A DNA stretch of 64,000 nucleotides from positions 280,770 through 344,769 of IMG/VR virus record IMGVR_UViG_3300024252_000004; one strand, given 5' to 3'. Positions 1-64,000 of this stretch are shown piece by piece. Source of the stretch: a virus. Both the position numbers and the translations under genes were made by a program. The notes beneath the pieces were generated by a model that saw nothing but the letters and a program-made list of their open reading frames with translations, was not told the DNA's origin and made no database searches. The first letter of the stretch is position 1. Every line of letters starts with the position of its first letter.

Positions 1-20
1 CAGATAAGTTTCGAGACTCT

Positions 21-668
21 TTGGCTAAGGTATTCGTTAAGACTCCGGAGTTTGTGAGGACACAGTCCGAACTAAGATTAGATGTTCCAGAGAACCCCTT
101 TTTAGAATATGTCAAAAATATTCACGAAAGCTGGATGATGAATGAAAGAAGAGCTGAATTTCTTGAGTTATATGGTGACAAAAGAGCGGCCGACGAATTA
201 AGAGAAGCTACATTAAACTTTGCAGTATTCACTCGTGGTTACAACTCAAACGTAATAGCAGCACGACAAGCGGTTAATATAGCATTAGATAAAGGTATGT
301 CGTTTTGTATGATCAATTACGGAAACCTTATTGATGTGCCAAAGATCTTATTAGAAGTATCGGACAAGATAGATAAAGTTGATACAAGTTTTTACAGTGA
401 CTTGATGATGCCTCCAAGGTGGCAGTATGATTTTTATCCAAGAGATACAGATCATTTGCTTCCGGCATCGAGGTGCTCTATTTTTATTATTGAGAAGATT
501 CCTGGCACAAAATTCAGCGGCCATGTCCCAAAGGACAGCCGGGCCGAAGCAAAGATACCAGAAGTACAAGATTTGGTTGACATTATGGACGAGCTTCCTG
601 CTGAAATTCAGGAGACCATGGCCCTTTACTTACCATTTTTTGCGGCAAGTGAGAGCAAAATTTGCTAA
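21..668 (+). CDS. hypothetical protein (may be 5'-partial; frame stays open to window edge)
   Basis: 215-codon ORF from TTG; no in-frame stop upstream to nt 3; no recognisable motif. Confidence 0.45.
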   Translation: MAKVFVKTPEFVRTQSELRLDVPENPFLEYVKNIHESWMMNERRAEFLELYGDKRAADELREATLNFAVFTRGYNSNVIAARQAVNIALDKGMSFCMINYGNLIDVPKILLEVSDKIDKVDTSFYSDLMMPPRWQYDFYPRDTDHLLPASRCSIFIIEKIPGTKFSGHVPKDSRAEAKIPEVQDLVDIMDELPAEIQETMALYLPFFAASESKIC

Positions 669-690
669 ATTTCTCACAAGATGGTATGAT
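662..690 (+). promoter_or_regulatory. sigma70-like promoter, copy 1 of conserved family
   Basis: TTGCTA(662-667)-N17(AATTTCTCACAAGATGG)-TATGAT(685-690); ~35 nt near-identical to copy at 8435; tRNA pair 874-1029 downstream. Confidence 0.6.
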
Positions 691-751
691 GAAGTGAGCA
701 GCGGCGTTGCCGTTCGGTCGATAAACAAGCAACATTTTAAAGGAGGTTGTT

Positions 752-835
752 ATGACGTACATTACGAATTATGTTATCCAGAGCATTACCCTTGATGTTG
801 CACAGATTCCAGGCAAGAGCCCCGTAAGGGTGTAA
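752..835 (+). CDS. small ORF (27 aa) with near-perfect SD, between promoter and tRNAs
   Basis: AAAGGAGG 738-745 then ATG 752; below 60-aa cutoff of ORF track. Confidence 0.3.
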   Translation: MTYITNYVIQSITLDVAQIPGKSPVRV

Positions 836-844
836 TAAGCTATA

Positions 845-856
845 GTGCTTAAGCAC
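845..856. repeat. 12-bp palindrome GTGCTTAAGCAC upstream of tRNA
   Basis: perfect palindrome; related copy TGCTTAAGCA at 2522-2531, also just upstream of a tRNA. Confidence 0.5.
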
Positions 857-873
857 AATTACAAAAATCTTGT

Positions 874-951
874 CTGGGTGTGGCGCAGTCTGGTCAGCGC
901 TCCTGTTTTGGAAACAGGAGGTCGCAGGTTCAAATCCTGTCACCCAGACCA
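874..951 (+). tRNA. tRNA, anticodon TGG (Pro), CCA encoded
   Basis: acceptor CTGGGTG/CACCCAG, D stem GCGC/GCGC, anticodon stem CCTGT/ACAGG loop TTTGGAA, T-loop TTCAAAT. Confidence 0.7.
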
Positions 952-956
952 TATCT

Positions 957-1029
957 CGGGATATGGTGTAATCTGGTAACACTCATGGTTTGGGACCATG
1001 AATTGCGGGTTCAAATCCTGCTATCCCGA
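957..1029 (+). tRNA. tRNA, anticodon TGG (Pro-like), paralog of 2429
   Basis: acceptor CGGGATA/TATCCCG, anticodon stem CATGG/CCATG loop TTTGGGA, T stem GCGGG/CCTGC. Confidence 0.6.
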
Positions 1030-1049
1030 CCGAAGAATTAAGGGACTTA

Positions 1050-1373
1050 ATGGAAGACTTACTAAAGAAGTACGAGGATGCGAGAAAGGCTCTTGGTGAG
1101 TATTTTGACGCCCCTATCTATCATAACCTAATCACTAATTTTCAAGATCAGTGGACAGATTATGGTGTTCAGCACGACTCAGTTGCTTGGGAATATCAAG
1201 AAGACGAGAGCAGTGAGTGGGATGACGGGGAGTTCATGTATAGCTTTGAGGTCCAAGGAGTTTCCAGATGGCAAAGCAAAGACGGCAAGTATACCTTGTT
1301 CATCGGTAGAGACTGTTGTGGAAACACTGACTGTTATATTTTTCTAAATGAATTAAAGATGGAAGGCGTCTAA
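1050..1373 (+). CDS. hypothetical protein
   Basis: 107-aa ORF, ATG start. Confidence 0.45.
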   Translation: MEDLLKKYEDARKALGEYFDAPIYHNLITNFQDQWTDYGVQHDSVAWEYQEDESSEWDDGEFMYSFEVQGVSRWQSKDGKYTLFIGRDCCGNTDCYIFLNELKMEGV

Positions 1374-1374
1374 C

Positions 1375-1686
1375 ATGGCGGGCTCGGTAATGCCTTTGTT
1401 CGAAGATATGAAGTTTCTTAAAGCGACGAAATATCCGGTGGCAAAAGTTGGTATTATTTATCTTACGGAAAACCGTAGGGGCGGAATAATCTATGCTGCT
1501 GAACGAGATCAATGTTATCTGTACGATATGGGAAAGGGAAAATGGAAAACGGTTATTCCGGGTTCATACCTTCAATGCCCAGGCAATTGGGCTCGTCATC
1601 TTAACGCATTAGAGAAAAGAAAATTTGTTTCATTGATGAACATTCTTAAATTCAAGAATTGGACATACAAGAAAGTTTACAAGTAG
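1375..1686 (+). CDS. hypothetical protein
   Basis: 103-aa ORF abutting previous gene. Confidence 0.4.
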   Translation: MAGSVMPLFEDMKFLKATKYPVAKVGIIYLTENRRGGIIYAAERDQCYLYDMGKGKWKTVIPGSYLQCPGNWARHLNALEKRKFVSLMNILKFKNWTYKKVYK

Positions 1687-1694
1687 AGGTGCTT

Positions 1695-2129
1695 ATGAGC
1701 ATTCAGGACACAGTTAAGGCCCACATGAAAGAGGCCATGTATAGCCGAGATAAACCTCGCCTTACTGCCCTTCGCGGTATCAAGGCTGAGCTTACCAAGG
1801 AGACGAAGATCAAGGGTGTTGAGACTCTTTCTGAGGAAAAGAGTATAAAGATCCTGCGAAGGCTTGCAAAGCAGCGAACAGAATCCGCTACTGTTTATTC
1901 AGATGCGGGAAGAGATGAGCTTGCAGAGCAGGAGCGTTTCGAGCTTGGGATCATCGAAAGTTTTCTCCCCGCCCTGGCAGGTGAGGCAGAAACTCGTGTA
2001 TGGATTCAGGAGGCCATCGATAGTGGGGCGTCTAACATGGGCGCAGTAATGGGGATGGTTATGAAGTCTCATAGAAGTGAGGCTGACGGCAAGCTTGTTC
2101 GCAAGCTTGTGCAGGAAATGCTTAAGTAA
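1695..2129 (+). CDS. YqeY/GatB-domain protein
   Basis: SD GAGGTG then ATG 1695; sequence MSIQDTVKAHMKEAMYSRDKPRLTALRGIKAEL...ADGKLVRKLVQEML matches YqeY (GatB C-terminal-like) family along full length. Confidence 0.75.
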   Translation: MSIQDTVKAHMKEAMYSRDKPRLTALRGIKAELTKETKIKGVETLSEEKSIKILRRLAKQRTESATVYSDAGRDELAEQERFELGIIESFLPALAGEAETRVWIQEAIDSGASNMGAVMGMVMKSHRSEADGKLVRKLVQEMLK

Positions 2130-2160
2130 TAGCTTGCCTCCTTGGATAAGGAGGTGTGTC

Positions 2161-2352
2161 ATGCTTGATGCAAAAACGCAGGAGTTCCTGCGCAAATTGA
2201 AAGAGTTGTGTGCAGAATTTGAGGTAGAGATAGGCGGCTGCGGCTGCTGTGGTTCACCATACTTCACAGTGGGTGAGAAGAGTTACGAGGATCTTTTTAT
2301 TAGCAAAGACGAAAATCGTTGCTATGATAAAGACGGAGAACACAACTTTTAA
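2161..2352 (+). CDS. small Cys-rich hypothetical protein
   Basis: strong SD TAAGGAGGTG 2145-2154 then ATG 2161; GGCGCCGSPYF motif. Confidence 0.5.
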   Translation: MLDAKTQEFLRKLKELCAEFEVEIGGCGCCGSPYFTVGEKSYEDLFISKDENRCYDKDGEHNF

Positions 2353-2428
2353 CGTTACTGAGCAGTTAGAAGCGCCGCGTAGAGCTGGATCAACGGGGAA
2401 CTTTCGAAATGGTGAGAGGCCATTACAT

Positions 2429-2506
2429 CGGGGTATAGCGCAGTCTGGTCAGCGCACCTGCTTTGGGAGCAGGGGGCCGTAGGTTCGAATCCTACTATCC
2501 CGACCA
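2429..2506 (+). tRNA. tRNA, anticodon TGG (Pro-like), CCA encoded
   Basis: acceptor CGGGGTA/TATCCCG (one G-U), anticodon stem CCTGC/GCAGG loop TTTGGGA, T-loop TTCGAAT. Confidence 0.65.
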
Positions 2507-2521
2507 TAAAACTACTTGGAG

Positions 2522-2531
2522 TGCTTAAGCA
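2522..2531. repeat. palindrome TGCTTAAGCA upstream of tRNA
   Basis: second copy of motif seen at 845-856. Confidence 0.4.
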
Positions 2532-2555
2532 TCATGACCGTCGAGAGGGTCTTAT

Positions 2556-2646
2556 AGGACTGTAGCTCAGTTTTTGGTTAGAGCGCTCGCCTGATAAGTG
2601 AGAGGCCACTTGGTATACGTTGGTTCAAATCCAACCAGTCCTACCA
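2556..2646 (+). tRNA. tRNA-Ile(GAT)-like with 16-nt variable region (11-nt insertion)
   Basis: acceptor AGGACTG/CAGTCCT, D arm GCTC..GAGC, anticodon stem CTCGC/GTGAG loop CTGATAA; body matches bacterial tRNA-Ile(GAT) except ACTTGGTATAC inserted before T stem GTTGG/CCAAC. Confidence 0.55.
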
Positions 2647-2658
2647 TAAGGAAATGAA

Positions 2659-2871
2659 ATGCTTACTATTGATCAAGTTAGAAAGCTAAAGCGTGGCGAT
2701 AAGGTTGTGGATACCTACGGAAAGGTTTATGACTTTGGATATATTTCCCAAACGAATGCTGCCGTAGTTTACGATGAAGGCGAATACAATATGCAGGATG
2801 CTTCAGCTTTCAGACTACTTTCTGACAAAGAGGTTTCTGAAAAACCATTCTATAAGCTGAGGATCAAATGA
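2659..2871 (+). CDS. hypothetical protein
   Basis: 70-aa ORF. Confidence 0.4.
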   Translation: MLTIDQVRKLKRGDKVVDTYGKVYDFGYISQTNAAVVYDEGEYNMQDASAFRLLSDKEVSEKPFYKLRIK

Positions 2872-3107
2872 TAAACAAAATCGATTTTAGCAAAATCCCT
2901 AAAGAAGACCTATCTGTTTACGAACTATGGGTTGTGGCAACGTGGTCAGGGAATCCTTATACCGATGATCCTGGGAGTTGGTATATTGAAGATGGTCTGT
3001 ATCTAAAAAAGGAATCCGCCATTCTTGCTGCCTCAGTAAGGGGCGTCCGTAAGGATCAAGTTATGAGTCTGAGCGATTTCATATCGAAATGCAATAGGGG
3101 TTACTAA
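2868..3107 (+). CDS. hypothetical protein
   Basis: 79-aa ORF, overlapping stop/start with neighbours. Confidence 0.4.
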   Translation: MINKIDFSKIPKEDLSVYELWVVATWSGNPYTDDPGSWYIEDGLYLKKESAILAASVRGVRKDQVMSLSDFISKCNRGY

Positions 3108-3304
3108 TGGATTTGTGGCTACATCTGATGGAATGCAGTTACCCGGAGGGTTGCACTTGCGGCACCTCCGCATACAATGCTTTGGCAGAAAAAGTTGCTG
3201 AGCAGCAGTCTCTTATGAGAGAAGCTGCCAAAGCCTTGTCTGACTGGAACAACGGACAAGGGGTGGATGAAGATTTGGAGCTAATAAAGAAGCTTCGAAG
3301 TTAA
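3107..3304 (+). CDS. hypothetical protein
   Basis: 65-aa ORF. Confidence 0.35.
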   Translation: MDLWLHLMECSYPEGCTCGTSAYNALAEKVAEQQSLMREAAKALSDWNNGQGVDEDLELIKKLRS

Positions 3305-3305
3305 A

Positions 3306-3656
3306 ATGGGCTGCCCAAATTGTGGTGGAGAATCATATCTGACGACTTATCGAGCGAGATACCCTCGTGCAGGTAAGAGTCTTTTGGTTAAGTCAAAATG
3401 TATGATGTGTTCATCCTGTAGGACCCGGATAGGTCCTTTCAAATTCTTGACACCAGCGTTGGCAAATGAAAATGATGCTAACGCCGAGATAGAATGGGAA
3501 AGAAAATATAATGAGAAGATGCCTCCAGAATATCCGATGGGTCGTATAAGAAAGATTATGCGAACAGAGGAAGGTAAAAGGCGTGTAGCTGAAGCTTTTG
3601 GAAAAGCTTTGTACAAAGAAGTAGAGAAAACCTCTAAGGAGAGTAAAGATGATTAA
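3306..3656 (+). CDS. zinc-ribbon protein (CPNCG..CMMCSSC)
   Basis: 116-aa ORF with two Cys pairs. Confidence 0.45.
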   Translation: MGCPNCGGESYLTTYRARYPRAGKSLLVKSKCMMCSSCRTRIGPFKFLTPALANENDANAEIEWERKYNEKMPPEYPMGRIRKIMRTEEGKRRVAEAFGKALYKEVEKTSKESKDD

Positions 3657-4020
3657 TCAGAGCGATGTTGTTGAATACCTAAAGAACGTTAGCGTTATTG
3701 AACTTAGAGGTCTTATCGGGACTCTGGAGGATGAGCTTGGAGTTAAGATTCCAGAATACACAGCACCTTCTCAGTACGATCTCGGTTTTGGTGGCGGAGA
3801 GGTAGAGCAGACCGAGTTTACCGTTGTCCTTCAGGGCTTTGAGGGTAAGAAGGTTGCACTGATTAAGGTCGTGCGAGCACTTACAGGTCTCGGTCTAAAG
3901 GATGCAAAGGTCGCGGTAGAGTCCGCTCCTTATGTGATTAAGGAAGGCGTTGATAAGGGCGTAGCAGAAGAGGTTGCCGCTTCTATGAGAGAGGTTGGTG
4001 GCTTGGTAGACATTGTATAA
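3649..4020 (+). CDS. rplL: ribosomal protein bL12 (L7/L12) homolog
   Basis: SD AAGGAGAG then ATG 3649; N-terminal dimerisation/L10-binding region and C-terminal TGLGLKDAKVAVESAP..KEGV align with bacterial RplL. Confidence 0.8.
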   Translation: MINQSDVVEYLKNVSVIELRGLIGTLEDELGVKIPEYTAPSQYDLGFGGGEVEQTEFTVVLQGFEGKKVALIKVVRALTGLGLKDAKVAVESAPYVIKEGVDKGVAEEVAASMREVGGLVDIV

Positions 4021-4208
4021 TGTTGAATGAAGCCATCGCAGAAGCTCTTGACGCGCCTTATAAACAGGCGCGTCAAGAGGGAGCAGAGGAAGAGAGAAAA
4101 AAGATCGCTGACTGGTTGAGAGAAACCAGCAAGCACAGTAAGATAGCAAGTACCTTGCTGCGATTAATGGCTGATGAAATTGAGTCTGGCGATTATGGCA
4201 AGGGTTAA
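4020..4208 (+). CDS. hypothetical protein
   Basis: 62-aa ORF. Confidence 0.35.
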   Translation: MLNEAIAEALDAPYKQARQEGAEEERKKIADWLRETSKHSKIASTLLRLMADEIESGDYGKG

Positions 4209-4214
4209 CAATTT

Positions 4215-4288
4215 TGGAGATTAGTTTAATCGTAAAATAGGTGGCTCTGACCCGCCCGTTACTGGTTCAAATCCAGTATCTCCAGCCA
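4215..4288 (+). tRNA. tRNA, anticodon CTG (Gln), atypical D arm, CCA encoded
   Basis: acceptor TGGAGAT/ATCTCCA perfect, anticodon stem GGTGG/CCGCC loop CTCTGAC, T arm ACTGG-TTCAAAT-CCAGT; D loop lacks GG. Confidence 0.5.
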
Positions 4289-4305
4289 TCATCATAGGTG
4301 ATACA

Positions 4306-4545
4306 ATGAAGATCGATATGGAGATTCTTAAGAGTCGAGTCAAAGGGACAGTAAACTTTTCTTTTTTCAGAGCAGGACAGCTCTGGTATGTATGTGAGGA
4401 CGGGTGGGAATTTCCTATTCCTGTCGAAGATACGGGCAATGCACAGGGAAGCTCTCCCACTTTCTCTGCTCAGATGAAGGGCATTTATATGATGCGCTGG
4501 GTAAAGAAGGCTATGGAAGCAGAACTACAAAGGGATAGTGAGTGA
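4306..4545 (+). CDS. hypothetical protein
   Basis: 79-aa ORF. Confidence 0.4.
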   Translation: MKIDMEILKSRVKGTVNFSFFRAGQLWYVCEDGWEFPIPVEDTGNAQGSSPTFSAQMKGIYMMRWVKKAMEAELQRDSE

Positions 4546-4808
4546 GCATTTTTTCTAAAGTTATTGGCGAGAATATCTTTTTTAAACCAGAATTGTATCC
4601 GAGCGGAAATTGCTATGCTCATTATCCTTTGTCAACAAGGGATGTGAGTATTATATTGGAATATGATACGGGAAGATTTATCTATTACAAAATGAGACCA
4701 AGTGGATATGTTACAGGTGATCATATTTGTGCTGGGAAATTTTCGTCATACCTTTCCGAAAAGGAAAAGAAGTCATTTATTGAAATGTTGGAAAAGATCG
4801 AATCGTAG
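4542..4808 (+). CDS. hypothetical protein
   Basis: 88-aa ORF; 3' end overlaps tRNA start. Confidence 0.4.
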   Translation: MSIFSKVIGENIFFKPELYPSGNCYAHYPLSTRDVSIILEYDTGRFIYYKMRPSGYVTGDHICAGKFSSYLSEKEKKSFIEMLEKIES

Positions 4809-4876
4809 CTCAGTCCGGTAAGAGCACTCGGCTGATACCCGAGGGGTCGGTAGTTCAAATCTACCCGGTTCGACCA
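4799..4876 (+). tRNA. tRNA-Ile(GAT), CCA encoded
   Basis: acceptor CGAATCG/CGGTTCG, D arm GCTC-AGTCCGGTAA-GAGC, anticodon stem CTCGG/CCGAG loop CTGATAC, T-loop TTCAAAT. Confidence 0.7.
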
Positions 4877-4888
4877 TTAAAATGGGAG

Positions 4889-5311
4889 TTGGTTATGTCT
4901 AAACTGTTGAAAAAAAGACCCACTAAGCCAAGGGCACCAACTGAACCAAAAGAAATTTTGTCTTCGTATTCGTCAAAAACAATATACAGTTCATCTATTG
5001 AAGGTAGCGAGATTTTGGAACTCATGAAAGAGTGTAATTGTAGTATTACAGATTTATCTTTTCTCTTTTATGGAGACGACAACTATTCTTGTGACGAGAT
5101 AGAAATAAGTATTAACGCTCCGCTAATGAATAACAAGTATTCTGAGCAGATGGTTGTCTACGAGAGTAAGCTTGAAATCTATCACAAAAAGATGGAAATT
5201 TTCACGGCAAAGCTTTCTCTGTGGAATGAACAGAAGAAGCAAAGAGATGACGAGGCAAAGGCAAAGAAAATTGAAGCTCTTGAGTATAAGCTATCTCAGC
5301 TAAGGAAGTAG
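4889..5311 (+). CDS. hypothetical protein (coiled-coil C-terminus)
   Basis: 140-aa ORF. Confidence 0.45.
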   Translation: MVMSKLLKKRPTKPRAPTEPKEILSSYSSKTIYSSSIEGSEILELMKECNCSITDLSFLFYGDDNYSCDEIEISINAPLMNNKYSEQMVVYESKLEIYHKKMEIFTAKLSLWNEQKKQRDDEAKAKKIEALEYKLSQLRK

Positions 5312-5312
5312 T

Positions 5313-5795
5313 TTGACTCGCCTTAGTGACATACTCGAACGAATATCTGCGAACCCTTACAAGACTATGTCTACTCCGAAGCCCTATGGGAAGTCGGATG
5401 GAGAAAGGCTTGCGGGAGAGTTCTACCTTCAACTTAAGAAGCTTGATTGCATTCGCGGAATTGGATCGGGCATTCTTGAGATCATCGGAACAGATTATGT
5501 TTTGATGGTAAGAGGCACTAAGAGCACAGCAGAGTTGTTTTTTGCCAACAGGGTTTACATCAAACAGGCAAGGAAGCAGTCCCATGAGGAATCAGTAAGT
5601 CTTGATGCAGCCTTTCGTCTCTCTAAAGTGAATGATGAATTCGATGAATTCTTAGCAATTCCACATTTCTTAGATGCTATGGAGGAAATGCCTGAAGAGT
5701 TGCAGGGTTACATCGTAACTAACATTCCGGACTTTGCAGATTATGATGTTTCTGATAGGGTTAGAAAGAATTCTGAGTGGTTGAAAAACGTATAA
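5313..5795 (+). CDS. hypothetical protein
   Basis: 160-aa ORF from TTG; alternative ATG at 5370. Confidence 0.45.
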   Translation: MTRLSDILERISANPYKTMSTPKPYGKSDGERLAGEFYLQLKKLDCIRGIGSGILEIIGTDYVLMVRGTKSTAELFFANRVYIKQARKQSHEESVSLDAAFRLSKVNDEFDEFLAIPHFLDAMEEMPEELQGYIVTNIPDFADYDVSDRVRKNSEWLKNV

Positions 5796-5813
5796 TGCTC
5801 CCATGAGGTGAGC

Positions 5814-6689
5814 ATGAAACCAGTAGTTCTTTTTGATATGGATGGCACATTAACTGAGCCAAGAAAAACAGTAGAAGCTCCGATGCTTCGGGCGTTAGAG
5901 ACGCTGATGCAATACGCTGTAGTAGGCATTGTATCCGGCAGTGATTACGATTACATCTATCAACAGATGGAACTTGATAAAAATGATTTAAAAGATGTTT
6001 TGATTTATCCTTGCAATGGGACAAAGAGATATGTCTATGATCAAGTTAAGAAACGTTGGGAAAATACGTTTTCTGTCGATATGAAAGAGGAGATCGGGGG
6101 CGAGAAGCTTTATAGTTTAATGGAGCTACTTTTAGATTGGCAGCTATTCTATCTTGAATCTGCAAAGAAAAATGGTTTCAAGACGCCCCTTACGGGTTTG
6201 CACTTACAGAACAGAGGCTCCATGATTAACTGGTGCCCAATTGGACGAGGCGCAGATCACGACGAAAGGAAATTGTTTCAGGACTATGATGCAAATACTT
6301 CTTGGCGAGAAGAGACCCTTCCCTTGTTGGAAGATGAAATCGGACTAAGAGTAGAAGGAGTAACAGTTGTCAAAGGCGGATCAACATCATTCGACATCTA
6401 CCCAGACGGATGGGATAAAAGATTTGTCAAAAGATTCCACGAAGGACAAGAACTCTATTTCGTTGGAGATCGATGCGAAAAAGGTGGGAACGATTACGAG
6501 CTTTACGCCGATCTTAAAAGATCCAAAGAAAGTCGCACCTTTGAGCGCAAACAGCTATTCTTTCCCTGGTCTAAAGTCAATCAAGATGAGTGCAAATATC
6601 AAGATTCTTTTAACACCGGATCTCCGGAAGAAACAAGCAGGATCATTGAAGAGGATCTCATCCCGCGTATCGTTAAGGCGCGAGTTTGA
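5814..6689 (+). CDS. phosphomannomutase, eukaryotic-type (HAD-IIB, PMM family)
   Basis: SD GAGGTG then ATG 5814; VLFDMDGTLT motif I, SFDIYPDGWDKRF and GGNDYEL match PMM family; C-terminal ~40 aa extension. Confidence 0.75.
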   Translation: MKPVVLFDMDGTLTEPRKTVEAPMLRALETLMQYAVVGIVSGSDYDYIYQQMELDKNDLKDVLIYPCNGTKRYVYDQVKKRWENTFSVDMKEEIGGEKLYSLMELLLDWQLFYLESAKKNGFKTPLTGLHLQNRGSMINWCPIGRGADHDERKLFQDYDANTSWREETLPLLEDEIGLRVEGVTVVKGGSTSFDIYPDGWDKRFVKRFHEGQELYFVGDRCEKGGNDYELYADLKRSKESRTFERKQLFFPWSKVNQDECKYQDSFNTGSPEETSRIIEEDLIPRIVKARV

Positions 6690-6732
6690 GGAATGTCAAG
6701 ATGAAGTGACAGAGCGCATAGGGTATTTTCAA

Positions 6733-7125
6733 ATGAGCGAGAAAACACTTAAGCCTATTGAACCTATTGATGATATGGTTATGACCATTATCGCTGACCT
6801 TAAGGAACTTGATTGTGTTACAGAGGTAATGGAATCTGGGTGGGAGGTTGGTTATAGGATTCAAGGAACGCCTTTGACTCTTATGGTGGCTCACGATGAC
6901 ATCAAGCCAACATTTCTATTTGTGAGAACAGAAATCTCAGAGGATCTTTTTAACTCATTTTGGGTTGATGACATGAATACAAAAGACCCAAACAAGTTGA
7001 GCCTTTATGTTCCAGTTCGCAAGCTATTCGATTTGGTAGATTTGCCAGAAGAAATGATTGAGTTTTTGGCGGTCAGGATTTCAATGTTTGTTGATGGAGA
7101 TATCTCCGAGCAGCAAGACTTTTAG
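6733..7125 (+). CDS. hypothetical acidic protein
   Basis: ATG 6733 just after PMM stop; same frame open from 6367, alternative start 6586. Confidence 0.4.
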   Translation: MSEKTLKPIEPIDDMVMTIIADLKELDCVTEVMESGWEVGYRIQGTPLTLMVAHDDIKPTFLFVRTEISEDLFNSFWVDDMNTKDPNKLSLYVPVRKLFDLVDLPEEMIEFLAVRISMFVDGDISEQQDF

Positions 7126-7406
7126 TCCTCGTCTTTATCTTCTTTCTTTTCTTTTGGAGCTTCGCCACCAAAGAGCTTTTCCATAAGCTCAGCAAAGTCG
7201 GAGGCATCCTCTGCTTCTTCTGGCATTTCTTCGCCATGACTATGTTCACATATATCAAGCGTAGGCTCATCGGGCATAGGAGATAGTCCCAAAGCAGATG
7301 CAATTTCTGCTGGATCTACTCCTTCTAAAATCAAAATCTCTTGAGCCTCTTTTTTGAAATTAAGGCTGTAGAGGTTTCTGCTTAAACTTACAAGTTTAGT
7401 GTACAT
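7122..7406 (-). CDS. hypothetical protein with acidic Lys/Glu/Asp tail
   Basis: start taken at MYTKLVSL (AGGAGTG 7 nt upstream on minus strand); longer ORF to 7538 overlaps the RF gene start and is likely spurious. Confidence 0.4.
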   Translation of the reverse strand: MYTKLVSLSRNLYSLNFKKEAQEILILEGVDPAEIASALGLSPMPDEPTLDICEHSHGEEMPEEAEDASDFAELMEKLFGGEAPKEKKEDKDED

Positions 7407-7457
7407 AGTACTGTCACTCCTACTAAGATTAAGTATAATAGTAGGACTGGAGGTTCT

Positions 7458-8146
7458 AATGAATTCGATCATATTGGAAATTAAAGCTGCCGAAGGCGGC
7501 ACAGATGCAAAGCTCCTTGTTGATGAACAGTTGGCCATTTATAGGAGATACTGTTCTCGGAGGTCTCTTTGAGTTAGCTCTCTTAGATTCCAGAAGCGGT
7601 TTTATCAGATGCAGAGTCAGCGGCAAAAACGTCAAAAAACATTTTAGGCATGAGCCTGGAGGCCACAGATGGCAAAGGGTTCCTCCGACAGAGAGACGAG
7701 GAAGGGTTCATACTTCTACGATCACTGTCGCTGTCCTACCGGAAGTAACTGAATCTGAAGTTAAGATTAGCGAAAAAGATTTAGAATGGAAAGCCTTTAG
7801 GGGTTCTGGTCCCGGCGGTCAGCATAGAAACAAAACTGATTCTGCTGTGTCGCTTCACCATAAGCCTACTGGAATCAAGATCCGTTCTGAATCTCAAAAG
7901 AGTCAGAAGCAGAATAAGGACACCGCTCTTGCAATATTGAGAGCGAGGTTGCATTCTGAGCAGAGAGAGTCTCAGTCTTTGCGACGCAGTAATATGAGGA
8001 AGAGCCAAGTGGGCTCAGGTATGCGCGCCGACAAAATCAGGACGATCAGGTTGCAGGACGGACAAGTTACGGATCACAACACTGGAAAAAGAATCTCTGC
8101 GAAAAAATATTTGCGCGGAGACTTGGAAGGTCTATTTGAAAAGTAA
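7458..8146 (+). CDS. class I peptide chain release factor, RF1-like (PxT = PPT), lacking domain 1; needs +1 frameshift at 7570 and has an additional +1 frame break at 7499/7501
   Basis: SD GGAGG + ATG 7458; MNSIILEIKAAEGG (frame 0) / TDAKLLVDEQLAIYRRYCSRRSL (frame +1, stops at UGA 7570) / ELALLDSRSGF..GGHRWQRVPPTERRGRVHTS..SGPGGQHRNKTDSA..DKIRTIRLQDGQVTDH (frame +2) align contiguously to RF1. Confidence 0.75.
7559..7573 (+). other. prfB-type programmed +1 ribosomal frameshift site
   Basis: GGAGG-UCU-CUU-UGA-G: SD-like element 3 nt upstream of CUU UGA, same architecture and spacing as E. coli prfB AGGGGG-UAU-CUU-UGA-C. Confidence 0.7.
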
Positions 8147-8336
8147 AGAAGCGATTGCAAAAGTGATGTTTTGGAGAATCGTAATTTCGATTCCGTTAAG
8201 CACGATAGTTACATATTTGTATTACGGTCAACTCTTCAAGGCTATTGGGTTTGTCATCTTGATGAACGTAATGATGACGGCGGCACACTTCGCTTTTGAA
8301 AAGGTTTGGCCTAAGATTTGGAGGAAGCTTGAGTAG
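8136..8336 (+). CDS. small membrane protein
   Basis: 66-aa ORF with two hydrophobic helices. Confidence 0.4.
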   Translation: MKSKEAIAKVMFWRIVISIPLSTIVTYLYYGQLFKAIGFVILMNVMMTAAHFAFEKVWPKIWRKLE

Positions 8337-8434
8337 AAAAGAACACTGCCGGGTTTATTGATCCTGAAATTGCCATCAGACTTGGGGCCAATCGTCAAGG
8401 TTTTGGCGGGAACTGATAAAGTTTAGAGCAAAAT

Positions 8435-8463
8435 TTGCTAAATTTCTCGCAAGATGGTATATA
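8435..8463 (+). promoter_or_regulatory. sigma70-like promoter, family copy 2
   Basis: TTGCTA-N17(AATTTCTCGCAAGATGG)-TATATA; tRNA 8525 follows 62 nt downstream. Confidence 0.6.
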
Positions 8464-8524
8464 TGATTCACGGGATCGAAACGTGCCGACGTAGTTTGGA
8501 TGCCATCTTCGAAAAACAAAATAA

Positions 8525-8617
8525 TGCGGGGTCGACTAGTCTGGCCCATGTCACCAGTCTCATAAGCTGGCTCTGAGTATACCTCAATCGTTGGTTCAAA
8601 TCCAACCCCCGCACCCA
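8525..8617 (+). tRNA. tRNA-like, anticodon CAT on class-II scaffold (19-nt variable arm), CCA encoded
   Basis: acceptor TGCGGGG/CCCCGCA perfect, D stem GAC/GTC, anticodon stem CCAGT/GCTGG loop CTCATAA, variable arm hairpin TGAG-TATAC-CTCA, T arm identical to tRNA 2556. Confidence 0.5.
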
Positions 8618-8629
8618 TAATAGGAAACA

Positions 8630-8866
8630 ATGAGCATCTATAGAGTTCATCACATAGATCTTTTGAATGTTCTGACTTATCTTTCTGCTTTTGATAATAA
8701 TGTACTTGAAAAAATACATTGTGATGGAGAGCAGGGAAGAGTAGTAATCTTTGTAGATCCTAAAGAAATACCCAAAAAAGATCTTGATCTTATTTTGGAT
8801 TGCAATTGCGAAGTGGACGAGGAAGGCTTTTTCATCCTTAAACCCACGATCATTATTGCAAAATAG
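8630..8866 (+). CDS. hypothetical protein
   Basis: 78-aa ORF. Confidence 0.4.
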   Translation: MSIYRVHHIDLLNVLTYLSAFDNNVLEKIHCDGEQGRVVIFVDPKEIPKKDLDLILDCNCEVDEEGFFILKPTIIIAK

Positions 8867-8883
8867 TTATGTTGTTGGTACGT

Positions 8884-8959
8884 GGGGACATGGTGAAACT
8901 GGATATCATGTTAGCCTTCTAAGCTTAAGTTCGGGGTTCGAGTCCCTGTGTCCCTGCCA
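8884..8959 (+). tRNA. tRNA-like, anticodon arm non-canonical (possible pseudo-tRNA)
   Basis: good acceptor GGGGACA/TGTCCCT, T arm CGGGG-TTCGAGT-CCCTG and CCA, but D and anticodon arms do not fold canonically (candidate loop CTTCTAA). Confidence 0.35.
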
Positions 8960-8980
8960 TCATCTTTTTGGAGTTTTCAA

Positions 8981-9253
8981 ATGAAGTTAGAAAAGACTCA
9001 ATTGAAAGCAGGATGGACTGTGGCTCTTAGGCCGGAAGATCCTACGAGATTCCGACTTATCAACCCTGATGGGTTTGGAGTAGCCTTAATTGGCCTCAAA
9101 GGCGAATGGTGGGGCACAAGCTATAATCTGTGGGATTCCCAAGGTGAAGAACATGGATATGAGGCGATAGACCCACCTGACATGCTGAGTGCGGTCAGAA
9201 ATTGTGCAGCACACTGTGGTGCTTTAAAATATGCGAAATGTGAGGAGTTGTAA
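8981..9253 (+). CDS. hypothetical protein
   Basis: ATG 8981 after tRNA end; ORF open from 8948. Confidence 0.4.
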   Translation: MKLEKTQLKAGWTVALRPEDPTRFRLINPDGFGVALIGLKGEWWGTSYNLWDSQGEEHGYEAIDPPDMLSAVRNCAAHCGALKYAKCEEL

Positions 9254-9546
9254 TGGAATGGATTGATATTGCCCACACGATGGGCCAACATAACTTTGAC
9301 GATGTATCGATTTCCACATCGTCAACCACAAGTGTCATGAACCTTTCTAACGGTTGCCTCATGCGAGAGACCACTGTTACTGCACAAGGTAGTGTAACCA
9401 CTTCTCCTATTCACCTTTCCGGCGTCCGCTATGAGAACGGAGTGCTAAGGGCTCTTACCATGAAGGAAATGCTTGGCGACGAAATGGGCGAAATGGCAGA
9501 AAAAATGTCTGGACTTACCGGAATGCTCGGAAAGTTCGGAAAGTAA
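9253..9546 (+). CDS. hypothetical protein
   Basis: 97-aa ORF, ATGA start/stop overlap. Confidence 0.4.
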   Translation: MEWIDIAHTMGQHNFDDVSISTSSTTSVMNLSNGCLMRETTVTAQGSVTTSPIHLSGVRYENGVLRALTMKEMLGDEMGEMAEKMSGLTGMLGKFGK

Positions 9547-9550
9547 TCAT

Positions 9551-9623
9551 AGCTGAGTAGCTCAATCGGTAGAGCAACAGGTTCATATCCTGTAGGTTGT
9601 AGGTTCAAGCCCTATCTCAGCTA
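9551..9623 (+). tRNA. tRNA-Met(CAT)
   Basis: acceptor AGCTGAG/CTCAGCT, D arm GCTC..GAGC, anticodon stem ACAGG/CCTGT loop TTCATAT, T-loop TTCAAGC. Confidence 0.65.
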
Positions 9624-9683
9624 CCGTAAAGTAGAAACATAGTTTGTGTTTCATTTAAACAATCATCAAAGGGGAGAATCATA

Positions 9684-9752
9684 ATGATCACCATCTTCAA
9701 CACTGACCGACGTAGTACGCTCATGTTTAGTTTAAGGACTATTCATGTCTAA
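9684..9752 (+). CDS. putative leader peptide (22 aa)
   Basis: SD AAAGGGGAG + ATG 9684; stop 3 nt before hairpin 9755-9801. Confidence 0.3.
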   Translation: MITIFNTDRRSTLMFSLRTIHV

Positions 9753-9754
9753 GT

Positions 9755-9801
9755 GTGCTCTCTCGGTTAAATAAAGAATTAGCTTTCGCCGGAGAGAGCA
9801 C
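9755..9801 (+). promoter_or_regulatory. 10-bp perfect-stem hairpin (GTGCTCTCTC/GAGAGAGCAC) upstream of gene 9823
   Basis: hairpin between leader ORF stop and SD GGAGG 9812-9816. Confidence 0.45.
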
Positions 9802-9822
9802 GTTCACCCACAGGAGGTTAGC

Positions 9823-10878
9823 GTGTATTACGGTGATGAAAAGAAGAAAGAAATTATGAGAAGCATTCTTCCGTCCAAATGGGCAAAGGGTGCAAGAGAA
9901 GACAAAAGAGATCTCAACAAAAAGGTGCGAAGAACAGCTAAGAATGCTCTTCGTCATATTCGGGATGCAGAAGATTGGGATGACTCAAGCTTTGATTTCT
10001 GGGATGACGGACAGGATGAGCGTAGCTCGATTGTGTGGAACAGACGAGGGGCTGACAAGCTCTCTCACTTCATGCGCTGGGCCGAGCACACTGCCAAGGA
10101 TATTCCCGATGGGGAAAAGATGGGGTACATCAAAGGACTACTTCCCGGTAAGGGAGTAATCTTTGATCACGCTTGTGGTCACCTTGAGCACCTCGATGGC
10201 TTTGATAGCGACACCTATATCTGGAGTTCTTACTGGAGAAGAAGAGATAAGGATGTTCTTAGCAGAGCAGATCTAATTCGTCTTCTTGAGAAGGTTTGTG
10301 AGGTTCGCAAGTTCCACGGTTACCTTAACGATGCAATTAAGAAGCGTCATAAGAAGACTTATTGGCGTCGCGTTCTTCGCATCGAAGAGTACAATCATTA
10401 TAAGACTGCGCGGATTGGTGGCGAAATAGTGAAGGTTAGTCCTCCCGAAGTAAGGGTAAGGTACCATACTGACTCTCAGGATAAGACCATTGCACCTCGT
10501 CAGCTTATGGGTATGTACGACGTTGAGAATTTCGTTGATGATATTATTTGCGTTTCCAAGTGCAAAGAGTGGATTGATAAGTCTGGGTACCGAAGTCGGG
10601 TCAGAAATCCAAACGTAAGATATTCTTGGGAGCAGGGTTCCTACCGGTTTATGGACGGGAAGGTTCCCAATCCTGATTACCATCCCGAATGGATTGAGAC
10701 TGTCAAATACTTCATCGAAGATTTTCTTAAAAATACTCATAAGCTTAAGGGGTTCAGCGTCTTTACTTCGTTCAGAAGAAGAACTTATGATTGGGAGAAC
10801 TCAGATCCGCGCAGGTCTAAATTTGTCTGGAGGACGGACAGAGTTAAGCGTAGCTACGTCTACGATTGGAAACTTTAA
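9823..10878 (+). CDS. hypothetical protein (351 aa)
   Basis: GTG start 6 nt after SD GGAGG; no recognisable domain. Confidence 0.5.
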   Translation: MYYGDEKKKEIMRSILPSKWAKGAREDKRDLNKKVRRTAKNALRHIRDAEDWDDSSFDFWDDGQDERSSIVWNRRGADKLSHFMRWAEHTAKDIPDGEKMGYIKGLLPGKGVIFDHACGHLEHLDGFDSDTYIWSSYWRRRDKDVLSRADLIRLLEKVCEVRKFHGYLNDAIKKRHKKTYWRRVLRIEEYNHYKTARIGGEIVKVSPPEVRVRYHTDSQDKTIAPRQLMGMYDVENFVDDIICVSKCKEWIDKSGYRSRVRNPNVRYSWEQGSYRFMDGKVPNPDYHPEWIETVKYFIEDFLKNTHKLKGFSVFTSFRRRTYDWENSDPRRSKFVWRTDRVKRSYVYDWKL

Positions 10879-10917
10879 TTTGCTTTATCCTTTACTACCC
10901 AGTAGTAAAGGATATAT

Positions 10918-10994
10918 GGCCCCATAGTCTAATTGGATAAGGCACTTGATTACGAATCAAGAAACTGCAAGTTCGAATCTTGCTGGGGCTACCA
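10918..10994 (+). tRNA. tRNA-Arg(ACG), CCA encoded
   Basis: acceptor GGCCCCA/TGGGGCT, anticodon stem CTTGA/TCAAG loop TTACGAA, T arm GCAAG-TTCGAAT-CTTGC. Confidence 0.65.
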
Positions 10995-11011
10995 TTGCAA
11001 ATGAGGGAATA

Positions 11012-11311
11012 ATGAGCATTGAAGATCACGAACTCTTATCACTACCATTCATCAAAAGGGTGTATAATCCTAATGAGAAAGTGGGATATAAGAGGTTCAA
11101 AATAGTTGAAACCAATTATGGTTTTGACTATAAGATCCGAGGAGACATTTGCTCCCCCATTATGCGGTTTCGAAAAAACGGATATAACTTCAAAGGTAGA
11201 AAGGGACCTGTTGATTTCCAAGTTGTATTAGATACTGTCCCTGAAGAATATATTGCGTTTCTCATCTTCTGCCAGGAAGTATTTGATTATGAAGAATCTG
11301 AAAATTGGTAA
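11012..11311 (+). CDS. hypothetical protein
   Basis: ATG 11012 after tRNA; ORF open from 10946. Confidence 0.4.
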   Translation: MSIEDHELLSLPFIKRVYNPNEKVGYKRFKIVETNYGFDYKIRGDICSPIMRFRKNGYNFKGRKGPVDFQVVLDTVPEEYIAFLIFCQEVFDYEESENW

Positions 11312-11324
11312 AGAAATGCTGTAC

Positions 11325-11400
11325 GCACCCATAGTTTAATCGGCCAAAACGCTTCCTTGGTAAGGAAGTAATATGAGTTCAAGTCTCGTTGGGTGCTCCA
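11325..11400 (+). tRNA. tRNA-Thr(GGT), CCA encoded
   Basis: acceptor GCACCCA/TGGGTGC, anticodon stem CTTCC/GGAAG loop TTGGTAA, T-loop TTCAAGT. Confidence 0.65.
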
Positions 11401-11463
11401 TACAGCAAAGTATGGAGAGAAGAATTGTTATTTGAATACGCTGATCTTGAAAATTATAATGAA

Positions 11464-11811
11464 ATGATTTCGGAAATGGGGCAAGAAGAAAGGATAGGCT
11501 TTGAAGACCTGTTCGGTTTTTTTGAAATAGACATAGTAGAACATAGGGATGCTTTGAAAAAAGAACTCACCTATACTGGAAGCGATGTTGTGTATCACAA
11601 CTATGAGGTAAAAGGGACAAACATTATATTTTGCCTGCTTAAGGCAGATTCCGAATCAATGAAGCACGTTTTCAAAAAAATTGAGTTTTTCGAAAAGGGT
11701 CTTCATATTAAGGTAGTTCCATTTGAAATGGTCATTGATCATCTTCCTGAAAATATGTGCGAACATCTCATCATACAGATAGGGAGGCTATTCCGTGAAG
11801 ACAGAATTTGA
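11464..11811 (+). CDS. hypothetical protein
   Basis: first ATG after tRNA; ORF open from 11389 (TTG). Confidence 0.4.
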   Translation: MISEMGQEERIGFEDLFGFFEIDIVEHRDALKKELTYTGSDVVYHNYEVKGTNIIFCLLKADSESMKHVFKKIEFFEKGLHIKVVPFEMVIDHLPENMCEHLIIQIGRLFREDRI

Positions 11812-12127
11812 ACATCTTATGGATGATATAGACAAATCACAGTTCTTCGTTAGAGATTCCATTTACTCTATTGAGCCAATTTGGTACTATGCAGATTTCG
11901 AGATTAAGGCGAAGAATAGGAAATTTAGTAGCTTTGCTTATCTTCTAATGAAGATCGAGCTAACTGGAAATATAACTTGGCTTGTGACTAATAGGCCAAA
12001 TGGTATTTCTTTCAAAAATAATCACGGGCTCAAATCTGTTTCTAAAGAATACGCTATCGATGTCTTGTCGGAAGATGAAAGTGTTCTTTCTAAATTTGCA
12101 GAACTAACTCCCGTTATATTTAAGTGA
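11795..12127 (+). CDS. hypothetical protein
   Basis: 110-aa ORF. Confidence 0.4.
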   Translation: MKTEFEHLMDDIDKSQFFVRDSIYSIEPIWYYADFEIKAKNRKFSSFAYLLMKIELTGNITWLVTNRPNGISFKNNHGLKSVSKEYAIDVLSEDESVLSKFAELTPVIFK

Positions 12128-12130
12128 TCC

Positions 12131-12472
12131 ATGTCTAAAAACTCAAAGCTATACGTAACAGGAAAGACCGAAGACGGCAGACCAATGATTGGTGGCTGGT
12201 TCGCTATGGTGGCGACATATGGTATCCCAATAGATACAGTTATCAGTTATCTGGACGACTCGGGGCACATGCCAGATTGGTTAGAGTTTTACTTTACCGC
12301 CGTTAGTGAGGGATGGAACGCAAAGCGTACCATAGGGAGACTGAGGCAAGCCGTTGCCGACGTTTACGGACCAGAGTTCAGAGAAGGCTGGTCTGAAAGG
12401 TTCGAACCAATTCTAAAAAGATTAGAGGTAGAAAATGAGCGAGAAAGAAAGTGTTCTGGAGACTCTGGCTGA
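12131..12472 (+). CDS. hypothetical protein
   Basis: 113-aa ORF. Confidence 0.45.
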   Translation: MSKNSKLYVTGKTEDGRPMIGGWFAMVATYGIPIDTVISYLDDSGHMPDWLEFYFTAVSEGWNAKRTIGRLRQAVADVYGPEFREGWSERFEPILKRLEVENERERKCSGDSG

Positions 12473-12779
12473 AGAGCTTAGAGCAAATCCCGAAGGAGCT
12501 ATTATGCTTCTTGAGGCAATGACAAATGTTGTGAGGCCATGGGAAAGTTTAAGAAGCGAAGGTCAGTCTGTCATGCACGCATATAGAAGGCTTACCGCGA
12601 TGGGTGTAGAGGTTGCTTTAATCGAAAGCAGCGCACCCACATGGATTCTAACTATTGGAGGCGAACGTTTTACAGGCGGCAAAGTCTTCAATAGAAAGGG
12701 TGCCGAAGTTGAAGCTAAGGCTTTGCTTGATGCAGAGTTAGCAGAGCGAGGTTTTGTTCTCATGGATTCGCAAGCATGA
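12435..12779 (+). CDS. hypothetical protein
   Basis: 114-aa ORF. Confidence 0.45.
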   Translation: MSEKESVLETLAEELRANPEGAIMLLEAMTNVVRPWESLRSEGQSVMHAYRRLTAMGVEVALIESSAPTWILTIGGERFTGGKVFNRKGAEVEAKALLDAELAERGFVLMDSQA

Positions 12780-12812
12780 TAAAAGCCGGGTAATCGGTTT
12801 TAGAAGCGAATT

Positions 12813-12841
12813 TTTCTAAATTTCTCGTAGGATGTTATAGA
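12813..12841 (+). promoter_or_regulatory. sigma70-like promoter, family copy 3
   Basis: TTTCTA-N17(AATTTCTCGTAGGATGT)-TATAGA; tRNA-Tyr 62 nt downstream. Confidence 0.55.
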
Positions 12842-12902
12842 AAAAATAGATACGGTTTTGCTTTTAACCTTCGTCATGCGTAGGATAAAAGCACCGTTTA
12901 AT

Positions 12903-12990
12903 GGGTCGTTATCCCGTAGGGGCAGCGGTGGAGACTGTAAATCTCCTGTCATTATTGACTCGGTTGGTTCGACTCCAGCACGGCCCACCA
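12903..12990 (+). tRNA. tRNA-Tyr(GTA), class II, CCA encoded
   Basis: acceptor GGGTCGT/ACGGCCC, anticodon stem GGAGA/TCTCC loop CTGTAAA, long variable arm, T-loop TTCGACT. Confidence 0.7.
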
Positions 12991-13130
12991 TATTTGTGAA
13001 GCGATACATCGATAAACACTGACCACGGCTACGGGCGGGATGATGAAGGGGCAGTAGCCTGTCCCAAATCGCTCACAAATATACTTTCGGGACAGTCTCT
13101 TGTAGGAAAGATTACGCGCGTGACATCGGT

Positions 13131-13664
13131 TCAATTCCGATCTGTTCCACCACTGAATCGTCCATCACCTGATAGGAAGTGATCAACTTCGTGACAGGTC
13201 GGACAAACAATCTCTAAGTTCTCAATCGAGTTATTCTCTCTATTGCGATCTTTATGATGAACTTGTAGAACTTCAGGATGCTTATCGTATCCGCAATGAG
13301 AGCATATCTGTTCAAGATGCTCTTTTGCAGTTTTGCGATAATCCTTTCGGTTATCAGTATAGTGCGGCGGATGAATTTCTTTTATCCCTCCTATCCTTTG
13401 TGCAATATCTTTGCAATTTCTTGAGCAAAAAACAAATCCGCTTTTAGATGCAGCAATCTTAGAGGCAGACCTGTAAAAGTCTTTATCACAAATAGCACAA
13501 ACACAATTTGGCTTTTGTATCTTCGGATTTTTCTTTCTCCATTCAAAAGAGCATTTGCGATTGCAAAATTTTGCGTTTCCTCTGTTTAATTCTTTAATTT
13601 CTGCATCAAATTGCGTATAACAATTTAAGCAACTTTTCTTAATGGTTCTACCTTTGTAAGACAT
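13131..13664 (-). CDS. HNH homing endonuclease
   Basis: HHKDRNRENNSIENLEIVCPTCH HNH motif plus multiple CxxC pairs; sits between tRNA-Tyr and tRNA-Cys. Confidence 0.75.
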   Translation of the reverse strand: MSYKGRTIKKSCLNCYTQFDAEIKELNRGNAKFCNRKCSFEWRKKNPKIQKPNCVCAICDKDFYRSASKIAASKSGFVFCSRNCKDIAQRIGGIKEIHPPHYTDNRKDYRKTAKEHLEQICSHCGYDKHPEVLQVHHKDRNRENNSIENLEIVCPTCHEVDHFLSGDGRFSGGTDRN

Positions 13665-13685
13665 AATAAATTCCTTTAATTATAT

Positions 13686-13761
13686 GGGGCCTTAGCTCAA
13701 TTGGGAGAGCGCGACATTTGCAATGTCGAGGTCGCGAGTTCGATCCTCGCAGGCTCCACCA
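13686..13761 (+). tRNA. tRNA-Cys(GCA), CCA encoded
   Basis: acceptor GGGGCCT/AGGCTCC, anticodon stem CGACA/TGTCG loop TTTGCAA, T arm GCGAG-TTCGATC-CTCGC. Confidence 0.7.
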
Positions 13762-13821
13762 TGCAAATCAATTATACTCCACCGCAGAGTATAACACATA
13801 ATTAAAGTAAGACTACACATT

Positions 13822-13843
13822 CTCCCTTAGCTCAGTTGGTTAA
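13822..13843 (+). pseudogene. tRNA 5' remnant (acceptor + D arm start CTCCCTTAGCTCAGTTGGTTAA) truncated by HNH gene
   Basis: canonical tRNA 5' end with no matching D-stem 3' strand, anticodon or T arm; overlaps the stop of minus-strand HNH 13840-14325. Confidence 0.45.
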
Positions 13844-14325
13844 TTCCATTTTGGTTTTAACTTATAGTGTTCTTCTCTGTGGCAGTTTGCACACAGCATG
13901 ACGCATTTGTCAAGTTCAGCTTTAATGGTATCCCAGGCATAAGTATTCCCAGAGCCAATGCCGAAATCTTTCTCGTTTGGTTCTAAATGGTGAAAATCAA
14001 ATGCATCAATACATTTGTCATATCCACAATACTCGCACTTTTCTCCTTTATATTCTACGGCTTTAATCTTACACTGCCATCTTCTTTTTTGCACATAGTA
14101 CTTGTTCTTACACTTTTTTGAGCAAAATTTTCCTGAAGATGGCAAGTCACACAAATGCCATGTGCATTCCAAAGCTTTTGACTTTTCTTTATTTTTTGGA
14201 GAAGTTGATAGTCCAAATTTCTTAAGCCAATGACGAACATTTGTTTGCGAGCAAGATAGCTCTTTTGCGATTTCTCTGGTAGAATAATTATTATCAACTA
14301 ATAACTTTAAAGTTTCTAATTCCAT
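13840..14325 (-). CDS. HNH endonuclease with N-terminal HTH
   Basis: FDFHHLEPNEKD...LCANCHREEH HNH motif; N-terminal STREIAKELSCSQTNVRHWLKKFG helix-turn-helix. Confidence 0.75.
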   Translation of the reverse strand: MELETLKLLVDNNYSTREIAKELSCSQTNVRHWLKKFGLSTSPKNKEKSKALECTWHLCDLPSSGKFCSKKCKNKYYVQKRRWQCKIKAVEYKGEKCEYCGYDKCIDAFDFHHLEPNEKDFGIGSGNTYAWDTIKAELDKCVMLCANCHREEHYKLKPKWN

Positions 14326-14331
14326 AGTTCA

Positions 14332-14351
14332 CCTCATGTAATTATATGAGG
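14332..14351 (-). promoter_or_regulatory. hairpin sequestering the RBS of HNH gene 13840-14325
   Basis: on mRNA CCTCAT-ATAATTAC-ATGAGG with SD GAGGTG inside the 3' arm, ATG 6 nt downstream. Confidence 0.45.
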
Positions 14352-14365
14352 TTAATAATAGATGA

Positions 14366-14452
14366 GCTACTGTGGCCGAGCGGTTGAAGGCAGCAGGCTG
14401 TTAACCTGCCTGGGAAACCACATCATAGGTTCAAATCCTATCGGTAGCGCCA
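14366..14452 (+). tRNA. tRNA with tRNA-Ser body (D arm TGGCCGAGCGGTTGAAGGC, long variable arm, G73) but anticodon GTT
   Basis: acceptor GCTACTG/CGGTAGC, anticodon stem GCAGG/CCTGC loop CTGTTAA (one change from Ser GCT loop CTGCTAA), CCA encoded. Confidence 0.5.
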
Positions 14453-14479
14453 AATTTAATAAGAGGCTGAACATGAGCC

Positions 14480-14728
14480 TTGCAGGGAGAGCCAATTATT
14501 AAAGAATCAGATAAGAATAATGGAGTATGCTATCCGGCAACGTCGATCAAAGTGATTCCCCTTGTTGAGGGAATTAGATTGCGGCCGAAGATGTACGGTT
14601 TGACAGAAGATCAGGTATCCAATATGAGTGATCAGATGATCAAAGATTGGTACGAAGATTGTGAAAACGTATGCGAGCATGATTTAGATATTGCGAGAGT
14701 GTCGGACACCTTTGATCCCAGCGGGTAG
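14480..14728 (+). CDS. hypothetical protein; residues 24-45 resemble GyrB/topoisomerase N-terminal motif
   Basis: SIKVIPLVEGIRLRPKMYGLTEDQ resembles [24 protein letters not shown]; the rest of the 82-aa product does not. Confidence 0.35.
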   Translation: MQGEPIIKESDKNNGVCYPATSIKVIPLVEGIRLRPKMYGLTEDQVSNMSDQMIKDWYEDCENVCEHDLDIARVSDTFDPSG

Positions 14729-14978
14729 GGGTCGAGATAACGCGGTCAAGTAGAGTTCCCAAAGGGCTGTTTATGATACGGTCACAATCGAACGACCTAG
14801 AGTTATACCTGATTTGAATTCGGGCAATGGGCTGGCCAATAGTCCTTAGACGTAATCCTGTTGAAGTCGTCGCAGGTCCCACTTGAGGGTTGTTTTGGAC
14901 ATGGGTGCTTAGTGTCAACGGCAAGCACGATTGGCTGTTAACCAATTAGTTTGGGTTCAAATCCCAAAGTACCCGCCA
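14721..14978 (+). ncRNA. ORF-free structured RNA with tRNA-like 3' end (unknown class)
   Basis: no ORF of 60 aa or more; 3' TTGGG-TTCAAAT-CCCAA + AGTACCC-G-CCA; 5' GCGGGTA can pair with TACCCGC. Confidence 0.3.
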
Positions 14979-15003
14979 CAAAGTATCAAAAGGTTTTGTC
15001 ATT

Positions 15004-15288
15004 ATGAAAGAGATTTTTGGACCTTGGGTTAAGGCTGCAAGGTGTTTGGATTGCGACGACGGCTTTAAAAGCAAATGGAGTGCCTGGATTGAAGAAAGTG
15101 ATTTTGATACAGAGGAAGAGATGTTGGGGCAAACTCTCATCTGCCGCTCATGTGGCTCGATATTCAAATGGCAAAAAGCTGTCGGAAGAAAAATCAAAAC
15201 GTATAAAACATCTTGGATTTTTCTTGACAAATTGGTTAAAAGCGAATGGGAATGGCGACACGAAGCTGTTCTGGAAGGAATAAATTGA
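15004..15288 (+). CDS. hypothetical Cys-containing protein
   Basis: 94-aa ORF, CLDCDD..CRSCG. Confidence 0.4.
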   Translation: MKEIFGPWVKAARCLDCDDGFKSKWSAWIEESDFDTEEEMLGQTLICRSCGSIFKWQKAVGRKIKTYKTSWIFLDKLVKSEWEWRHEAVLEGIN

Positions 15289-15704
15289 AAAGAGTTTATG
15301 TTGATATGGACGGAGTCCTTTGTGATTACGTTGCAAAATTTACAGAACTCCGTAACGAAGGAAACAAGTTTCCTCAGCAAAGCTTTGACTTCTTCAGAAG
15401 TATGAAGCCTATGCCATCGGCTCTTGCAGCTATGGGAATACTATCTAAACATTTCGATGTTTGGATTTTGACTAAGCCTTCCTACAAAAACCCTATGTCT
15501 TATACAGAAAAGAGACTTTGGGTTGAGGACCATCTTGGTCTGGATTGGTGTAAGAAGCTGATCCTTTGTCCTGATAAGGGATTGGTTATAGGAGATTATC
15601 TTATTGATGATTTCTTGTGGCCTGAATTTCAAGGTGAACAAGTTCATTTTGGTTCAAATAGATTTCCAAATTGGAGATCGGTAATAGATTATATGCGCCC
15701 GTGA
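15246..15704 (+). CDS. HAD-superfamily 5'(3')-deoxyribonucleotidase-like phosphatase
   Basis: VYVDMDGVLCD motif I (DxDxV); start may be TTG 15284 rather than ATG 15246. Confidence 0.55.
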   Translation: MGMATRSCSGRNKLKRVYVDMDGVLCDYVAKFTELRNEGNKFPQQSFDFFRSMKPMPSALAAMGILSKHFDVWILTKPSYKNPMSYTEKRLWVEDHLGLDWCKKLILCPDKGLVIGDYLIDDFLWPEFQGEQVHFGSNRFPNWRSVIDYMRP

Positions 15705-15785
15705 GCCGAGTGGTTGATGGCCCCAGACTCTTAATCTGGTACAGGTAGTGCTGCAACGTAGGTTCGAATCCTACCGGGCGTACCA
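15695..15785 (+). tRNA. class-II scaffold tRNA with anticodon CTT (Lys codon AAG), A73, CCA encoded
   Basis: acceptor GCGCCCG/CGGGCGT, D arm GCC-GAGTGGTTGAT-GGC, anticodon stem CCAGA/TCTGG loop CTCTTAA, 18-nt variable arm, T-loop TTCGAAT. Confidence 0.5.
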
Positions 15786-15840
15786 TATAAAACGATAACA
15801 TAAATATATGAGCAGTTCATTTTAAATAGCGGAGACTTAG

Positions 15841-16740
15841 ATGTCGATCACTGCCAAGCAGGCTTATCTTTGTGACAGTTGCAAAAAAGTATTTTGGACC
15901 ACAAGAGGTGCAAATAACTGTGCGGCAAGGCACGCAAAAGCTGCTGCCGAAGCGGCAGCTATCACCAAAGAGAGAAAAATTAAAGAAGACAAAAGGCATG
16001 AGCTTCGTAACTCTGTGTCTTCGTTTGAAGAAGTTGCAGATGCATTGGTGGCTTTAGCTGAAGAGCAAGGCTATACTCTGACTTGCAAAATCTTCGGAAA
16101 GATTAGCTCTTGTAGTGTGAGCCATTCGAGGCCGCTTGATTTCGATAGAGCAGATACCTACCTTGGTAAAGATAGGCGAGACTACAATAGACGACTAGCT
16201 TTCTGTGGTCGCATCGTAGGAACATTTGCATCGGAAACTAAAAATGGGCATTCATACTTCTCCGACTGGTTAAGGTCAGCGGCGGTAGGTATTCATACCG
16301 GCACAGGGAGCGGTGGTGGTAACTTCCAATATAGTTTGACCATGTGGGTTGCAGATTTCTCAAAGATTAAAGAAGCCTACTCCTTCGCCTTCCCTTACGA
16401 TGCTGGAATTGCGCAGCACAATGCACTGTACGAACAGGAGCGGCTCAGGCATAGAGAGAAGCACAGACTCAATATTGAATACGAGCAGAACTATCTTCCG
16501 CTAAAACTATCTGCGGATCCTGATTGGCTGTTTTATGATTGCGAAGCAAAGGATCTTAGGGCGCAGGCTGAGGCTTTGATTGAAAAATCAAATGAAATGA
16601 ACGAGAGAGCGAAGACCAGAATGCTTGAGCTTGATGATGAAAGGGCTGCTGAAACTACTCCTTCTTCTGATTTCGATTATGACGAAGAGCTTCTTCTCAA
16701 ATTTGATGCCTTATACGGCTCTAAAGTAAGGATGTGGTGA
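15841..16740 (+). CDS. hypothetical protein (299 aa)
   Basis: ATG start; N-terminal CDSC..C..H zinc-finger-like. Confidence 0.5.
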   Translation: MSITAKQAYLCDSCKKVFWTTRGANNCAARHAKAAAEAAAITKERKIKEDKRHELRNSVSSFEEVADALVALAEEQGYTLTCKIFGKISSCSVSHSRPLDFDRADTYLGKDRRDYNRRLAFCGRIVGTFASETKNGHSYFSDWLRSAAVGIHTGTGSGGGNFQYSLTMWVADFSKIKEAYSFAFPYDAGIAQHNALYEQERLRHREKHRLNIEYEQNYLPLKLSADPDWLFYDCEAKDLRAQAEALIEKSNEMNERAKTRMLELDDERAAETTPSSDFDYDEELLLKFDALYGSKVRMW

Positions 16741-17205
16741 ATGGCCCTATTAGTTTCTCATTATTATAGTTACAGTGATATGGTGCGCCAGATCGAAAAA
16801 AAGCATGGCGTAGATATCAGAGACTATGCCGGAAAGCATAGGCGAAGCCCGGATGAAGATTATCCGACCATTGCATGGGCAAAAAAGCATGGGTATGACC
16901 ACACTGTTCTCGAAGGCAATTTAGAGAGTGACTCTCCTGAAATGAAACTTAGGATTCAGATTAATGAAGAGTACGAGAAGGCTCCTGACGGTGAAGCTGC
17001 TGAGACTACTTATCAAGATTTCTGGCACTATGCCATAAGCGATATTTTCTACGATGTTTCCAACGGATGCGTAAGATATTTTAATCCTTGGGACGCAAAA
17101 AACGAAGCTTCGGAAGAGTGGCAGAAAGAAATTCTGCAAATGTTCATTACGCTTCTCGAAGAGAATGACATTGATGAAGCTATTGAGGTTTACATTGGCT
17201 GGTAG
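16741..17205 (+). CDS. hypothetical protein
   Basis: 154-aa ORF, ATGA overlap with previous. Confidence 0.45.
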   Translation: MALLVSHYYSYSDMVRQIEKKHGVDIRDYAGKHRRSPDEDYPTIAWAKKHGYDHTVLEGNLESDSPEMKLRIQINEEYEKAPDGEAAETTYQDFWHYAISDIFYDVSNGCVRYFNPWDAKNEASEEWQKEILQMFITLLEENDIDEAIEVYIGW

Positions 17206-17425
17206 TCTTATAGGTATGCCGCTTGGTCTAAATGACTGCGAGGGAAATCCAGTTCACTTTGGCGACACTTTATCTTTCGACGAGAAAGAGTGGGGCGGAC
17301 CATGTGAATTTGTGGTTGAATTTATAAACGGGCAGACAAGAGTTTGTGGTGCTGTAAGTGAGATTTCAGTTTTCTGCACTATCGTGAAGAAATGGAATGC
17401 TGATGTCGAAGAATGGAATGATTGA
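17165..17425 (+). CDS. hypothetical protein
   Basis: 86-aa ORF. Confidence 0.35.
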   Translation: MTLMKLLRFTLAGSLIGMPLGLNDCEGNPVHFGDTLSFDEKEWGGPCEFVVEFINGQTRVCGAVSEISVFCTIVKKWNADVEEWND

Positions 17426-17937
17426 TGAAATATACAAACTACGCTTTTGATTTTGGCTACGCTGAGTCAGGAAGCTTCTCCCTGCTAATGATGAAACATC
17501 CTGATGGATTCGTGGATCCGCTTGATGGTATAAGGGATCTCAATAATCTTTTCCAGAAGATTACTGCATCCAAATATGGAATCGGCGAAGACGGAAGAAG
17601 CCTGTTGACTTCTGATACAAAAGAGTGTTGCAGGAAATATCATCCGAATCTGGAAATGAATGTCTGTCCTATCTGTGGCAGCAGATTCACCGCGAAAACA
17701 TTTAAGGATCTCTGCACGGAAGAACTATGGTTCCAGCTATGTCGCGGAACAAATGATAGTTTCGGCGGAGAGGCATGGGAGTTCCTCGAAGAGTCAAAAT
17801 GGGAAGTCATTGGTCCAGAAGGTGGCAAATGGGTCACCGTCAGTAATGCTAGAAATATTCCTGACGGTCAAGGTTTCTACATTAATGTAAAGGGTCTATA
17901 CGACTTCAAATACATTAGGGAGAATATCTATGAGTAA
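17422..17937 (+). CDS. hypothetical protein
   Basis: 171-aa ORF; CPICGSRF. Confidence 0.45.
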   Translation: MMKYTNYAFDFGYAESGSFSLLMMKHPDGFVDPLDGIRDLNNLFQKITASKYGIGEDGRSLLTSDTKECCRKYHPNLEMNVCPICGSRFTAKTFKDLCTEELWFQLCRGTNDSFGGEAWEFLEESKWEVIGPEGGKWVTVSNARNIPDGQGFYINVKGLYDFKYIRENIYE

Positions 17938-18199
17938 CGAAGTAACAGTTGAGAAGTCTTGGACAAATAAACTAATTGGAGCTATGAACATGATTATGAG
18001 CATTTTTGAGAAGGGCATTGATAAGGTTGGAGAATTCTTCATGACTGCGGGTCCCGATCTTGCATCTGTAGATGAACGACTCTTTGGCATTCTTGACAAA
18101 GCAATCGCAGCCGACGAGCGTGTTACCAAGAGCATTGGCGATGCAGTTTTTGGCGAGAAAGATACGAAAGATTCTAAGTCTACTTTGGAGTCTGCGTAA
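17930..18199 (+). CDS. hypothetical protein
   Basis: 89-aa ORF. Confidence 0.4.
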   Translation: MSNEVTVEKSWTNKLIGAMNMIMSIFEKGIDKVGEFFMTAGPDLASVDERLFGILDKAIAADERVTKSIGDAVFGEKDTKDSKSTLESA

Positions 18200-18213
18200 T
18201 ATACAGTTCACAT

Positions 18214-18290
18214 GCCCTATTAGCATAGCGGTCCAATGCTGCGGCCTTTTAAGCCGATGATCCGGGGTTCGAATCCCTGATGGGGTACCA
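18214..18290 (+). tRNA. tRNA-Lys(TTT), CCA encoded
   Basis: acceptor GCCCTAT/ATGGGGT (two G-U), anticodon loop CTTTTAA, T arm CGGGG-TTCGAAT-CCCTG. Confidence 0.6.
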
Positions 18291-18309
18291 TAAGAACATA
18301 GAGGTGACT

Positions 18310-18789
18310 ATGGGACTTGATTATTCTGCATATGTTGTGTACGGAGTACCTGAAACAAAAGAGATGGTACAGCAACGTGTAGTTACCAAATTTATAACAA
18401 TTAATGCTTGTCCAAATCATCCGCCACGAGTAAGGACAACGTCTGTAAAGGGCCCTTACTGTGCAAAGTGCGGAGGTAAGAATACTGGTATTAAGGTTTC
18501 TCGAAAGATAAACCTATCTCTCACTGAGGCTTACGCTACAGAGGAAGACAAGAAGAAAAATGATTGGCTTCATGAAGAGGATAATTTTATCATAGAAACC
18601 AATGGGCCTTGCGGAGGAGATGTATACTTCGGTATAATACTTGCCAATATGGATATTGAACGTTCCGATGGCGCAGAAGTAATTAGGTCCGTTTCAGATG
18701 CAGAAGAGGCAGAACTTATAGCCTTCCTTGATAGGATTGGTTACGAAAACATCGACCTGAAAACATATCTTGTGCCAGCGGTGTGGTAA
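18310..18789 (+). CDS. hypothetical protein
   Basis: SD GAGGTG + ATG 18310 after tRNA. Confidence 0.45.
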   Translation: MGLDYSAYVVYGVPETKEMVQQRVVTKFITINACPNHPPRVRTTSVKGPYCAKCGGKNTGIKVSRKINLSLTEAYATEEDKKKNDWLHEEDNFIIETNGPCGGDVYFGIILANMDIERSDGAEVIRSVSDAEEAELIAFLDRIGYENIDLKTYLVPAVW

Positions 18790-18836
18790 AACGAAGTTCA
18801 TAGCTGAGATAAAAACATATTAAAGTGGAGTAAACA

Positions 18837-19205
18837 TTGGAAGCACTGTTCGCAATTCTATTTCTGATTTGGATTTTCTTTTGTCACACGATTGCAGATT
18901 TCATTTTGCAGACTCGTTGGATGGCAGAGAACAAATCTTCAAGCCTAAAAGCGCTAACAGTTCATATCATTGAGTACACCACTGTAATGTTTGTTGGATT
19001 AATTTTACCATTTGGGCTTGCGAATGCAGCACTTTATGCGGTAATAAATGGTGTGCTACACTTCTTCACTGACTTCATCACTTCACGCCTGAGTAGCTAT
19101 GCCTACAAGAATGAAAAGATGAAACTATTCTGGGGAATAATTGGGTTCGATCAGTTCATTCATATCTCGTGTATGCTTCTGACACTCCTATTCTTCTCCT
19201 TTTGA
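18837..19205 (+). CDS. polytopic membrane protein
   Basis: 122-aa ORF from TTG, 4 predicted TM helices. Confidence 0.4.
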   Translation: MEALFAILFLIWIFFCHTIADFILQTRWMAENKSSSLKALTVHIIEYTTVMFVGLILPFGLANAALYAVINGVLHFFTDFITSRLSSYAYKNEKMKLFWGIIGFDQFIHISCMLLTLLFFSF

Positions 19206-19275
19206 AATAACGGGGCGCTTGCAGCATTCTAGAAAGCTCGCAATACTGTCTGTGAAAACAGGACGCACCGCACCT

Positions 19276-19350
19276 GCTCTATTCGTCTAACGGTCAGGAC
19301 ATCAGGTTCTCAACCTGAAAATAGGAGTTCAATTCTCCTATAGAGTACCA
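19276..19350 (+). tRNA. tRNA-Glu(CTC), CCA encoded
   Basis: acceptor GCTCTAT/ATAGAGT, D arm GTC..GAC, anticodon stem TCAGG/CCTGA loop TTCTCAA, T arm AGGAG-TTCAATT-CTCCT. Confidence 0.6.
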
Positions 19351-19368
19351 AAATATAAAAGGATAAAG

Positions 19369-19767
19369 ATGCTTTACAGCGACAAAGTAATGGAACATAT
19401 TGAAAATCCGCAGAACGTTGGCTCAATGGACAAAGGCGATGTTCAGGTTGGAACAGGGATAGTCGGCGCACCATCTTGTGGTGATGTTATGAAGTTACAA
19501 TTAAAAATCAATGATGATGGTATCATTGAAGACGCTAAATTTAAGACGTTTGGTTGTGGTTCCGCGATTGCCTCAAGTTCGTTAGTGACGACCCTTGTAA
19601 AGGGAATGACTATTGAAGAGGCGGCGGAGATTAAAAACAGTCAAATTGTGGAAGAGCTAAGTCTTCCGCCAATAAAGATTCATTGCTCAGTGTTAGCAGA
19701 GGAAGCAGTGAGGGCTGCAATTGCTGATTACAGACAGAAGCAAAAAAGTAAATCTCTGGAGAAATAA
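19369..19767 (+). CDS. iscU: Fe-S cluster assembly scaffold IscU
   Basis: GAPSCGDVMKLQLK...FKTFGCGSAIASSS...LPPIKIHCSVLAEEA conserved IscU Cys/His ligands and LPPVK motif. Confidence 0.8.
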   Translation: MLYSDKVMEHIENPQNVGSMDKGDVQVGTGIVGAPSCGDVMKLQLKINDDGIIEDAKFKTFGCGSAIASSSLVTTLVKGMTIEEAAEIKNSQIVEELSLPPIKIHCSVLAEEAVRAAIADYRQKQKSKSLEK

Positions 19768-20210
19768 TGAAAAAACTACCTTTGCTGCATCCTGCTTTGG
19801 TTAATCATATGATGGACAGAACTATCAGATCTACAGATGTTGGACCGTCATATGCAGGAGGAAGGTTTTCTCTGTTTGAGATTTGCTTTGATGTCGATTG
19901 GGACTCAAAAGAGGGAGGTTGGATTTTAACTTGTCCCCATGCCTTGTCAAATGTGGAAATACAAGGGTTTCTATCTGAAGCCTACGAGTGCCATCCAGAA
20001 GGATTCTCGGATGAACTTGAAATTGTCTTTTCAGACATGGATAAAGAAGTCGGAAAAATTTTCTTCACAGATGATGGAGAGAAATGGATGCTCGCCGATG
20101 ATTTGATTCACGGGATCGGGATATTTTCCTCTTCTAAGCACAGCAGACCAAGTGGAAAGATCAAAGAATTCACTGACGAAACAGTTATTTATTATACTCC
20201 AGAAGAGTAG
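19767..20210 (+). CDS. hypothetical protein
   Basis: 147-aa ORF, ATGA overlap. Confidence 0.45.
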   Translation: MKKLPLLHPALVNHMMDRTIRSTDVGPSYAGGRFSLFEICFDVDWDSKEGGWILTCPHALSNVEIQGFLSEAYECHPEGFSDELEIVFSDMDKEVGKIFFTDDGEKWMLADDLIHGIGIFSSSKHSRPSGKIKEFTDETVIYYTPEE

Positions 20211-20282
20211 TTTTCGATTCAGTATCATAGTGTTTTTGACGCTTAGATCCGGTATAATATACCTATAGAAAGAGGTAATTTA

Positions 20283-21515
20283 ATGAGTAAGCCAGTAGAT
20301 TTTTTGATTTCATTTGACACCACGGGCAGCATGTATAGTTGTCTGTTGCAGGTGAGACGTAAGGCCGCAGGACTTGTCGAGCTTCTGTTTTCGCAGAACC
20401 CTGATATCCGTATCGGAGTAATTGCTCACGGTGACTATTGTGACACCTCAAGTTCTTACTTGAGCAAGGTTCTTGACCTTACAGAGAATAAGCGTTCTAT
20501 TCTTGAGTTTATCGAAACAGTTGGTAGCACAGGTGGTGGAAGCTTCGCAGAGGCTTATGAGCATGTTTTGTGGCAGGCTCGTGCTCTTACTTGGAGGGCA
20601 GGAAGTGAGCGTGCATTTGTCATGATTGGCGATGCTGTACCTCATAATAAAAGTATCTGGGGAACCAGAGAGGGTGGACACATCGTTAACCCTAAGTCTC
20701 TTGATTGGCAGAATGAAGCAAAGGTTCTGCATCAGGATCTTGGAGTTAAGATTTTCGGAGTCCATGCGTTGGCTTCCGCTCGTAGAGGCAGCGCATACTT
20801 CTGGAAGGATCTAGCAAGTATCACTGGCGGAAAGTACCTGAAGCTTGATCAGTTTGATGAGCTTTCTTACATGTTGAGAGCCATCATGTATAATCAGTCT
20901 GGTCAGGACGAGTTCATGACTCAGTTTGTCAACGAGGTAACGAACGACAGACAGATGACTCAGAACATGGCTGATATCTTTGAAGACATGACAGGTTCTC
21001 GACCTGAGGTCAACAAGGTTTCTATCGGTGGCGGTGGAAGAGGTAGAACGAGAACAAGGACTACGACCAGAACGGTAACAGTCGCGACAACTGTGTCTGC
21101 TTCAGACCTTGCAGCTTACCCTGATGTAAGCTTGGAGCCAGTAGCTCCGGGTAGATTCCAGATGCTTTCAGTCGAAACAAAGTCTCCGATTAGGGACTTC
21201 GTTAGGGACAATGTTGGTGCGACTCTTTTCAAAAAGGGTGCAGGTTACTACCAATTAGGTTCTAAGGCTGTGAAGATCCAGGGATACAAAAGAGTCGTTC
21301 TTGTCAATAGAGAGACGGGCGAGCTTTGGTCTGGAGATACAGCGAGAAAGATGCTTGGACTCCCGTTTGGGAAGGATTTTAAACTTTATCCTAAGAAGGT
21401 AGAGACTCAGAAGTTTCTCAGCGAGTACGATGTATTCGTGCAGAGCACCTCGGTTAACCGAGCACTGCAAGCTGGTGATGTCTTCTTGTACGAAGTTGCC
21501 GAGTTCGTGTCATGA
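20283..21515 (+). CDS. von Willebrand factor A (vWA) domain protein
   Basis: N-terminal ISFDTTGSM MIDAS-like motif and vWA fold; Arg/Thr-rich low-complexity linker; -10 TATAAT 20255 and SD upstream. Confidence 0.6.
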   Translation: MSKPVDFLISFDTTGSMYSCLLQVRRKAAGLVELLFSQNPDIRIGVIAHGDYCDTSSSYLSKVLDLTENKRSILEFIETVGSTGGGSFAEAYEHVLWQARALTWRAGSERAFVMIGDAVPHNKSIWGTREGGHIVNPKSLDWQNEAKVLHQDLGVKIFGVHALASARRGSAYFWKDLASITGGKYLKLDQFDELSYMLRAIMYNQSGQDEFMTQFVNEVTNDRQMTQNMADIFEDMTGSRPEVNKVSIGGGGRGRTRTRTTTRTVTVATTVSASDLAAYPDVSLEPVAPGRFQMLSVETKSPIRDFVRDNVGATLFKKGAGYYQLGSKAVKIQGYKRVVLVNRETGELWSGDTARKMLGLPFGKDFKLYPKKVETQKFLSEYDVFVQSTSVNRALQAGDVFLYEVAEFVS

Positions 21516-21664
21516 ATGGACACGAACATGGTTGCGGAACTCTCATAGGAGCGCCTTGCTCCTGTGGGGAAAATTTTACAAAAGATGAGGGAGAGATTAT
21601 AGCAAGAGGAGTTGTAGTTTTCCTCACAATTATGGTGGTAATACTTTCAGCTTTGGCTATGTCA
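21512..21664 (+). CDS. small Cys/His-rich membrane-anchored ORF (50 aa)
   Basis: ATGA overlap with vWA stop; C-terminal hydrophobic helix. Confidence 0.3.
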
Positions 21665-21690
21665 TAAGTAACTACTGTAATAATTGACTC

Positions 21691-21768
21691 GGGGAATTAG
21701 CTCAATTGGCCAGAGCGGCAGATTCTAGACCTGCGACAGTGTGGGTTCGAGCCCCACATTCCCTACCA
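21691..21768 (+). tRNA. candidate amber-suppressor tRNA, anticodon CTA, tRNA-Trp-like body
   Basis: acceptor GGGGAAT/ATTCCCT, D arm GCTC-AATTGGCCA-GAGC, anticodon loop TTCTAGA on stem GCAGA/CCTGC (A-C mismatch at 31-39), 6-nt variable, T arm GTGGG-TTCGAGC-CCCAC, CCA encoded. Confidence 0.5.
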
Positions 21769-21916
21769 GCATAACTCACTCTAGTCCCGAGGTGAGAACG
21801 CCTTTTGGATATCTCTCAAGTACAGTTTGGAATTAATGTAGACAAAAATGGTTTACCGACAGGAGAGGTGAATTATTTTTTTCGAATAACGTAGTATATA
21901 TCTACGGATAACCTAT

Positions 21917-21993
21917 GCTCTAGTGGTCTAATGGTTAGGATACCGGCCTTTCAAGCCGTGTGATTGCCAGTTCGAATCTGGTCTAGAGTACCA
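21917..21993 (+). tRNA. tRNA-Glu(TTC), CCA encoded
   Basis: acceptor GCTCTAG/CTAGAGT, anticodon loop CTTTCAA, T arm GCCAG-TTCGAAT-CTGGT. Confidence 0.6.
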
Positions 21994-22027
21994 TAATAAG
22001 ATTTCAAATTTACGCCGTTTCTTCAAT

Positions 22028-22126
22028 GGGATAGTTGCTGACAGGTAGGCAGCTACTTATTTGGAAGCGTTCTTAAGGGGCCTGCCTCCTATAGATCGGG
22101 GGGTTCGATTCCCCTACGGAGTACCA
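22028..22126 (+). other. tRNA-like 3' fragment (T arm + acceptor 3' strand + CCA) without a matching 5' acceptor strand
   Basis: GGGGG-TTCGATT-CCCCT then ACGGAGT-A-CCA at 22097-22126; no complementary 5' strand within 100 nt upstream. Confidence 0.3.
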
Positions 22127-22492
22127 CAGACAAGGCAATTAATTGAAAGGAAGTTGGCTTAAAGGCAGCCATCTTTTAAAGAGTGAGGTCCAGACTCCTG
22201 GGAATTATGGCAACAGAACGAATGCTATCAAGAGTAAGTTCTGCGAAAGAGAATGAGAAGCTGTCAGGCTCAAAGTTCTCGGGAGGTATAGCAACTGTGA
22301 GATTGTAAGAACCGTGGAGACTCACGGCGTTTCGGGCGAGCCTCTGTAGTAGCTGTAGAGAGTTGAGAAACTTGCAGTGAATGATGACGCTTAGTAGCCT
22401 CTTTGGCGTTATAGCACACTTTCAATTTTGCCTTAGTCTCCGGTTGATTTATTTTTTTGATATGCGTAAGATGATTACGCAAGGAGTTTGCG

Positions 22493-22585
22493 ATGTTCGC
22501 ACGTAGAGAAATTACAAATTTTCGATTTATTACTGTCTCCCGATTTATGTTTGTCGGTAGAGACGGTGACGTGTGGCATATCTGA
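22493..22585 (+). CDS. small ORF (30 aa) with strong SD in an otherwise ORF-free ~490-nt stretch
   Basis: AAGGAG 22481-22486 then ATG 22493. Confidence 0.3.
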   Translation: MFARREITNFRFITVSRFMFVGRDGDVWHI

Positions 22586-22618
22586 ACTAAAATATTCGGG
22601 TGCCTCACACAAAAATGA

Positions 22619-22694
22619 GGTACCTTAGCAAAGTTGGTCTATGCGCCCGTCTGAAGAACGGGATATTTCGGTTCGATCCCGAGAGGTACCACCA
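22619..22694 (+). tRNA. tRNA, anticodon GAA (Phe-like, G37), CCA encoded
   Basis: acceptor GGTACCT/AGGTACC perfect, anticodon stem CCCGT/ACGGG loop CTGAAGA, T arm TTCGG-TTCGATC-CCGAG. Confidence 0.55.
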
Positions 22695-22748
22695 CTTACA
22701 GTAAACTTTTATAGAAAACCCACAAGGTGTTATAAAAGATTGTTGCGA

Positions 22749-22824
22749 GGCTGGGTAGCTCAGCAGGTAGAGCAGTGGATTGAAAATCCATGTGTCGTCG
22801 GTTCGATCCCGATCCTAGCCACCA
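22749..22824 (+). tRNA. tRNA-Phe(GAA), CCA encoded
   Basis: near-identical architecture to E. coli tRNA-Phe: AGCTCAG..GGTAGAGCA, anticodon loop TTGAAAA, GTGTC variable, T-loop TTCGATC. Confidence 0.75.
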
Positions 22825-22842
22825 TATAAAGCAACGTGCAGG

Positions 22843-23238
22843 ATGAGCACAAAGGCAGAAATGGAATTCACTCTTGAGATATTTCCTCTTCCAGAAGAGA
22901 TAAAGCTATTTGTCGAAGATGGACTTGTTGAGGAAATCGAGAGGTACTACGAAGTTCTTATTGACAAAGATGTAATTAGAGTGTGGTCTCTTAAGAATAC
23001 GGACTACTTCTATTTTATGTCAGGGATTCGGCCGACAAGAACCAACGGGAAAGTCGTTGTTTCAGGTGTCGTCTGTAATTGGGCTGATAGAGAAGGGGCA
23101 CTTATCACCACTAAACACATCTTTGAGGTTGTCCAAGATTTTGACATAATCAAAGTTCTCGTTTCAAGGCCGGATATTTACTTTTCGAATGAAGATATCA
23201 ACAGAGTCTCATTTGTAACCGCATTGGAGTCTAAGTAG
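22843..23238 (+). CDS. hypothetical protein
   Basis: 131-aa ORF. Confidence 0.45.
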   Translation: MSTKAEMEFTLEIFPLPEEIKLFVEDGLVEEIERYYEVLIDKDVIRVWSLKNTDYFYFMSGIRPTRTNGKVVVSGVVCNWADREGALITTKHIFEVVQDFDIIKVLVSRPDIYFSNEDINRVSFVTALESK

Positions 23239-23756
23239 TGAAATACAAAGTAAAGAAAGGTGCGATGAACTCGGGCGGCATTAGTAAACTCATAGAGTTT
23301 GCAGAAACTCTGAACTATACGCCGTGTTCAACTTGGCTCGGATATTACAAAGAAAAGGTATTCTACCTTGGCGATATGAGCAAAGAAGATGTTCCGAAAA
23401 TTCTGCACAGTCTTGCTCCTGCGATCCTCGGAAAGCTATCGGCTCTTGGAGAGCTAAGCGAAGACAATCTTTTTAATCAAATCGTGATTAAGAAGTATGC
23501 CGAAGGAGACGAAGGCAAGCCGCATTTTGATCCAAGAGATATTAAGGGGAAGGTCGTTGCAATTCACTTTGGTGACTTTGAGCTTAGTACGGTAAGGTTT
23601 GATGGCGAAGAAGTAATGGTTGACTCTGGGGATGTCATCATCCGACAGGCAACATCGGGTTACACGATGGGGCCAAAGTACAACGTAAGTGCAGTTGAGG
23701 GCGGCACAAAATATGTCCTCGAATTCCAAACAATCACTAAGGAGAAACCCTCTTGA
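23238..23756 (+). CDS. hypothetical protein
   Basis: 172-aa ORF from GTG overlapping previous stop. Confidence 0.45.
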   Translation: MKYKVKKGAMNSGGISKLIEFAETLNYTPCSTWLGYYKEKVFYLGDMSKEDVPKILHSLAPAILGKLSALGELSEDNLFNQIVIKKYAEGDEGKPHFDPRDIKGKVVAIHFGDFELSTVRFDGEEVMVDSGDVIIRQATSGYTMGPKYNVSAVEGGTKYVLEFQTITKEKPS

Positions 23757-24238
23757 AAACAAGAGTAAATTCTGATATCATAGCAAGAAGAGTTCTTCTC
23801 ATTGGAGGAGACGGTTCCAAGGTTGGCATTTTTCAGACAAGAGATGCCATAAGTAAAGCACAGGAGGCAGGTCTTGACCTGTTGCAGGTCAGCGCAGATC
23901 AGGAAGTTCCCGTGTGTAAGATTGTCGATTATGGCAAGATGCTTTATCTTCTAAAGAAGGGCAAGAAGGCTAAGGGATCAAGGGTTGTTGTGAAGGAAGT
24001 GAAGTTCGGACCTAACACTGGTGATGCTGATATTCAGGTCAGAGTTAAGGCTGCGAACAAATTCCTCTCCAAGGGTAACCACGTCAAGTTTACCGTCAGG
24101 GTGAAGGGTCGTGCAAACGCTCACAGAGACCTTGTCATCGATAAGCTTGCAGAAGTTCTTGAGAAGGTAGAGGGGAAAGTAGAGAAGGCTCCATCCTTCT
24201 CAGGCAACATATGCTCGGCGCTTGTCGTGCCGGAGTAA
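23753..24238 (+). CDS. infC: translation initiation factor IF-3 homolog, UUG start
   Basis: SD AAGGAGA then TTG 23753, no in-frame ATG before conserved NTD; LIGGDGSKVGIF..EAGLDLLQVSADQEVPVCKIVDYGK and KEVKFGPNTGDADIQVRVKAANKFL..RVKGRANAH match IF3 N and C domains. Confidence 0.8.
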   Translation: MKTRVNSDIIARRVLLIGGDGSKVGIFQTRDAISKAQEAGLDLLQVSADQEVPVCKIVDYGKMLYLLKKGKKAKGSRVVVKEVKFGPNTGDADIQVRVKAANKFLSKGNHVKFTVRVKGRANAHRDLVIDKLAEVLEKVEGKVEKAPSFSGNICSALVVPE

Positions 24239-24249
24239 ACTCATAATGT

Positions 24250-24327
24250 ACGTGCCCATGTTCCAAGGCAAGGCGACAGAGATTCCAAATCTCCGTGGGT
24301 GGGGTTCGATACCCCAGGTGCGTGCCA
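24250..24327 (+). tRNA. tRNA-Trp(CCA), CCA encoded
   Basis: acceptor ACGTGCC/GGTGCGT (G-U pairs), anticodon loop TTCCAAA, T arm TGGGG-TTCGATA-CCCCA; D arm atypical. Confidence 0.55.
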
Positions 24328-24328
24328 T

Positions 24329-24646
24329 ATGAGTGGCCTTCATTTGGAAGGATTTGAAGACTTCGTAGATAAAGCATATGCCCTTTGGAACTCTGACAAT
24401 GAGCGCAATGAAAAAGGTGTTTCTGCTTACAGGATCTTCGGGACAACAATTAACATCCACGTAAGCAGGCGTACGGGCACATGGGAATGTACTTTCTCAA
24501 AAACGATATTAGGGGTGAAGGGTAGGGTTAGGGCAGTTTCTTCCGCTTCTATTGATGAGGTGTTTGAAGAGTTGCCAGAAGAGGCGGTAGAGATCCTCGT
24601 CATGAGCCCCTTTCTTTTTGAGAACAGGAGAGAATATGGAAGATAA
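24329..24646 (+). CDS. hypothetical protein
   Basis: ATG 24329 after tRNA; ORF open from 24299. Confidence 0.4.
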   Translation: MSGLHLEGFEDFVDKAYALWNSDNERNEKGVSAYRIFGTTINIHVSRRTGTWECTFSKTILGVKGRVRAVSSASIDEVFEELPEEAVEILVMSPFLFENRREYGR

Positions 24647-24845
24647 ATTTGACAAATTGAGAAGGCTTTGGGCCTCCCTTGTCTTTTCTTTCCTCATTCT
24701 CCTTTTTGTTGGATTCATTGTAACTATGTGTGTCCATCTTTGTAAGTTGATCATGATTACTGCGCCATGGTCGTATTTGTTGATTTCACTATTTCTGGCT
24801 ATTTCAGGAATACTTTATATTTATATGGGGAGGATGGAAGTATGA
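24618..24845 (+). CDS. small membrane protein
   Basis: 75-aa ORF, two TM helices. Confidence 0.35.
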   Translation: MRTGENMEDKFDKLRRLWASLVFSFLILLFVGFIVTMCVHLCKLIMITAPWSYLLISLFLAISGILYIYMGRMEV

Positions 24846-25186
24846 GATTTGGTTTAATGCTATTGGCATGTTTGGCGATTGGTTGCGGCAATAAGAGGGT
24901 CAGTGTCGAATCTGCCCCTGTTATCCCTGAGGTTTGCGGTCCTGAACTGATGATTGGTCACGTACTGTCTGAAGTTTCTGAGTGTGAAAATGTGGTCATT
25001 TATCAGGATATTGACATGGCTGATATTTTCTATGGCGTTTGCGAGTATGGTTCAGATGTCGTGCTTGTAAACGTTGCAATGCCAACAGCGCTTTACCTTT
25101 CGGTTCAGGAGTCTGTTGCGGAAGATGGAGGAGTAGTTCTCTGCTCTGATGACATGTTCACAATCATCGACGTGCCGAATAAATGA
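24842..25186 (+). CDS. putative lipoprotein
   Basis: SD GGGAGGATGGAAG + ATG 24842; MRFGLMLLACLAIGC signal peptide with lipobox. Confidence 0.5.
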   Translation: MRFGLMLLACLAIGCGNKRVSVESAPVIPEVCGPELMIGHVLSEVSECENVVIYQDIDMADIFYGVCEYGSDVVLVNVAMPTALYLSVQESVAEDGGVVLCSDDMFTIIDVPNK

Positions 25187-25224
25187 TTTGAGTTAGCTTA
25201 TGCTACAGAGTATAAGTTAAACAC

Positions 25225-25300
25225 CGGTCCTTAGCTCAGTTGGGAGAGCGCTTGCTTTACACGCAAGGGGTCACAGGTTCGAGCCCTGTAGGACCGACCA
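25225..25300 (+). tRNA. tRNA-Val(TAC), CCA encoded
   Basis: acceptor CGGTCCT/AGGACCG perfect, D arm GCTC-AGTTGGGAG-AGC, anticodon stem CTTGC/GCAAG loop TTTACAC. Confidence 0.75.
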
Positions 25301-25312
25301 TAAAATCCTTAT

Positions 25313-25399
25313 GGCTTTGTGGCGGAATTGGTATACGCAGGGGACTTAAAATCCCCCGGTCATTAGACCTTAAGGGTTCGAGTCCCTTCGGAGCTACCA
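25313..25399 (+). tRNA. tRNA-Leu(TAA), class II, CCA encoded
   Basis: Leu-type D arm TGGCGGAATTGGTATACGC, anticodon stem GGGGA/TCCCC loop CTTAAAA, 15-nt variable arm. Confidence 0.7.
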
Positions 25400-25400
25400 T

Positions 25401-25652
25401 ATGAAAAAATCTGAACTTGCAAAAATCATTAGAGACCTTAACACCGTATCAAACATGGCACAGGCAATTGAAAACAGAGACTCAGTTGTTATGTCTGGAA
25501 AACGAGTTACTCTTGTCAATCCGGAATGGCTGGAAGCTGTTGTCGAAATGTTGTCTATATGTGGAGACAATCTCCTTACTCTTCTTGATGATTCGGATGT
25601 AATATTGGAGAAGGAAGATGTCGCAAAAGTTTCGAGCCCATTGTCAGACTGA
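25401..25652 (+). CDS. hypothetical protein
   Basis: 83-aa ORF starting 2 nt after tRNA. Confidence 0.4.
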   Translation: MKKSELAKIIRDLNTVSNMAQAIENRDSVVMSGKRVTLVNPEWLEAVVEMLSICGDNLLTLLDDSDVILEKEDVAKVSSPLSD

Positions 25653-25869
25653 TAACAATTGGGAAATATGGACTGAAGACGAGGATGGCGTAGCGTCAAA
25701 CGTTGCGGAGTTTCTGGAAGAAGATATGGCTTTGAGAATGGTCGCCCTTCTGAATCTGTTTGAAGGTACTTCTACAAATAGGATTCCGAAAAAGAATCAT
25801 TACGACCTCGCGATAAAGCTTCTCTCCATTGAACTAAGGAAACAAGAAATATTGATGGAGCTTAAGTAA
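25618..25869 (+). CDS. hypothetical protein
   Basis: 83-aa ORF. Confidence 0.4.
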   Translation: MSQKFRAHCQTDNNWEIWTEDEDGVASNVAEFLEEDMALRMVALLNLFEGTSTNRIPKKNHYDLAIKLLSIELRKQEILMELK

Positions 25870-26070
25870 TGGCGGGGTATCACCTAAGAGACATTAAAAA
25901 AGGTGTTCTTGGCGAACCATCGAAAATTAGATTAAGGTCAGTCTAATGGATATATTTATTTTCATCATGTTTGCGGTGGCTCTGCTTATCATCTGCGACC
26001 TACTTTTTGATGTGTGGACTTCTATTGGGTTTTGGATACTGAATAAAATTTTAGGAAAAGACGAGTCTGA

Positions 26071-26517
26071 GTGAACAACATCACTAATGAGGTTGCAATG
26101 AGTTGGAAAACGAAACTGCTTCGAAAGTTCTTCCTTGTGAAGGAGATTAGATCAAGAAAAGGTATGCTGCATTTTGAAAGATGGCGCATCCTGAATGTTT
26201 GGTTGTTCGCTATATACATCCACAAGATTTATCGTAGCGACGAAGACATCCATCAGCATTCGCATCCTTGGATTTTCTTTTCTAAAATTCTCACAGGAGG
26301 TTATATAGAGCAGAGGGGCGGACGCGGCGATCTTATGACCCAAGGCTCATGGACAATCATGAAGCCGAAAGAGTACCACAAGATTACGGTCATCAAACCG
26401 ACGACCTCGTTCGTAATCACTGGCCCGAGGCTACATAAGTGGGGTTACATGACGAGCGAAGGACATGTTGATTCTGTCGCTTATAGAGAAAGAAAAAGAA
26501 AGAACGTGACGCATTAG
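26071..26517 (+). CDS. hypothetical protein
   Basis: 148-aa ORF from GTG; alternative ATG 26098. Confidence 0.4.
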   Translation: MNNITNEVAMSWKTKLLRKFFLVKEIRSRKGMLHFERWRILNVWLFAIYIHKIYRSDEDIHQHSHPWIFFSKILTGGYIEQRGGRGDLMTQGSWTIMKPKEYHKITVIKPTTSFVITGPRLHKWGYMTSEGHVDSVAYRERKRKNVTH

Positions 26518-26706
26518 GATTTGGTCCTAAAAGAGTTGCGAAAATTTTAGAAACAAAGTAGAATAGTTCTACAAGGGAGATAAAACATGCTGAACGCACT
26601 ACTCGATACGCTCGATAGCGACGACGACCTAAGTGACGATCTTAGGTGCGCGGCTACGTTTATCTCATAAATAGAGAATAACGGAGTCGCGTCAAACAAA
26701 ACACGC

Positions 26707-26792
26707 GGCTCCGTGATGGAACTGGTATACATGCTGGCCTTAGAAGTCAGTGCCTTTATGGATTGTGGGTTCGAATCCCACCGGAGCTACCA
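26707..26792 (+). tRNA. tRNA-Leu(TAG), class II, CCA encoded
   Basis: acceptor GGCTCCG/CGGAGCT, D stem ATG/CAT, anticodon stem CTGGC/GTCAG loop CTTAGAA, 14-nt variable arm. Confidence 0.65.
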
Positions 26793-26794
26793 TC

Positions 26795-27016
26795 ATGTCA
26801 TATACAGAACAGGTTCGCAATCTACCAGAAGGAACCCTTTCAAAAGTTCTCCAGTCCGCTCACAGAATTGCTCGTGAGAAATTGGAAGCTGATTGGGGCC
26901 GGAAGGCAGAGTACGCAGCTTATAGAGTTCTGTACTATGATGAGTCTACTTGGCGTCAAGCTTTGGAAGACAATGATATAAGTCTAAGTGGTGGAACGGT
27001 AGACACGCAGCGCTGA
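26795..27016 (+). CDS. hypothetical protein
   Basis: ATG 26795 right after tRNA; ORF open from 26750. Confidence 0.4.
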   Translation: MSYTEQVRNLPEGTLSKVLQSAHRIAREKLEADWGRKAEYAAYRVLYYDESTWRQALEDNDISLSGGTVDTQR

Positions 27017-27064
27017 GTACGTTGTCCGGCAATCCGGGTGAAGGTTCAAATCCTTTCTTAGGCA
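26982..27064 (+). tRNA. tRNA-Leu(GAG), class II, only CC of CCA encoded
   Basis: acceptor GTCTAAG/CTTAGGC, anticodon stem CAGCG/CGTTG loop CTGAGTA, variable-arm hairpin CCGG-CAAT-CCGG, T-loop TTCAAAT. Confidence 0.6.
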
Positions 27065-27120
27065 CCTTAAGAAGTGTTAAGATGAGTTCAATTAATGTTA
27101 ATGAATGAGGAAGTTGTAAA

Positions 27121-27432
27121 ATGAATGCTATGATTTTGTTCGCTTTGGTCTTTGGTTCTATCGCTAACGCTGAGCCAGAAATTGTATTTGAGCCTGTTTG
27201 CGATCGTTTGTTCGCGGAAGACTACCTTGATGACAGAGAGAACTGCGAGACTATCTCGTCAGAAGTCGTCAAGTTGGCGCCAGTCGTTACGATTACCTGC
27301 CACACAGAGGACTCCAAAATCTCCGTATCTGGTATACCGAGCGGCTACTTCAAGCAGAACGAAAAGAATATACTGAGGCAAAATAAGGTTCTCTGTCAGG
27401 ATTCTTGGTTTGCAGTTGTAGAGAGCAAATAG
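27121..27432 (+). CDS. secreted hypothetical protein
   Basis: MNAMILFALVFGSIANA signal peptide. Confidence 0.5.
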   Translation: MNAMILFALVFGSIANAEPEIVFEPVCDRLFAEDYLDDRENCETISSEVVKLAPVVTITCHTEDSKISVSGIPSGYFKQNEKNILRQNKVLCQDSWFAVVESK

Positions 27433-27444
27433 GCTAACGCCTAT

Positions 27445-27531
27445 GCCCAGGTGGCGGAATTGGTAGACGCGCCAGATTAAGGATCTGGTTCCTGAAACGG
27501 AGTGAAGGTTCGATCCCTTTCCTGGGCACCA
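27445..27531 (+). tRNA. tRNA-Leu, class II, anticodon read as AAG (unusual A34), CCA encoded
   Basis: Leu-type D arm TGGCGGAATTGGTAGACGC, anticodon stem CCAGA/TCTGG loop TTAAGGA, long variable arm, T-loop TTCGATC. Confidence 0.5.
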
Positions 27532-27560
27532 TTAAGAAAGATTATAAGAAGGATTAGAAA

Positions 27561-28058
27561 ATGAGTTCCATTAAAGACCTGTTTCCGATTGATGTAGATA
27601 ATGATGGTGCAGTAATTCGTAATAAGATAAACGAACTTCTCATTTCGTTATGTTATACTGAAGATCAGGATATCAAAATCAGATTCTATTCGATGGCGAT
27701 CATGGCTACCTTCAGAGAGTATGAGATTAATGGTCTTGAAGCAGCTTTGAGGCAGCTTGACCAAATGATTGAGAAGCCTGCTCTGAATGACAATTCTGAC
27801 ATAGGATTCCCGGTTAAACTTGAGACAGATGAGAAGTGGCCGGGCATTTGCAAAAACGATTGCCCATTCGACAGAGAGTGCGCAAATGCAGGAAGCGCTG
27901 GAGATTATCGTTCTGAAAGCGGACTGACACCCGACTTTGTTAAAAACGAAGATTCTTCGATTACCTGTCACGGTTGTGGAGATATGGAGGAAGGTATGAG
28001 GCTTTTCGATGACAATGGAAGGCCGACAACTTTTTATAAGCATTATAATCATTGGTAA
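27561..28058 (+). CDS. hypothetical protein
   Basis: 165-aa ORF. Confidence 0.45.
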   Translation: MSSIKDLFPIDVDNDGAVIRNKINELLISLCYTEDQDIKIRFYSMAIMATFREYEINGLEAALRQLDQMIEKPALNDNSDIGFPVKLETDEKWPGICKNDCPFDRECANAGSAGDYRSESGLTPDFVKNEDSSITCHGCGDMEEGMRLFDDNGRPTTFYKHYNHW

Positions 28059-28069
28059 AGACATAAGGA

Positions 28070-28378
28070 GTGAGAGTGAGTGATTCTGTAACGGATTTTA
28101 TATATGGGTGTGAGTTGCCCTGGAGACATAGAGATATGGTTTCCGATTTCGTTATGAACGGGGAGGTTGGTTTCGTATCAACCTATACGTCGCACGAAGA
28201 TATCTTTTGGTTTGGAATAGGATACGCATCAAATTCTAATGGATTTAATGATGCGCCAGAACCTCCAAGTGCAGAGCTTATGAGTGAAGTAGACTCTGCT
28301 TATGAAGAATTGTCAGATGAACTTAAGGAAGCTTTGAATGGTCGGCCAAGAAATTTGGTACACTCATACGCAGCATGA
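28070..28378 (+). CDS. hypothetical protein
   Basis: 102-aa ORF (GTG start). Confidence 0.4.
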   Translation: MRVSDSVTDFIYGCELPWRHRDMVSDFVMNGEVGFVSTYTSHEDIFWFGIGYASNSNGFNDAPEPPSAELMSEVDSAYEELSDELKEALNGRPRNLVHSYAA

Positions 28379-28384
28379 AAATTT

Positions 28385-28461
28385 AGGGTATTAGTTTAGT
28401 TGGTTAAAACACTGGCTTGTCACGCCAGAGATCGCGAGTTCGAGTCTCGTATATCCTGCCA
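28385..28461 (+). tRNA. tRNA-Asp(GTC), CCA encoded
   Basis: acceptor AGGGTAT/ATATCCT, D arm GTTT-AGTTGGTTA-AAAC, anticodon stem CTGGC/GCCAG loop TTGTCAC, T arm GCGAG-TTCGAGT-CTCGT. Confidence 0.7.
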
Positions 28462-28490
28462 TAATATGACTGTAATTTTACGGAGACCTA

Positions 28491-28922
28491 ATGGTTAAAA
28501 CATTCGAAACTGGAGGATACATTTGGATTTATCCAAATGTGGAAATATTGGATAAAGCTTTGAAAAAGCATAATCGGTTGGGCGGTCTTGATACAGGATT
28601 TCTCGCCAATTGCAGACCAGATGTAAGCTTAGCTTATGGCCTTTGGAATGAGAACCTTTACCGATTTGATTGCGAAACGGATCCAGAAGAAAGAATTTAT
28701 AAGTTTCCAGATACAGAAGTTTCTTTTGTAATTCGTATAGGAAGTGATGGCCGACACTATATCACGTCACATAACGGATTAACTTTGGAACAATATGGTG
28801 CAATGCTATTGGGCTATTCAACGAAACGGTATCTGGAAATGACAGAATCTGAATTTGAAAAAGAGATTGAAAGGCGCAACGAGCCTCCCTCTTCTTCTTT
28901 TGAAAACGATTTTCTATTTTAA
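28491..28922 (+). CDS. hypothetical protein
   Basis: 143-aa ORF. Confidence 0.45.
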   Translation: MVKTFETGGYIWIYPNVEILDKALKKHNRLGGLDTGFLANCRPDVSLAYGLWNENLYRFDCETDPEERIYKFPDTEVSFVIRIGSDGRHYITSHNGLTLEQYGAMLLGYSTKRYLEMTESEFEKEIERRNEPPSSSFENDFLF

Positions 28923-28928
28923 AATTAT

Positions 28929-29225
28929 GGGGGTATCAGGTCTGTTTCAGACCGATTCCGGGCGGCCCACACGATCAGTGGGACGGGTGAGAGGATTGCT
29001 CACTGCCCCCGCCAGTTTTGGGAATATATAGGCCAAGGTACAACGGCCGCTTTCAAAGCAGTATTCATGATATCTGCGCAGGAGAATTACCTGCTATTCC
29101 CGCCAGTTAGATTAGTTTTGGGGAGTGGGTGGACTGGTTCGAGTCCAGATAGAAAGGTTATACCCTACCCGCATGGCAAAGGATCGCGCGTCCGACTTTA
29201 GGTTCGAATCCTAAACTCTCCACCA
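28929..29225 (+). ncRNA. ~300-nt ORF-free structured RNA with tRNA-like 3' end and alanine-identity-like G3-U70/A73 (tmRNA-like? class unknown)
   Basis: 5' GGGGG..; 3' TTAGG-TTCGAAT-CCTAA + ACTCTCC-A-CCA; internal second T-arm-like GGACTGG-TTCGAGT-CCAG; no canonical tag reading frame. Confidence 0.3.
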
Positions 29226-29241
29226 TTTAAAAAGGAATTTA

Positions 29242-29508
29242 ATGTTTGTTGTTCACTTCAAATCAGAATCTGGTGACAATTACTACTCAGCTTTCGAAAG
29301 AAAGCCTGACGATTACGAATTGAAAGTTTGGATCATTTATCATTGGCCTGAATCAATTGAAGATGGCGTCTGCTATATTCATGTTAATAGCGTTACAGAG
29401 TGTGAGTTTTATGACGTAGACGAAGGTGATTTGGATCTCAGAGAGTTGCCGTATCCCGACAAAGTGGAGTGGATGTTGCCGTATCCCGACAAAGTGGAGT
29501 GGATGTAA
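29242..29508 (+). CDS. hypothetical protein with duplicated LPYPDKVEWM C-terminus
   Basis: 88-aa ORF; C-terminal 20 aa encoded by tandem repeat 29445-29504. Confidence 0.4.
   Translation: MFVVHFKSESGDNYYSAFERKPDDYELKVWIIYHWPESIEDGVCYIHVNSVTECEFYDVDEGDLDLRELPYPDKVEWMLPYPDKVEWM
29445..29504 (+). repeat. perfect tandem duplication, 2 x 30 bp (GTTGCCGTATCCCGACAAAGTGGAGTGGAT)
   Basis: identical adjacent 30-mers, in frame. Confidence 0.9.
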
Positions 29509-29930
29509 TGTACAAAGTTAACCATGATCATTTTCGATTGAACGCAGAAGAATCTGCTTGTCTTGACAAACAGTTTGAATCACTCATAATTAAGCACGCT
29601 CATTTTATTATGAAGAACGGTTTAAGTCATTTTTTTGTGGTTGCTATTGAGGATAAAGAATTTCGGATAAAGTTTAAGTGGCCAAAGGGTTCCTGGGTTG
29701 ATGCCGACGATGGACGCGGGAAGAGAATAGCTGATGATGCAGTTCCTATTGGGGCGACAATGCAATACAGGGATTATAGAAAAAACGCTTATGATCATGG
29801 TGCTGTTGAAAAATATACCTGCTCTGAGTTTTACAATAAAACAATGATTGATCTGAATGATATCTTTGGTAGGACGTTGAGAGCACAAATGAGGTATCAC
29901 GATCATAAATGCAATTTTTGTGAGTCTTGA
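29508..29930 (+). CDS. hypothetical protein
   Basis: ATG 29508 overlapping previous stop by 1 nt; longer ORF from 29469 crosses previous gene. Confidence 0.4.
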   Translation: MYKVNHDHFRLNAEESACLDKQFESLIIKHAHFIMKNGLSHFFVVAIEDKEFRIKFKWPKGSWVDADDGRGKRIADDAVPIGATMQYRDYRKNAYDHGAVEKYTCSEFYNKTMIDLNDIFGRTLRAQMRYHDHKCNFCES

Positions 29931-29949
29931 ATAGTTAGGTTTGAAATAA

Positions 29950-30026
29950 GGGTGGCGTGGTGTAATTGGCTAACACGCTGGACTGTCTATCCGGAATTTG
30001 GGGTTCAAATCCCCCGTTGCCCGCCA
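29950..30026 (+). tRNA. tRNA, anticodon read as GTC (Asp-like) with U37; uncertain
   Basis: acceptor GGGTGGC/GTTGCCC (three G-U), anticodon stem CTGGA/TCCGG loop CTGTCTA, T arm GGGG-TTCAAAT-CCCC, CCA encoded. Confidence 0.45.
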
Positions 30027-30036
30027 AGGAAATGTT

Positions 30037-30402
30037 ATGAATGTAACGGAAGTTATATCAAAGATATCAGAGTCTAAGTTTTTCGACATCGAAACAACTC
30101 AATATCTGATGATTGTAAACATAAAACGCACACACTTTTATTTTGTTATTGATTATGAATCGTCTCTGTTTTCTCTTTATAACTATGAGCATAATCTTCA
30201 AATTAAAAAACCTGATGGTTCATGGGTTAATTTAAAAGGGGAGCCTATCATCACTCATTGGAGTGTTTTCGACATAACCGAGAAGATGGTAGGAAAATTC
30301 TCTCAAAAATACATCGAGGAATTTGAAGAGTTTGTGATGATAGATCTGCTCTTCATGAGTTCTGAATATAAATTAGAGGAAGCTGAATGGCCAAAGAATT
30401 AA
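30037..30402 (+). CDS. hypothetical protein
   Basis: ATG 30037 after tRNA; ORF open from 29998. Confidence 0.4.
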   Translation: MNVTEVISKISESKFFDIETTQYLMIVNIKRTHFYFVIDYESSLFSLYNYEHNLQIKKPDGSWVNLKGEPIITHWSVFDITEKMVGKFSQKYIEEFEEFVMIDLLFMSSEYKLEEAEWPKN

Positions 30403-30782
30403 ATTCCGAATACAAATACCTAATCCCTTACTTATCTCCCCTTCTTCAGGGTTTTGCAGCCCATTTCCCCCTTGATGAACTTGGCGGTGCAAGACAACTT
30501 GAATCCTTTAAAAAGGTTGAAGATTCGGACGGAGAGTTCGCAATCGCAGTTTCATATTGGATTGAAGGCGGAGATAGCCCGAATATAGAAACGGATTTGT
30601 TTTTGGTCTGTGACGAATCTTATGAGAAGCTTGCCAACTCAATGCTTCAAGATTTTGCCGCCAATAATGAAGAATACTACAAAGTTAAAATAATACACAG
30701 CTACGGGAAAGTTGTTCAATTTGTCCCAAAAGCGGAAAAGATTATACTTGAGAAGGTTAGTTATAACTTTCTTGAAGTGTAA
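30387..30782 (+). CDS. hypothetical protein
   Basis: 131-aa ORF. Confidence 0.45.
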   Translation: MAKELNSEYKYLIPYLSPLLQGFAAHFPLDELGGARQLESFKKVEDSDGEFAIAVSYWIEGGDSPNIETDLFLVCDESYEKLANSMLQDFAANNEEYYKVKIIHSYGKVVQFVPKAEKIILEKVSYNFLEV

Positions 30783-30885
30783 CGTATATCATAGCGCGAG
30801 CCGTAAGCTCATTGATCTTTATAAAAATGCGACCAAGTTAGTATGAGCTATGACGGAAACCTTGGTTTGAGGAACGGTGAATTAG

Positions 30886-31581
30886 TTGAGTGATTTCAAA
30901 ATTTTGATTGGGGATGACTTTTCGGGCATGTCTGCGGAAGAGATCCGTGCATACTATGACGGCATGACCATTGAGCAAAAAGCAGAGCACAAGGCAGAAC
31001 AGGATCGTCGCTGGAAAGAGGAAGCGCGTATTCGAAAGAAAAAGTATGCTGCAAAGCGAGTTGTAATCAACGAATACTACGATTCTTTCAACAAAGTTCT
31101 TACCTTGACTGAGGAAGATAAGCGTCACCTTTTTGAAGGTACCCATCCAAGGTTCAGGTTCAAGTCTGGATATAACAGATATGGTGCAGGTCATAAGTTA
31201 TCCGCAAAACACTTGGATTGGAAATTTCATCCTGACGAAACGTACACAGCGAACGTTACGTTCACGGATGGTCACTCAACGTTCACCGTTACTCTTAGAG
31301 CAGAGGACAATCCTCACAAAGATGCGATTAAGCCGTGGCTAAACATGCCAGACGAAATCAAACCGAAATGGGGTGATGATATCATCCCGAAAGAATATAA
31401 GAGATTCTCGGTCAGCGAACCGGAACACACGACGTATGCACTTTATACGGTGTATGCGAGAGACGAGGATCACCTTCAGGTGCTTCTTGACAATGGAATT
31501 CTTGACGATATGGATTCAGAAGATAGAGAGAGTGGCTATTCTAACGACAAGGTCACATTTAATGAAGATACTAGTTGGTAA
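30886..31581 (+). CDS. hypothetical protein (231 aa)
   Basis: TTG start; no domain recognised. Confidence 0.45.
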   Translation: MSDFKILIGDDFSGMSAEEIRAYYDGMTIEQKAEHKAEQDRRWKEEARIRKKKYAAKRVVINEYYDSFNKVLTLTEEDKRHLFEGTHPRFRFKSGYNRYGAGHKLSAKHLDWKFHPDETYTANVTFTDGHSTFTVTLRAEDNPHKDAIKPWLNMPDEIKPKWGDDIIPKEYKRFSVSEPEHTTYALYTVYARDEDHLQVLLDNGILDDMDSEDRESGYSNDKVTFNEDTSW

Positions 31582-31604
31582 CACACAACAAGGAGTTGTT
31601 TTAG

Positions 31605-32399
31605 ATGAATTTTAGAAATTTTGTTTTGTTCGCGGCGCTTACCAGCGTCATTGGTTGCGCCACTGTAGAGCCAGGTAATGCCGGCGTTGTAGTTGATTGG
31701 GATGGTGTGCAGGAAATTCCACTTCCAGAAGGCTTTCATCAGATCAATGTATTCACTGATACGGTAGTCAATTATCCTGTGAAGATTCAGGTTTATAATG
31801 CGCCAGCAAGTGCTATGTCGAAGGATATGCAGCTTGCAAACACACAAGTTACTGTTAATTATAAAGTAGCAATCGCAGATGCTCCCGGACTCTATCAGTC
31901 CGTTGGTATGATTGATGACGTTGAGGCTGTCCTTATCCGACCCAAGGTTCAGGATACTGTCAAGAAGTACACTGCACAGTACGCTGCGGAACAGCTTATT
32001 GGTGACAGAGAAGCAGTGACTGTTGCTATCAAAGAGGAACTTGTTGCGGAGCTTGCGGAACTCGATATCACAGTAACGGAAGTGTCTCTGACTAACTTCA
32101 ATTTCGCGGAAGAATTCCAGAAAGCGGTTGAGGATAAACAGATTGCTGAGCAGCAGGCAAAGACTGCGATGAATCAGGTAGCAATCGAAGAGGCAGAGGC
32201 AGCGAAGACTGTGGTTAGAGCAGTTGCTGAAGCTGAGTCAACCCTTGCATTGGCACGGGCACAGGCAGAGGCTAACAAGCTGCTTGATCGTTCGCTTACC
32301 GAGAAGGTGATTCGGTACGAGATGGTTAAGAAGTGGGACGGTGTCAACTCCAAGGTTGTATCCGGTAACGGTAGCGGCCTCCTTATCTCAGTAGAGTAA
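31605..32399 (+). CDS. SPFH/Band-7 (prohibitin/HflK-like) lipoprotein
   Basis: signal peptide with lipobox LTSVIGC; SPFH core followed by Ala/Glu-rich coiled coil AEQQAKTA..EEAEAAK..ARAQAEANKLL typical of Band-7 proteins. Confidence 0.65.
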   Translation: MNFRNFVLFAALTSVIGCATVEPGNAGVVVDWDGVQEIPLPEGFHQINVFTDTVVNYPVKIQVYNAPASAMSKDMQLANTQVTVNYKVAIADAPGLYQSVGMIDDVEAVLIRPKVQDTVKKYTAQYAAEQLIGDREAVTVAIKEELVAELAELDITVTEVSLTNFNFAEEFQKAVEDKQIAEQQAKTAMNQVAIEEAEAAKTVVRAVAEAESTLALARAQAEANKLLDRSLTEKVIRYEMVKKWDGVNSKVVSGNGSGLLISVE

Positions 32400-32561
32400 A
32401 ATGGAAGCATTTATAATCTTGGCAACTATAGCTATTTGCCTACTGCTTTTCTTTGACGATTAAAAAATGGAGGCCGTTTATGGCTTGGTATATATGGTTA
32501 ATCATAGCGATATGTTGCCTCATACTAATCTGCAAACGGCCTCCGCACATTTGAGGACCCT

Positions 32562-32798
32562 ATGTCTATTTACGCTGTAATTTTAATTTTGGTTATGATT
32601 GGGCTTATCGCCGCAGGGATTAAATTCCTTCCAGGCTATATTCATAAGATCCAGATGAATGCAAGAAAAGTTGAGCTATTGGATCTTGAGATTGAAAAGA
32701 AAAGAAGCCAGCAGGCGGACGAGGAATTGAATAGTTATCTCAGTGATGACGAGAGAGCCGAAATGCGCCGAAAAGCGGAGCAGGCACAAAGGAGTTAA
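32562..32798 (+). CDS. small single-pass membrane protein (possible NfeD-like SPFH partner)
   Basis: N-terminal TM helix then charged coiled coil; adjacent to SPFH gene. Confidence 0.4.
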   Translation: MSIYAVILILVMIGLIAAGIKFLPGYIHKIQMNARKVELLDLEIEKKRSQQADEELNSYLSDDERAEMRRKAEQAQRS

Positions 32799-32800
32799 AG

Positions 32801-33451
32801 ATGAAAGTAGTATGCATATCAGATACGCACAACAAACATGAACAAATTGAGATACCAGAGTGCGATCTGCTTTTGCATACCGGAGACTTTTCGTCCAGAG
32901 GCTATAAGCACGAGTTTCAAAACTTTGTCAAGTGGCTGGACAAACAGCCTGCAAAGCACAAAGTATTTATATCTGGCAATCACGATTACATTTGCCAAAA
33001 AGAACGAGAGTTTGTTGCGGAATTCGTAGCAGACTACGATGTTCATTACTTGCTTGATAGCTCCGTTGAAATAGAAGGTCTCAAAATCTATGGCAGCCCT
33101 TGGCAGCCTTGGTTTCACAATTGGGCCTTCAACTTCAATAAGAATGATCATGCTCAGGCTATATCAACTTGGGCTAAAATCCCTGATGATACTGATGTAT
33201 TACTTACACATGGGCCACCATACAAGGTCCTTGATAGAGTGGCGAGAGTCATGCATGCTGGAGAAGATCCGAATGTTGGGTGCAAGTTCCTTTTAGGAAG
33301 AGTCATGGAAGTTAAGCCAAAGCTTCATGTTTTCGGACATATCCACGAGGCTTATGGGCAGCTTGAGCACAACGGAACACTTTTCATTAATGCTGCGAGT
33401 TGCACCTTACAATATCAGCCAACTAACTTAGCGACAGTAACGGAGCTATGA
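32801..33451 (+). CDS. calcineurin-like metallophosphoesterase
   Basis: ISDTH..GD..GNHD..THGPP..GHIHE motifs. Confidence 0.7.
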   Translation: MKVVCISDTHNKHEQIEIPECDLLLHTGDFSSRGYKHEFQNFVKWLDKQPAKHKVFISGNHDYICQKEREFVAEFVADYDVHYLLDSSVEIEGLKIYGSPWQPWFHNWAFNFNKNDHAQAISTWAKIPDDTDVLLTHGPPYKVLDRVARVMHAGEDPNVGCKFLLGRVMEVKPKLHVFGHIHEAYGQLEHNGTLFINAASCTLQYQPTNLATVTEL

Positions 33452-33488
33452 TGTTCTTGATCACAATGGTGAAGACGGTTGATGCCTT

Positions 33489-34004
33489 ATGCAGGGGGAG
33501 ATAATGAAGACAAGAACATTTCAAGAGTACCATAAAGAGATTATGTCTCAGAAAAGGTACGGTGAAGATACATTTAAGGATTTCATTGAAACATGTTTTA
33601 AGCATTGTCCTGACCTTTTGGCCATCAGGCTGAGAGGTTGGACTCCAAGCTTCAATGATGGTGATCCTTGCTATCACTCAGAAGATCTAAAAGTTCTTTT
33701 TCGTGACGATGTTTACGGTTTCGATTGGGCAGTTCATTTTCATGAAAAGTACGAAAGTATTTGCGAAGAAATCTTTTTAATAAAAGCGACCCCGTCTCGT
33801 TGGAACGAAAAAGAAATGCACTACGGCGGCATGAGTCGTGAGGATATCGCTGCTCTTGGAGATTGTCCGAAAAAAAGAGTCCTTTACGCTATTCGAAATC
33901 AATTCTATGCGGAACATGCTTATGGCACAGATTATGAGTTGATCATCGATAGGACAGAGGAAGGTACGGATATCGAGTACAGACAGTACGAATGTGGTTA
34001 CTGA
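33489..34004 (+). CDS. hypothetical protein
   Basis: 171-aa ORF; alternative ATG 33504. Confidence 0.45.
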   Translation: MQGEIMKTRTFQEYHKEIMSQKRYGEDTFKDFIETCFKHCPDLLAIRLRGWTPSFNDGDPCYHSEDLKVLFRDDVYGFDWAVHFHEKYESICEEIFLIKATPSRWNEKEMHYGGMSREDIAALGDCPKKRVLYAIRNQFYAEHAYGTDYELIIDRTEEGTDIEYRQYECGY

Positions 34005-34006
34005 TT

Positions 34007-34339
34007 TTACGAGAGAAGGTCTTCTTCGACAATTGATTCTACCATGCATCTAACGTCCCAAAAGAGTGGGGACTTAAACCATTCCCCTCTTTTGACGTAC
34101 GATGAAACAAGTCTCTGATGGCACTCTTTCTCTAATTTGTAAACCTTCTCAGAAGGTAATGAATAGATTTCTATCAGTTCCAATGATTCAGAAGAACCAG
34201 TTTGTAACTGTTTCAGTCGCTTGGCAGGGTTTTTGCTAACACCGATTTTAAGGTCAGTGCCATTACTTATGATGTAAAGGTATGAAGTTTCCATGAGAAC
34301 ACCTAATATTTCGGGTAGGATTGTGAGTGAGGGTATCAT
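34007..34339 (-). CDS. T5orf172/GIY-YIG-like domain protein
   Basis: YLYIISNGTDLKIGVSKNPAKRLKQLQTG matches T5orf172 (MUG113) motif; only other minus-strand gene in this region. Confidence 0.5.
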   Translation of the reverse strand: MIPSLTILPEILGVLMETSYLYIISNGTDLKIGVSKNPAKRLKQLQTGSSESLELIEIYSLPSEKVYKLEKECHQRLVSSYVKRGEWFKSPLFWDVRCMVESIVEEDLLS

Positions 34340-34755
34340 TTATGCAAGAATACGATTCGTTATATGATGAAGCACACGATCTCCTTTGGGGAAATCATTT
34401 TACAAGAGTTCTCCGGAACGGAGCCATGATTGAAGCTGAGCTTCGATGGGGACTACCCGGACCAGAAATAGGAGAAGTCTGCATTGACAAATACGGATGC
34501 GACTCTGAAGATATCTTCTATTGGGCGTCGCAAACTCTTAATGAATCTTACGCTTTGCCTACGCATGTTGAGAAAGCAATTATGGAATCGGATGAATATG
34601 TTTCATTTGCATTGCGTATAGATAAGGTTAATAAAGAAGTCAAAAGCATTCAGAAAGAGAAGGGTGACAAGAAGTTCTATCAGCAATTTCTTAACGATTT
34701 AGAAGACGACCCTGACAATAACAAAGTTATGTTTCATAAAAGCTTAACTAAATAA
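34327..34755 (+). CDS. hypothetical protein
   Basis: 142-aa ORF. Confidence 0.45.
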   Translation: MRVSFMQEYDSLYDEAHDLLWGNHFTRVLRNGAMIEAELRWGLPGPEIGEVCIDKYGCDSEDIFYWASQTLNESYALPTHVEKAIMESDEYVSFALRIDKVNKEVKSIQKEKGDKKFYQQFLNDLEDDPDNNKVMFHKSLTK

Positions 34756-34759
34756 TCTC

Positions 34760-34845
34760 GGCCCCTTGGTGGAATTGGTTTACACAGCAGGTTCAAATTC
34801 TGTGCGCTTATGCGTTTCTCGGTTCGAGTCCGAGAGGGGCTACCA
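34760..34845 (+). tRNA. tRNA-Leu(CAA), class II, CCA encoded
   Basis: Leu-like D arm TGGTGGAATTGGTTTACAC, anticodon stem GCAGG/TCTGT (two G-U) loop TTCAAAT, 16-nt variable arm, T arm CTCGG-TTCGAGT-CCGAG. Confidence 0.55.
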
Positions 34846-34858
34846 AAAGGAAATTAAA

Positions 34859-35221
34859 ATGGGATATTACACTGACTTCTCTCTTGAAATGATTGGTTCT
34901 GAAAATGATATTCGCAAAGTTCATATCGGATTGGAAATGCAAAACTGCAATTGTCCAGATAGTCATGCCGATATCTTTAGCACAATAGCTTCCCTTGAAT
35001 CAGGTGACGCTGTCGGGTGGAAATGGTACAATAGTAAAGATGATATGGTAACATTTTCAAAGCATTTCCCCAATGTTCTATTCGTTTTAGAAGGCGAGGG
35101 AGCAGATAGCGAAGATATGTGGAGACTCTATGTGAGGGGTGGAAGGTTCTTTGTGGTTGAGCCAGAAATTATCTGGCCAGAATTTGACGAATTAGATATA
35201 TCGAAACACCTCGGAGAATAA
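34859..35221 (+). CDS. hypothetical protein
   Basis: ATG 34859 after tRNA; ORF open from 34766. Confidence 0.4.
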   Translation: MGYYTDFSLEMIGSENDIRKVHIGLEMQNCNCPDSHADIFSTIASLESGDAVGWKWYNSKDDMVTFSKHFPNVLFVLEGEGADSEDMWRLYVRGGRFFVVEPEIIWPEFDELDISKHLGE

Positions 35222-35223
35222 AG

Positions 35224-36138
35224 ATGCACCTAACGTCAATAGAACAAATTGACCGAGAGACATTAGAGAAGTTATTCCAAAGAGCGGATTACTGGAAAAG
35301 AATAAGAACACAAAAGCTTACAACAATTAAGCCGCTTCAGGGCCGCTTATTGACAAACCTATTTTATGAGCCATCGACAAGGACTGCATCATCGTTCTTT
35401 GCGGCGGCTTCTTTTCTTGGTGCCTCTGTTAATCAAATTACCAATGTAGCTTTCTCTTCTGTATCAAAAGGCGAAACGTTTGAAGACACCATTCTGACTC
35501 TCGCACAATACTCTGACGGAATTATCTTAAGGCACCCTGAGAAAGGGTACGCAGACTTAGCCGCCAGTGTGTCTCCTGTCCCCATCATTAATGCTGGGGA
35601 TGGCACAGGTGAACACCCTACTCAGACGCTACTTGATTTATATACAATATACTCAGAGCTTGGCAGGATAGATGACTTAGCTGTGGCAATGGTTGGTGAT
35701 CTTAAAAATGGGCGAACAGTTCATAGTTTAACTAAAGCGTTTGCAAAGTACGAAACAGAAACCGATCTTATTTTCATCTCTCCAGAAGAGCTTAAGATGC
35801 CCGAAGAGTATTGCGAAGTCTCTAAGGTTCTTGGGATACAAGAAACAGAAGATATGACTTCCGCAATGGAAAATAATCATATCGATGTACTGTATATGAC
35901 TCGCATACAAAAAGAGCGCTTCAATAATCAAGAAGATTATAAAAGGTATCATGGCTGCTATGAGCTTACGCCAAAAGAAATGAAGCTCATGCCGGACGAA
36001 TCATGTGTCCTTCATCCCTTGCCAAGGGTTGGGGAGATATCGTCAGAGGTTGATCACGACCCAAGGGCTGCATACTTTCGTCAAGTAAAGAATGGTATGT
36101 TCATGAGAATGGCGATATTAGAGGCATTAATTTCTTAA
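35224..36138 (+). CDS. pyrB: aspartate carbamoyltransferase catalytic subunit
   Basis: EPSTRT carbamoyl-phosphate motif, HPTQ, and VLHPLPRVGEI..FRQVKNGMFMRMAILEAL characteristic of ATCase rather than OTCase. Confidence 0.8.
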   Translation: MHLTSIEQIDRETLEKLFQRADYWKRIRTQKLTTIKPLQGRLLTNLFYEPSTRTASSFFAAASFLGASVNQITNVAFSSVSKGETFEDTILTLAQYSDGIILRHPEKGYADLAASVSPVPIINAGDGTGEHPTQTLLDLYTIYSELGRIDDLAVAMVGDLKNGRTVHSLTKAFAKYETETDLIFISPEELKMPEEYCEVSKVLGIQETEDMTSAMENNHIDVLYMTRIQKERFNNQEDYKRYHGCYELTPKEMKLMPDESCVLHPLPRVGEISSEVDHDPRAAYFRQVKNGMFMRMAILEALIS

Positions 36139-36159
36139 TTTCCCACAAGATGGTATGTG
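36131..36159 (+). promoter_or_regulatory. sigma70-like promoter, family copy 4 (overlaps pyrB 3' end)
   Basis: TTTCTT-N17(AATTTCCCACAAGATGG)-TATGTG; gene 36224 downstream. Confidence 0.55.
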
Positions 36160-36223
36160 GAGAAGAACGGTCCCCAAATGGATACCGGATTAAAATCTGG
36201 TGTTTCACAGAATAGGAAGCTAA

Positions 36224-36841
36224 ATGAGTTGTTACGAATGGGAAGAGGGCTCTATCAAAATACCTGTAAGCCATTGGCCTATGATTAAAAAGGCAGTTAG
36301 GGATGCCTATAACAAGCATCAAGAGGCGGAATACATGGCGGCTCTTTCGGTGTATAATCGGGTATGCGCCGCCGGTAAGGGGCGACGCAATTTTGATTTT
36401 CGAGCAGCAGAGCGCAAGCTGAGCTATGAGAATACGGATCGTTACCTTCTTCCCTGGCTAAAATTCAACGCATCTGAGAAACCGTTAAAACCGAAAAAGA
36501 AAGATTTTTCAAAAGCCACAAGCACCTCCACTCTGTACTCATATGACGAAATCGTTATCGGCTTCGATAACAAGACCCGCTGTATTGAGTGGCGCGTCAG
36601 CGAAAACAACCGAGCAGTAGAGCGTGCTCATGGGCACCCTGTCAGCAAAGCGTTCTTTTCGGAATTGAACAGGGTAAACTGGACCTCCAAAACTGGAGGC
36701 GTTTTCGTTGGCAATGATGAGTATAACAGAGAAGACTATAGTGCCGGTGGTGGTGGAAACTATATAACCAAATACTATGGTGGAATCGGAAAACGAGAAG
36801 CTGGTTTTAGTTCAAAACGTTCTTTGTTTAGCGGTTACTAA
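36224..36841 (+). CDS. hypothetical protein (205 aa)
   Basis: ATG start downstream of promoter copy 4. Confidence 0.5.
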   Translation: MSCYEWEEGSIKIPVSHWPMIKKAVRDAYNKHQEAEYMAALSVYNRVCAAGKGRRNFDFRAAERKLSYENTDRYLLPWLKFNASEKPLKPKKKDFSKATSTSTLYSYDEIVIGFDNKTRCIEWRVSENNRAVERAHGHPVSKAFFSELNRVNWTSKTGGVFVGNDEYNREDYSAGGGGNYITKYYGGIGKREAGFSSKRSLFSGY

Positions 36842-36851
36842 AAGGATATTT

Positions 36852-37493
36852 ATGCCAGTTTATTACGGAATTCAAACAATCTTTATACACATTCCTAAAT
36901 GTGCAGGAAGCGGAATGGCTCAAAAGCTATTCGCCCTTAACGAAAGTGGCGATGGGCTGAGTCAAGAGGTCGATAAGCATGAGAGTGCTTATGCTGTTGC
37001 AAATTATCTCAAGTACGATCTGTTCCTTCAGTTTTTCAAATTTGGATTTGTCAGGAACCCTTACGACAGAATGGTGTCGTGGTTCCATTACTACCAGAAA
37101 CTATGGAAAAATCCAGACGAAGAACCATGCAGTCAAGATTGCATTGATCGGTTTCTTGAAATGGATTTTGATACATGGATCAAATCCCTTAAGAGGCATG
37201 AGGAAGGCGGGTGTCGTTCAGAAACTGCATGTCCGTTTCACTTTATCGCCAACCAGTATCAATATTTGATCTGGAGGGATGGAAGAATCTTTGTGGATTT
37301 TGTTGGTAAGGTTGAGAATATCGATGAAGACTGGAGTTATGTTTGCGAAAAGGTTGGCCTTCCTCAAGAGAAGCTGGATGTATCCAATAGATCTGATAGG
37401 GAAGACTATCGAACTTATTACACGGAAGAAACTAAGGCTATTGTCACAGCGCAATATGAAAAAGACTTAGAATATTTTGATTACTCATTCTGA
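36852..37493 (+). CDS. sulfotransferase-family protein (putative)
   Basis: ATG 36852; IFIHIPKCAGSG resembles the 5'-PSB PAPS-binding loop (IPKTGGT) of sulfotransferases. Confidence 0.45.
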   Translation: MPVYYGIQTIFIHIPKCAGSGMAQKLFALNESGDGLSQEVDKHESAYAVANYLKYDLFLQFFKFGFVRNPYDRMVSWFHYYQKLWKNPDEEPCSQDCIDRFLEMDFDTWIKSLKRHEEGGCRSETACPFHFIANQYQYLIWRDGRIFVDFVGKVENIDEDWSYVCEKVGLPQEKLDVSNRSDREDYRTYYTEETKAIVTAQYEKDLEYFDYSF

Positions 37494-37504
37494 GAGGTAA
37501 CATC

Positions 37505-37816
37505 ATGGAAGATACTGTAGGGCATATTCGCCACATCAACTACATGGTCCGCAATTTAGAGCGTGAGTTTGTGTTCTCGGATGGGTCTGGGCCAAAAATT
37601 ATGATCGAAGACTATTGTTCTAAAAATTGGTCTTATGATCCTGATTCGAAAAAAGTGACCATTTCATTTGTGGGGGGATACTGGAATTCTTTTGAAGTGT
37701 TAGATGTGGCAAAAGGATCAGAGGTCACTCTTTTTTCTGTCAAATATGACACTGACACGCACAATTCTTATTTGGCCGTATCTAACCATAAGGAAAGCCA
37801 TGAACAGGTTGACTAA
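37505..37816 (+). CDS. hypothetical protein
   Basis: 103-aa ORF. Confidence 0.4.
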   Translation: MEDTVGHIRHINYMVRNLEREFVFSDGSGPKIMIEDYCSKNWSYDPDSKKVTISFVGGYWNSFEVLDVAKGSEVTLFSVKYDTDTHNSYLAVSNHKESHEQVD

Positions 37817-38501
37817 AACTGTAAAGATTGGCAGAATAGACTTAGAGAAATTGGGTTTAATTCTGTCTCATTTTAGAAATGTAAATTGTAACTCACGAAA
37901 CTCTGCCCTTCCAATGCTTGAAGAGATATTTGATAAGGAATCTGCTGAGGCATTAGCGTACTACATTGAGCCGCCAACTCAGATTAAGAAAGAAGATGTG
38001 CAAAAAACCATTGAGCGAGCATATAATGATGGTGTGTTTTCGCCATACCTTGCCGCCTGTAACATTATTCATATAGATCATATTGGAAATCCGGAACTGT
38101 TTATCGGGATTGCTAAGATAATTATGTGTGCTGTAACTGAAGGTAAAATTACTGAGTTGTTGATATCATTATATGAACTTAGCTTTATTTCGGCCCTATC
38201 ATTAGACACAAGATCATCGATGATTGCTTGGATATTTTCCAACAGAGAACACTTGACTGACGAAGTGTTGAAGATATGCAGATCGCCTTTCTTTTTTCCA
38301 TCCGATGCAAGTGCGATGGTGATCCAGTTAATTAAAATGGAAATGTACGACGAAGCGGTTGAGTTTTCAATCGAGAACGAAGGGGAGCATCTTCGGTACC
38401 TGCTTGCGTCGGAGCTTCCTATTGAATATATGGCTCACTTGATGGACTCACCCGCCAGTGTTATGGAAGTTATTGATGAAAGATTGCAGAACGAAAGCTG
38501 A
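37800..38501 (+). CDS. hypothetical protein
   Basis: ATG 37800 preceded by AGGAAAG; longer ORF from 37704 overlaps previous gene. Confidence 0.4.
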   Translation: MNRLTKTVKIGRIDLEKLGLILSHFRNVNCNSRNSALPMLEEIFDKESAEALAYYIEPPTQIKKEDVQKTIERAYNDGVFSPYLAACNIIHIDHIGNPELFIGIAKIIMCAVTEGKITELLISLYELSFISALSLDTRSSMIAWIFSNREHLTDEVLKICRSPFFFPSDASAMVIQLIKMEMYDEAVEFSIENEGEHLRYLLASELPIEYMAHLMDSPASVMEVIDERLQNES

Positions 38502-38513
38502 ATGCTTCGAAAT

Positions 38514-38542
38514 TTTCTAAAATTCCTGTAGGACGTTATAGG
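38514..38542 (+). promoter_or_regulatory. sigma70-like promoter, family copy 5, flanked by inverted repeat CTTCGAAA/TTTCGAAG
   Basis: TTTCTA-N17(AAATTCCTGTAGGACGT)-TATAGG; gene 38585 downstream. Confidence 0.55.
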
Positions 38543-38584
38543 TTTTCGAAGCGATACTTCAACCCTTAACCAAGGAAATTTAAC

Positions 38585-38827
38585 ATGGGTTTCAATAGAG
38601 TTTCGACCAACAAGCCGTGCGACAAGCACTTCTGTTTTTTCATTCAGGACTTTCGGGAAGGTGATTCCGTTTACGTCATGGTTAATAGGCAGCGCGTCCG
38701 AGGGCGAGTTGTGGCAGTTAACAAGCGTGAGAACGTAGTTCTGTGGGAGGATGGCGATGGTGTTATCAGCCGCTCAGTTCTTGACGAGTTCTCATTCCTC
38801 GGACCTTTCGACAGTGAGTGGGTCTGA
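38585..38827 (+). CDS. hypothetical protein
   Basis: 80-aa ORF 43 nt downstream of promoter copy 5. Confidence 0.45.
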   Translation: MGFNRVSTNKPCDKHFCFFIQDFREGDSVYVMVNRQRVRGRVVAVNKRENVVLWEDGDGVISRSVLDEFSFLGPFDSEWV

Positions 38828-38844
38828 GAACACCAAGGAGATAG

Positions 38845-39090
38845 ATGATAGTTGTCTATGAGAATAGGAAATACTTTTTTCGCGATAAATGGCTTAGCGA
38901 AAGTGGTGCGGAGGTTAGCGATATCCTCTCTAATTTCCTTAGCGAAAAGGCCATGCAGGATGGAGTCGATCCTGGCCTATTTGCGAGCATTGTGACCCCG
39001 GTGCAAACTAGGGTTATCAAGGCAAAACCTAAGCCAAAGAAGGAAAAAAAGAAATCAACTCTTGAAGTCTTGTTTGACCTTAATTGCTGA
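38845..39090 (+). CDS. hypothetical protein (Lys-rich C-terminus)
   Basis: 81-aa ORF. Confidence 0.4.
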   Translation: MIVVYENRKYFFRDKWLSESGAEVSDILSNFLSEKAMQDGVDPGLFASIVTPVQTRVIKAKPKPKKEKKKSTLEVLFDLNC

Positions 39091-39183
39091 TTTCTTATCC
39101 TTATTTTGGATTAGTAAAACAAGTTGAGTATCATTAATTAACGATACTAATATAAAATTGATAAAACTGAAAAAGGAGTTTAA

Positions 39184-39396
39184 ATGAATTCTAACGAGAA
39201 TCGGAGCGAGGTTATCGAGTCTACTCGTAATCTCAAGAACCTTAGTGTGACTGTACGCTCTGGCAGTCTTAGGAAGCAGAGGCTTTCTAACAATGTCTCC
39301 CTTACACGTACCCTCGATGGCGGAGAGTTTAGTACAAGACTTACCATTAGAGAGGCCCGAGCCCTTCGTGATTTCCTGAACGAAACCCTGGACTGA
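39184..39396 (+). CDS. hypothetical protein
   Basis: SD AAAAGGAG + ATG 39184. Confidence 0.45.
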   Translation: MNSNENRSEVIESTRNLKNLSVTVRSGSLRKQRLSNNVSLTRTLDGGEFSTRLTIREARALRDFLNETLD

Positions 39397-39525
39397 ACGA
39401 AAAAACGAAAATCGTGTTACAGGGGCGTAACACACCGAACCTAACAACGCAAAAAATTAAAGTCAAATAGACTTGGCGCAGCATCGGGGGATCCTTCTAC
39501 AAGGTGAACCCGATCTCGCCATACG

Positions 39526-39840
39526 TTGGAGCGTATATTGCCAAGCATTACTATTAGCAAAGAGGCCATTGAAGACATCATGTGGTCATCTGTTGGTCCA
39601 TCCGATAGCGGAGCATTCATCATTGTGCATGAAGGCGAGTGGACGCAGGACGGAAAATGTCAGTATCAGGAGATTATCTTCAAAAACACTGGCGATACTA
39701 AATGCTATTCATTTAACATTTCACGTTCTGGCTCTCCATTTACGTATTGGCATTACGACACAGAGTACATGGAAGAGATGACGTGTACCGAAGTTGAAGA
39801 AGTAGAGATCATTACCAAAATGTGGAGAGCCGTAAAGTAG
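39526..39840 (+). CDS. hypothetical protein
   Basis: 104-aa ORF. Confidence 0.4.
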   Translation: MERILPSITISKEAIEDIMWSSVGPSDSGAFIIVHEGEWTQDGKCQYQEIIFKNTGDTKCYSFNISRSGSPFTYWHYDTEYMEEMTCTEVEEVEIITKMWRAVK

Positions 39841-39858
39841 CCTCCCAAAGAGGATACC

Positions 39859-40554
39859 ATGGATTCCGCGAAATATCCCAGGTCGCTGCATTGGCCGAGT
39901 TCCCCAGGAACTACCTCAGATGACCGTTTCATTACACAGGCACAAGCGCTCGCATTTCTAAATGTCGAGACTGTGCTTACCGAAAAGCTTGACGGTGGAA
40001 ATACTACCATAACGAGAGATGCCTTTTTTGCAAGGTCTCATGGTGGAGAACCAGCTCACCCGTCATTCAATCTTCTACGCACCCTTCATAAGAATTATCT
40101 ATGTAGGGCCATTGATAAAAATATATCAGTATTTGCTGAGTGGTGCTTCGCAGTACACTCAATTAGGTACTCGATGCTTCAAGATTATCTCAACATTATC
40201 GCCGTCAGGAATGATGAAACCGGCGAATGGTGGGATTGGGACGAAGTATGTTTGATGGCTGATCACCTCGGCTTCCCCACTGTACCAGTTCTACTCCGTG
40301 GAACGTTTACAGACATAGGCGCCTTGGAAAAAACTATGACCACGTTCTCTGGCTTGTCGTCTTTGTACGGCCCAACAAGAGAAGGTGTAGTTCTAAGAAA
40401 AGTCAAGGGTGTTGCTGAGATCAAAGACGAGCGTGGTCTTTGCTTAGATGGTCTTGCTAAGTGGGTAAGAGAAGATCATGTTCAAACGGACGAACATTGG
40501 AGCAAGAAGAAAGTTGAAATTCAGCCAACCATATCGGCACTGAGTTTTATGTAA
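39859..40554 (+). CDS. ATP-dependent RNA ligase (RNA_ligase/DRB0094-like family)
   Basis: KYPRSLHWPSSPG..DD N-terminal signature and nucleotidyltransferase motif I TEKLDGGN (KxDG). Confidence 0.6.
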   Translation: MDSAKYPRSLHWPSSPGTTSDDRFITQAQALAFLNVETVLTEKLDGGNTTITRDAFFARSHGGEPAHPSFNLLRTLHKNYLCRAIDKNISVFAEWCFAVHSIRYSMLQDYLNIIAVRNDETGEWWDWDEVCLMADHLGFPTVPVLLRGTFTDIGALEKTMTTFSGLSSLYGPTREGVVLRKVKGVAEIKDERGLCLDGLAKWVREDHVQTDEHWSKKKVEIQPTISALSFM

Positions 40555-40640
40555 TCAGCCTTTTGCTTCGTTCTAAAAATTGCGTATATATCCTAGACAA
40601 GAAAGCTAAATCCTGTAAACCTCCATCAAGGAAGAAATTA

Positions 40641-41561
40641 ATGCTCCGTAGACTATTCAGTATGTTCAGTGGATCCGCTCCTACCATCAAGGCAAGGAAC
40701 GTGACACATAAGTACCTGTCCAACGCTCAGGTGTTGGCCAAGGCAATGGGGGATAAGCTTAGGATTAATCCTTCTGCCACCGCCCCCAAGGGAAAGAATC
40801 TTTTCATCATCGACTTCTATGGCGATAAGATGGCTTCCCGCGCAGAATTTCTTGGAGAGGAGATTTCTTCCTTGATGACCGTTGCAAATCCGGAGACTGA
40901 TGCGGTCCTTATCCGCCTCAATTCTCCTGGTGGAGCCGCACACGCATACGGATATGCGGCTTCTCAGATTGAAAGACTCAGAAAGCGTGGCCTTCATGTC
41001 ACTGTGTCTGTAGATCGCGTAGCCGCTTCCGGTGGTTACTGGATGGCTTGTGTTGCGGATAAGGTTATCGCAGCGCCTTACTCTATCATCGGTTCCATTG
41101 GAGTCGTTGCAGAGTTTCCGAACTTCGCAAAGGTCCTTGAGAATCTCGGAGTTGAGTACAAGCAGTACACTGCTGGTAAGTTTAAGAGAACCGTATCTCC
41201 TTTCACCGAGGCAGATGAAGAGGGTGAGGCAGAGTTTGTTCGATCTCTCAATGAGATTTACGATGACTTCAGAGAGCACGTTATCTCCTTCCGTCCCGAC
41301 GTTGATGCTGACGAGGTAGCTAACGGTAGAACTTGGAATGGAACCAGGGCTCTTGAGATTGGCCTTGTTGATGAGGTTCTTACTTCGGAAGAGTTCATCG
41401 GGCGTGCTTGCACAGAGTTCTCGGCAATTAAGATTGAGTTCATCGGCGAAAGAGATAGTTTGGGCCGCATGATCGGAACTGGCATCGCAACGACTCTGTC
41501 TGACATCATCAGCCTTTCGATTGAGAAGCTGTTTGTCAACATGGGAATGTCGTGGAAGTAG
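40641..41561 (+). CDS. S49-family serine peptidase (SppA-like; candidate prohead protease)
   Basis: ATG 40641 after AAGGAAG; LIRLNSPGGAAHAYGYAASQIERLRKRG..SVDRVAASGGYWMA..KQYTAGKFK ClpP/crotonase-fold S49 signature. Confidence 0.7.
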   Translation: MLRRLFSMFSGSAPTIKARNVTHKYLSNAQVLAKAMGDKLRINPSATAPKGKNLFIIDFYGDKMASRAEFLGEEISSLMTVANPETDAVLIRLNSPGGAAHAYGYAASQIERLRKRGLHVTVSVDRVAASGGYWMACVADKVIAAPYSIIGSIGVVAEFPNFAKVLENLGVEYKQYTAGKFKRTVSPFTEADEEGEAEFVRSLNEIYDDFREHVISFRPDVDADEVANGRTWNGTRALEIGLVDEVLTSEEFIGRACTEFSAIKIEFIGERDSLGRMIGTGIATTLSDIISLSIEKLFVNMGMSWK

Positions 41562-41989
41562 ATAGAATATACAAATACGCCGAACTTCCTCCAGAAAAAG
41601 GAGTAGTTAAGTTCGGCTGGGGAGCTACAGAGGAAATGCCAGAGACAGATTACGTCTTAGGCTATCATTCCCGTTCTAAGTTCGCCACAGAGGAAGAGGT
41701 CAGTCTTTCTCGCAAAGAAGGGACTAATGCAGCCTCCGTGGCTGATTACACAAAGTTTCTGCAAAGCCTTACAGGAAGTACTCCAGAAGCATTCTATGAG
41801 AAATGGGATGGAAAAGAGGATGAGCTTAAGGCTTTTTGGTCAGCAAATTTCAGCAATGCCGATCCCAAACAATATCTATTTGTTTGGAAGCTATCAAGAC
41901 TGTTAGTCACTGGCAAGAAATTCGTAATGTATAGTAGGGGATTTAGGCTGGTGAAAAATGAGACAGGAGACACGCCGACAGAGGTATAA
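41552..41989 (+). CDS. hypothetical protein
   Basis: 145-aa ORF (GTG start). Confidence 0.4.
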   Translation: MEVDRIYKYAELPPEKGVVKFGWGATEEMPETDYVLGYHSRSKFATEEEVSLSRKEGTNAASVADYTKFLQSLTGSTPEAFYEKWDGKEDELKAFWSANFSNADPKQYLFVWKLSRLLVTGKKFVMYSRGFRLVKNETGDTPTEV

Positions 41990-42476
41990 TGGGAAAAAGA
42001 ATGATGCAATTTCTTTACCGCTTAGCATTGTCACGGTCAACTTTGATTTTGATGACAATCTTGCTTTCACAATCAGAACCGCTGCTTGCTATGGTGTGGG
42101 CACTATTTATGTAATAGGCTCCGTACCGGACAGAAGTTTTTTGAACTCTCGCTCCGGCAGTCTGTATGACTACGTTGACATCTACTCTTTCTCTCAGCCG
42201 AGAGACTTTACAGAGTTTGCAAAGAAGAACGGGTATAATATAGTGTCGGCCGAGCTTTCGGATGATTCTGTAAGCCTGTTCGATTACAAATTCGACATGG
42301 ACACGCATACGTGTCTGGTGTTAGGCCATGAAACAACTGGCGTACCCATCGAATGTACCTTGAATGGAGATAATGTTTTCATACCAATGCTCGGAGTAGG
42401 GTTTTGTTTGAATACGTCCCAGACAGGAACAGCAATCATGACAGAGTATGTTCGTCAGTATTTGGAGAGAAAATGA
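41958..42476 (+). CDS. SpoU/TrmH-family RNA 2'-O-methyltransferase (SPOUT)
   Basis: CLVLGHETTGVP..FIPMLG..LNTSQTGTAIM matches SpoU motifs 2 and 3. Confidence 0.6.
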   Translation: MRQETRRQRYNGKKNDAISLPLSIVTVNFDFDDNLAFTIRTAACYGVGTIYVIGSVPDRSFLNSRSGSLYDYVDIYSFSQPRDFTEFAKKNGYNIVSAELSDDSVSLFDYKFDMDTHTCLVLGHETTGVPIECTLNGDNVFIPMLGVGFCLNTSQTGTAIMTEYVRQYLERK

Positions 42477-42666
42477 GGAAGCTTGTTAAGAAGGCGGTGA
42501 AGGTTGTTGTTACACCAGTTGCAACAGCCGCTGTTATGTCACAGTGGGCAATTGTAATTCTTGCCCTTTATGCACAGACAATTCGTCGCAACTATGGATC
42601 TAATAAGGAAGACTAATCTAATAATGAAGTGAGTTATAGTGAACGCTCACTTCACAGGGATTAGTC

Positions 42667-43854
42667 ATGGGAACAGTAGATAGATATACAGATGATTTAA
42701 AAGTAAAGCTCTCGTCAGGAAAGACGTTAACGCTTGATGCGGATACGGTTGCCTTCACAGGTGATGTGTCAATATCAGGTGCGTTAGGCAACACGACAAT
42801 CACTGGTAGTTTGTCAGTATCAAGTACGGCAACATTCAGTGGCTCCATAGTGGCCAATGGCGATATCACAAGAGCCGCTACTTTATCGATCACAGCAACC
42901 GGTGTTTCTTCGGATCTAACGTTAACATCAGGAAGGGACATTAACTTAGTCGGAAACGACGATATTAATGTGACTCCAACAAATGATTACGATTTGACTG
43001 CTGGAGACGAGGTTAATATAACCTCTGGCACCACCTGTGCGGTGATTGCATATTCATCGCTGTCATTGACTGGAGCCTTTGGCCTAACTCAATGTGCGGT
43101 AAATATAAGTTCTTCTGGGCTCTTCCTTTCTGGAACACAAGACTCCACTTATGTGGTGGACCTTTTGAACAGGTCAACGACTGTTGGCTCTGATGTCTTA
43201 ATGGTTAGAACCTTGACAGAGTCTCCATCTTCCTCGACAAGATACGCGACATTTGCTTCCGGTGCTGCTCAGACCACAAGAGGTTTGATCAGGGGAGCAG
43301 CTACCGCAACATCGAGTGCCTTCTATTCGGAAGGAACATCTGGAGACTCCGCAGCGTATGGTATTTCACCAGACAATGTAGAAGTCAATAGTACGGGAGA
43401 CTGCGTATTCGTTTCCGGTTCTGCTGATTATGGTGAGTTCATTGAGTGTGGCGATTTAAGTGAGTGGCCCGTAGAGGTTCCAGAGGGTGACAAATACCTC
43501 GGACTACCAGAGGGCTACATAGTGTATGTAAGGGATAAGGCATTCTACAAAGAAGGCCCAGGGACACCGATGGTGGTATCTCATAGATCAATCATTGTTG
43601 GTAACGAAAGAGTTGACGAAGAATCAGTTGGACAGGTAATGTCCTTCATTGGTCAGGTTCCTGTATTGGTTACAGGAGTTGTCAACTCTGGAGACTTGCT
43701 CATCCCTACAGGAGATTTCTATGCAGAAGCATTCTCTCCTGATAACATTACCTTAGCTCAGTATATGAGAGCAATAGGTACAGCGTGGGAGTCTTCTGAT
43801 AAAGAAGACATGAAGAGGGTCATGTGTTCTGTGGGTGTAAAAAACACTTATTGA
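42667..43854 (+). CDS. tail fiber/tailspike-like structural protein
   Basis: 395 aa, Ser/Thr/Gly-rich beta-repeat region (SISGALGNTTITGSLSVSSTATFSGS..). Confidence 0.5.
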   Translation: MGTVDRYTDDLKVKLSSGKTLTLDADTVAFTGDVSISGALGNTTITGSLSVSSTATFSGSIVANGDITRAATLSITATGVSSDLTLTSGRDINLVGNDDINVTPTNDYDLTAGDEVNITSGTTCAVIAYSSLSLTGAFGLTQCAVNISSSGLFLSGTQDSTYVVDLLNRSTTVGSDVLMVRTLTESPSSSTRYATFASGAAQTTRGLIRGAATATSSAFYSEGTSGDSAAYGISPDNVEVNSTGDCVFVSGSADYGEFIECGDLSEWPVEVPEGDKYLGLPEGYIVYVRDKAFYKEGPGTPMVVSHRSIIVGNERVDEESVGQVMSFIGQVPVLVTGVVNSGDLLIPTGDFYAEAFSPDNITLAQYMRAIGTAWESSDKEDMKRVMCSVGVKNTY

Positions 43855-43868
43855 TAACAAACATATAA

Positions 43869-44135
43869 TTGAAACTTGTTGAGGTAAATATGACCACAGA
43901 AGATAATGTATATACGTGGATTTGTCTGCGTTACGATTCCGTTGGCTTGGTGACTGCTGAGCTTAGATGGGACAATGAAACAGTTGAAACTCTTGGAGGC
44001 TCACACTCAAAGTGGACTCCGGTGAAATTTCATGCACAGAGCAAATGGGGCAATAGCCTGCCGATTCATTGGCATGGTTACGAGATCCCTGAGGCTGTCA
44101 AAATCGATGGAGTCATCGAAGTATCGGAAGACTGA
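43869..44135 (+). CDS. hypothetical protein
   Basis: 88-aa ORF. Confidence 0.4.
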   Translation: MKLVEVNMTTEDNVYTWICLRYDSVGLVTAELRWDNETVETLGGSHSKWTPVKFHAQSKWGNSLPIHWHGYEIPEAVKIDGVIEVSED

Positions 44136-44434
44136 TGACTGACGTAGTAATGTATGATTTACTTGATCAGCCACTGCGTATCGGTGACGAAGTCATTTAT
44201 GCAAATAGTGGCCGCTTATGGAAAGGCAAGCTCCTTTATGTAAGCGGCCTCACTTGCGGATCTTGTCAGATAACAGTTCCAGAACTTGGTGGCAGGGTTG
44301 TAACGTTGCAACTTAGGAAGAGTAGAACTCCTTCTTATATCAGGACCTCTCAGCGTAAGCAGATTGAAACTGGTGAGTTTAAGATTAAGAGTTCAAGGTT
44401 AATTAAGATAGAGAAAGGTTCTGTGAAAGAGTAA
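44135..44434 (+). CDS. hypothetical protein
   Basis: 99-aa ORF. Confidence 0.4.
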   Translation: MTDVVMYDLLDQPLRIGDEVIYANSGRLWKGKLLYVSGLTCGSCQITVPELGGRVVTLQLRKSRTPSYIRTSQRKQIETGEFKIKSSRLIKIEKGSVKE

Positions 44435-44443
44435 TAAAAACTC

Positions 44444-44846
44444 GGGGGCGTTTTGGATTCGACCGGGTAACAGATAGGAATAGTGCAAGCCGATCAAGGT
44501 AACTCAGATCGTTATAAGCGTTACAAAAAACAAACTAGTTGACGACTATTCATTCGTGTACGCAAACGCAGGCAGAGGCTTCGGCGCTCCTGTAGTAGCA
44601 TACGCCTAATTCCGATTTAGGCATGTGGACTCTGTGTTCCATATATCCAAACACAGATAAGTGGTTGAACGCACTGACATAAACATTGTTCAAAAATGGA
44701 GTAGCCCGAAAGGGAGGAGGCGTCTATCATTTGGCGTCAGGGGATAAAATGAATACTTTGCCTATTTAGAGAAATGGGATAAGCTTGTGAACGACTTGAA
44801 ATTGACGTTATGCGACACGAGGGTTCGACTCCCTCCGCCTCCACCA
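44444..44846 (+). ncRNA. ssrA: tmRNA (SsrA), standard one-piece
   Basis: 5' GGGGGCGTTTTGGATTCGACCGGG and 3' GAGGGTTCGACTCCCTCCGCCTCCACCA match tmRNA termini; acceptor GGGGGCG/CGCCTCC with G3-U70 and A73; tag frame GCA AAC GCA GGC AGA GGC TTC GGC GCT CCT GTA GTA GCA TAC GCC TAA (ANAGRGFGAPVVAYA). Confidence 0.85.
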
Positions 44847-44860
44847 TCAAAACTTGCCTG

Positions 44861-44892
44861 CTCCACCTTAATTGCGTATAATTAAGGTGGAG
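44861..44892 (+). promoter_or_regulatory. perfect 13-bp hairpin sequestering the RBS of HNH gene 44900
   Basis: CTCCACCTTAATT-GCGTAT-AATTAAGGTGGAG; SD GGTGGAGG lies in the 3' arm, ATG 8 nt downstream. Confidence 0.55.
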
Positions 44893-44899
44893 GGCAAAT

Positions 44900-45493
44900 A
44901 TGTCACAAATAGAGTTAACTTGCGAAATATGCGGAACTACCTTTAGTAGGGCTAAGAAAGAGTACAATAGATCTCTTAAGCTTGACAGGAGAATGTTCTG
45001 TTCAAGAAGCTGCACAGGAAAAGGTGTTAAGAATAATCTTGGAGACCAATTAGGTATAGGCAGACCTTCTAATTTGAATTCTGGAAATAGACAAGATGAA
45101 TATTCCCCATTTAGATACTTTGTAAAAAAAGCGCGTGAAAGAAAGCACAAGTATGATATAGATGTAGAATATCTTAAAGTCTTATGGGAAATACAAGATG
45201 GTAGGTGTGCATTGAGCGGGCTAAAGATGGTATTGCCAAAGAATGCATCTGTTTGGGAAAAAGATAAAGGCAATCCTTGGAAGCCAAGTCTCGACAGAAC
45301 GGATCCCTCTGTTGGCTATATGAAGGGCAATGTTAGATTTGTTTGCAATATTGGAAACCTTTGCAAAAACATTTGGCCAGACGATACCGTGTACCATTTC
45401 TGCAAAGAGGTAGCGAAGAATATGGCAAAGCCTGTGCGTTGCGGCGGATTAGATTATAAGGAGGCAGAGGATGGGCAAGAAAGAAGCTCTTGA
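44900..45493 (+). CDS. HNH-family homing endonuclease (putative)
   Basis: N-terminal Cys pairs; RCALSGLKM..SLDRTDPSVGYMKGNVRFVCNIGN resembles HNH_3/AP2-type motif; directly follows tmRNA. Confidence 0.5.
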   Translation: MSQIELTCEICGTTFSRAKKEYNRSLKLDRRMFCSRSCTGKGVKNNLGDQLGIGRPSNLNSGNRQDEYSPFRYFVKKARERKHKYDIDVEYLKVLWEIQDGRCALSGLKMVLPKNASVWEKDKGNPWKPSLDRTDPSVGYMKGNVRFVCNIGNLCKNIWPDDTVYHFCKEVAKNMAKPVRCGGLDYKEAEDGQERSS

Positions 45494-45767
45494 AGAGGAA
45501 ATCAAAAGGTTAGAATTAAAACTTGAGAAACTTAAATCTGTTGAAAAGTGGATTAGGCCGCTCTCAGATTATTCTGACGAATAGAAGATAATGGAATTTG
45601 ATTTGCTTTATGGGCAAGCTTTAGAGCATTTAAACGAAATAGAGTCTTCAGGATATGCCGATGATGATGCTGCGCATTATATGTTTAAATCCATGATGGA
45701 TCTGTTATCTCCATTTGATTCTTCAATTTGGGACTATTACAATTCATTAACGTAATAAGGAGAGAAA

Positions 45768-46031
45768 GTGCTAAGTAGAGCTGAGAAACTTGCTAAGCTA
45801 TCTGAATGGATAGAGGCTCGTAAGCAATACTCTAAGGTATGTAACGATGCAATCTCTCTGTTGAAAAAGGACCTTTCGGTAAATTGCGATCATCCAGAGG
45901 ATTTTGTTTCACCATACAGGTGGGAATGGGATGATGGATATGGGAAACAGAAGATGATGGACGGTAAGCGCTGTACCATATGTCTCAAAGTCAAGCGATG
46001 GGATAGTAGCAGTATTTGGAGTGATGAGTGA
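45768..46031 (+). CDS. hypothetical protein
   Basis: 87-aa ORF. Confidence 0.4.
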   Translation: MLSRAEKLAKLSEWIEARKQYSKVCNDAISLLKKDLSVNCDHPEDFVSPYRWEWDDGYGKQKMMDGKRCTICLKVKRWDSSSIWSDE

Positions 46032-46246
46032 TACACGTTTTAACTTTTGATATGACATCTGTGTCTGGAGACGAGCATTCGGCTCATATTGTTCTTAACT
46101 CAAAAGAGGATGCCGAAAAGGTCCAGAGATATCTTATTGAGAACAACGTAGTTAATGGCTCATGTCCTTTTCACAATTTTGATATTTCACCTTATGTTCC
46201 GGAAAAGTCAATGTCATTTGAAGAATGGAAGGAAAGGTGGGGATGA
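46028..46246 (+). CDS. hypothetical protein
   Basis: 72-aa ORF. Confidence 0.35.
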   Translation: MIHVLTFDMTSVSGDEHSAHIVLNSKEDAEKVQRYLIENNVVNGSCPFHNFDISPYVPEKSMSFEEWKERWG

Positions 46247-46419
46247 TCAAACGGTTCATTCTGAAAAAGCTTCTTCCTTTCAGGGAGAGATATTGGGTTA
46301 TTGTGACTTTTGAGGATCACACAACTGATGAGTGGCCTGAGGATGTACGGAAATATCATTACGACAGATGTGCTAAGCTGAGAGAGCAGGAAAGACGAAA
46401 CGAAGGAAGAAAAAAATAA
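46225..46419 (+). CDS. hypothetical protein
   Basis: 64-aa ORF. Confidence 0.35.
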   Translation: MEGKVGMIKRFILKKLLPFRERYWVIVTFEDHTTDEWPEDVRKYHYDRCAKLREQERRNEGRKK

Positions 46420-46421
46420 AA

Positions 46422-46649
46422 ATGCTGGATAGGAGCTTCATTGCAGACGTGGAAAAAGCTGCTTACGAATCTCTTACGAATAATGAGTCGTTCGAGATTA
46501 TGGATGTGAGGATTTTCGAAAAATTCGATAGGATTTATCTATCAAATGACGGAAAGCTTGAATTTGTAATGAATAGTAATGCTCGTTCAAAAAGGCTTGC
46601 GGCGCAAAGGCTATCGATAATTGTGCAGGTTAAATTATATTTAGAATGA
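46422..46649 (+). CDS. hypothetical protein
   Basis: 75-aa ORF. Confidence 0.35.
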   Translation: MLDRSFIADVEKAAYESLTNNESFEIMDVRIFEKFDRIYLSNDGKLEFVMNSNARSKRLAAQRLSIIVQVKLYLE

Positions 46650-46840
46650 TAACATGGAGAAAGGATGATTTGGATATTAGAAGTAGATCTTCCATACGAA
46701 TTCTATTTTGAGAATTACGAAGAGTTGCCATATATTCAGCGAATTCTGCATTTGATTTCTGATGAACTATGTGTGCAGTACATTGGTAAAGACGGAGAAG
46801 AACACGTCGCCGTAATTTATATCGAAGAGGAACTTAAAAG

Positions 46841-47200
46841 ATGAAATATGATTTTGTACCAGTAAAGACCAGAGCCCCTAAGTTGATGTGGGAGATTGTA
46901 GCAGAGTTTATGCACGGAGATGCAGATCACTATTCAAAAGAGAAAGTGAAGTTCGCAGAAGAGGACGACTTTCTTGAGAAGGTAAAGATCTTAAAAGACA
47001 GGTTGGCTTATCGTCAGAAGTTCTGGAACGCAGCGATTGATTCAAACAATGCCTGGGCGGACGAACAAGAGGGTTGGCTGGAAGTGCCATTTGAGTATGG
47101 ATCAGATAGTAGCTGGAGAGCTGACATTGATGGCTTTGAATGTTTCTACTATGATGAAAACGGTGTTAAGTTCAAGGTGGTTTTCAATGAAGAAGGTTGA
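46841..47200 (+). CDS. hypothetical protein
   Basis: 119-aa ORF. Confidence 0.45.
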   Translation: MKYDFVPVKTRAPKLMWEIVAEFMHGDADHYSKEKVKFAEEDDFLEKVKILKDRLAYRQKFWNAAIDSNNAWADEQEGWLEVPFEYGSDSSWRADIDGFECFYYDENGVKFKVVFNEEG

Positions 47201-47408
47201 GCTAAATATTCCTTATGCCCTTAAGGTAAAGGACTATCACGATCTATATGATTACGCTAAGATGTTTAAGAACCTTAGTGTGCTTATAGAAATGGAAGAG
47301 ATCGGATTTGATGGCACTGATTATATCGGCATCGTCTACATAGATAAAGGTTCAGAGTATGAGGCTTTGAGGCGAGAACTCATTGAGGATACGTGGCAAG
47401 TCGTATAG
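47187..47408 (+). CDS. hypothetical protein
   Basis: ATG 47187 overlapping previous stop; longer ORF from 47037 lies inside previous gene. Confidence 0.35.
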   Translation: MKKVELNIPYALKVKDYHDLYDYAKMFKNLSVLIEMEEIGFDGTDYIGIVYIDKGSEYEALRRELIEDTWQVV

Positions 47409-47418
47409 AGAGGTAACA

Positions 47419-47988
47419 ATGAATGAGATAACCATAGCTGGAGCAAGATTCCTCGTCGGAAAATTGCCGGAGCATCTAACCCTTGACAAGGATGAGTTCG
47501 AAAAGCTATGGGAGATTCGTCCGTCACATTTCAATGCGATCAGGATGTTTGACAAAGAAGTCTTTATCCCAAGATGGCAACAAGCCTATGGGAAAAATTA
47601 TTTCTTTTCAAACCAGACAAGCGAAGCGCTGCCGATCACAAAAGAACTTGAGCCGTTTCTGCTATGGGCACAGACATTCAATCCTGCATATAACGGGTTG
47701 CTTCTTAACTGGTACGACTCCGATCTAAAGCACTACATAGGTAGGCATACGGATAGCACCACAGGACTCGTAAAGGGCTCGCATATAATTACCGCATCAC
47801 TTGGTGCAGACAGAGCCTTCCGAATTAGGGAGCGCGGTAAGGGTAAAGGTTTTGAGGACTATATTGTCTCTAACGGTTCTGTAGTTGTCATACCTTGGGA
47901 GACCAACCGCACGCACACGCACGAGGTTCCTTATCATGGGAAGTACTCAGGCAAAAGAATTTCTGTAACAGCAAGGGCATTTGTATGA
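47419..47988 (+). CDS. AlkB-like 2OG-Fe(II) dioxygenase
   Basis: ATG 47419; GRHTD (HxD), LGADRAFRIR, VIPWETNRTHTHEVP second His region, fits AlkB family. Confidence 0.6.
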   Translation: MNEITIAGARFLVGKLPEHLTLDKDEFEKLWEIRPSHFNAIRMFDKEVFIPRWQQAYGKNYFFSNQTSEALPITKELEPFLLWAQTFNPAYNGLLLNWYDSDLKHYIGRHTDSTTGLVKGSHIITASLGADRAFRIRERGKGKGFEDYIVSNGSVVVIPWETNRTHTHEVPYHGKYSGKRISVTARAFV

Positions 47989-48362
47989 GAGATGAACTTC
48001 AGCAAAAAATATATGACAAGTATCCTGAAATGTTTAATAATCGTTATCATACAGAAATTCTATGTGGTGATTGCTGGCTTCCAATTGTAGATGCAGCTTG
48101 CCAAAAAATAAAGAGACGACTTAAGGGTACAGGACACTTTGTAAGGTTTATTTCAATTAGTAGCTTATCGTATCCCCCTTCTCTTGGATTTTTGGGACCA
48201 GCGAGACTAAGATTTACTTGGACTTTGGTAAGAAGAGAATTTTATACACATAATGAACCGAGCAATCAGGGCAAGATTTTGATCGGGGAAGTTAAAGAGA
48301 TTTTATGCATGGCTACACGTTTGTCTTTGCTGATACCAGAGGAGATCATAAATGATCGGTAA
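47985..48362 (+). CDS. hypothetical protein
   Basis: ATGA overlap at 47985; ORF open from 47895. Confidence 0.4.
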   Translation: MRDELQQKIYDKYPEMFNNRYHTEILCGDCWLPIVDAACQKIKRRLKGTGHFVRFISISSLSYPPSLGFLGPARLRFTWTLVRREFYTHNEPSNQGKILIGEVKEILCMATRLSLLIPEEIINDR

Positions 48363-48600
48363 ATTATTCGAGTCTATTAACAAGGTGAGAGAGATTAACT
48401 CGGAGCATTGTTATCACAAGGTTCTCGTGTTTGATGAGGATGGGCATTACGAAACTCTCATGATGACGGAACACGAGTTATCTGTAATTAGACAGCGCTC
48501 AGAGAGGAACCGTGACGAGGAGCTTGTTCCTAAGTGGCATGACAAGGCTTATGTTTCTGCTGTTTTTTCGGTAAAGAGTCTATTCGCCAAAGTTTTCTAA
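48352..48600 (+). CDS. hypothetical protein
   Basis: 82-aa ORF. Confidence 0.4.
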   Translation: MIGKLFESINKVREINSEHCYHKVLVFDEDGHYETLMMTEHELSVIRQRSERNRDEELVPKWHDKAYVSAVFSVKSLFAKVF

Positions 48601-48622
48601 ATTTCCCATAAGATGTTATAGG
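48594..48622 (+). promoter_or_regulatory. sigma70-like promoter, family copy 6, pointing into the 3' end of the minus-strand gene 48640-49566 (antisense)
   Basis: TTTCTA-N17(AATTTCCCATAAGATGT)-TATAGG; no plus-strand ORF or tRNA downstream. Confidence 0.5.
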
Positions 48623-48639
48623 ATGACGTAGCCTTTGTT

Positions 48640-49566
48640 TTACGCGATTGAAGCCCACCAAGCTTCGGCGTCAAAGTTCTCATCTTCATCGGCTAATGGC
48701 AATTCTTCCGAATCATCAGGCGTAGGCGCCTGCTGCTCAATAAGGGAAGCAATTGCCATTTGTGCTGTACCGGTAATGAATTCAAGGTTTGGCAGATAAA
48801 GAGTCTTCATGAACTTCTCGGCAGGAGCTTCAACAGCGAGCCATAGAAGCATAGAGATACCAAAGTCTATTGCGGAGACTGTCAAGCCTCCAATTCCAAG
48901 ACCTGCGAAATATCCCAATACTGTCGGCATCAATAGGAGGATATCTTTAAACCCGTCAAGAAGATTGACGACAAAAGAAATTCCTTCGTCCCACAGTAAG
49001 CTGCCAGATTTTGTAAGTTCTACAACGGTTTTGAGTTCGACTGGAGACTCGGAATACTCTTTAGCTTTGCTCATCATTTTTGCAGGCTGTAGTGTGTCCA
49101 TCCAGTTAAGGCCAACGTCACCAGATTTACCCTGTACTTTTTTGAATTCCTGAAAGCCATAATACACATTCTTAATGGCTATTAAGAAACTGAATAGTGG
49201 AGCAGCTTTGCCGAGCAGAGCCATAGCTCCTGCTTCTTTAACAAAGAAATCCTCTGATGTCATATTCATATTTGACATTACAACCCTAAGCTTCTCAGCA
49301 GAATCTTTAATATCTTCAGGGTCAGCTTCTTTTAGCGCCGCTGCATCTTTAAGGTTTTTTGCAGCTTCAACGAGGTATACTATAGCTTTAGTTTGCACCT
49401 GAGTTTCGTGAGGACGTTCGATCTCATTGAGAACTGCTTTCCACGCCTCAAGGTCTCCGCCAACGATATTTGCAGACTTGATTAGCAAGTGCGTAAGCTC
49501 GTCGGCTTCGCGGTTAAGGTTGGCTTCTTTTAGGATATCAATAAGGTATTTAAGTTCTTTGTCCAC
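48640..49566 (-). CDS. hypothetical protein with C-terminal transmembrane helices
   Basis: 308-aa ORF, the only long minus-strand gene here; C-terminal LLMPTVLGYFAGLGIGGLTVSAIDFGISMLLWLAV hydrophobic segments. Confidence 0.55.
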   Translation of the reverse strand: MDKELKYLIDILKEANLNREADELTHLLIKSANIVGGDLEAWKAVLNEIERPHETQVQTKAIVYLVEAAKNLKDAAALKEADPEDIKDSAEKLRVVMSNMNMTSEDFFVKEAGAMALLGKAAPLFSFLIAIKNVYYGFQEFKKVQGKSGDVGLNWMDTLQPAKMMSKAKEYSESPVELKTVVELTKSGSLLWDEGISFVVNLLDGFKDILLLMPTVLGYFAGLGIGGLTVSAIDFGISMLLWLAVEAPAEKFMKTLYLPNLEFITGTAQMAIASLIEQQAPTPDDSEELPLADEDENFDAEAWWASIA

Positions 49567-49600
49567 TGACTGCTCCTAAGCATAAAGGTTTTATTAGTAA

Positions 49601-50725
49601 ATGAATATAATTCAAGCCAGTAATGCTAACGTAGTAAGGGTTGCGGAGTATTTCCTACCAAAGGAAATTACAAATCAAAACTTAATAATAGCAGGTGGGT
49701 TTGCTACGTGGCTGCTATATTTGCATAAGACCGTAGAAGATTGGGATAAGTTTTTTGCAGACTTAGATGTGAGTCTCATAAATCTTGAGGATAAACGGTT
49801 AAAGGATGAAGCGACAAAAGGTATTGCGAAATTTGGAGATATAGATATCTGGATTCCGGAGAACCATTCTTTAAGAAAGATGAAAATAATCACAAGTCAG
49901 GAGCTTTATCCCTTTGGCCTTAAAGAAAACGCAGGACTTGTGGAGAAAAGTCTTGCTTCCGAGAAATCATTTGAGAAAAGCTTCGGCATTTCCTCTGACC
50001 TTCTGAAGGTTAGCAGATTCGCACACACATATAGGCTTGAGCATACAGTTAAACTTTTAGGAAAAATAGCGGTTCCGTCAGTGTTCGGCTTGTTTGAGCC
50101 AATTGTAATTCCGTATAGAAAGCGAATTAAAATGAGGAATGCTTTTCAGATTATAAGAAGAACCTGTGATTCGTTAGAGGAAGTTTTTTCTACATTTGAT
50201 TTTCACCATACAAGAGCAGCCTACTACAATGGCTTACTACACTTTACAAAAAAAGCTGAGAGGACTTTCGAAGAGAAGACAATCTTTCCGACAAAGAGTT
50301 TCCTTGAGCGACACGATAGCATATCTATTAACTCTGCCTGTAGAGCATTTAAGTATATGGAGAGGTACGGATTTGGCTTCTCAGAAGACTTGGCAGATAA
50401 GATTGCGGACCTGTATCTTCAAGTTGGAATAGCAGAGGATACTGCGGATTATGTTGGCCCTCCAAAATATGCCATCATCAATTTATTCAATGCAACGAAT
50501 CTCACCCCAGAGTATGATCCAGATTATTTAATCTTTTTTTCAGAGATCACTCCAGAAACCTTGAGTAAGGTTAAAGGTATTTATCTTAAAAGATTTCTAA
50601 CATCATTTAAGACATTTTCGAGAATGTCATGCTTTAAAGATGAGTATATAGGTTTGTTGCTATGTTGCGACATGGAAGAAATAAGTAAAGTAATCGAGAG
50701 GCGACTATATGAACAATCCGACTGA
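49601..50725 (+). CDS. hypothetical protein; weak nucleotidyltransferase-like N-terminus
   Basis: 374-aa ORF; IIAGGFATWLLY..DLDVSL..FGDIDIWIPE loosely resembles GS..DxD of pol-beta-type NTases. Confidence 0.45.
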   Translation: MNIIQASNANVVRVAEYFLPKEITNQNLIIAGGFATWLLYLHKTVEDWDKFFADLDVSLINLEDKRLKDEATKGIAKFGDIDIWIPENHSLRKMKIITSQELYPFGLKENAGLVEKSLASEKSFEKSFGISSDLLKVSRFAHTYRLEHTVKLLGKIAVPSVFGLFEPIVIPYRKRIKMRNAFQIIRRTCDSLEEVFSTFDFHHTRAAYYNGLLHFTKKAERTFEEKTIFPTKSFLERHDSISINSACRAFKYMERYGFGFSEDLADKIADLYLQVGIAEDTADYVGPPKYAIINLFNATNLTPEYDPDYLIFFSEITPETLSKVKGIYLKRFLTSFKTFSRMSCFKDEYIGLLLCCDMEEISKVIERRLYEQSD

Positions 50726-51044
50726 ACTAAGAAATTACATTTACTCTGTTGATGACGAAGAAACATTGGTCACTCTCAATGGAATGTTTCGTGACGCTTT
50801 GACTATCATTGATGTAGAGAGGAAGCTTCAGGAGCTAAAAGACAGCCTGTTCGACGGAGCCAGGATGGAGCACATGATGACATTAGCTCCATTTGAAGAC
50901 GAAGAAGAGGTCATTCATATGGCGGTTACAGTCTTGAAGGGTAAGCTCAATGTGATTGAGGAAAGAAAGAAGGAAGAAGTAGCCGCCGAGCCTGAGGAAC
51001 AAAAGCCCGAAGCTGTTCAGGAGGACTCAAAAACCGAGGATTGA
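50709..51044 (+). CDS. acidic hypothetical protein
   Basis: 111-aa ORF, Glu-rich. Confidence 0.4.
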   Translation: MNNPTELRNYIYSVDDEETLVTLNGMFRDALTIIDVERKLQELKDSLFDGARMEHMMTLAPFEDEEEVIHMAVTVLKGKLNVIEERKKEEVAAEPEEQKPEAVQEDSKTED

Positions 51045-51093
51045 TACTAATATCATGAAGCTCATGTGAATACCCAAATCTGGAGACTATCAC

Positions 51094-52044
51094 ATGGATA
51101 GAAAGATTAGAAAATCCCTTTTAGAGGACTTGATCAAAGCTGCTCAAGAGACTGATGATGATGAAGATGTAAGCTCTTTCATGGGCGATTTCCTCCCTTA
51201 TGATGAGGGTCAGTTCGGAAACCATGAAGTCTTTATGGAAGACTTCACCACAAGGTTTAGGCCGAAAGATATCAATCAGGCAATCGCTATGTCTAATAAT
51301 TCCAATTGGATCACGATTCCAGAGGTAGCAAGAAGAAAAGGTTTTCCTCACCTATATGTCCTTGACCCAGGAAAGGCAACTCCTTATGAAAGATACTTTG
51401 GAGTTAAGACTGAGTACGGGTATTTGGACACACCAGCTACAGCGGCGCTCAGAGCAGCAGTGTTCAACCCTGGTAAGGTGCATCGTTTTGAGGCTAACCA
51501 ACCAATGCTTGAGATTCCACCAGATTACTCATCTTTACCATCTGGAACAAAGTTTATGATATTGGATCCGCAGGCTGAGCAGTCTGTGATTGCGAATGCT
51601 TCAAGAATTATGGAAGGTGCGCAAGGGCGACCAGAACATATCAGAAGGGTTAAGATTGACGAAACTGGCGCAGGAGAGTTTACCTCTACTCATGGCGGAG
51701 ACAGACCTAAGTTAACGCCAGGAATGGCAGAGAATGATCCCGAACTTGATTCTAAGCTAAAGCATCTTGACACCGCAATCGATCGTTTCTATAAGGAAGA
51801 TAAGGACGGTGGGATGCAACTTCGAAGGCTGCACTCTACAGTTGCAAGATTGAGACAAATCCTCGATTCGAAAATTGATGGTTTGGTGTCAGAACAAAGG
51901 GATAAGAATAGGGCTTTGAGATTCGAATTCAAGAAAGAAGAGTATGATGATCTAATTAAGCAAGCGCTTCTAAGAATCATTATCGCAGAGCTTACAGGCG
52001 AAGGTTCGCCATTCGAGGGGACAGACCTCGGATTGCTTCAATGA
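51094..52044 (+). CDS. hypothetical protein (316 aa)
   Basis: ATG start; no domain recognised. Confidence 0.5.
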   Translation: MDRKIRKSLLEDLIKAAQETDDDEDVSSFMGDFLPYDEGQFGNHEVFMEDFTTRFRPKDINQAIAMSNNSNWITIPEVARRKGFPHLYVLDPGKATPYERYFGVKTEYGYLDTPATAALRAAVFNPGKVHRFEANQPMLEIPPDYSSLPSGTKFMILDPQAEQSVIANASRIMEGAQGRPEHIRRVKIDETGAGEFTSTHGGDRPKLTPGMAENDPELDSKLKHLDTAIDRFYKEDKDGGMQLRRLHSTVARLRQILDSKIDGLVSEQRDKNRALRFEFKKEEYDDLIKQALLRIIIAELTGEGSPFEGTDLGLLQ

Positions 52045-52385
52045 ACATAGAGTTTGAAAAAGATGAAATGATGATAGTGGATGGTCACAGTAAAACCGTT
52101 GATGGTTATGTTGTAAAGGACTTTCCAGTATTCGGAATAGCTAAATACAAGTTAAAAGACTCGGGAGCCCAGCCTAATTGGCAATGGAGCATTATCCATA
52201 TCCCGTCAGAAGATATCTTTTCGGATATCTTCAGAACCAAGAAGAGTGCGGAGGAATGGCTGGACATTTTCTTGGAGGAAACTCAAGGACCAAAACAAAT
52301 TCTGCTTACGGTCCCTGGTGTAAGATTGATTAGAATTGATTTTGCAGAAGAGATTAGGACAACATTCGCAGAATGGAATAGATAG
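52041..52385 (+). CDS. hypothetical protein
   Basis: 114-aa ORF. Confidence 0.45.
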   Translation: MNIEFEKDEMMIVDGHSKTVDGYVVKDFPVFGIAKYKLKDSGAQPNWQWSIIHIPSEDIFSDIFRTKKSAEEWLDIFLEETQGPKQILLTVPGVRLIRIDFAEEIRTTFAEWNR

Positions 52386-52395
52386 GGACAAATAA

Positions 52396-53100
52396 ATGAA
52401 GAGAGTCGTCATATCCGACATTCACATTGGCAGCCAATATTTTAAGGCGGTTGAGCTTTTGCGTTTTTTAAGTGAAGTCGAATATGATGAGTTAATTTTA
52501 GCAGGGGACATTATTGATTTCATCAAGGTCCCTGAGTTTACTGACCGTGCTTTAGCAATCGCACGCACAGTTGATTACTCAAAGACTATCATTTATGTTG
52601 TTGGAAATCACGATACCCCGCTCAGAGGGTTTATTGGCAAAGAATTCTTCGGCATCAAATTTGTTGACAAATATGAATTTGAAGAAGGCGGAAGAAAGTT
52701 TAGGGTTGAGCATGGGGATGCCTACGATCATCCTATTCTTCAGAACAAAATATTTATGACGCTACTGTCTATCGTTCACGATGCGATTGAAAAGATCACA
52801 GAGTTCGATATAACTACTTGGTGGTCAGATTACAAGATTAAAAAGAGAAAGCTACGACGTATCTGGGATATTTTGAAAAAGAATAAAGACGTTGACGTAT
52901 TTATAATGGGGCATTCGCACCATCCAGAGTTTGTAATTTGGGGACTTCCTGATAAGGATGATATTTCTATCAAGACTTATGTAAACACTGGAGATTGGGT
53001 CTCGCATCAGACCTATGTTGAAATCATTGACGGAATTGTGAGGTTGAAAGATTATGGAGCAGGAAACACTGATATTGGATCGGACGAATTTACCGATTAA
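52396..53100 (+). CDS. metallophosphoesterase (LpxH/calcineurin-like)
   Basis: ISDIHIG..AGDIID..GNHD..EHGD..MGHSHHP..NTGDW motif series. Confidence 0.65.
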   Translation: MKRVVISDIHIGSQYFKAVELLRFLSEVEYDELILAGDIIDFIKVPEFTDRALAIARTVDYSKTIIYVVGNHDTPLRGFIGKEFFGIKFVDKYEFEEGGRKFRVEHGDAYDHPILQNKIFMTLLSIVHDAIEKITEFDITTWWSDYKIKKRKLRRIWDILKKNKDVDVFIMGHSHHPEFVIWGLPDKDDISIKTYVNTGDWVSHQTYVEIIDGIVRLKDYGAGNTDIGSDEFTD

Positions 53101-53743
53101 CGAGTGGCTTAATTACATAGACAGTGAGGGCTGCGGATTAGATTTAGTCATTACCGACCCTCCATATCCATTCGATAACAAAAATGGCTCAGGGAGACAC
53201 TCCTATCATGAAGGTGCCGACCTCATGTATCATAGGATGGACTGGAAGGAACTTCAGAGTGTTTTTGTCAAGATTAAAGATTTAATGAATGATGGTGGAA
53301 GAATCTATGTTTTCTCCAATCGTGATGGATATGAAAAGACGAAACAGCTCATGCTCGATGCAGGCTATCGTTACCTTAATACTATCGTTTGGGATAAAGA
53401 AAGGTTTGGTGGCGGGTATCACTGGAGGAATTCAGTCGAGTACATCCATTATTTCTGCAAGCCAAAGAAGCCAGCAGTCCTTGTCAAAGGTGCTCGCAAT
53501 GTGTTTGAGTATAAGAAGCCTACAAAGAAGTGTGCTATTCCTGAGATTGGTTATGACCCAGCGTCCAATGACTCTCCGAAGCCTCACGAAATATGGAGAG
53601 ACATCATATTGCATGGCGGAGCAGAGGGTGATGTAGTAGCAGACCCATTTGCCGGCTCTGACCCATTGTCAGCAGCACTACTTTTGAACGACGAACTTGC
53701 AGAGAAGGTAAGTAGAGCATATACAAATTCTTTTGATGTTTAA
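53054..53743 (+). CDS. DNA N6-adenine/N4-cytosine methyltransferase (beta class)
   Basis: ITDPPY motif IV upstream of AdoMet motif DPFAGSD; no restriction partner nearby. Confidence 0.75.
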   Translation: MEQETLILDRTNLPINEWLNYIDSEGCGLDLVITDPPYPFDNKNGSGRHSYHEGADLMYHRMDWKELQSVFVKIKDLMNDGGRIYVFSNRDGYEKTKQLMLDAGYRYLNTIVWDKERFGGGYHWRNSVEYIHYFCKPKKPAVLVKGARNVFEYKKPTKKCAIPEIGYDPASNDSPKPHEIWRDIILHGGAEGDVVADPFAGSDPLSAALLLNDELAEKVSRAYTNSFDV

Positions 53744-53809
53744 ATAGTTTTTAATCTACCCGAAACGTAAAAATGGTTGGAACCTTTTATGTTCTATGGA
53801 GATTAAAAC

Positions 53810-55411
53810 ATGGGAAAAGTTGTAAAGATTGGACCTGAAGCAAGAAAAGAAATGCTTCAAGGTGTAGATATTTTAGCAAACGCCGTTAAGGCCACTCTTG
53901 GTCCGCGAGGAAGAAACGTTGCTATCGAAAGGGAATGGGGTCACCCGCTTATTACAAAAGATGGTGTGACTGTAGCTCGACAGATCAGATTGGATGATAG
54001 AATTCAGAACATGGGAGCACAGTTGGTGCGTTCGGTTGCAGCCGCAGCAAATAGCGCGGCAGGAGACGGGACAACAACTGCAACTGTTCTCGCTCAGGCA
54101 ATCTACTCCAAAGGCTTAGTTCTTGTAGACGAAGAGGGACTCAACCCTGTTCTTCTTAGACGCGGCATTGACCTTGCTGTGACAAAACTTTCAAGTAGAC
54201 TGAAGGGCTTATCTGCATCTGTAAGCGATGAAGCAAGCATGAGAAGTGTTGCTGTAATCTCTGCAAATAATGATAAGGTTCTCGGTGCCAAAATCGCAGA
54301 AGCTATCGCGGCAGTTGGTCAGCACGGAGTCATTTCCGTTGAGGAAGCGACTGGAAGATCAACTGAGGTGTTCTACTCGGAAGGTATCAAGCTCGATAAG
54401 GGATGGACCTCTGAGCATTTCGTGACAAATTCTGCAAGATTTACGGCAGAATTTGATGATTGTCTTATATTTCCTTATGATGGGGCGATTTCCAGCATCA
54501 CTGATGTAAGGGAAATTTTTGAGGAATTAGCCGAGCAATCCAAACCCGTTCTTTTGGTTGTAAAGCAGATCACAGATGAAGCTATTGCTCATCTTGTCTA
54601 CAACAAGATTCAGGGAAATATTAGAATCGCGGTAGTTCGTTCTCCTGGGTTTGGTGATTCGAGACGTGCATTCCTCGAAGACCTTGCCATTGTTTCTGGC
54701 GGAAAGATGTTCTGTGATAATGACGGAATCGGTCTTGACGGAGCAACAGTTGCTGATCTTGGGACCGCACGCAGGGTCATCGTAAGCCAGAACAGCACAA
54801 CTATAATTGAAGGTGGGGCAGATCCCAAAGATGTTGAGGCGAGAGCCATTCAGATTAAAGAGCAGCTTACTGCTGGTGGTCAACATGATTATCAGCTTGA
54901 GATTCTAAAAAGCAGACTTGCAAGAATCACTGGCTCGGCAGCGATTTTTAAGGTCGGCGGAAAATCTGAAGCTGAAATGAGAGAGAGAAAGGACAGAGTG
55001 GAAGATGCTATCAACGCTGTACGTTCAGCGCTTGAAGAAGGTGTAGTTCCCGGTGGTGGCTCCGCACTAATTCATGCCCTTCCAGTCCTTGACGAGATTG
55101 AGACAGATGGCCTTCTTCCTGAAGAGGTGGCCGGCATTGGAATTATCAGAGAGGCAGTTAAGGCCCCATTTTATCAGATTCTTGATAACGCCGGAGTCAC
55201 TGGTGCTGATGATTTTGTTGAGCAGATTTTGAATTCTGATGAGCCAAGCGGTTATGATGCTCTTAATCTTGAGTTTGTAACTAACATGTTAGACAATGGG
55301 ATTATGGATCCTTGTAAAGTTGTAAGAAGCTCTTTGGAGCATGCTGCATCAGCCAGTGGAACACTGCTGACGACAGAGGTTGCAATTTACGAAACTGAAA
55401 CGGAGAGATAA
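53810..55411 (+). CDS. groL: chaperonin GroEL (Cpn60)
   Basis: 533 aa; MGKVVKIGPEARKEMLQGVDILANAVKATLGPRGRNV..AGDGTTTATVLAQAI..full-length GroEL similarity. Confidence 0.9.
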   Translation: MGKVVKIGPEARKEMLQGVDILANAVKATLGPRGRNVAIEREWGHPLITKDGVTVARQIRLDDRIQNMGAQLVRSVAAAANSAAGDGTTTATVLAQAIYSKGLVLVDEEGLNPVLLRRGIDLAVTKLSSRLKGLSASVSDEASMRSVAVISANNDKVLGAKIAEAIAAVGQHGVISVEEATGRSTEVFYSEGIKLDKGWTSEHFVTNSARFTAEFDDCLIFPYDGAISSITDVREIFEELAEQSKPVLLVVKQITDEAIAHLVYNKIQGNIRIAVVRSPGFGDSRRAFLEDLAIVSGGKMFCDNDGIGLDGATVADLGTARRVIVSQNSTTIIEGGADPKDVEARAIQIKEQLTAGGQHDYQLEILKSRLARITGSAAIFKVGGKSEAEMRERKDRVEDAINAVRSALEEGVVPGGGSALIHALPVLDEIETDGLLPEEVAGIGIIREAVKAPFYQILDNAGVTGADDFVEQILNSDEPSGYDALNLEFVTNMLDNGIMDPCKVVRSSLEHAASASGTLLTTEVAIYETETER

Positions 55412-55695
55412 TGGATGATTTTTTGCTGGTCAATGCAGGACTCAATCTTCAGAAGTTCGAGAACAATAAGCATTTCTCATTGGAAGAGCACCCTGAGATT
55501 ATGGAAGCACTTAATGTATTTCCAAATGGGGAGATTTGCGGAATTCGACTTGAAGCAATCGAAGAGGTCTTAAACGACACAGAAGTTGACAACATTCGCA
55601 ATGAACTCAAGGCAGCCCCAAAGCATGTAGAGATTAGATCAGCAAGAGATTTCTTAAAGGTCATAGCATACTACATTGATATTGAAGAATATTGA
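55411..55695 (+). CDS. hypothetical protein (not GroES-like)
   Basis: 94-aa ORF overlapping GroEL stop; no mobile-loop/GroES signature. Confidence 0.4.
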   Translation: MDDFLLVNAGLNLQKFENNKHFSLEEHPEIMEALNVFPNGEICGIRLEAIEEVLNDTEVDNIRNELKAAPKHVEIRSARDFLKVIAYYIDIEEY

Positions 55696-55711
55696 CCTTA
55701 GCAAATAGTTC

Positions 55712-55745
55712 AAAAGCCTGATAGCAATTTAGCTGTCGGGCTTTT
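55712..55745 (+). terminator. candidate intrinsic terminator
   Basis: AAAAGCC..(inner stem GATAGC/GCTGTC)..GGCTTTT followed by T-rich tract. Confidence 0.35.
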
Positions 55746-55769
55746 GTCATTTCTAATAATATAGTTTGT

Positions 55770-57344
55770 TTGATTGAGGTGAACGTGCGTAAGCTTGCAG
55801 ACTTAGAAGTTACAGAGAAGACAGATCCTGCTACCGGAAATAAAATCCGTATTAGCACGACTGCTCGTCTTGCGTTGAGAATTATGTTTCCAAAGTTTAC
55901 TGAAGAAAGGAATGCGAGACTAAATGATCGAATGGCATTCATGTTCAGTAATTCAGCAGGCAACGTTGTTCACCGTTTCAAATTAGGGAACAAAGATACC
56001 GGAGCATGGCGCCCAGCGGAACCAGATTCTGGTGAACAGAATAATAGAGAAGTTGCTGAAATTAGGTCAGGCCCAGGCGGAGACTTTTTCTTCATTTCTG
56101 CTATTAGGCAGGGATACATTGATATCTTAACATTACAAGATAATTGGAAGCAGGGAAAGCCTAATCAAGGTGGATCAAAAGGTGCTGGCGCAGGAGCCGG
56201 TGATGGAGATGTATCTTTGGCGAGTCTGAATATCGACATGAGTATATTCGGAGCTACTAATAAAACGAATTTGGACAGAAACAGGAGACATAACATGTCA
56301 GCATTGCGCATTCTTGCAGATTTAGCAAACAAGTTGGACAGTTTTGGTGAGACCAAGGCTGCTGATGAAGTAACCAAGATGATAGAGAAGAGAGCTAGGT
56401 GGCCTTTTGGAAAGGCGGACGAAGAGGAAGAATTTCCTGCTGCCCCTCCAGTCCCTAAGCCTCCTGTGTCTCCACAGTCTTCTCCATTTTTAAGAGGAAC
56501 AATTCCTCCTGCGCCGCCTATGAACCCTGTTGTTACGACCAGTCCGGAAGGTTTCAGCGATGCTCCAGTTGCTGAACCAGCAGAGTCAAGAGTAGTTGGA
56601 AAGCTTGGTCCGATTAGGCCAGACAAAGATCCTTACTCTTACGAATTCCTTCCTTCCGAAGGTGTCTTCAGAGTTTCCAGCTACACTTATGGGCCAGGAG
56701 CGGCCCCTAACCCAAGGGCAGAGAGAGCCGTTGGCGCACATATTACAAGAGAAAATGCAAGAGCTTGGGCTGTATTGTCCGAGTATGTTCCAGAAGGGGA
56801 CAAGTCCCCTTCCGAAGGGAGACATCTTCTCACAGAGTCTACAGGTGATCCTGCAAGAGACTGGAAAGAAGCACAGCTTCAGTTTGCTGGCTGGGTTAAC
56901 TCAGGACACTTTGGTACTGAACTTCAGAAGAAGTTTAGACTTGCAGACCCGGGTATGCCAATGCGTCAGCTTATGGATGCAGAGCTTTCTCCAGAGAGTG
57001 CGGGATTCCTTGTTGAAAGGTTTGAGGCAATGATTGCTGGAAATGTTCTTTCGGATCTAAAAGATCCTGAGACTCTCCTCAGATATGCTCTTGAGCTTCA
57101 GAACTATGCTCATCTTGCTAACAGGGCAAGGGCAGTAGGTCAGCAGTCAATGAGAGAATCTGAGACGGTCATGTCTCCGGGTGGATACCCATCATCATAC
57201 CCATCATCATCAGAGGCTGAAGATTTCACACTGGCATCTATGGACTCAATAGAGGATATAAGAAAGAAGGCATCTGCTAACGTAGATAGGCTTGCAGCAC
57301 TTTTCACAGTCCCAGGTGGAAGCGGTCCTTTCGGAAGGGACTGA
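55770..57344 (+). CDS. hypothetical protein (524 aa; Pro-rich centre, possible virion protein)
   Basis: GTG start; long ORF. Confidence 0.5.
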   Translation: MIEVNVRKLADLEVTEKTDPATGNKIRISTTARLALRIMFPKFTEERNARLNDRMAFMFSNSAGNVVHRFKLGNKDTGAWRPAEPDSGEQNNREVAEIRSGPGGDFFFISAIRQGYIDILTLQDNWKQGKPNQGGSKGAGAGAGDGDVSLASLNIDMSIFGATNKTNLDRNRRHNMSALRILADLANKLDSFGETKAADEVTKMIEKRARWPFGKADEEEEFPAAPPVPKPPVSPQSSPFLRGTIPPAPPMNPVVTTSPEGFSDAPVAEPAESRVVGKLGPIRPDKDPYSYEFLPSEGVFRVSSYTYGPGAAPNPRAERAVGAHITRENARAWAVLSEYVPEGDKSPSEGRHLLTESTGDPARDWKEAQLQFAGWVNSGHFGTELQKKFRLADPGMPMRQLMDAELSPESAGFLVERFEAMIAGNVLSDLKDPETLLRYALELQNYAHLANRARAVGQQSMRESETVMSPGGYPSSYPSSSEAEDFTLASMDSIEDIRKKASANVDRLAALFTVPGGSGPFGRD

Positions 57345-58921
57345 TGGAGAAAAAGACGCCGGGGTTTTCATTAGATGATTTAGTTCCATCTGAAGAAGCT
57401 GCGTCAGGCATGCACGTTCCTGTAGGGGAGATGATGTTTGCAATCCCGAATAAAGCAGATGATGAAGAGATTGAGGAGGAAGGTATGGAAAAGGAAGCCT
57501 TAGGCTTGACCAGTATGCCTCAATCTTTATATGGCGGCGAAGTTCTTGACCTGCCAGGAAGTCCTCAGCCTTCTGGACTCAGCAGAGAACAGGGCGAGGA
57601 TGAAGAGACTGAATTTTTTGGAGCTAAAGAGGAGGGCGTAGATCTTCCTCCAGAACATTACAAAACTCAGAAGAAACAGGGAATCTCAGAAGATGATGAA
57701 ACAGATGAAGAATTCTTTGACTTCTTATTTACTAACAAAAGTCACAACTTCCTGAGAGAGGAATCAAACATGAGACACTTAATTGAGAAATTAGCCGAAG
57801 GGTTAGATAAGGTTGGAGAAAAGGACGCAGCACTTGTTGCATTGGCACTTACCGACGATAGAATAAACTATTCGGAGTCTGTAAAACCTCCTGCACCTGA
57901 TAATTCTGCCCCTGATTCGAGAAAAGATGAAATCTATAAAAAATTAGTATATGATTTTGGGATGATTACAGATTGGCTTTATCGCCCAGACGGTGAATTT
58001 ACACCCAACAAATTAGAGAAAATGTGGGAAATGCTCAAGCAGCGCAAGCCTGCGCTGAGTGATGACAGAAAAGCGGAATTTATGAGTCTTGCAAAAGAGT
58101 GGGGGATGCAAGATCGTTATGGGGAAAGTTCTGCGGAAGAAGTTTCGACCGGCGAAGGAGTGCTTGCAAAGCCAGCAGAGCAGCCGTCTGGCGGAGTAAC
58201 TCCGGTAGCTAAGCCAAGATCCGGCTGGGAAGGTTACTTCGCAAATGGTGGACCAAAAGGCATGAAAGCCGCCTGGGAAGCATGGGTGGCAGCCAACCCT
58301 AATCAGGGATATGATGCGTCTTTCTTGTCATGGGTTAAGTGGTACAGGAAGCAGGTTACAGATAGAACCATTCCGTCTGGAGGTAATGTAGATGCTGTTC
58401 TTAGACTATTAGGAGGGGCTGCTCCCGCAGCGCCAGCCGCAAAAACAGATGAGGCAGCTAAGCCTGCTGAGGATACTGAGCCACCTATTGCAGAAGAGGG
58501 TAAGCCTCCAAGAGAGGCAATGGAAGAATACTTCAGAGCTATTTCTTCTAAGACAAGAGAAGCGAGAATCGCAGGTCCGTTAAGACTAAGAAACGCAAGA
58601 GTCAGAAGAAGAATCAGAAGACTCGGAGATCCAGCAGCGGCAGTAGAAGCTGTTCTCTCTTTCAGAGGCGGAGGCGATGTTGAGAAGGGTCTTGCGCTTT
58701 ATGATAGTTATGATCAGACACAGACACCTGAAGGAACAGAAGAGCGCGGTGGCAAAACCGTATCAACCTACAAGATGTCTGAGTTCCAAAACAAGGCAGT
58801 CAGTGATATCCTTACTCTGAAAGTAAGGGATTATAGAGCTGGCAGAGGACGTACCAGAAGAAGCGTGGCTTTTGAGGACAGACAAGATCAGCTTCTAAAG
58901 ATGGCAGCAGAAAATTCCTAA
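57344..58921 (+). CDS. hypothetical protein (525 aa; acidic N-terminus, Ala/Pro-rich linker)
   Basis: ATGA overlap with previous gene. Confidence 0.5.
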   Translation: MEKKTPGFSLDDLVPSEEAASGMHVPVGEMMFAIPNKADDEEIEEEGMEKEALGLTSMPQSLYGGEVLDLPGSPQPSGLSREQGEDEETEFFGAKEEGVDLPPEHYKTQKKQGISEDDETDEEFFDFLFTNKSHNFLREESNMRHLIEKLAEGLDKVGEKDAALVALALTDDRINYSESVKPPAPDNSAPDSRKDEIYKKLVYDFGMITDWLYRPDGEFTPNKLEKMWEMLKQRKPALSDDRKAEFMSLAKEWGMQDRYGESSAEEVSTGEGVLAKPAEQPSGGVTPVAKPRSGWEGYFANGGPKGMKAAWEAWVAANPNQGYDASFLSWVKWYRKQVTDRTIPSGGNVDAVLRLLGGAAPAAPAAKTDEAAKPAEDTEPPIAEEGKPPREAMEEYFRAISSKTREARIAGPLRLRNARVRRRIRRLGDPAAAVEAVLSFRGGGDVEKGLALYDSYDQTQTPEGTEERGGKTVSTYKMSEFQNKAVSDILTLKVRDYRAGRGRTRRSVAFEDRQDQLLKMAAENS

Positions 58922-58942
58922 GCCAATTTAGAATGGAGCAGA

Positions 58943-58972
58943 AACAAGGAGGGCTTAGCCTTCCTTGTTTGC
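58943..58972 (+). terminator. candidate intrinsic terminator
   Basis: AACAAGGAGG-GCTTAG-CCTTCCTTGTT then TTGCG. Confidence 0.45.
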
Positions 58973-58985
58973 GTTAGAGCATATT

Positions 58986-59014
58986 TTTCCAAATTTCCCA
59001 CAGGGTGGTATAAG
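58986..59014 (+). promoter_or_regulatory. sigma70-like promoter, family copy 7, upstream of purA
   Basis: TTTCCA-N17(AATTTCCCACAGGGTGG)-TATAAG. Confidence 0.55.
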
Positions 59015-59087
59015 GGAGCATGTCCGTAGCTCTTAGTAGTTGCCTTGTATTCGCTTCGGTACTATTATCGCTCATGGAGGAATTTAC

Positions 59088-60098
59088 ATGTTGTTATCCG
59101 CAGATGTTGTAGTGGGGCTCGCTTGGGGCGATGAAGCAAAAGGAAAGATCACCTCAGCCTTGGCAGCTACAGGGCAGTACGACGCCGTGGCTCGCTGGGC
59201 CGGAGGCAATAACGCAGGCCATACGGTCTACGTCAATGGCGAAAAATACAAAACACACCTTGTTCCAAGCGGCGTATTCCACGGAATGCTTTCCATCGTT
59301 GGTCCCGGCTGTGTATTGCATCCAGAAGAATTTGAAAAAGAATTGGCTTACCTCGCAGGACACGGATTCGATACCTCTCTTGTGAAGGTATCTCCGAATT
59401 GCCACATTGTTCAAGACGAGCATATTGAGTTTGACAAGCAGAACCTTGCAAAGAAGCTTGGCACAACCTCAAAAGGTATTGCACCGAGTTACGCAGCTAA
59501 GGCGGCAAGAACAGGTCTTCTTGCCAAAGACTATTACGAAGGCAGTGACATCCTATGGGACGGTCAGCTTAGCGGTGTATTATTGTGTGAAGGAGCGCAG
59601 GGGGCTTGGTTAGATATTGATCACGGGAATTATCCCTATGTGACCTCAAGCATTACACTTGCCTATGGAGCTTGCAGTATAGGCTTCGCACCACAGCTCA
59701 TTAAGAGCATCTGGGGCGCTGCCAAAATTTATGACACAAGAAGCGGAGAAGATCCTATTTTTCCTGCGTCACTACTTGATGACCCTATGCTGTCAAAGGT
59801 TGGGGAAATTGGGGCCGAATATGGTGTGACCACAGGGCGCAGAAGAAAGGTAAATTGGCTTGATGTTGATATGCTGATTAAGTCTATCAATTTGACTGGA
59901 TGCACACACGTTGTTGTTAGCAAATGTGATGTATTGGAAGAGGCCGGAGTTTACAGGATGTATTGTAGAGGGATTCAGAACGAGCTTTCTGAGTTCGAAA
60001 GCATTACCGATATGACCGGAGTGCTGGAGACTCTTCTTAGAAAGAATTGTTCCCTTCTCAAGAGAGTGATCTTTTCCTCTTCACCGGAGAATATATGA
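59088..60098 (+). CDS. purA: adenylosuccinate synthetase
   Basis: SD GGAGG + ATG 59088; VVVGLAWGDEAKGK P-loop and GGNNAGHTV motif. Confidence 0.85.
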   Translation: MLLSADVVVGLAWGDEAKGKITSALAATGQYDAVARWAGGNNAGHTVYVNGEKYKTHLVPSGVFHGMLSIVGPGCVLHPEEFEKELAYLAGHGFDTSLVKVSPNCHIVQDEHIEFDKQNLAKKLGTTSKGIAPSYAAKAARTGLLAKDYYEGSDILWDGQLSGVLLCEGAQGAWLDIDHGNYPYVTSSITLAYGACSIGFAPQLIKSIWGAAKIYDTRSGEDPIFPASLLDDPMLSKVGEIGAEYGVTTGRRRKVNWLDVDMLIKSINLTGCTHVVVSKCDVLEEAGVYRMYCRGIQNELSEFESITDMTGVLETLLRKNCSLLKRVIFSSSPENI

Positions 60099-60931
60099 GT
60101 AAAAGAAGTATGTTGATATATCATGCCAATTGCCCTGACGGCTTTGGCGCGGCATATGCATTTTGGAAAAAATACGGATATGGTATTGATTACTGTGCAG
60201 TAAAGCATGGTGATCCGATACCGGATGATATTGACGACAGAGATATCTGGATAGTAGATTTCTGTTTTAAGTTTCCAGAAATGGATGAAGTGATTGAAAG
60301 AGCTAAGAGCGTGGTCGTTATCGATCACCACATTACGGCTATGGAATCGATGGAGGGCGTTACTCGTCCGAATCTTGAAACCATATTTAAAATGGATAAC
60401 TCAGGCGCGGTGTTGGCATGGAAATACCTTTTCCCTGACGAAGACGTTCCAAAGATTCTTCAGTACATTGAAGATAGAGATATTCATAAGTGGGAGCTAG
60501 AGGGTGCCGAAGCACTTTTGGCTAATCTTGATTCTAATGAAAAGAATCTTGAAATCTGGGATGATTTTGCTCAAGACATTGAGACCTCAAGAGGTTTGAT
60601 GAATCAGATTAAGGGCGGAAGAATTCTTCTTGATTACAAAAAGGAGATCAGTGATTCCATTAAGAGAGGCATGTATTACATGACTATCCGAGGAATTGAG
60701 TTCCCTGTCATTAACACCGCAGTGATATTCCGTGGAGACATCCTTTCGGAGATTGCTGATAGTACAGATTTTGGCGTAGCGGCTGCTTATAATTTTGACG
60801 GAAAGCATTATGTCTTCTCGTTAAGGTCGAGAGGCGAAGTCGATGTTGCTAAGATTGCGGAATCGTTCCCCGGTGGTGGCGGGCACAAAGGAGCCGCAGG
60901 GTTTTCGGTCCTTACTATGGAGGACCTTTAG
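60095..60931 (+). CDS. DHH/DHHA1 phosphoesterase (NrnA-like oligoribonuclease/pAp phosphatase family)
   Basis: ATG 60095 overlaps purA stop (ATGA); VVIDHH DHH motif and GGGGHKGAAG DHHA1 motif. Confidence 0.7.
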   Translation: MSKRSMLIYHANCPDGFGAAYAFWKKYGYGIDYCAVKHGDPIPDDIDDRDIWIVDFCFKFPEMDEVIERAKSVVVIDHHITAMESMEGVTRPNLETIFKMDNSGAVLAWKYLFPDEDVPKILQYIEDRDIHKWELEGAEALLANLDSNEKNLEIWDDFAQDIETSRGLMNQIKGGRILLDYKKEISDSIKRGMYYMTIRGIEFPVINTAVIFRGDILSEIADSTDFGVAAAYNFDGKHYVFSLRSRGEVDVAKIAESFPGGGGHKGAAGFSVLTMEDL

Positions 60932-60965
60932 CTCTTCACAATACCCGGAGTGAAAAATTTAATAT

Positions 60966-61712
60966 ATGGAGATAAACAAGAGAACACCTCAAAGTATTCT
61001 TGAAGAGTTAGCGAATTACAAAGATGCGACAATGTGGAATTTTATCAAATGCTTTTCTAAATTATCCCTTGGCAAAGAGGAGATAAGAAGTTGCTATACA
61101 ACTTATTACCACATTGGCGGAGAAGAGAATAATTCGTTAAGTTTTCGAAAAATCATTGAGAAGATGGGGCCAGGGTCAGGAGGAAGTTTTATTAAACTTT
61201 GTTTCACAGTTTACCCTGAGTTATTAGACGAGGTTTTTAGCGACGATCTTGATGACGGAATTATTGGGGCATACGGAATTAATTGGATCCGACTGCTGCT
61301 CGCGCAAAGTGGTTATGTCAGAACGATAAATATATACGATAAGTTGACTGACAGTTCTGACCCATACCTTTATCTGTTCGCGTTGGAGGTATGTTCGATT
61401 GATAAATTAAAAGAACATAAAAGTCACGAGTCAAAGAAGGCACGAAAAATTGTGTTCAGTAGACTTGGTCCTGTGGAATGTTTGAACGATATGCTTCAGG
61501 ACGGTACGAAAGATATACGGGCGCTCGGGGTCAGATTCGCCCCGATGCATTGCGAAATGTTTAACGAAATGAGTGAGGAGGCGGCTTTACAAATTTGCAA
61601 CAATTTGCTAAAAAAAGGTGATGACGAACTAATCGTCATGTTAATGGGAAACAAAAACAACAAGAGCAATGCCTTTTCTGGTTTGCTTAATTTTAGAATA
61701 GAAGAGATGTAA
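60966..61712 (+). CDS. hypothetical protein
   Basis: 248-aa ORF. Confidence 0.5.
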   Translation: MEINKRTPQSILEELANYKDATMWNFIKCFSKLSLGKEEIRSCYTTYYHIGGEENNSLSFRKIIEKMGPGSGGSFIKLCFTVYPELLDEVFSDDLDDGIIGAYGINWIRLLLAQSGYVRTINIYDKLTDSSDPYLYLFALEVCSIDKLKEHKSHESKKARKIVFSRLGPVECLNDMLQDGTKDIRALGVRFAPMHCEMFNEMSEEAALQICNNLLKKGDDELIVMLMGNKNNKSNAFSGLLNFRIEEM

Positions 61713-61714
61713 TT

Positions 61715-61900
61715 ATGGCATACGACAAATCACATTACGGTCCGAAACTCAAAGTCAAAGTCACCAATAGTATTGGTGGCAGAGTAGATTATCACGAAGG
61801 TCTTACTAAATTTGATATTGATTGGATTAAATCTAATCCCAACCTCCAAGTAGAGGTTCTCGAAGTAAGAAATGGAAGACGTAGGCAGCTTAAGAGATGA
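61715..61900 (+). CDS. hypothetical protein
   Basis: 61-aa ORF. Confidence 0.35.
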   Translation: MAYDKSHYGPKLKVKVTNSIGGRVDYHEGLTKFDIDWIKSNPNLQVEVLEVRNGRRRQLKR

Positions 61901-62484
61901 ACAAAGGGAGAGTTATATTTGTGCTCTCCCTTCTTGTTACGTTTCTGGTGGGGTTCAAAACAATGACTCCAGCTTATAACAAACTATCAGATGTGTCGTT
62001 TACTGTTCACGATGTGTGGGCCAATACAAGTGTTCCATTGGGAACGAGGTACATATATCATGGGCAGGATTCGGCGCTTTCTGATAAAGAAGTTGAGAGG
62101 GTGATTAAGAAGACGGAAATAGCTATCCAACATTACTCCAAAGAAAAGGGCTATCCAATGGAGCAATGCAGAACAATCGACACCTTAGAGATTTATTATG
62201 TGAGGCAGGATGAGTTGAACAAAAGAGGAAGATTTCCTATTTTTATGAATGAAAACCTTAGCCCCAATGATGTTGTGTGGGGAGTTTACGATCCTGTAAG
62301 CCAAAGCCCTCATTACGCTGTTTTGATGATATCGAATCCAGGCGGAACCAAGACTGAAGAGACTCAAGCGCATGAGTTGTATCACTATTGGTATGACAGA
62401 TTTTGTTGGGAGCGGCATCACCCTGGAGATCCAGAGTCTGCTGCCCTTGAATTTGAAACCTTTTATGAATTAAACTATATGTGA
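61897..62484 (+). CDS. secreted/membrane-anchored hypothetical protein
   Basis: N-terminal hydrophobic signal-anchor VIFVLSLLVTFLVGF. Confidence 0.45.
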   Translation: MNKGRVIFVLSLLVTFLVGFKTMTPAYNKLSDVSFTVHDVWANTSVPLGTRYIYHGQDSALSDKEVERVIKKTEIAIQHYSKEKGYPMEQCRTIDTLEIYYVRQDELNKRGRFPIFMNENLSPNDVVWGVYDPVSQSPHYAVLMISNPGGTKTEETQAHELYHYWYDRFCWERHHPGDPESAALEFETFYELNYM

Positions 62485-62490
62485 GTTAAG

Positions 62491-63534
62491 ATGAAATTAA
62501 GAAGAGCTTTAGCATTTGATGACGTGCTTCTTGTTCCAAGAAAATCAGAGATACCTTCCAGGCTTGCCGTTGATCCTTCAGTAGACGTTGGTGGAATCAA
62601 ATTAGGCATTCCCCTTATTTCCTCTCCAATGGATACTGTAACAGAAGGACTTATGGCAAAACAACTTGGGCTGCTTGGCGGTCTGGGGATAATTCATAGG
62701 TACTGTTCTGTTAGTGAACAAATTGCTCACTTAAGAATACCAATTGCTGCCGGAGTATATGGAGGCTTTGCAATCGGAGTTGGAGCAGAAGCGGAAGAAA
62801 GATTCTCCATGATTCTGGAAGAATATGGCAGCAGCCTTGATGTTGTATGCATTGACATTGCGAATGGCCATAGCACGCTTATGGAGAGGACCATTAAGAA
62901 AGTTAGAGATATGGCTCCAGATATTTCAATCATGGCAGGAAATGTTGCTACCAGAGACGGATACAGGTTTCTCGCAGATCTCGGAGTAAATTCTGTCAGG
63001 GTAGGTATCGGCGGAGGAAGCATCTGCAAAACGCGAATTCAGACAGGGTTCGGCGTTCCTACATTTTCTTCTCTTCTTTGGGCCGCAGACGCTAAAGAGT
63101 CTGGTAAATACGAGGCGTCCATCATTGCAGATGGAGGCATTAGGCACCCCGGAGATTTAGCTAAAAGCATTGCGGCCGGCGCAGATGCTGTTATCTGTGG
63201 TAGCATCTTTGCTGGGAGCAAAGAAGCCCCTGGTGATGTAATCACATGGACAGATGGCATTGCCTATAAGAAATACAGGGGAATGGCATCGGAAGAGATT
63301 CAGGTAGAGAAGAGGGGCGGAATGAAGCCGGGAACCTGCGCAGAAGGAACGTCTACTCTTGTTAGATATGAAGGCTCCATGAAGAGAGTCACTGAGGAGT
63401 TTGAGGGCGGAATTAGGTCCGCCTTAACTTACAACGGTTCTTGGGATATTCCACATTTCCAGGTGACCGCAGAATTTATTGAGATTACAGATTCTGGATT
63501 AAGAGAGTCTCACTCTCACGGAACAAGGAAATAA
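62491..63534 (+). CDS. GMP reductase-like IMPDH/GMPR-family enzyme (no CBS domains)
   Basis: 347 aa, same length as GuaC; FDDVLLVP, IDIANGHS, catalytic loop GIGGGSICKTR, ADGGIRHPGDLAKSIAAGADAV. Confidence 0.7.
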   Translation: MKLRRALAFDDVLLVPRKSEIPSRLAVDPSVDVGGIKLGIPLISSPMDTVTEGLMAKQLGLLGGLGIIHRYCSVSEQIAHLRIPIAAGVYGGFAIGVGAEAEERFSMILEEYGSSLDVVCIDIANGHSTLMERTIKKVRDMAPDISIMAGNVATRDGYRFLADLGVNSVRVGIGGGSICKTRIQTGFGVPTFSSLLWAADAKESGKYEASIIADGGIRHPGDLAKSIAAGADAVICGSIFAGSKEAPGDVITWTDGIAYKKYRGMASEEIQVEKRGGMKPGTCAEGTSTLVRYEGSMKRVTEEFEGGIRSALTYNGSWDIPHFQVTAEFIEITDSGLRESHSHGTRK

Positions 63535-63535
63535 T

Positions 63536-63865
63536 ATGAGCGAAGATAAAAAGTTACCATCAGTAGAAGAGGTGCTGGAAGAGTTTAGAGTTCTTAAGGG
63601 AAGGATTGGAGGTATTCAGAAATATCTGGCAGGGCTCCATGCTGAGGAAGAAGGCAGGGCTGGCAGTGTCGAGTCAGAGGAGCCTGAGGAGACTTATATT
63701 ACATATAGTAGAGCCGAAGAGGTGCTCCACATAACCCAAATGATTACAGAACAGTTAAAAATTATGCACAACTTCTCTGATCACGAAATACAAATGGATG
63801 TTTCAAAAACTTCCGCCCGAGTGATCAAGGTACACAGCCGAATCTTAGACCACCTAGAGAAATAA
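63536..63865 (+). CDS. hypothetical protein
   Basis: 109-aa ORF. Confidence 0.45.
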   Translation: MSEDKKLPSVEEVLEEFRVLKGRIGGIQKYLAGLHAEEEGRAGSVESEEPEETYITYSRAEEVLHITQMITEQLKIMHNFSDHEIQMDVSKTSARVIKVHSRILDHLEK

Positions 63866-64000
63866 TTTTTCTAAGCTACTCGTAGGAGGTTATAGGAGGT
63901 CGTGCAGGAAATGCGTCTTCATCCCCCTACTCACAAAGGAGTTATATAGCTTATGGCAACAATTAAAAGTACACTTGATTCATTACTATCTATGCCGAAT

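Follow-up and report, generated by a model that had tools for sequence, protein, structure and literature searches.

Long variable arms occur, as a textbook rule, only on the tRNAs for Leu, Ser, Tyr (in bacteria), and Sec. A locus in the window, by which we mean the whole 64,000-nt stretch of viral DNA analyzed here (IMG/VR record IMGVR_UViG_3300024252_000004, positions 280,770 to 344,769), combines such an arm with a lysine anticodon. The locus raises three questions: whether the gene encodes a genuine tRNA, which amino acid that tRNA would carry, and what the arm is for. The reading that we favor, with a probability of roughly 0.55 for the explanation as a whole, is that of a functional lysine elongator tRNA of the phage whose arm is under selection and may well be protective.

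Gene call and structure of the tRNA

ARAGORN called a tRNA-Lys(ctt) of 91 nt at 15695-15785 on the plus strand. The same region matched the full model (1-71) of Rfam RF00005 at 53.5 bits, the gathering score being 29, with an E-value of 1e-8 over the whole window and 3e-11 locally. In the covariance-model alignment, which is independent of ARAGORN, C-U-U occupied positions 34-36, 15 nt were assigned to a variable-region insertion, and one additional base followed U8. The features of an RF00005 elongator were found, namely a 7-bp acceptor stem, a 5-bp T stem, an anticodon loop of 7 nt that includes U33, G18G19, and a T loop of the GTTCGAAT type. The unconstrained minimum-energy fold recovered all five arms, and its energy was no better than that of shuffled sequences (z = −0.68). 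The case for a tRNA therefore lies in the covariance-model score, not in thermodynamic stability. A better fold with another triplet as the anticodon was looked for and rejected: ARAGORN, the Rfam model, and the minimum-energy fold all gave CUU. The gene at 15695-15785 is confirmed as a genuine tRNA with anticodon CUU. Its parts are given below.

15695..15785, plus strand: long-arm tRNA-Lys(CUU) (ARAGORN, Rfam RF00005)
15695-15701 / 15775-15781, plus strand: acceptor stem GCGCCCG/CGGGCGT, with G1-U72 (ARAGORN cloverleaf)
15702..15704, plus strand: linker U8-G-A9, 3 nt, one above the standard (inserted g in the Rfam alignment)
15705..15721, plus strand: D arm, stem GCCG/UGGC (three Watson-Crick pairs plus G-U), loop AGUGGUUGA (ARAGORN, Rfam alignment)
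15723..15739, plus strand: anticodon arm CCAGA-CUCUUAA-UCUGG (ARAGORN, Rfam alignment)
15730-15732, plus strand: anticodon CUU (ARAGORN, Rfam alignment)
15740..15757, plus strand: variable region, 18 nt (ARAGORN, minimum-energy fold), made up of UA, CAG (15742-15744), loop GUAGUG, CUG (15751-15753), and tail CAAC (15754-15757)
15758..15774, plus strand: T arm GUAGG-UUCGAAU-CCUAC (ARAGORN, Rfam alignment), the same in relatives L010 and L011
15782, plus strand: A73 (ARAGORN)
15783-15785, plus strand: encoded CCA (ARAGORN)

The elements picked out by the sequence-only reading of this locus were recovered. Specifically, ARAGORN gave the same acceptor stem, the same CCAGA/TCTGG stem around CTCTTAA, A73, and CCA; the 18-nt variable region with its 3-bp CAG/CTG hairpin and the short D stem also held. 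The claim of a class II-like extra arm on a tRNA with a lysine anticodon agrees with both ARAGORN and the Rfam match. The variable loop of a class I tRNA has 4-5 nt, whereas the present one has 18 nt with a hairpin. Indeed, the tRNA resembles class II tRNAs in its long variable arm, short D stem, large D loop, and 7/5 acceptor/T geometry, and its D loop contains A14, G15, G18, and G19 in a class II-like core. The short variable-region hairpin would be held by this D-stem/linker core, remodelled in class II fashion. The arm itself is weak, with 3 bp and a 6-nt non-GNRA loop. The three nucleotides of the linker also serve as the TGA stop codon of an upstream phosphatase-like ORF (15246-15704).

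The window contains three further long-arm tRNAs, as well as ordinary tRNAs for the same amino acids.

2556..2646, plus strand: long-arm tRNA-Ile(GAU), 91 nt, A73, D arm of class I type (ARAGORN, Rfam)
4799-4876: ordinary tRNA-Ile(GAU)
8525..8617, plus strand: long-arm tRNA with anticodon CAU (Met or Ile2), 93 nt, U1-A72, C73 (ARAGORN, Rfam)
9551-9625: ordinary tRNA-Met(CAU)
14366..14452, plus strand: long-arm tRNA-Asn(GUU), 87 nt, G73 (ARAGORN, Rfam)
14903-14978: ordinary tRNA-Asn(GUU), next after the long-arm tRNA-Asn
18214..18290, plus strand: ordinary tRNA-Lys(UUU), 77 nt, the partner isoacceptor (ARAGORN, Rfam)

All four long-arm tRNAs are found no more than two tRNA positions away from an ordinary counterpart with the same amino acid (p = 0.0003 by permutation). 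The T arms of the long-arm CAU and Ile tRNAs are identical. TAG recoding tied to an amber suppressor tRNA was considered and rejected, there being no signal for it in the window ORFs.

Distribution and architecture of long-arm phage tRNAs

Long-arm tRNAs with non-class II anticodons recur in hundreds of viral contigs. Together with the cognate grouping, this recurrence upholds the earlier impression that the four long-arm tRNAs (Ile GAT at 2556, Met CAT at 8525, Asn GTT at 14366, and Lys CTT at 15695), seen beside a normal tRNA-Lys(TTT) at 18214, form a non-random pattern. The viral contigs held at least 52 distinct long-arm Lys(CTT) and at least 19 long-arm Lys(TTT) tRNAs, counted over loci that were selected by pattern and are not phylogenetically independent. 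Among arrays with at least 10 tRNAs, 18 of 36 showed solely long-arm Lys tRNAs, and 11 had long CTT together with long TTT. In the complete array of the cultured phage phiCbK, two long-arm Lys tRNAs are the only Lys tRNAs; the array of CcrBL9 has one long Lys(CTT), and no other Lys tRNA was seen in it. The extra arm is also found on phage Asn (phiKZ), Thr(UGU), Ile(UAU), Cys, Glu, and Trp tRNAs, and both phiKZ and the window carry the same anticodon in long and short versions. Glu(TTC) was taken as a negative control and yielded at least 27 real long-arm Glu tRNAs. The phenomenon is thus wider than first thought, and the Lys and Glu long-arm scans are interpretable in their relative yields alone.

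An origin as a bacterial housekeeping tRNA was rejected: a genome scan placed 15 of 23 long Lys(CTT) tRNAs in arrays of 6-34 tRNAs. The remaining eight were at loci with three tRNAs or fewer, and five of these came from archaeal assemblies and were 93-94 or 87-89 nt long, presumably reflecting introns.

The long-arm Lys family is characterized by a spacer of 0-2 nt (mostly 1), a 3-4-bp stem, a short, mostly GNRA loop, and a C-final tail of 3-4 nt, usually CA(U/C/A)C. This architecture is distinct from that of Ser and Leu arms. Among the matches listed, 50 of 71 arms had a 3-bp stem and a 4-nt loop in fixed register, as compared with 7.6 ± 2.5 in shuffles, each pair of the arm occurred as all four Watson-Crick types, and the loop was GNRA in 39 of the 50. 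The helix of the extra arm is conserved, covaries, and is widely distributed. These patterns further indicate that the arm is under selection on phage tRNAs and that it is a shared module. The copy at 15695 has the family's YUU anticodon, a 2-nt spacer, a 3-bp stem, a CAAC tail, and a place in a phage array, its 6-nt loop being atypical. The arm of the long-arm tRNA-Asn at 14366 is of the family type (UGG-GAAA-CCA, tail CAUC).

The nearest relatives of the tRNA at 15695 (L010, L011, L044, and L066) have its linker, D arm, and T arm in common, and the GTGAGC linker is also present in L010. The tRNA is kept in L010 with compensatory stem changes, and the proteins of L010 are 28-62% identical. 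A megablast search against GenBank phages returned no close relatives, and population look-ups returned identical copies alone. Long-arm phage tRNAs, those of phiKZ and phiCbK among them, are common and apparently undescribed: a search of open-access papers and bioRxiv preprints turned up no account of phage Lys or Asn tRNAs with long arms, although one may exist elsewhere. Current annotation records such tRNAs merely as "tRNA-Lys", "tRNA-Asn", or "tRNA-OTHER".

These comparisons also bear on whether the gene serves translation at all, as it might instead encode a tRNA-like decoy, a primer, or a regulatory RNA, or be a decaying pseudogene. Competitive decoying of nucleases by phage tRNAs was raised as an idea in the study of the nuclease AriB (PMC12409363); the UAAUC motif is present in the window copy, whose arm is weaker than is usual in the family. 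However, the cloverleaf is intact and scores highly against the model, every invariant position is present, and CCA is encoded; the gene is conserved in distant relatives with compensatory changes, and other phages have long-arm forms as their sole Lys tRNAs. A role outside translation is accordingly highly improbable.

Amino-acid identity of the long-arm Lys tRNA

The identity set of bacterial LysRS consists of U35, U36, C/U34, and A73. The window tRNA has this set, with CUU at 15730-15732 and A73 at 15782. AAG is the majority lysine codon of the window ORFs, occurring 575 times vs 516 for AAA. In a GroEL alignment, AAG stood against K at 5-6 of 12 positions; the others had R, Q, or E or a single S, P, or T, and never L or Y. 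Bodies were compared using a cross-validated position-specific classifier in place of nearest-neighbour similarity, in which Lys, Tyr, and Ser were each enriched 2-3.5-fold. Using the classifier, the acceptor stem and position 73 classified long-arm Lys tRNAs about as they did true short Lys tRNAs. The anticodon stem together with the loop flanks was Lys-like in 28 of 62 long-arm Lys tRNAs vs 19 of 91 short ones, among the matches listed. AAG is a standard lysine codon in this phage, and both the acceptor stem and the anticodon stem resemble those of Lys tRNAs. We infer that the window tRNA is probably charged with lysine. Host lysyl-tRNA synthetase would add the amino acid by way of anticodon bases U35 and U36 together with A73, and the product would serve the very large phage as a functional elongator, reading AAG, the commonest lysine codon of that phage.

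Other parts of the body gave different calls. The core (D stem/linker) was classified as Ser/Cys/His-like in the window tRNA and as Ser/Cys/Tyr-like in the long-arm Lys family. With an anticodon-blind classifier over 55 positions, 23 of 62 long Lys tRNAs were Tyr-like and 17 were Lys-like, among the matches listed; for the window tRNA, the scores over all positions were −41.6 for Leu, −41.9 for Lys, −42.7 for Arg, and −44.2 for Tyr. These calls are due in part, and not wholly, to the remodelled core and a bias of the T-loop search. The same anticodon-blind classifier assigned other long-arm tRNAs to their own isotype in 24 of 27 cases for Glu, 9 of 11 for Cys, 10 of 16 for Thr, and 48 of 88 for Asn, again among the matches listed. 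Discriminators also matched the anticodon in long-arm Asn (G73, 9/9), Thr (U73, 4/4), and Ile (A73, 7/7) tRNAs, and U1-A72 was present in five of nine long-arm Asn tRNAs. U73, which is unusual for Lys, occurred in 13 of 52 long Lys(CTT) tRNAs among the matches listed.

The sequence-only reading had likened the long arm and A73 to Leu/Tyr-type identity. This proposal was not supported by comparison with the tRNAs of these arrays, nor by the Lys-like stems and the use of AAG as a lysine codon. The Leu tRNAs have a T-final variable region (87/100), a D loop of the GAA type, and a 2-nt tail that is mostly GT; an A15-U48 tertiary pair is a further mark of tRNA-Leu. Leu identity was rejected for the window tRNA, which has G15, a C-final variable region, and the CAAC tail, and has only A73 in common with them. 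Similarly, most Ser tRNAs have G73 (32/35), an arm whose stem is 5-7 bp long (28/36), and a single nucleotide as the tail (26/36); Ser identity was rejected for the window tRNA, whose discriminator is A73 and whose 3-bp stem is followed by 4 nt of tail. With tRNA-Tyr, the window tRNA has A73, U35, and the arm geometry in common and, with CUU as the anticodon, lacks G34 and A36. The arm of bacterial tRNA-Tyr, with 3-4 bp and a 3-4-nt 3′ tail, is the nearest to that of the long-arm Lys tRNAs, so a Tyr contribution to identity is conceivable.

Deliberate or tolerated mis-decoding, which the sequence-only reading implies, is a rival explanation. TyrRS, LeuRS, and SerRS rely little or just partly on the anticodon, so one of them could charge the class II-like scaffold and thereby insert Tyr, Leu, or Ser at AAG, in analogy to nematode V-arm tRNAs and allo-tRNAs. 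The long arm with A73, the Tyr-like arm geometry and U35, the Tyr-like calls in 23 of the 62 listed long Lys tRNAs, the near-equal Leu and Lys scores of the window copy, and its tRNA-Ser-like D arm are all compatible with mis-decoding. Nevertheless, mis-insertion at the majority lysine codon, which occupies Lys-type sites of GroEL, would harm the phage proteome, and the sole Lys tRNAs of phiCbK and many arrays are long-arm forms occurring as CTT and TTT pairs. In addition, the Leu and Ser marks and the Tyr anticodon bases are missing, the acceptor and anticodon stems are Lys-like, and the long-arm Glu, Cys, Thr, and Asn tRNAs clearly retain cognate bodies. We regard mis-decoding as very unlikely.

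Two known groups of unusual long-arm tRNAs differ from the phage set. The first comprises the nematode nev-tRNAs and the noncanonical V-arm tRNAs of eukaryotes (Hamashima et al., cited in PMC5389517). These are tRNA-Leu-like and reportedly leucine-charged, and hence mis-decode. In contrast, the long-arm phage bodies follow the isotype of the anticodon, the codon is used normally, and the genes belong to another domain and to phage arrays. The allo-tRNAs resemble the window tRNA in having a long variable arm and varied non-Ser/Leu anticodons, and some occur in phage tRNA clusters; they have 8/4 or 9/3 acceptor/T-stem geometry and Ser or Ala identity (Mukai et al. 2017, PMC5389517). Membership of this group was rejected for the window tRNA, which has 7/5 geometry and A73. 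It likewise differs from class II tRNA-Leu, tRNA-Ser, and tRNA-Tyr in its CUU anticodon and in the absence of Leu and Ser marks.

Isoacceptor bias and possible roles of the arm

The PARIS nuclease AriB targets Lys(UUU), Thr(UGU), and Asn(GUU) tRNAs, and substitution of U39 abolishes cleavage (PMC12409363). Arms were 5-fold enriched on these three targets (p = 1e-12, kinship ignored). Among Thr tRNAs, 16 of 57 with TGT had a long arm vs none of 41 with GGT or CGT (p = 1e-4); among Ile tRNAs, the corresponding numbers were 13 of 23 for TAT vs 2 of 70 for GAT. UAAUC at positions 36-40 was present in 50 of 71 long Lys tRNAs vs 7 of 32 short phage Lys tRNAs (p = 5e-6, among the matches listed). The window tRNA has U-A-A-U-C at these positions, with U39 and C40 kept, and U at position 41, where the AriB site has A41. 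In the ordinary tRNA-Lys(UUU) at 18214, positions 36-41 are UAAGCC, U39 being replaced. Ile(UAU), Cys, and Trp tRNAs bear arms, yet are not reported as PARIS targets.

Based on this bias and on other indirect evidence, we consider it possible, at somewhat less than even odds, that the arm protects the tRNA from tRNA-cleaving host defences. The other evidence consists of the retained UAAUC, the long and short versions of one anticodon side by side in the window and in phiKZ, and the presence in the phage of an RNA ligase, phosphoesterases, and a gene that carries a precomputed Gad2 label. The arm would make the tRNA a poor substrate for enzymes that cut the anticodon arm, such as PARIS AriB, P2 OLD, and PrrC-type and Schlafen-type nucleases. 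The module is present mainly on phage Lys, Asn, Thr(UGU), and Ile(UAU) tRNAs, and at times on Cys, Glu, and Trp tRNAs. The native anticodon stem-loop would thereby be kept, whereas resistant tRNAs of the T5 type mutate theirs. More tentatively, the GNRA-capped hairpin and the class II-style core could act as portable armour, conferring resistance to anticodon-arm nucleases on an otherwise native stem-loop. On this tentative extension, OLD-family TOPRIM enzymes (PARIS AriB and P2 OLD), and possibly others, would be evaded, with phiKZ (Asn) and phiCbK (Lys) among the users, and the arm would constitute a second, structural route of tRNase evasion beside the T5 point substitutions.

Resistant phage tRNAs are known from several systems: the T5 Lys(UUU), Thr(UGU), and Asn(GUU) tRNAs withstand AriB through substitutions at positions 39, 41, and 16 (PMC12409363), and others include Thr(UGU) against P2 OLD and tRNA-Lys against PrrC. 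Like these, the long-arm tRNAs are phage copies of the same isoacceptors beside a sensitive host pool, and phages with cleavage-resistant tRNAs often carry tRNA-repair genes (PMC12409363; PMC11555353; bioRxiv 10.64898/2026.07.10.737580). The published examples are class I tRNAs of normal length with point substitutions, whereas the window tRNA has an arm and a remodelled core. At the T5-type sites, it retains U39 and C40 and has U instead of A at position 41.

A structural role with no link to nucleases was also weighed, in which the hairpin steadies fragile tRNAs with A/U-rich anticodons that are made in a burst and under-modified during infection. The preference of arms for the U- or A-rich anticodons of Lys UUU, Ile UAU, Thr UGU, and Asn GUU fits such stabilization, as do the GNRA tetraloops, which are known stable caps. 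However, arms are rare on the equally A/U-rich Phe GAA (1/58), Arg UCU (1/42), and Ile GAU (2/70) tRNAs and are present on the G/C-rich Cys(GCA) and Trp(CCA) tRNAs. The stability of the window tRNA is ordinary, and the coexistence of long and short versions of one anticodon is left unexplained. Stabilization is thus an unlikely reason for the arm.

Alternatively, the arm might be a positive handle. It would be recognized by a factor from either the phage or its host, be it a modification enzyme, a processing nuclease, a repair ligase, or a translation factor, so that phage tRNAs are matured, repaired, or used in preference to others. This is consistent with the conserved design of the arm, from the 1-nt spacer and 3-4-bp stem to the GNRA loop and CA(U/C/A)C tail, and with the many translation and RNA-processing proteins of the phage. 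Among the latter are IF3, a homologue of bL12, proteins similar to RF1 and YqeY, the RNA ligase, and a methyltransferase of the SpoU type; the methyltransferase and RNA ligase are common to relative L010. Against a handle, no protein was found to co-occur specifically with long-arm tRNAs, phiCbK has few translation genes and still has long-arm tRNAs, and the isoacceptor bias would be left unexplained. We judge it doubtful. A phage TrmL-like methyltransferase reading the arm was rejected, as the TrmH/TrmL matches were far under the cut-offs and E. coli TrmL takes no account of the variable arm (PMC4615657).

The rule on variable arms is broken by a large, conserved phage set of Lys, Asn, Thr, Ile, and other tRNAs, found in phiKZ, phiCbK, XacN1, and many uncultivated giant phages. 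If the arm is a nuclease shield, it represents a new counter-defence principle and gives a rule for designing tRNAs that are orthogonal or resist nucleases, and the arm-bearing isoacceptors of each phage lineage would report which tRNAs host defences attack. If it alters charging, this would be the first natural system of sense-codon mis-decoding in phages. Either way, pipelines and recoding screens that treat a long arm with a non-Leu/Ser/Tyr anticodon as an error or as recoding must know of this class. Finally, two observations concern the surroundings of the gene: no relatives of a downstream 299-aa protein were found in viral contigs, and two tRNA-Gln genes lie within the 2.5 kb upstream of the window.

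Structure and conservation of the long arm

Thirty-one tRNA genes and one tmRNA were identified in the window using ARAGORN, every one on the + strand. Four of the tRNAs have a class II-like hairpin in the variable region despite an anticodon for another amino acid than Leu, Ser or Tyr:

2556-2646, +, long-arm tRNA-Ile(GAT)
8525-8617, +, long-arm tRNA with anticodon CAT
14366, +, long-arm tRNA-Asn(GTT)
15695-15785, +, long-arm tRNA-Lys, anticodon CTT, 91 nt

The last of these, hereafter the window copy, scored 53.5 bits against the Rfam tRNA covariance model (gathering score, 29). In the resulting alignment, C-U-U occupied positions 34-36, 15 bases of the variable region were treated as an insertion, and one extra base was inserted after U8. 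The ARAGORN cloverleaf was as follows:

Acceptor stem: GCGCCCG/CGGGCGU, with G1-U72
Linker: UGA, 3 nt
D arm: stem GCCG/UGGC, loop AGUGGUUGA
Anticodon arm: CCAGA-CUCUUAA-UCUGG
Variable region: UA-CAG-GUAGUG-CUG-CAAC, 18 nt
T arm: GUAGG-UUCGAAU-CCUAC
3' end: A73 and an encoded CCA

The minimum-energy fold calculated without constraints contained the same five arms. The folding energy was no better than that of shuffled sequences (z = -0.68), so that it is the covariance-model score that identifies the gene as a tRNA. The long-arm tRNA with a Lys anticodon is thus confirmed: ARAGORN and the Rfam model bore out the sequence-only reading in all details, and no better fold offered a different anticodon. 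The TGA stop (15702-15704) of the upstream phosphatase-like ORF, 15246-15704, supplies the U8-G-A9 linker; the two genes therefore overlap by 10 nt, and are presumably co-transcribed.

All four long-arm tRNAs are no more than two tRNA positions away from an ordinary tRNA of matching amino acid (permutation p = 0.0003); a Leu or Tyr tRNA is near just one of them. The earlier impression of a non-random pattern was therefore sound. The array extends further upstream, so the absence of Ser, Gly, Cys and His tRNAs from the window is uninformative. The T arm (19 nt, CGTTGGTTCAAATCCAACC) is the same in the long-arm Ile(GAT) and CAT tRNAs. Given its U1-A72 pair and rare discriminator C73, the long-arm CAT tRNA may be a Met or Ile2 (lysidine) tRNA or of another kind. 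Elsewhere, long-arm Ile(GAT) and CAT tRNAs are rare (2/70 and 3/50, respectively).

The arm of long-arm Lys tRNAs has an architecture distinct from those of Ser and Leu tRNAs.

Variable-arm architecture
Ser: stem 5-7 bp; 1 unpaired nt 3' of the stem
Leu: stem 3-5 bp; 2 unpaired nt (GT) 3' of the stem
Tyr: stem 3-4 bp; 3-4 unpaired nt 3' of the stem
Long-arm Lys: spacer 0-2 nt (usually 1), stem 3-4 bp, loop mostly GNRA; 3' tail 3-4 nt, mostly CA(U/C/A)C

Counting back from the T stem, a 3-bp stem with a 4-nt loop occurred in fixed register in 50 of 71 long-arm Lys tRNAs; shuffled arms gave 7.6 +/- 2.5 (maximum 15). All three pairs varied among G-C, C-G, A-U and U-A, and GNRA loops made up 39 of the 50. 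The window copy matches this architecture, with tail CAAC, except for its 6-nt loop. A 332-kb viral contig (L010) represents a genuine, if distant, relative of the window's phage, with eight syntenic proteins at 28-62% identity and an unchanged tRNA order (Tyr, long Lys, Glu, Glu). The long Lys(CTT) on that contig has the same GUGAGC linker and T arm as the window copy, and compensatory changes in the D and anticodon stems set the two apart. The extra arm is a module conserved under selection.

Amino acid identity

The determinants of bacterial LysRS are U35, U36 and A73, all of which are present in the window copy. Across the family, discriminators go with the anticodon: G73 in long Asn (9/9), U73 in long Thr (4/4), and A73 in long Ile (7/7) and long Lys(CTT) (37/52). 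Long Asn tRNAs also had U1-A72 in 5/9 cases, versus 15/20 for short Asn and 0/35 for Ser. Thirteen of the 52 long-arm Lys(CTT) tRNAs (viral loci L002-L087), including those of Caulobacter phages CcrBL9 and CcrSC, carry U73, which is atypical for Lys, Leu, Ser and Tyr alike.

Bodies were compared using an anticodon-blind classifier of 55 positions that left out the anticodon, variable region and D loop (74% cross-validated accuracy). Long Glu (24/27), Cys (9/11), Thr (10/16), Gln (5/6) and Asn (48/88) tRNAs were assigned to their own isotype; in these, the arm has plainly been added to a cognate body. The 62 long Lys tRNAs were called Tyr (23) or Lys (17) most often, and Leu and Lys tied for the window copy. 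Splitting by region resolved much, not all, of this ambiguity. The acceptor stem and position 73 behaved like those of genuine short Lys tRNAs, and the anticodon stem and loop flanks were Lys-like in 28/62 long Lys versus 19/91 short phage Lys tRNAs. Class II likeness lay in positions 8, 9 and 26, the D stem and the T arm, the last having been fixed beforehand by the search pattern. TyrRS may charge some of the window copy, which has A73, U35 and arm geometry in common with tRNA-Tyr. A Leu identity was rejected: the variable region ends in T, with a GAA D loop, in 87/100 Leu tRNAs, whereas it ends in C, with G15, in 50/62 long Lys tRNAs and in the window copy.

Codon usage in the window ORFs was 575 AAG and 516 AAA. 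The 12 AAG codons of the phage-encoded GroEL aligned in two solved GroELs with K (5-6) and otherwise with R/Q/E or a single S/P/T, and never with L or Y; AAC aligned with N/D, and ATC with I/M/L/V. Decoding in this phage is standard. Among arrays of at least 10 tRNAs, the long-arm Lys was the only Lys tRNA seen in 18/36, and long CTT and TTT tRNAs occurred together in 11. Because of the identity elements, discriminators, classifier results, missing Leu marks, codon use and sole-Lys arrays, a mis-incorporating tRNA is very hard to sustain. The initial interpretation thus held for a real, class II-like tRNA in a non-random pattern, but not for its implied Leu/Tyr-type identity: Leu marks are missing, AAG is read as standard, and the acceptor and anticodon stems are Lys-like. 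On these features, the window copy is most likely a working lysine tRNA (probability roughly four in five).

Distribution and precedents

Viral contigs were searched for a CTT anticodon loop with a long variable region after it. The pattern matched 87 places, 60 of which ARAGORN called genuine long-arm tRNA-Lys(CTT) (52 distinct after removal of duplicates). The same loci held 19 distinct long-arm Lys(TTT), 9 Asn(GTT), 4 Ile(TAT), 4 Thr(TGT) and a few others. A looser Asn scan yielded 89 long-arm Asn(GTT) among the 119 matches listed, and a Glu(TTC) scan, intended as a negative control, yielded 27 long-arm Glu(TTC) among the 119 listed; relative to matches outside called tRNAs, the yields differed about 12-fold among the matches listed.

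Cultured phages carry such tRNAs as well. phiKZ and its relatives have tRNA-Asn twice, one normal and one of 87 nt. phiCbK (L446, JX163858.1) has an 87-nt Lys(CTT) and, adjoining it, a 91-nt long-arm Lys(TTT) (4080-4170) absent from the GenBank annotation; no short Lys tRNA occurs anywhere in its complete array. ARAGORN also added tRNA-Ala(TGC) and Ile(AAT) to the phiCbK record and gave 78 nt for tRNA-Glu(TTC) (2025-2102), annotated as 82 nt. Others are in CcrBL9, XacN1, Cellulophaga phi4:1 and phages of Rhodobacter, Ruegeria, Mesorhizobium and Microcystis; labels in CcrBL9, XacN1 and other cultured phages are "tRNA-Lys", "tRNA-Asn", "tRNA-Ser" or "tRNA-OTHER". XacN1 (L088) further encodes an 86-nt tRNA-Gly(TCC) (20459-20544) and two adjoining amber-suppressor tRNAs (17453-17611). 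Conversely, 31 of 79 distinct phage tRNA-Leu in the first locus set have a variable region under 10 nt, as in an 80-nt Leu(CAG) (L001, 1716-1795).

In cellular assemblies, 15/23 long Lys(CTT) lay in loci of 6-34 tRNAs, and a housekeeping tRNA of some lineage was rejected on this basis. Eight lay in loci of three or fewer; five of these come from archaeal assemblies, measure 93-94 or 87-89 nt, and presumably carry introns. Long-arm Lys is a trait of phages and mobile elements.

The window tRNA would work as phage-encoded supplementary or resistant tRNAs do, but is not of the T5 type, in which resistance arises from point substitutions. It structurally resembles class II tRNAs, yet does not qualify as tRNA-Leu, tRNA-Ser or tRNA-Tyr by the features that define them. 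The nearest conceptual precedent is the nematode V-arm tRNAs, which likewise combine a long arm with a class I anticodon. These are tRNA-Leu-like and reported to be leucine-charged; the evidence on the window tRNA points the other way. An allo-tRNA was rejected, as the geometry is 7/5 rather than 8/4 or 9/3 (PMC5389517). Searches of open-access papers and bioRxiv preprints found no account of phage Lys or Asn tRNAs with long arms, and the XacN1 genome paper does not mention its own. Long-arm phage tRNAs are a widespread class, apparently so far unremarked in the open-access literature. The weight of the finding lies less in this single gene than in that class, for which phiKZ and phiCbK offer a direct test.

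Isoacceptor bias and possible role of the arm

Long-arm fractions by isoacceptor (three differently selected locus sets pooled, the selected anticodon left out of its own set; loci are pattern-selected and phylogenetically related)
Ile(TAT): 13/23
Thr(TGT): 16/57
Asn(GTT): 7/25
Cys(GCA): 11/45
Lys(TTT): 18/76
Trp(CCA): 6/42
Thr(GGT) + Thr(CGT): 0/41
Gln(CTG): 0/32
Glu(CTC): 0/19
Ala(TGC): 0/47
Gly(GCC): 0/35

The arm is isoacceptor-specific: pooled fractions differed between Thr TGT and GGT+CGT (p = 1e-4) and between Ile TAT and GAT (p = 4e-8), these p values taking no account of kinship. The targets of the PARIS nuclease AriB are Lys(UUU), Thr(UGU) and Asn(GUU), which it cuts after position 40, at U36-A-A-U-C|A (40|41); Thr(CGU) is hardly cut (PMC12409363). 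A phage Thr(UGU) overcomes P2 OLD, and tRNA-Lys is a target of PrrC and of a bacterial Schlafen. The three AriB targets were 5-fold enriched among arm-bearing tRNAs (p = 1e-12, kinship ignored). In the resistant tRNA-Lys of T5, a U39 substitution accounts for part of the resistance (PMC12409363). UAAUC was kept in 50/71 long-arm Lys versus 7/32 short phage Lys tRNAs (p = 5e-6, kinship ignored); the motif is intact in the window copy and reads UAAGC in the window's short Lys(UUU). Both the window and phiKZ have one anticodon in long and short versions.

The window belongs to a very large phage genome. Parts of two contigs, one from JGI (130 kb) and one from ENA (414 kb), are identical to it; no close relatives were found among GenBank phages. 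The window encodes GroEL, a SpoU-family methyltransferase and the following:

1659-2129, +, YqeY/GatB-like protein
about 3649-4020, +, bL12 homologue, assigned from precomputed Pfam hits on an identical contig
7505-8146, +, RF1-like protein, 213 aa, N-terminal third missing; matches release factor 1 only at model positions 157-335 of 347
15246-15704, +, HAD-type phosphatase, weak polynucleotide-kinase PHROG match
23753-24238, +, full-length IF3 homologue
32801-33451 and 52396-53100, +, calcineurin-type metallophosphoesterases
35224-36138, aspartate/ornithine carbamoyltransferase
39859-40554, +, RNA ligase (Pfam PF09414, phrog_24030)
49601-50725, +, 374-aa protein labelled PF26128 (Gad2) in precomputed annotation of identical metagenome contigs
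59040-60098, adenylosuccinate synthetase
62491-63534, IMP dehydrogenase/GMP reductase family protein

The window ORFs scanned included no aminoacyl-tRNA synthetase. The ligase, both metallophosphoesterases and the HAD-type phosphatase could constitute a heal-and-seal kit for tRNA repair; the ligase also occurs in L010. Gad2 is an anti-Gabija protein; our own Pfam scan of the labelled protein returned nothing and so did not confirm the label.

Taken together, the isoacceptor bias, AriB-target enrichment, UAAUC retention, coexistence of long and short versions, ligase and phosphoesterases, and Gad2-labelled gene suggest, as a tentative best-supported guess, that the arm shields tRNAs from tRNA-cleaving defences. 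It would provide a structural escape from such immunity with the anticodon stem-loop left unaltered. Against this, Ile(UAU), Cys and Trp tRNAs carry arms and are not reported PARIS targets, and the window copy has U41 instead of A41. Phage lineages also differ in the isotypes given arms, a weakness of the shielding proposal: in arrays selected for long Asn, just 2/64 Lys tRNAs were long. The main alternatives are that the arm is a recognition handle or stabilizes the fold.

An amber-suppressor tRNA, anticodon CTA, lies at 21691-21768 (+). TAG ends 14 of the 82 window ORFs, and the window gave no sign of TAG recoding, as TAG read-through lengthened open frames less than TAA or TGA read-through. 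The tmRNA (44444-44846, +; Rfam, 81 bits) encodes an unusual tag peptide, DDYSFVYANAGRGFGAPVVAYA; a tmRNA also occurs in the tRNA region of XacN1 (L088, 18607-19027). Nearly every gene, and every tRNA, is on the + strand; across 1-64000 the GC skew stays positive, and the cumulative skew rises monotonically.

Follow-up and report, generated by a model that had tools for sequence, protein, structure and literature searches.

A phage-like genome of about 414 kb carries, within a translation module, a tRNA gene with the anticodon CUA that is shared with a diverged sister genome and appears to be maintained by selection, and the part of the genome that we read uses TAG as an ordinary stop codon. 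Suppressor tRNAs of phages are normally taken as markers of stop-codon recoding; here, by contrast, an apparently selected suppressor coexists with TAG as a frequent, ordinary stop and with an RF1-type release factor that would work against it. We favour, with moderate confidence, the reading that this is a selected gene of the translation module that acts as a tuned, partial amber suppressor. Should the standard code hold for the remainder of the genome too, the gene would offer a clear example from nature of an 'orphan' amber suppressor that is maintained, which would raise the question of what partial readthrough of UAG gives a phage. The window, meaning the whole stretch of DNA that was analysed, is 64,000 nucleotides long. 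We infer that the genome belongs to a phage from its relatives in IMG/VR, its PHROG hits, its HNH genes and its gene content; no capsid or terminase gene was seen in the part that was read (83 kb, approximately 20% of the genome).

The CUA tRNA and the array in which it lies have the following positions in the window:

21691–21768, + strand, tRNA gene with the anticodon CUA, candidate amber suppressor, including A73 and the encoded CCA (ARAGORN, Rfam, fold and orthologue)
21718–21734, + strand, anticodon arm GCAGA-TTCTAGA-CCTGC, with four pairs and an unpaired A31·C39, i.e. a 4-bp stem 'unpinned at the bottom'
21725–21727, + strand, anticodon CTA (tRNA positions 34–36), inside the loop TTCTAGA at 21723–21729 (direct reading and ARAGORN)
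874–34845, + strand, tRNA array containing the CUA tRNA, with 31 tRNA genes, all on the + strand, among small ORFs and HNH endonuclease genes (ARAGORN, Rfam)

Running tRNA prediction tools, which had been proposed as a check, returned a tRNA with the anticodon CUA. ARAGORN called the full 78 nt, and Rfam model RF00005 matched over positions 1–71 of 71 with 54.4 bits (gathering threshold 29, E = 6e-9), a score typical of the array, whose other tRNAs reached 43–70 bits. Every structural detail of the cloverleaf given in the original prediction proved correct in the sequence and in the ARAGORN call: the acceptor GGGGAAT/ATTCCCT (which contains a G1·U72 pair and is followed by the discriminator A73 and an encoded CCA), the D arm GCTC-AATTGGCCA-GAGC, the T arm GTGGG-TTCGAGC-CCCAC and the CUA anticodon, as well as the A–C mismatch in the anticodon stem and the 6-nt variable loop. 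The gene also has U8, A14, G18G19, the T-loop element TTCGA and U33 before the anticodon in a 7-nt loop. Its minimum-free-energy fold is a cloverleaf whose anticodon arm consists of a 4-bp stem and a 9-nt loop, and the unpaired 31·39 is the sole deviation from the canonical form. Judged by its sequence, the gene is a candidate amber suppressor that should pair with UAG.

ARAGORN labels this gene 'tRNA-Pyl', a label that follows from the anticodon alone. tRNA-Pyl has a 3-nt variable loop, a short D loop without G18G19 and a 6-bp anticodon stem; the gene does not fit this description, as its D loop is canonical and includes GG, its variable loop has 6 nt and its anticodon stem 4–5 bp. The sole PylS-like signal was a sub-threshold match inside LysRS, with 34 bits against a cut-off of 178.

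The sister genome, L178, is a 405,912-bp scaffold with approximately 75% nucleotide identity to this genome, and it carries an orthologous CUA tRNA at positions 9900–9975, next door to a VWA-like protein that is 88% identical. The anticodon loop of the orthologue reads TTCTAAA, with the same CUA, and G1·U72, A73, the 6-nt variable loop and an unpaired 31·39 are all retained. In the stems, four pairs are changed on both sides (2–71, 5–68, 29–41 and 49–65) and none on one side only, while a control in which the register of the alignment was slid gave no double changes in any register. This covariation comes from two sequences only, and 32 of 500 shuffles reach the observed value, the shuffle control being weak with two rows. 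In a two-sequence covariance model the two CUA tRNAs scored 102.9 and 100.6 bits and any other tRNA at most 64, and the two are reciprocal best matches. Since CUA has been held and all four stem changes are compensatory over approximately 25% nucleotide divergence, the two sequences indicate that the gene is kept by selection and is not a pseudogene. The population copies (L001–L009) are approximately 100% identical and thus uninformative on selection; all metagenome copies that include the gene show the same sequence for it.

These observations speak against the earlier suspicion that the gene may be degenerate, which had been based on the mismatch and the 6-nt variable loop: the orthologue retains both features, and every change in the stems is compensatory. 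Moreover, the G1·U72 pair occurs in 10 of the 31 tRNAs of the array, and the A36-G37-A38 loop is also present in tRNA-Phe(GAA). The same evidence bears on the possibility of a neutral or decaying duplicate, changed to CUA by mutation of its anticodon and tolerated although it has no function. This would fit the many duplicates in the array (by ARAGORN, three tRNA-Pro genes and two each for Ile, Met, Asn, Phe, Asp, Glu and Lys), the mismatched anticodon stem, the absence of a target TAG from the 83 kb and the finding that IMG/VR yielded no CUA tRNA with the exact variable-loop and T-arm signature described below. However, the conserved anticodon and compensatory substitutions, the array-typical Rfam score and the identity of all metagenome copies already disfavour this explanation, which we consider very unlikely.

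One terminal pair of the anticodon stem is open in both genomes, as A31·C39 here and as C31·U39 in L178, and this conserved 4-bp stem may tune the strength of decoding. A 31·39 mismatch was present in 54 of 1,370 sense tRNAs (3.9%) against 6 of the 14 distinct CUA tRNAs collected, these six being probably related and not independent; all six have a UUCUAxA loop, a GAGC-G-GC junction and A73. Anticodon stems of 4 bp have been reported to alter the reading of stop codons, including the reading of UAA by a CUA tRNA (PMC13092985). In the Blastocrithidia-type tRNA-Trp and the bacterial survey described there, one terminal pair of the anticodon stem is likewise unpaired. Those stems, however, are unpinned at the top (27·43) and mostly belong to tRNAs with near-cognate anticodons, bottom-unpinned stems were not studied and phages are not mentioned (PMC13092985), whereas the present tRNA is bottom-unpinned at 31·39, fully cognate for UAG and phage-borne. 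The conserved, bottom-unpinned stem offers a directly testable approach to the tuning of natural suppressors and extends the work on 4-bp stems to phages.

The open pair could alternatively serve non-canonical decoding through an effective 9-nt loop (A-UUCUAGA-C), with UAA read via C:A wobble, the quadruplet UAGA via UCUA, or AGA via UCU. This would fit the conservation of the mismatch in the orthologue, its frequency among CUA tRNAs, the 4-bp stem and 9-nt loop of the predicted fold, the reported effects of unpinned stems, including those on UAA (PMC13092985), and the resemblance of the arm to tRNA-Arg(UCU) arms shifted by one nucleotide. Yet the published effects come from top-unpinned 27·43 stems, A·C and C·U can be stacked within the helix so that the loop keeps its usual 7 nt, the six mismatched CUA tRNAs are probably related, and only 4 of the 16 TAG stops are followed by an A, as chance would predict. 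We regard such decoding as distinctly improbable. A tRNA of L182 with an 8-nt 'tcta' loop was considered as a third homologue and rejected, as the search pattern with a 4-nt gap matches ordinary tRNA-Arg(UCU); matches to this pattern were tRNA-Arg in 56 of 62 viral hits and in all 114 genome hits. A broader proposal, which we hold to be quite unlikely, is that the six CUA tRNAs form an unrecognised class of phage tRNAs in which 31·39 is deliberately unpaired. The loosened arm would then set the strength or breadth of decoding (partial reading of UAG, of UAG and UAA, or of the quadruplet UAGA) and, in the lineage of genomes of approximately 400 kb, would oppose the phage's short RF1, such that the phage could set the ratio of amber termination to readthrough during infection without recoding.

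The use of TAG was read in the window plus 10 kb on either side (83 kb, approximately 20% of the genome, with the structural and lysis genes lying outside) and in 21 kb of L178. None of the genes in these 83 kb and 21 kb contained an in-frame TAG. The statement in the original prediction that the long genes of the window lack in-frame UAG is hence borne out, both by a coverage test and by orthologue alignments. Indeed, ORF coverage of the window stood at 0.814 with the standard code and at 0.813 when TAG was read as sense, the published criterion for recoding being a gain in coding density of more than 5% with TAG as sense on contigs of at least 100 kb. In the positive control, Aeromonas phage Akh-2, coverage rose from 0.281 to 0.935 with TAG as sense, and it also rose in the early region (from 0.64 to 0.87) and in the tRNA region (from 0.63 to 0.75); this simple test separates recoded from non-recoded regions very sharply. 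The orthologous proteins of the two genomes align end to end without an internal stop, and orthologues terminate with different stop codons, TAG among them. In 82.8 kb, 54 genes ended with TGA, 49 with TAA and 16 with TAG, and TAG ends 13–15% of genes against its 19.6% share of off-frame stop triplets. This usage, which is not dominated by TAA, and the GC content of 42.7% are unlike the profile of recoded phages. Back-up stops after TAG were not enriched, the median in-frame extension being 9.5 codons after TAG compared with 6–6.5 after TAA or TGA. The genome thus uses TAG as an ordinary stop throughout the 83 kb read, as does its sister in the 21 kb. The TAG junction at 39838, the only one with the downstream gene in the same frame, was considered as a site of programmed readthrough and rejected: the downstream gene has its own Shine-Dalgarno sequence and ATG and encodes a protein with an N-terminal KxDG motif of its own, and same-frame extensions just as long are found after TAA and TGA stops.

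[quoted passage not shown] (bioRxiv 10.1101/2021.08.26.457843). The literature strongly links CUA suppressor tRNAs with TAG recoding that is concentrated in structural and lysis genes, the early genes following the standard code. In TAG-recoded phages such as crAss-like, Lak and Agate phages, the CUA tRNA likewise lies among tRNA and translation genes in a region compatible with the standard code, and these phages, like the present one, have very large genomes that encode a class I release factor (Borges et al., bioRxiv 10.1101/2021.08.26.457843; PMC13037316). Furthermore, the nearest annotated tRNA is the tRNA-Sup-CTA of Aeromonas phage Akh-2 and related Shenzhenvirus phages (MK318083.1; 76–78% identity, 55.5 bits in the two-sequence model), which also lies inside a phage tRNA array and has A73, and Akh-2 is plainly TAG-recoded by the very test that is negative here. 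Selection on CUA would also imply that some UAG codons need reading. On the other hand, the Akh-2 tRNA differs from ours in a G3·U70 pair and a fully paired 5-bp anticodon stem, and the early and tRNA regions of Akh-2 do show the recoding signal, while no TAG-specific gain in coverage was seen in our 83 kb or the 21 kb of the sister. TAG is common and not depleted, the stops are not dominated by TAA, the GC content is not low, and the release factor is of the RF1 type, whereas the published TAG-recoded phages carry RF2 (Borges et al., bioRxiv 10.1101/2021.08.26.457843; PMC13037316). Recoding confined to late genes is in our view unlikely.

The release factor is encoded upstream of the CUA tRNA:

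7505–8146, + strand, truncated RF1-type release factor of 213 aa (NCBIfam prfA and PDB RF1 matches), probable antagonist at UAG

The protein matches NCBIfam prfA with 210 bits compared with 137 for prfB (profile positions 157–335 of 347) and RF1 in the PDB with 161 bits compared with 92 for RF2. It is devoid of approximately 140 N-terminal residues but keeps the Q..PxT..T decoding residues (QRVPPTE..HTS, with the PxT-type motif PPT) and GGQ, and it belongs to a large, widespread family of RF1-like proteins of approximately 160–230 aa. With its N-terminal part missing, the protein is putatively active at UAG. As a factor of the RF1 type terminates at UAG, it would oppose the suppressor, and the short RF1 is probably an antagonist of the CUA tRNA at this codon. 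The original prediction had joined the two genes in a common manipulation of stop-codon decoding. Such a partnership is weakened by the type of the factor and by its distribution: it is a family trait of related genomes of approximately 400 kb, in which it lies within a conserved translation module of PDF, cupin, LysRS, AAA, short RF1 and IF3 genes, and none of these relatives shows a CUA tRNA in the 10 kb around it. When transcribed and charged, the CUA tRNA would compete with RF1 at UAG codons, its competitors being the host RF1 and probably the phage's own short RF1. Given this competition, we would expect a partial, tuned suppressor rather than wholesale reassignment of TAG.

The CUA tRNA adds one more case to a type of element that is already known. 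A standard-code Agate phage carries a TGA suppressor (Borges et al. Fig. 3A, bioRxiv 10.1101/2021.08.26.457843), and suppressor tRNAs are found in 0.3% of standard-code bacterial genomes (PMC13092985). In such carriers, as here, the sampled genes use the codon of the suppressor as a stop, and the suppressors have been read either as precursors of recoding, the target stop being already rare, or as rescuers of nonsense mutations. The present case differs: TAG stops are common, and two diverged genomes have conserved the tRNA.

The original prediction had further described the gene as having a tRNA-Trp-like body comparable to E. coli su7 and had pointed to a separate, normal tRNA-Trp(CCA) at 24250. 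The latter does exist:

24250–24327, + strand, ordinary tRNA-Trp(CCA) (ARAGORN), unlike the CUA tRNA (0.63 identity)

The proposed likeness, in contrast, did not hold up. With 63% identity, this tRNA-Trp ranks only 7 of 30 in similarity to the CUA tRNA, and for neither half of the gene was Trp one of the closest classes. A blastn search of 5,426 E. coli genomes found no E. coli tRNA similar to it. Bacterial tRNA-Trp has the discriminator G73, which the tRNA-Trp of the window carries as well, whereas the CUA tRNA and its orthologue have A73. With su7, a tRNA-Trp(CUA), the gene shares the CUA anticodon only; there is no detectable sequence relationship, and the discriminator and the 1–72 pair (here G1·U72) differ. 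The likenesses to tRNA-Trp in the D loop (AATTGG) and the T loop (TTCGAG) are generic and common to many tRNA classes. The explanation of a Trp-derived, su7-like suppressor that reprogrammes stops jointly with the release factor of the phage has nothing beyond these generic likenesses in its favour, and it also conflicts with the RF1 type of the factor and its presence in relatives with no CUA tRNA within 10 kb. As far as sequence comparison goes it is refuted, and we find it hardly credible.

The CUA tRNA bears the exact 21-nt signature CAGTGTGGGTTCGANNCCCAC, spanning the variable loop and T arm, of a family of phage 'short tRNA-Leu', which are of type-I length and have Leu anticodons, e.g. 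the tRNA-Leu(CAA) of Erwinia phage phiEa21-4. Among the carriers of this signature in IMG/VR, 74 of 76 called tRNAs have Leu anticodons, and no CUA member was found. Many members of the family have G1·U72 and A73, as does the CUA tRNA; the D stem differs, however, being a 4-bp GCTC/GAGC here compared with GCC/GGC in the family, and the anticodon is not one for Leu. The L178 orthologue lacks the signature, and its 3' half scores 0.76 to Leu against 0.74 to Pro, a marginal difference. An assignment to a parent isoacceptor was rejected, as the 5' half has a generic sequence, and the affinity of the 3' half to Leu is both absent from the orthologue and partly circular, since the comparison set was chosen on that motif. 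The amino-acid identity of the tRNA is thus not readable from its body; candidates for the inserted amino acid are Leu, Lys and Gln.

Several routes towards the late genes were followed. Two large proteins of the window had no homologues in 50,697 phage records, and no multi-copy protein family in the 83 kb was usable to reach other parts of the genome. A metagenome scan with a 28-nt promoter-like repeat gave one 1.7-kb contig, the collection barely containing this phage, and HNH paralogues pointed to nothing but unrelated jumbo phages. Of the 'relatives' reached through the VWA-like gene at less than 45% identity, most are probably not true relatives, the gene being common in bacteria.

The surroundings of the CUA tRNA are rich in translation genes, the module comprising at least 33 tRNAs, a tmRNA, LysRS, IF3, L7/L12 and the short RF1. 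Its further features near the CUA tRNA and downstream are as follows:

21917–21993, + strand, tRNA-Glu(UUC), 148 nt downstream of the CUA tRNA (ARAGORN)
22032–22055, + strand, weak terminator-like stem-loop after the CUA/Glu tRNA pair (consensus scan, one site compared with 0.5 in shuffles)
23753–24238, + strand, IF3 homologue (Pfam IF3_N and IF3_C), conserved in L178 and L370
44444–44846, + strand, tmRNA gene (ARAGORN; Rfam RF00023, 81.2 bits)

Phage tRNA arrays may partly counter tRNA-targeting defences, and the CUA tRNA could accordingly have a role outside translation, either as a decoy for host anticodon nucleases or other tRNA-targeting defence or as a regulatory RNA. Such a role would sit well with the absence of a UAG target from the genes examined. 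Nothing points to it specifically, however, and the full cloverleaf, the encoded CCA, the conserved T- and D-loop elements and the strictly conserved anticodon are what a translating tRNA needs, which makes this role highly improbable. No sigma-70-like promoter was found upstream of the CUA tRNA, and the array continues upstream with two more tRNA-Gln genes. The CUA tRNA and the neighbouring tRNA-Glu(UUC) possibly form one transcription unit.

The window consists of one long plus-strand array of 31 tRNA genes and a tmRNA gene, with small ORFs and auxiliary genes in between. The following features are considered first.

Candidate tRNA and translation genes in and near the window
21691–21768, plus strand: tRNA gene with anticodon CUA (the candidate)
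7505–8146: truncated release factor
23753–24238: IF3
3649–4020: L7/L12 homologue
In or just outside the window: YqeY, translation-related
About 9.5 kb upstream of the window: full-length class II LysRS (538 bits against a cut-off of 468), accompanied by two additional tRNA-Gln genes, also outside the window

The candidate (GGGGAATTAGCTCAATTGGCCAGAGCGGCAGATTCTAGACCTGCGACAGTGTGGGTTCGAGCCCCACATTCCCTACCA) was accepted as a tRNA with anticodon CTA by both ARAGORN (78 nt) and the Rfam tRNA model (54.4 bits against a threshold of 29, with the other 30 window tRNAs ranging from 43 to 70 bits), and its minimum-free-energy structure is a cloverleaf. The ARAGORN label ‘tRNA-Pyl’ reflects the CTA anticodon only. 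All features listed in the original prediction were found (G1.U72, the A31.C39 mismatch, G37, the 6-nt variable loop, A73 and the encoded CCA), as was the separate tRNA-Trp(CCA) at 24250.

A homologue 88% identical to the VWA-like protein encoded next to the candidate (20283–21515) was found on a scaffold of 405,912 bp, within a region (locus L178) that is syntenic with the window at approximately 70–85% nucleotide identity and carries a similar tRNA array. This sister genome has a CUA tRNA at L178:9900–9975, directly upstream of the VWA-like gene, while the candidate lies downstream of it. Common to both tRNAs are the CUA anticodon and UUCUA loop core, the D stem and 6-nt variable loop, as well as G1.U72, G26 and A73; position pair 31.39 is unpaired in both (A.C in the candidate, C.U in the sister tRNA). 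Their stems differ only by two-sided changes, at 2-71, 5-68, 29-41 and 49-65; thus, 4 of 21 pairs had both partners replaced and none had a single partner replaced. No double changes appeared in any slid register of the alignment, and a shuffle control on these two rows was weak (32/500 shuffles). A covariance model built from the two tRNAs scored them at 102.9 and 100.6 bits, with no other match above 64 bits in 350 kb of tRNA-rich sequence and none above approximately 50 bits in either array. The two are orthologues maintained as tRNAs with the CUA anticodon kept, and these comparisons show the candidate to be a genuine tRNA(CUA) gene that purifying selection preserves. It had been suspected of degeneracy because of its stem mismatch and variable loop, but a decaying tRNA copy deserves little weight, given that the orthologue keeps CUA and that stem changes are exclusively two-sided. 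Moreover, 10 of the 31 window tRNAs (two Arg, two Lys, two Glu, three Leu and the candidate) have G1.U72 together with A73 or G73, and the A36-G37-A38 loop context recurs in the window Phe(GAA) tRNA at 22619. Similarly, we consider a role outside translation improbable. The G1.U72 ‘house style’ of the window array (874–34845), also seen in the sister array, is unusual in itself.

The tRNA-Trp-like body that the original prediction had compared to the su7 suppressor was not borne out. A Trp-derived, su7-like suppressor is improbable, as blastn against 5,426 complete E. coli genomes returned no similar tRNA and the window tRNA-Trp is only 0.63 identical (rank 7 of 30, the best being Ala at 0.71). 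Once the anticodon arm was masked, the 5′ half was generic (Ala, Gly, Lys, His and Val all around 0.8), the 3′ half had a partly circular Leu affinity of 0.86–0.90 that the sister tRNA does not share (0.76 versus 0.74), and Trp never ranked for either half. Judged by these similarities, the candidate was shown not to derive from tRNA-Trp. Its exact variable-loop and T-arm signature (CAGTGTGGGTTCGAGCCCCAC) belonged in IMG/VR to short-variable-arm tRNA-Leu in 74 of 76 called carriers (anticodons TAA 53, CAA 13, TAG 6 and GAG 2), with no CUA anticodon among them. Its closest neighbours overall were the Sup-CTA tRNA of Aeromonas phage Akh-2, some Lys(UUU) tRNAs and short Leu(UAA) tRNAs. Based on tRNA identity rules, Leu, Lys and Gln are candidate amino acids. 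LeuRS is indifferent to the anticodon and the Leu discriminator is A73. LysRS recognition depends on U35 and A73, and the genome encodes its own LysRS, which fits Lys; LysRS is, however, kept in relatives with or without a visible CUA tRNA, so that there is no specific link between LysRS and the suppressor. Gln identity is favored by C34, U35 and a weak 1-72 pair, but the L178 orthologue does not keep G2-C71, and A73 stands in place of a G73 discriminator.

Around the candidate, TAG was shown to be an ordinary stop codon. Crude plus-strand gene calls ended in TAA (46), TGA (44) or TAG (16) in the window, and in TGA (54), TAA (49) or TAG (16) over an extended 82.8 kb; with a TAG share of 19.6% among off-frame stop triplets, the codon shows no marked avoidance as a stop. 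As originally noted for the long genes, no TAG-interrupted gene was present in the window: greedy ORF coverage was 0.814 with the standard code and 0.813 with TAG as sense, and orthologous proteins of the two genomes aligned end to end without internal stops. The few flagged internal stops lay in spurious ORFs overlapping tRNAs or in alternative frames. Window flanks and the sister locus likewise gave no TAG-specific coverage gain, stop codons differed between orthologues (including TAA to TAG and TAG to TGA), and the median in-frame extension was 9.5 codons past TAG versus 6–6.5 past TAA or TGA. The sole long same-frame case was the TAG at 39838, where readthrough would join a 104-aa ORF (39526–39840) to a 231-aa protein (39859–40554). 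We judged these to be two separate genes, since the 18-nt spacer contains AAGAGGA and an ATG, the ligase-like 231-aa protein has its own N-terminal KxDG nucleotidyltransferase motif, and same-frame extensions of equal length also follow TAA and TGA stops.

As a positive control we used Akh-2 (MK318083.1; record positions 83,000–111,000 and the whole genome), a cultured, T5-like phage deposited under standard-code annotation, whose annotated tRNA-Sup-CTA (64060–64131; G3.U70, A73) is the candidate's nearest annotated relative. In GenBank, its structural region is a mass of 100–600-nt fragments, including tape-measure, tail-fibre and connector genes. With TAG as sense, ORF coverage of this region rose from 0.281 to 0.935 (TGA 0.336, TAA 0.409) and the longest ORF from 278 to 1,575 aa; coverage also increased in the early (0.637 to 0.870) and tRNA (0.628 to 0.748) regions. 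Akh-2 is evidently a TAG-recoded phage. The coverage test is therefore very sensitive, which makes the flat result for the candidate's genome meaningful in the sampled 20%. TAG-recoded late genes in the other 80% would accommodate a suppressor, but we regard them as unlikely in light of this contrast.

The 213-aa release factor had been proposed to join the candidate in manipulating stop-codon decoding, an idea that its type weakens. RF1 recognizes UAG and UAA, and the factor scored as RF1 (NCBIfam prfA 210 versus prfB 137 bits; PDB RF1 161 versus RF2 92 bits), keeping GGQ and the RF1 decoding residues (QRVPPTE..HTS, aligned to QRVPVTE..HTS) while lacking approximately 140 N-terminal residues. 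According to the literature, TAG-recoded phages carry RF2, while RF1 goes with TGA recoding; the pairing of candidate and factor would thus be antagonistic. The short RF1 is also not peculiar to this genome but belongs to a widespread family of truncated RF1-like proteins, as its best 120 database matches were all approximately 160–230 aa long and 50–87% identical. Three such loci (L370, L371 and L372, whose contigs measure 72 to 422 kb and include the NCBI MAG contig JBFPEB010000362.1 of 404,969 bp) share the module of the window genome: peptide deformylase, cupin, LysRS-type synthetase, AAA ATPase, a cytidylyltransferase-like gene, an HD-domain gene, the short RF1 and IF3, with tRNAs interspersed. 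No CUA tRNA lay within 10 kb of these three loci, nor did they give a recoding signal; as the tRNA and RF1 genes of the window are 13.5 kb apart, these relatives may still carry one farther away. We lean towards a maintained, tuned suppressor without wholesale recoding, whereby the candidate would suppress amber codons, with competition from RF1 limiting its output. Phage-encoded suppressor tRNAs are a known kind to which the candidate belongs; its unusual traits are the pairing with RF1 alongside abundant TAG stops and a conserved 4-bp anticodon stem.

Among 1,386 distinct tRNAs, 31.39 was mismatched in 54 of 1,370 sense tRNAs (3.9%) versus 6 of 14 CUA tRNAs, namely the candidate, its L178 orthologue and tRNAs at L187, L193:6510, L216:1560 (= L233:7665) and L225:5322. 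All six have a UUCUAxA loop, a GAGC-G-GC junction and A73, and the last four, from other large viral contigs of 103–456 kb, have a UUCUAAA loop. They may have a common ancestry and are thus not independent; none of the six loci showed a TAG-specific coverage gain. A 2026 survey found 4-bp anticodon stems to be common in bacteria and top-pair (27.43) unpinning to raise stop-codon reading, with a CUA tRNA-Thr reading UAG better and a CUA tRNA-Trp reading UAA; it set bottom-unpinned stems aside and did not mention phages (PMC13092985). The candidate differs in being unpinned at the bottom. Its mismatch is conserved, which favors a trait of the family, one that could tune decoding, over decay. We consider it quite improbable that the enlarged anticodon loop allows non-canonical decoding. 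The L187 and L225 tRNAs have an additional 27.43 mismatch, and the arms of the L187, L193, L216 and L225 tRNAs resemble tRNA-Arg(UCU) arms slid by one nucleotide. Separately, a tRNA upstream of a VWA-like gene on a 61%-GC contig (L182:9398–9474) has an 8-nt anticodon loop (CUUCUAAU; ARAGORN four-base anticodon ‘tcta’); it may derive from Arg(UCU) or read UAGA/UAG, and was left out of the candidate's homologues.

Many metagenome assemblies contain the window sequence at approximately 100% identity, the longest contigs being 413,986 and 414,644 bp. Megablast with the window returned no similar phage, and two large window proteins had no homologues among 50,697 phage records. No capsid or terminase gene was seen in the sequence examined; the status of ‘huge phage’ is therefore inferred from gene content, PHROG hits, HNH endonucleases and IMG/VR relatives. 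Large plasmid-like elements with comparable translation gene sets have already been described.

Further features
2556–2646, 8525–8617, 14366–14452 and 15695–15785; L178:343–431 and 5836–5920: tRNAs with long variable arms
13131–13664 and 13840–14325, minus strand: HNH-type homing endonuclease genes
661, 8434, 12812, 22707, 26278, 36130, 38513, 48593, 58985 and 63867, plus strand: copies of a 28-nt repeat
44444–44846: tmRNA (Rfam 81 bits)
29445–29504: 30-nt unit in perfect tandem

The HNH genes lie within the tRNA array on the opposite strand, and homologues (around 50% identity; L173–L177) also lie within tRNA arrays of otherwise unrelated 446–448-kb phage contigs, which suggests that these endonucleases target tRNA arrays. 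The 28-nt promoter-like repeat (consensus TTTTCTAAATTTCYCRYARGAKGKTATA) has 10 copies in the window and recurs downstream (L047:19049), only on the plus strand and always preceding genes or tRNA groups. It probably serves as a promoter specific to the phage; when metagenome contigs from JGI were scanned for exact IUPAC matches, a single 1.7-kb contig was returned. The predicted tmRNA tag peptide (DDYSFVYANAGRGFGAPVVAYA) ends differently from the usual ALAA-type motif, and the tandem unit (GTTGCCGTATCCCGACAAAGTGGAGTGGAT, two copies) sits at the junction of overlapping ORFs 29242–29508 and 29469–29930. Lastly, the four window tRNAs with long variable arms have them despite Ile(GAT), Met(CAT), Asn(GTT) and Lys(CTT) anticodons, and for each a twin of normal length lies close by. 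The Asn(GTT) tRNA, which a single base separates from Ser(GCT), is of Ser type in its body (D arm GGCCGAGCGGTTGAAGGC, long arm, G73). The sister genome keeps it, and there the variable arm and T stem carry compensatory changes; this tRNA may have a dual identity or mis-decode deliberately.
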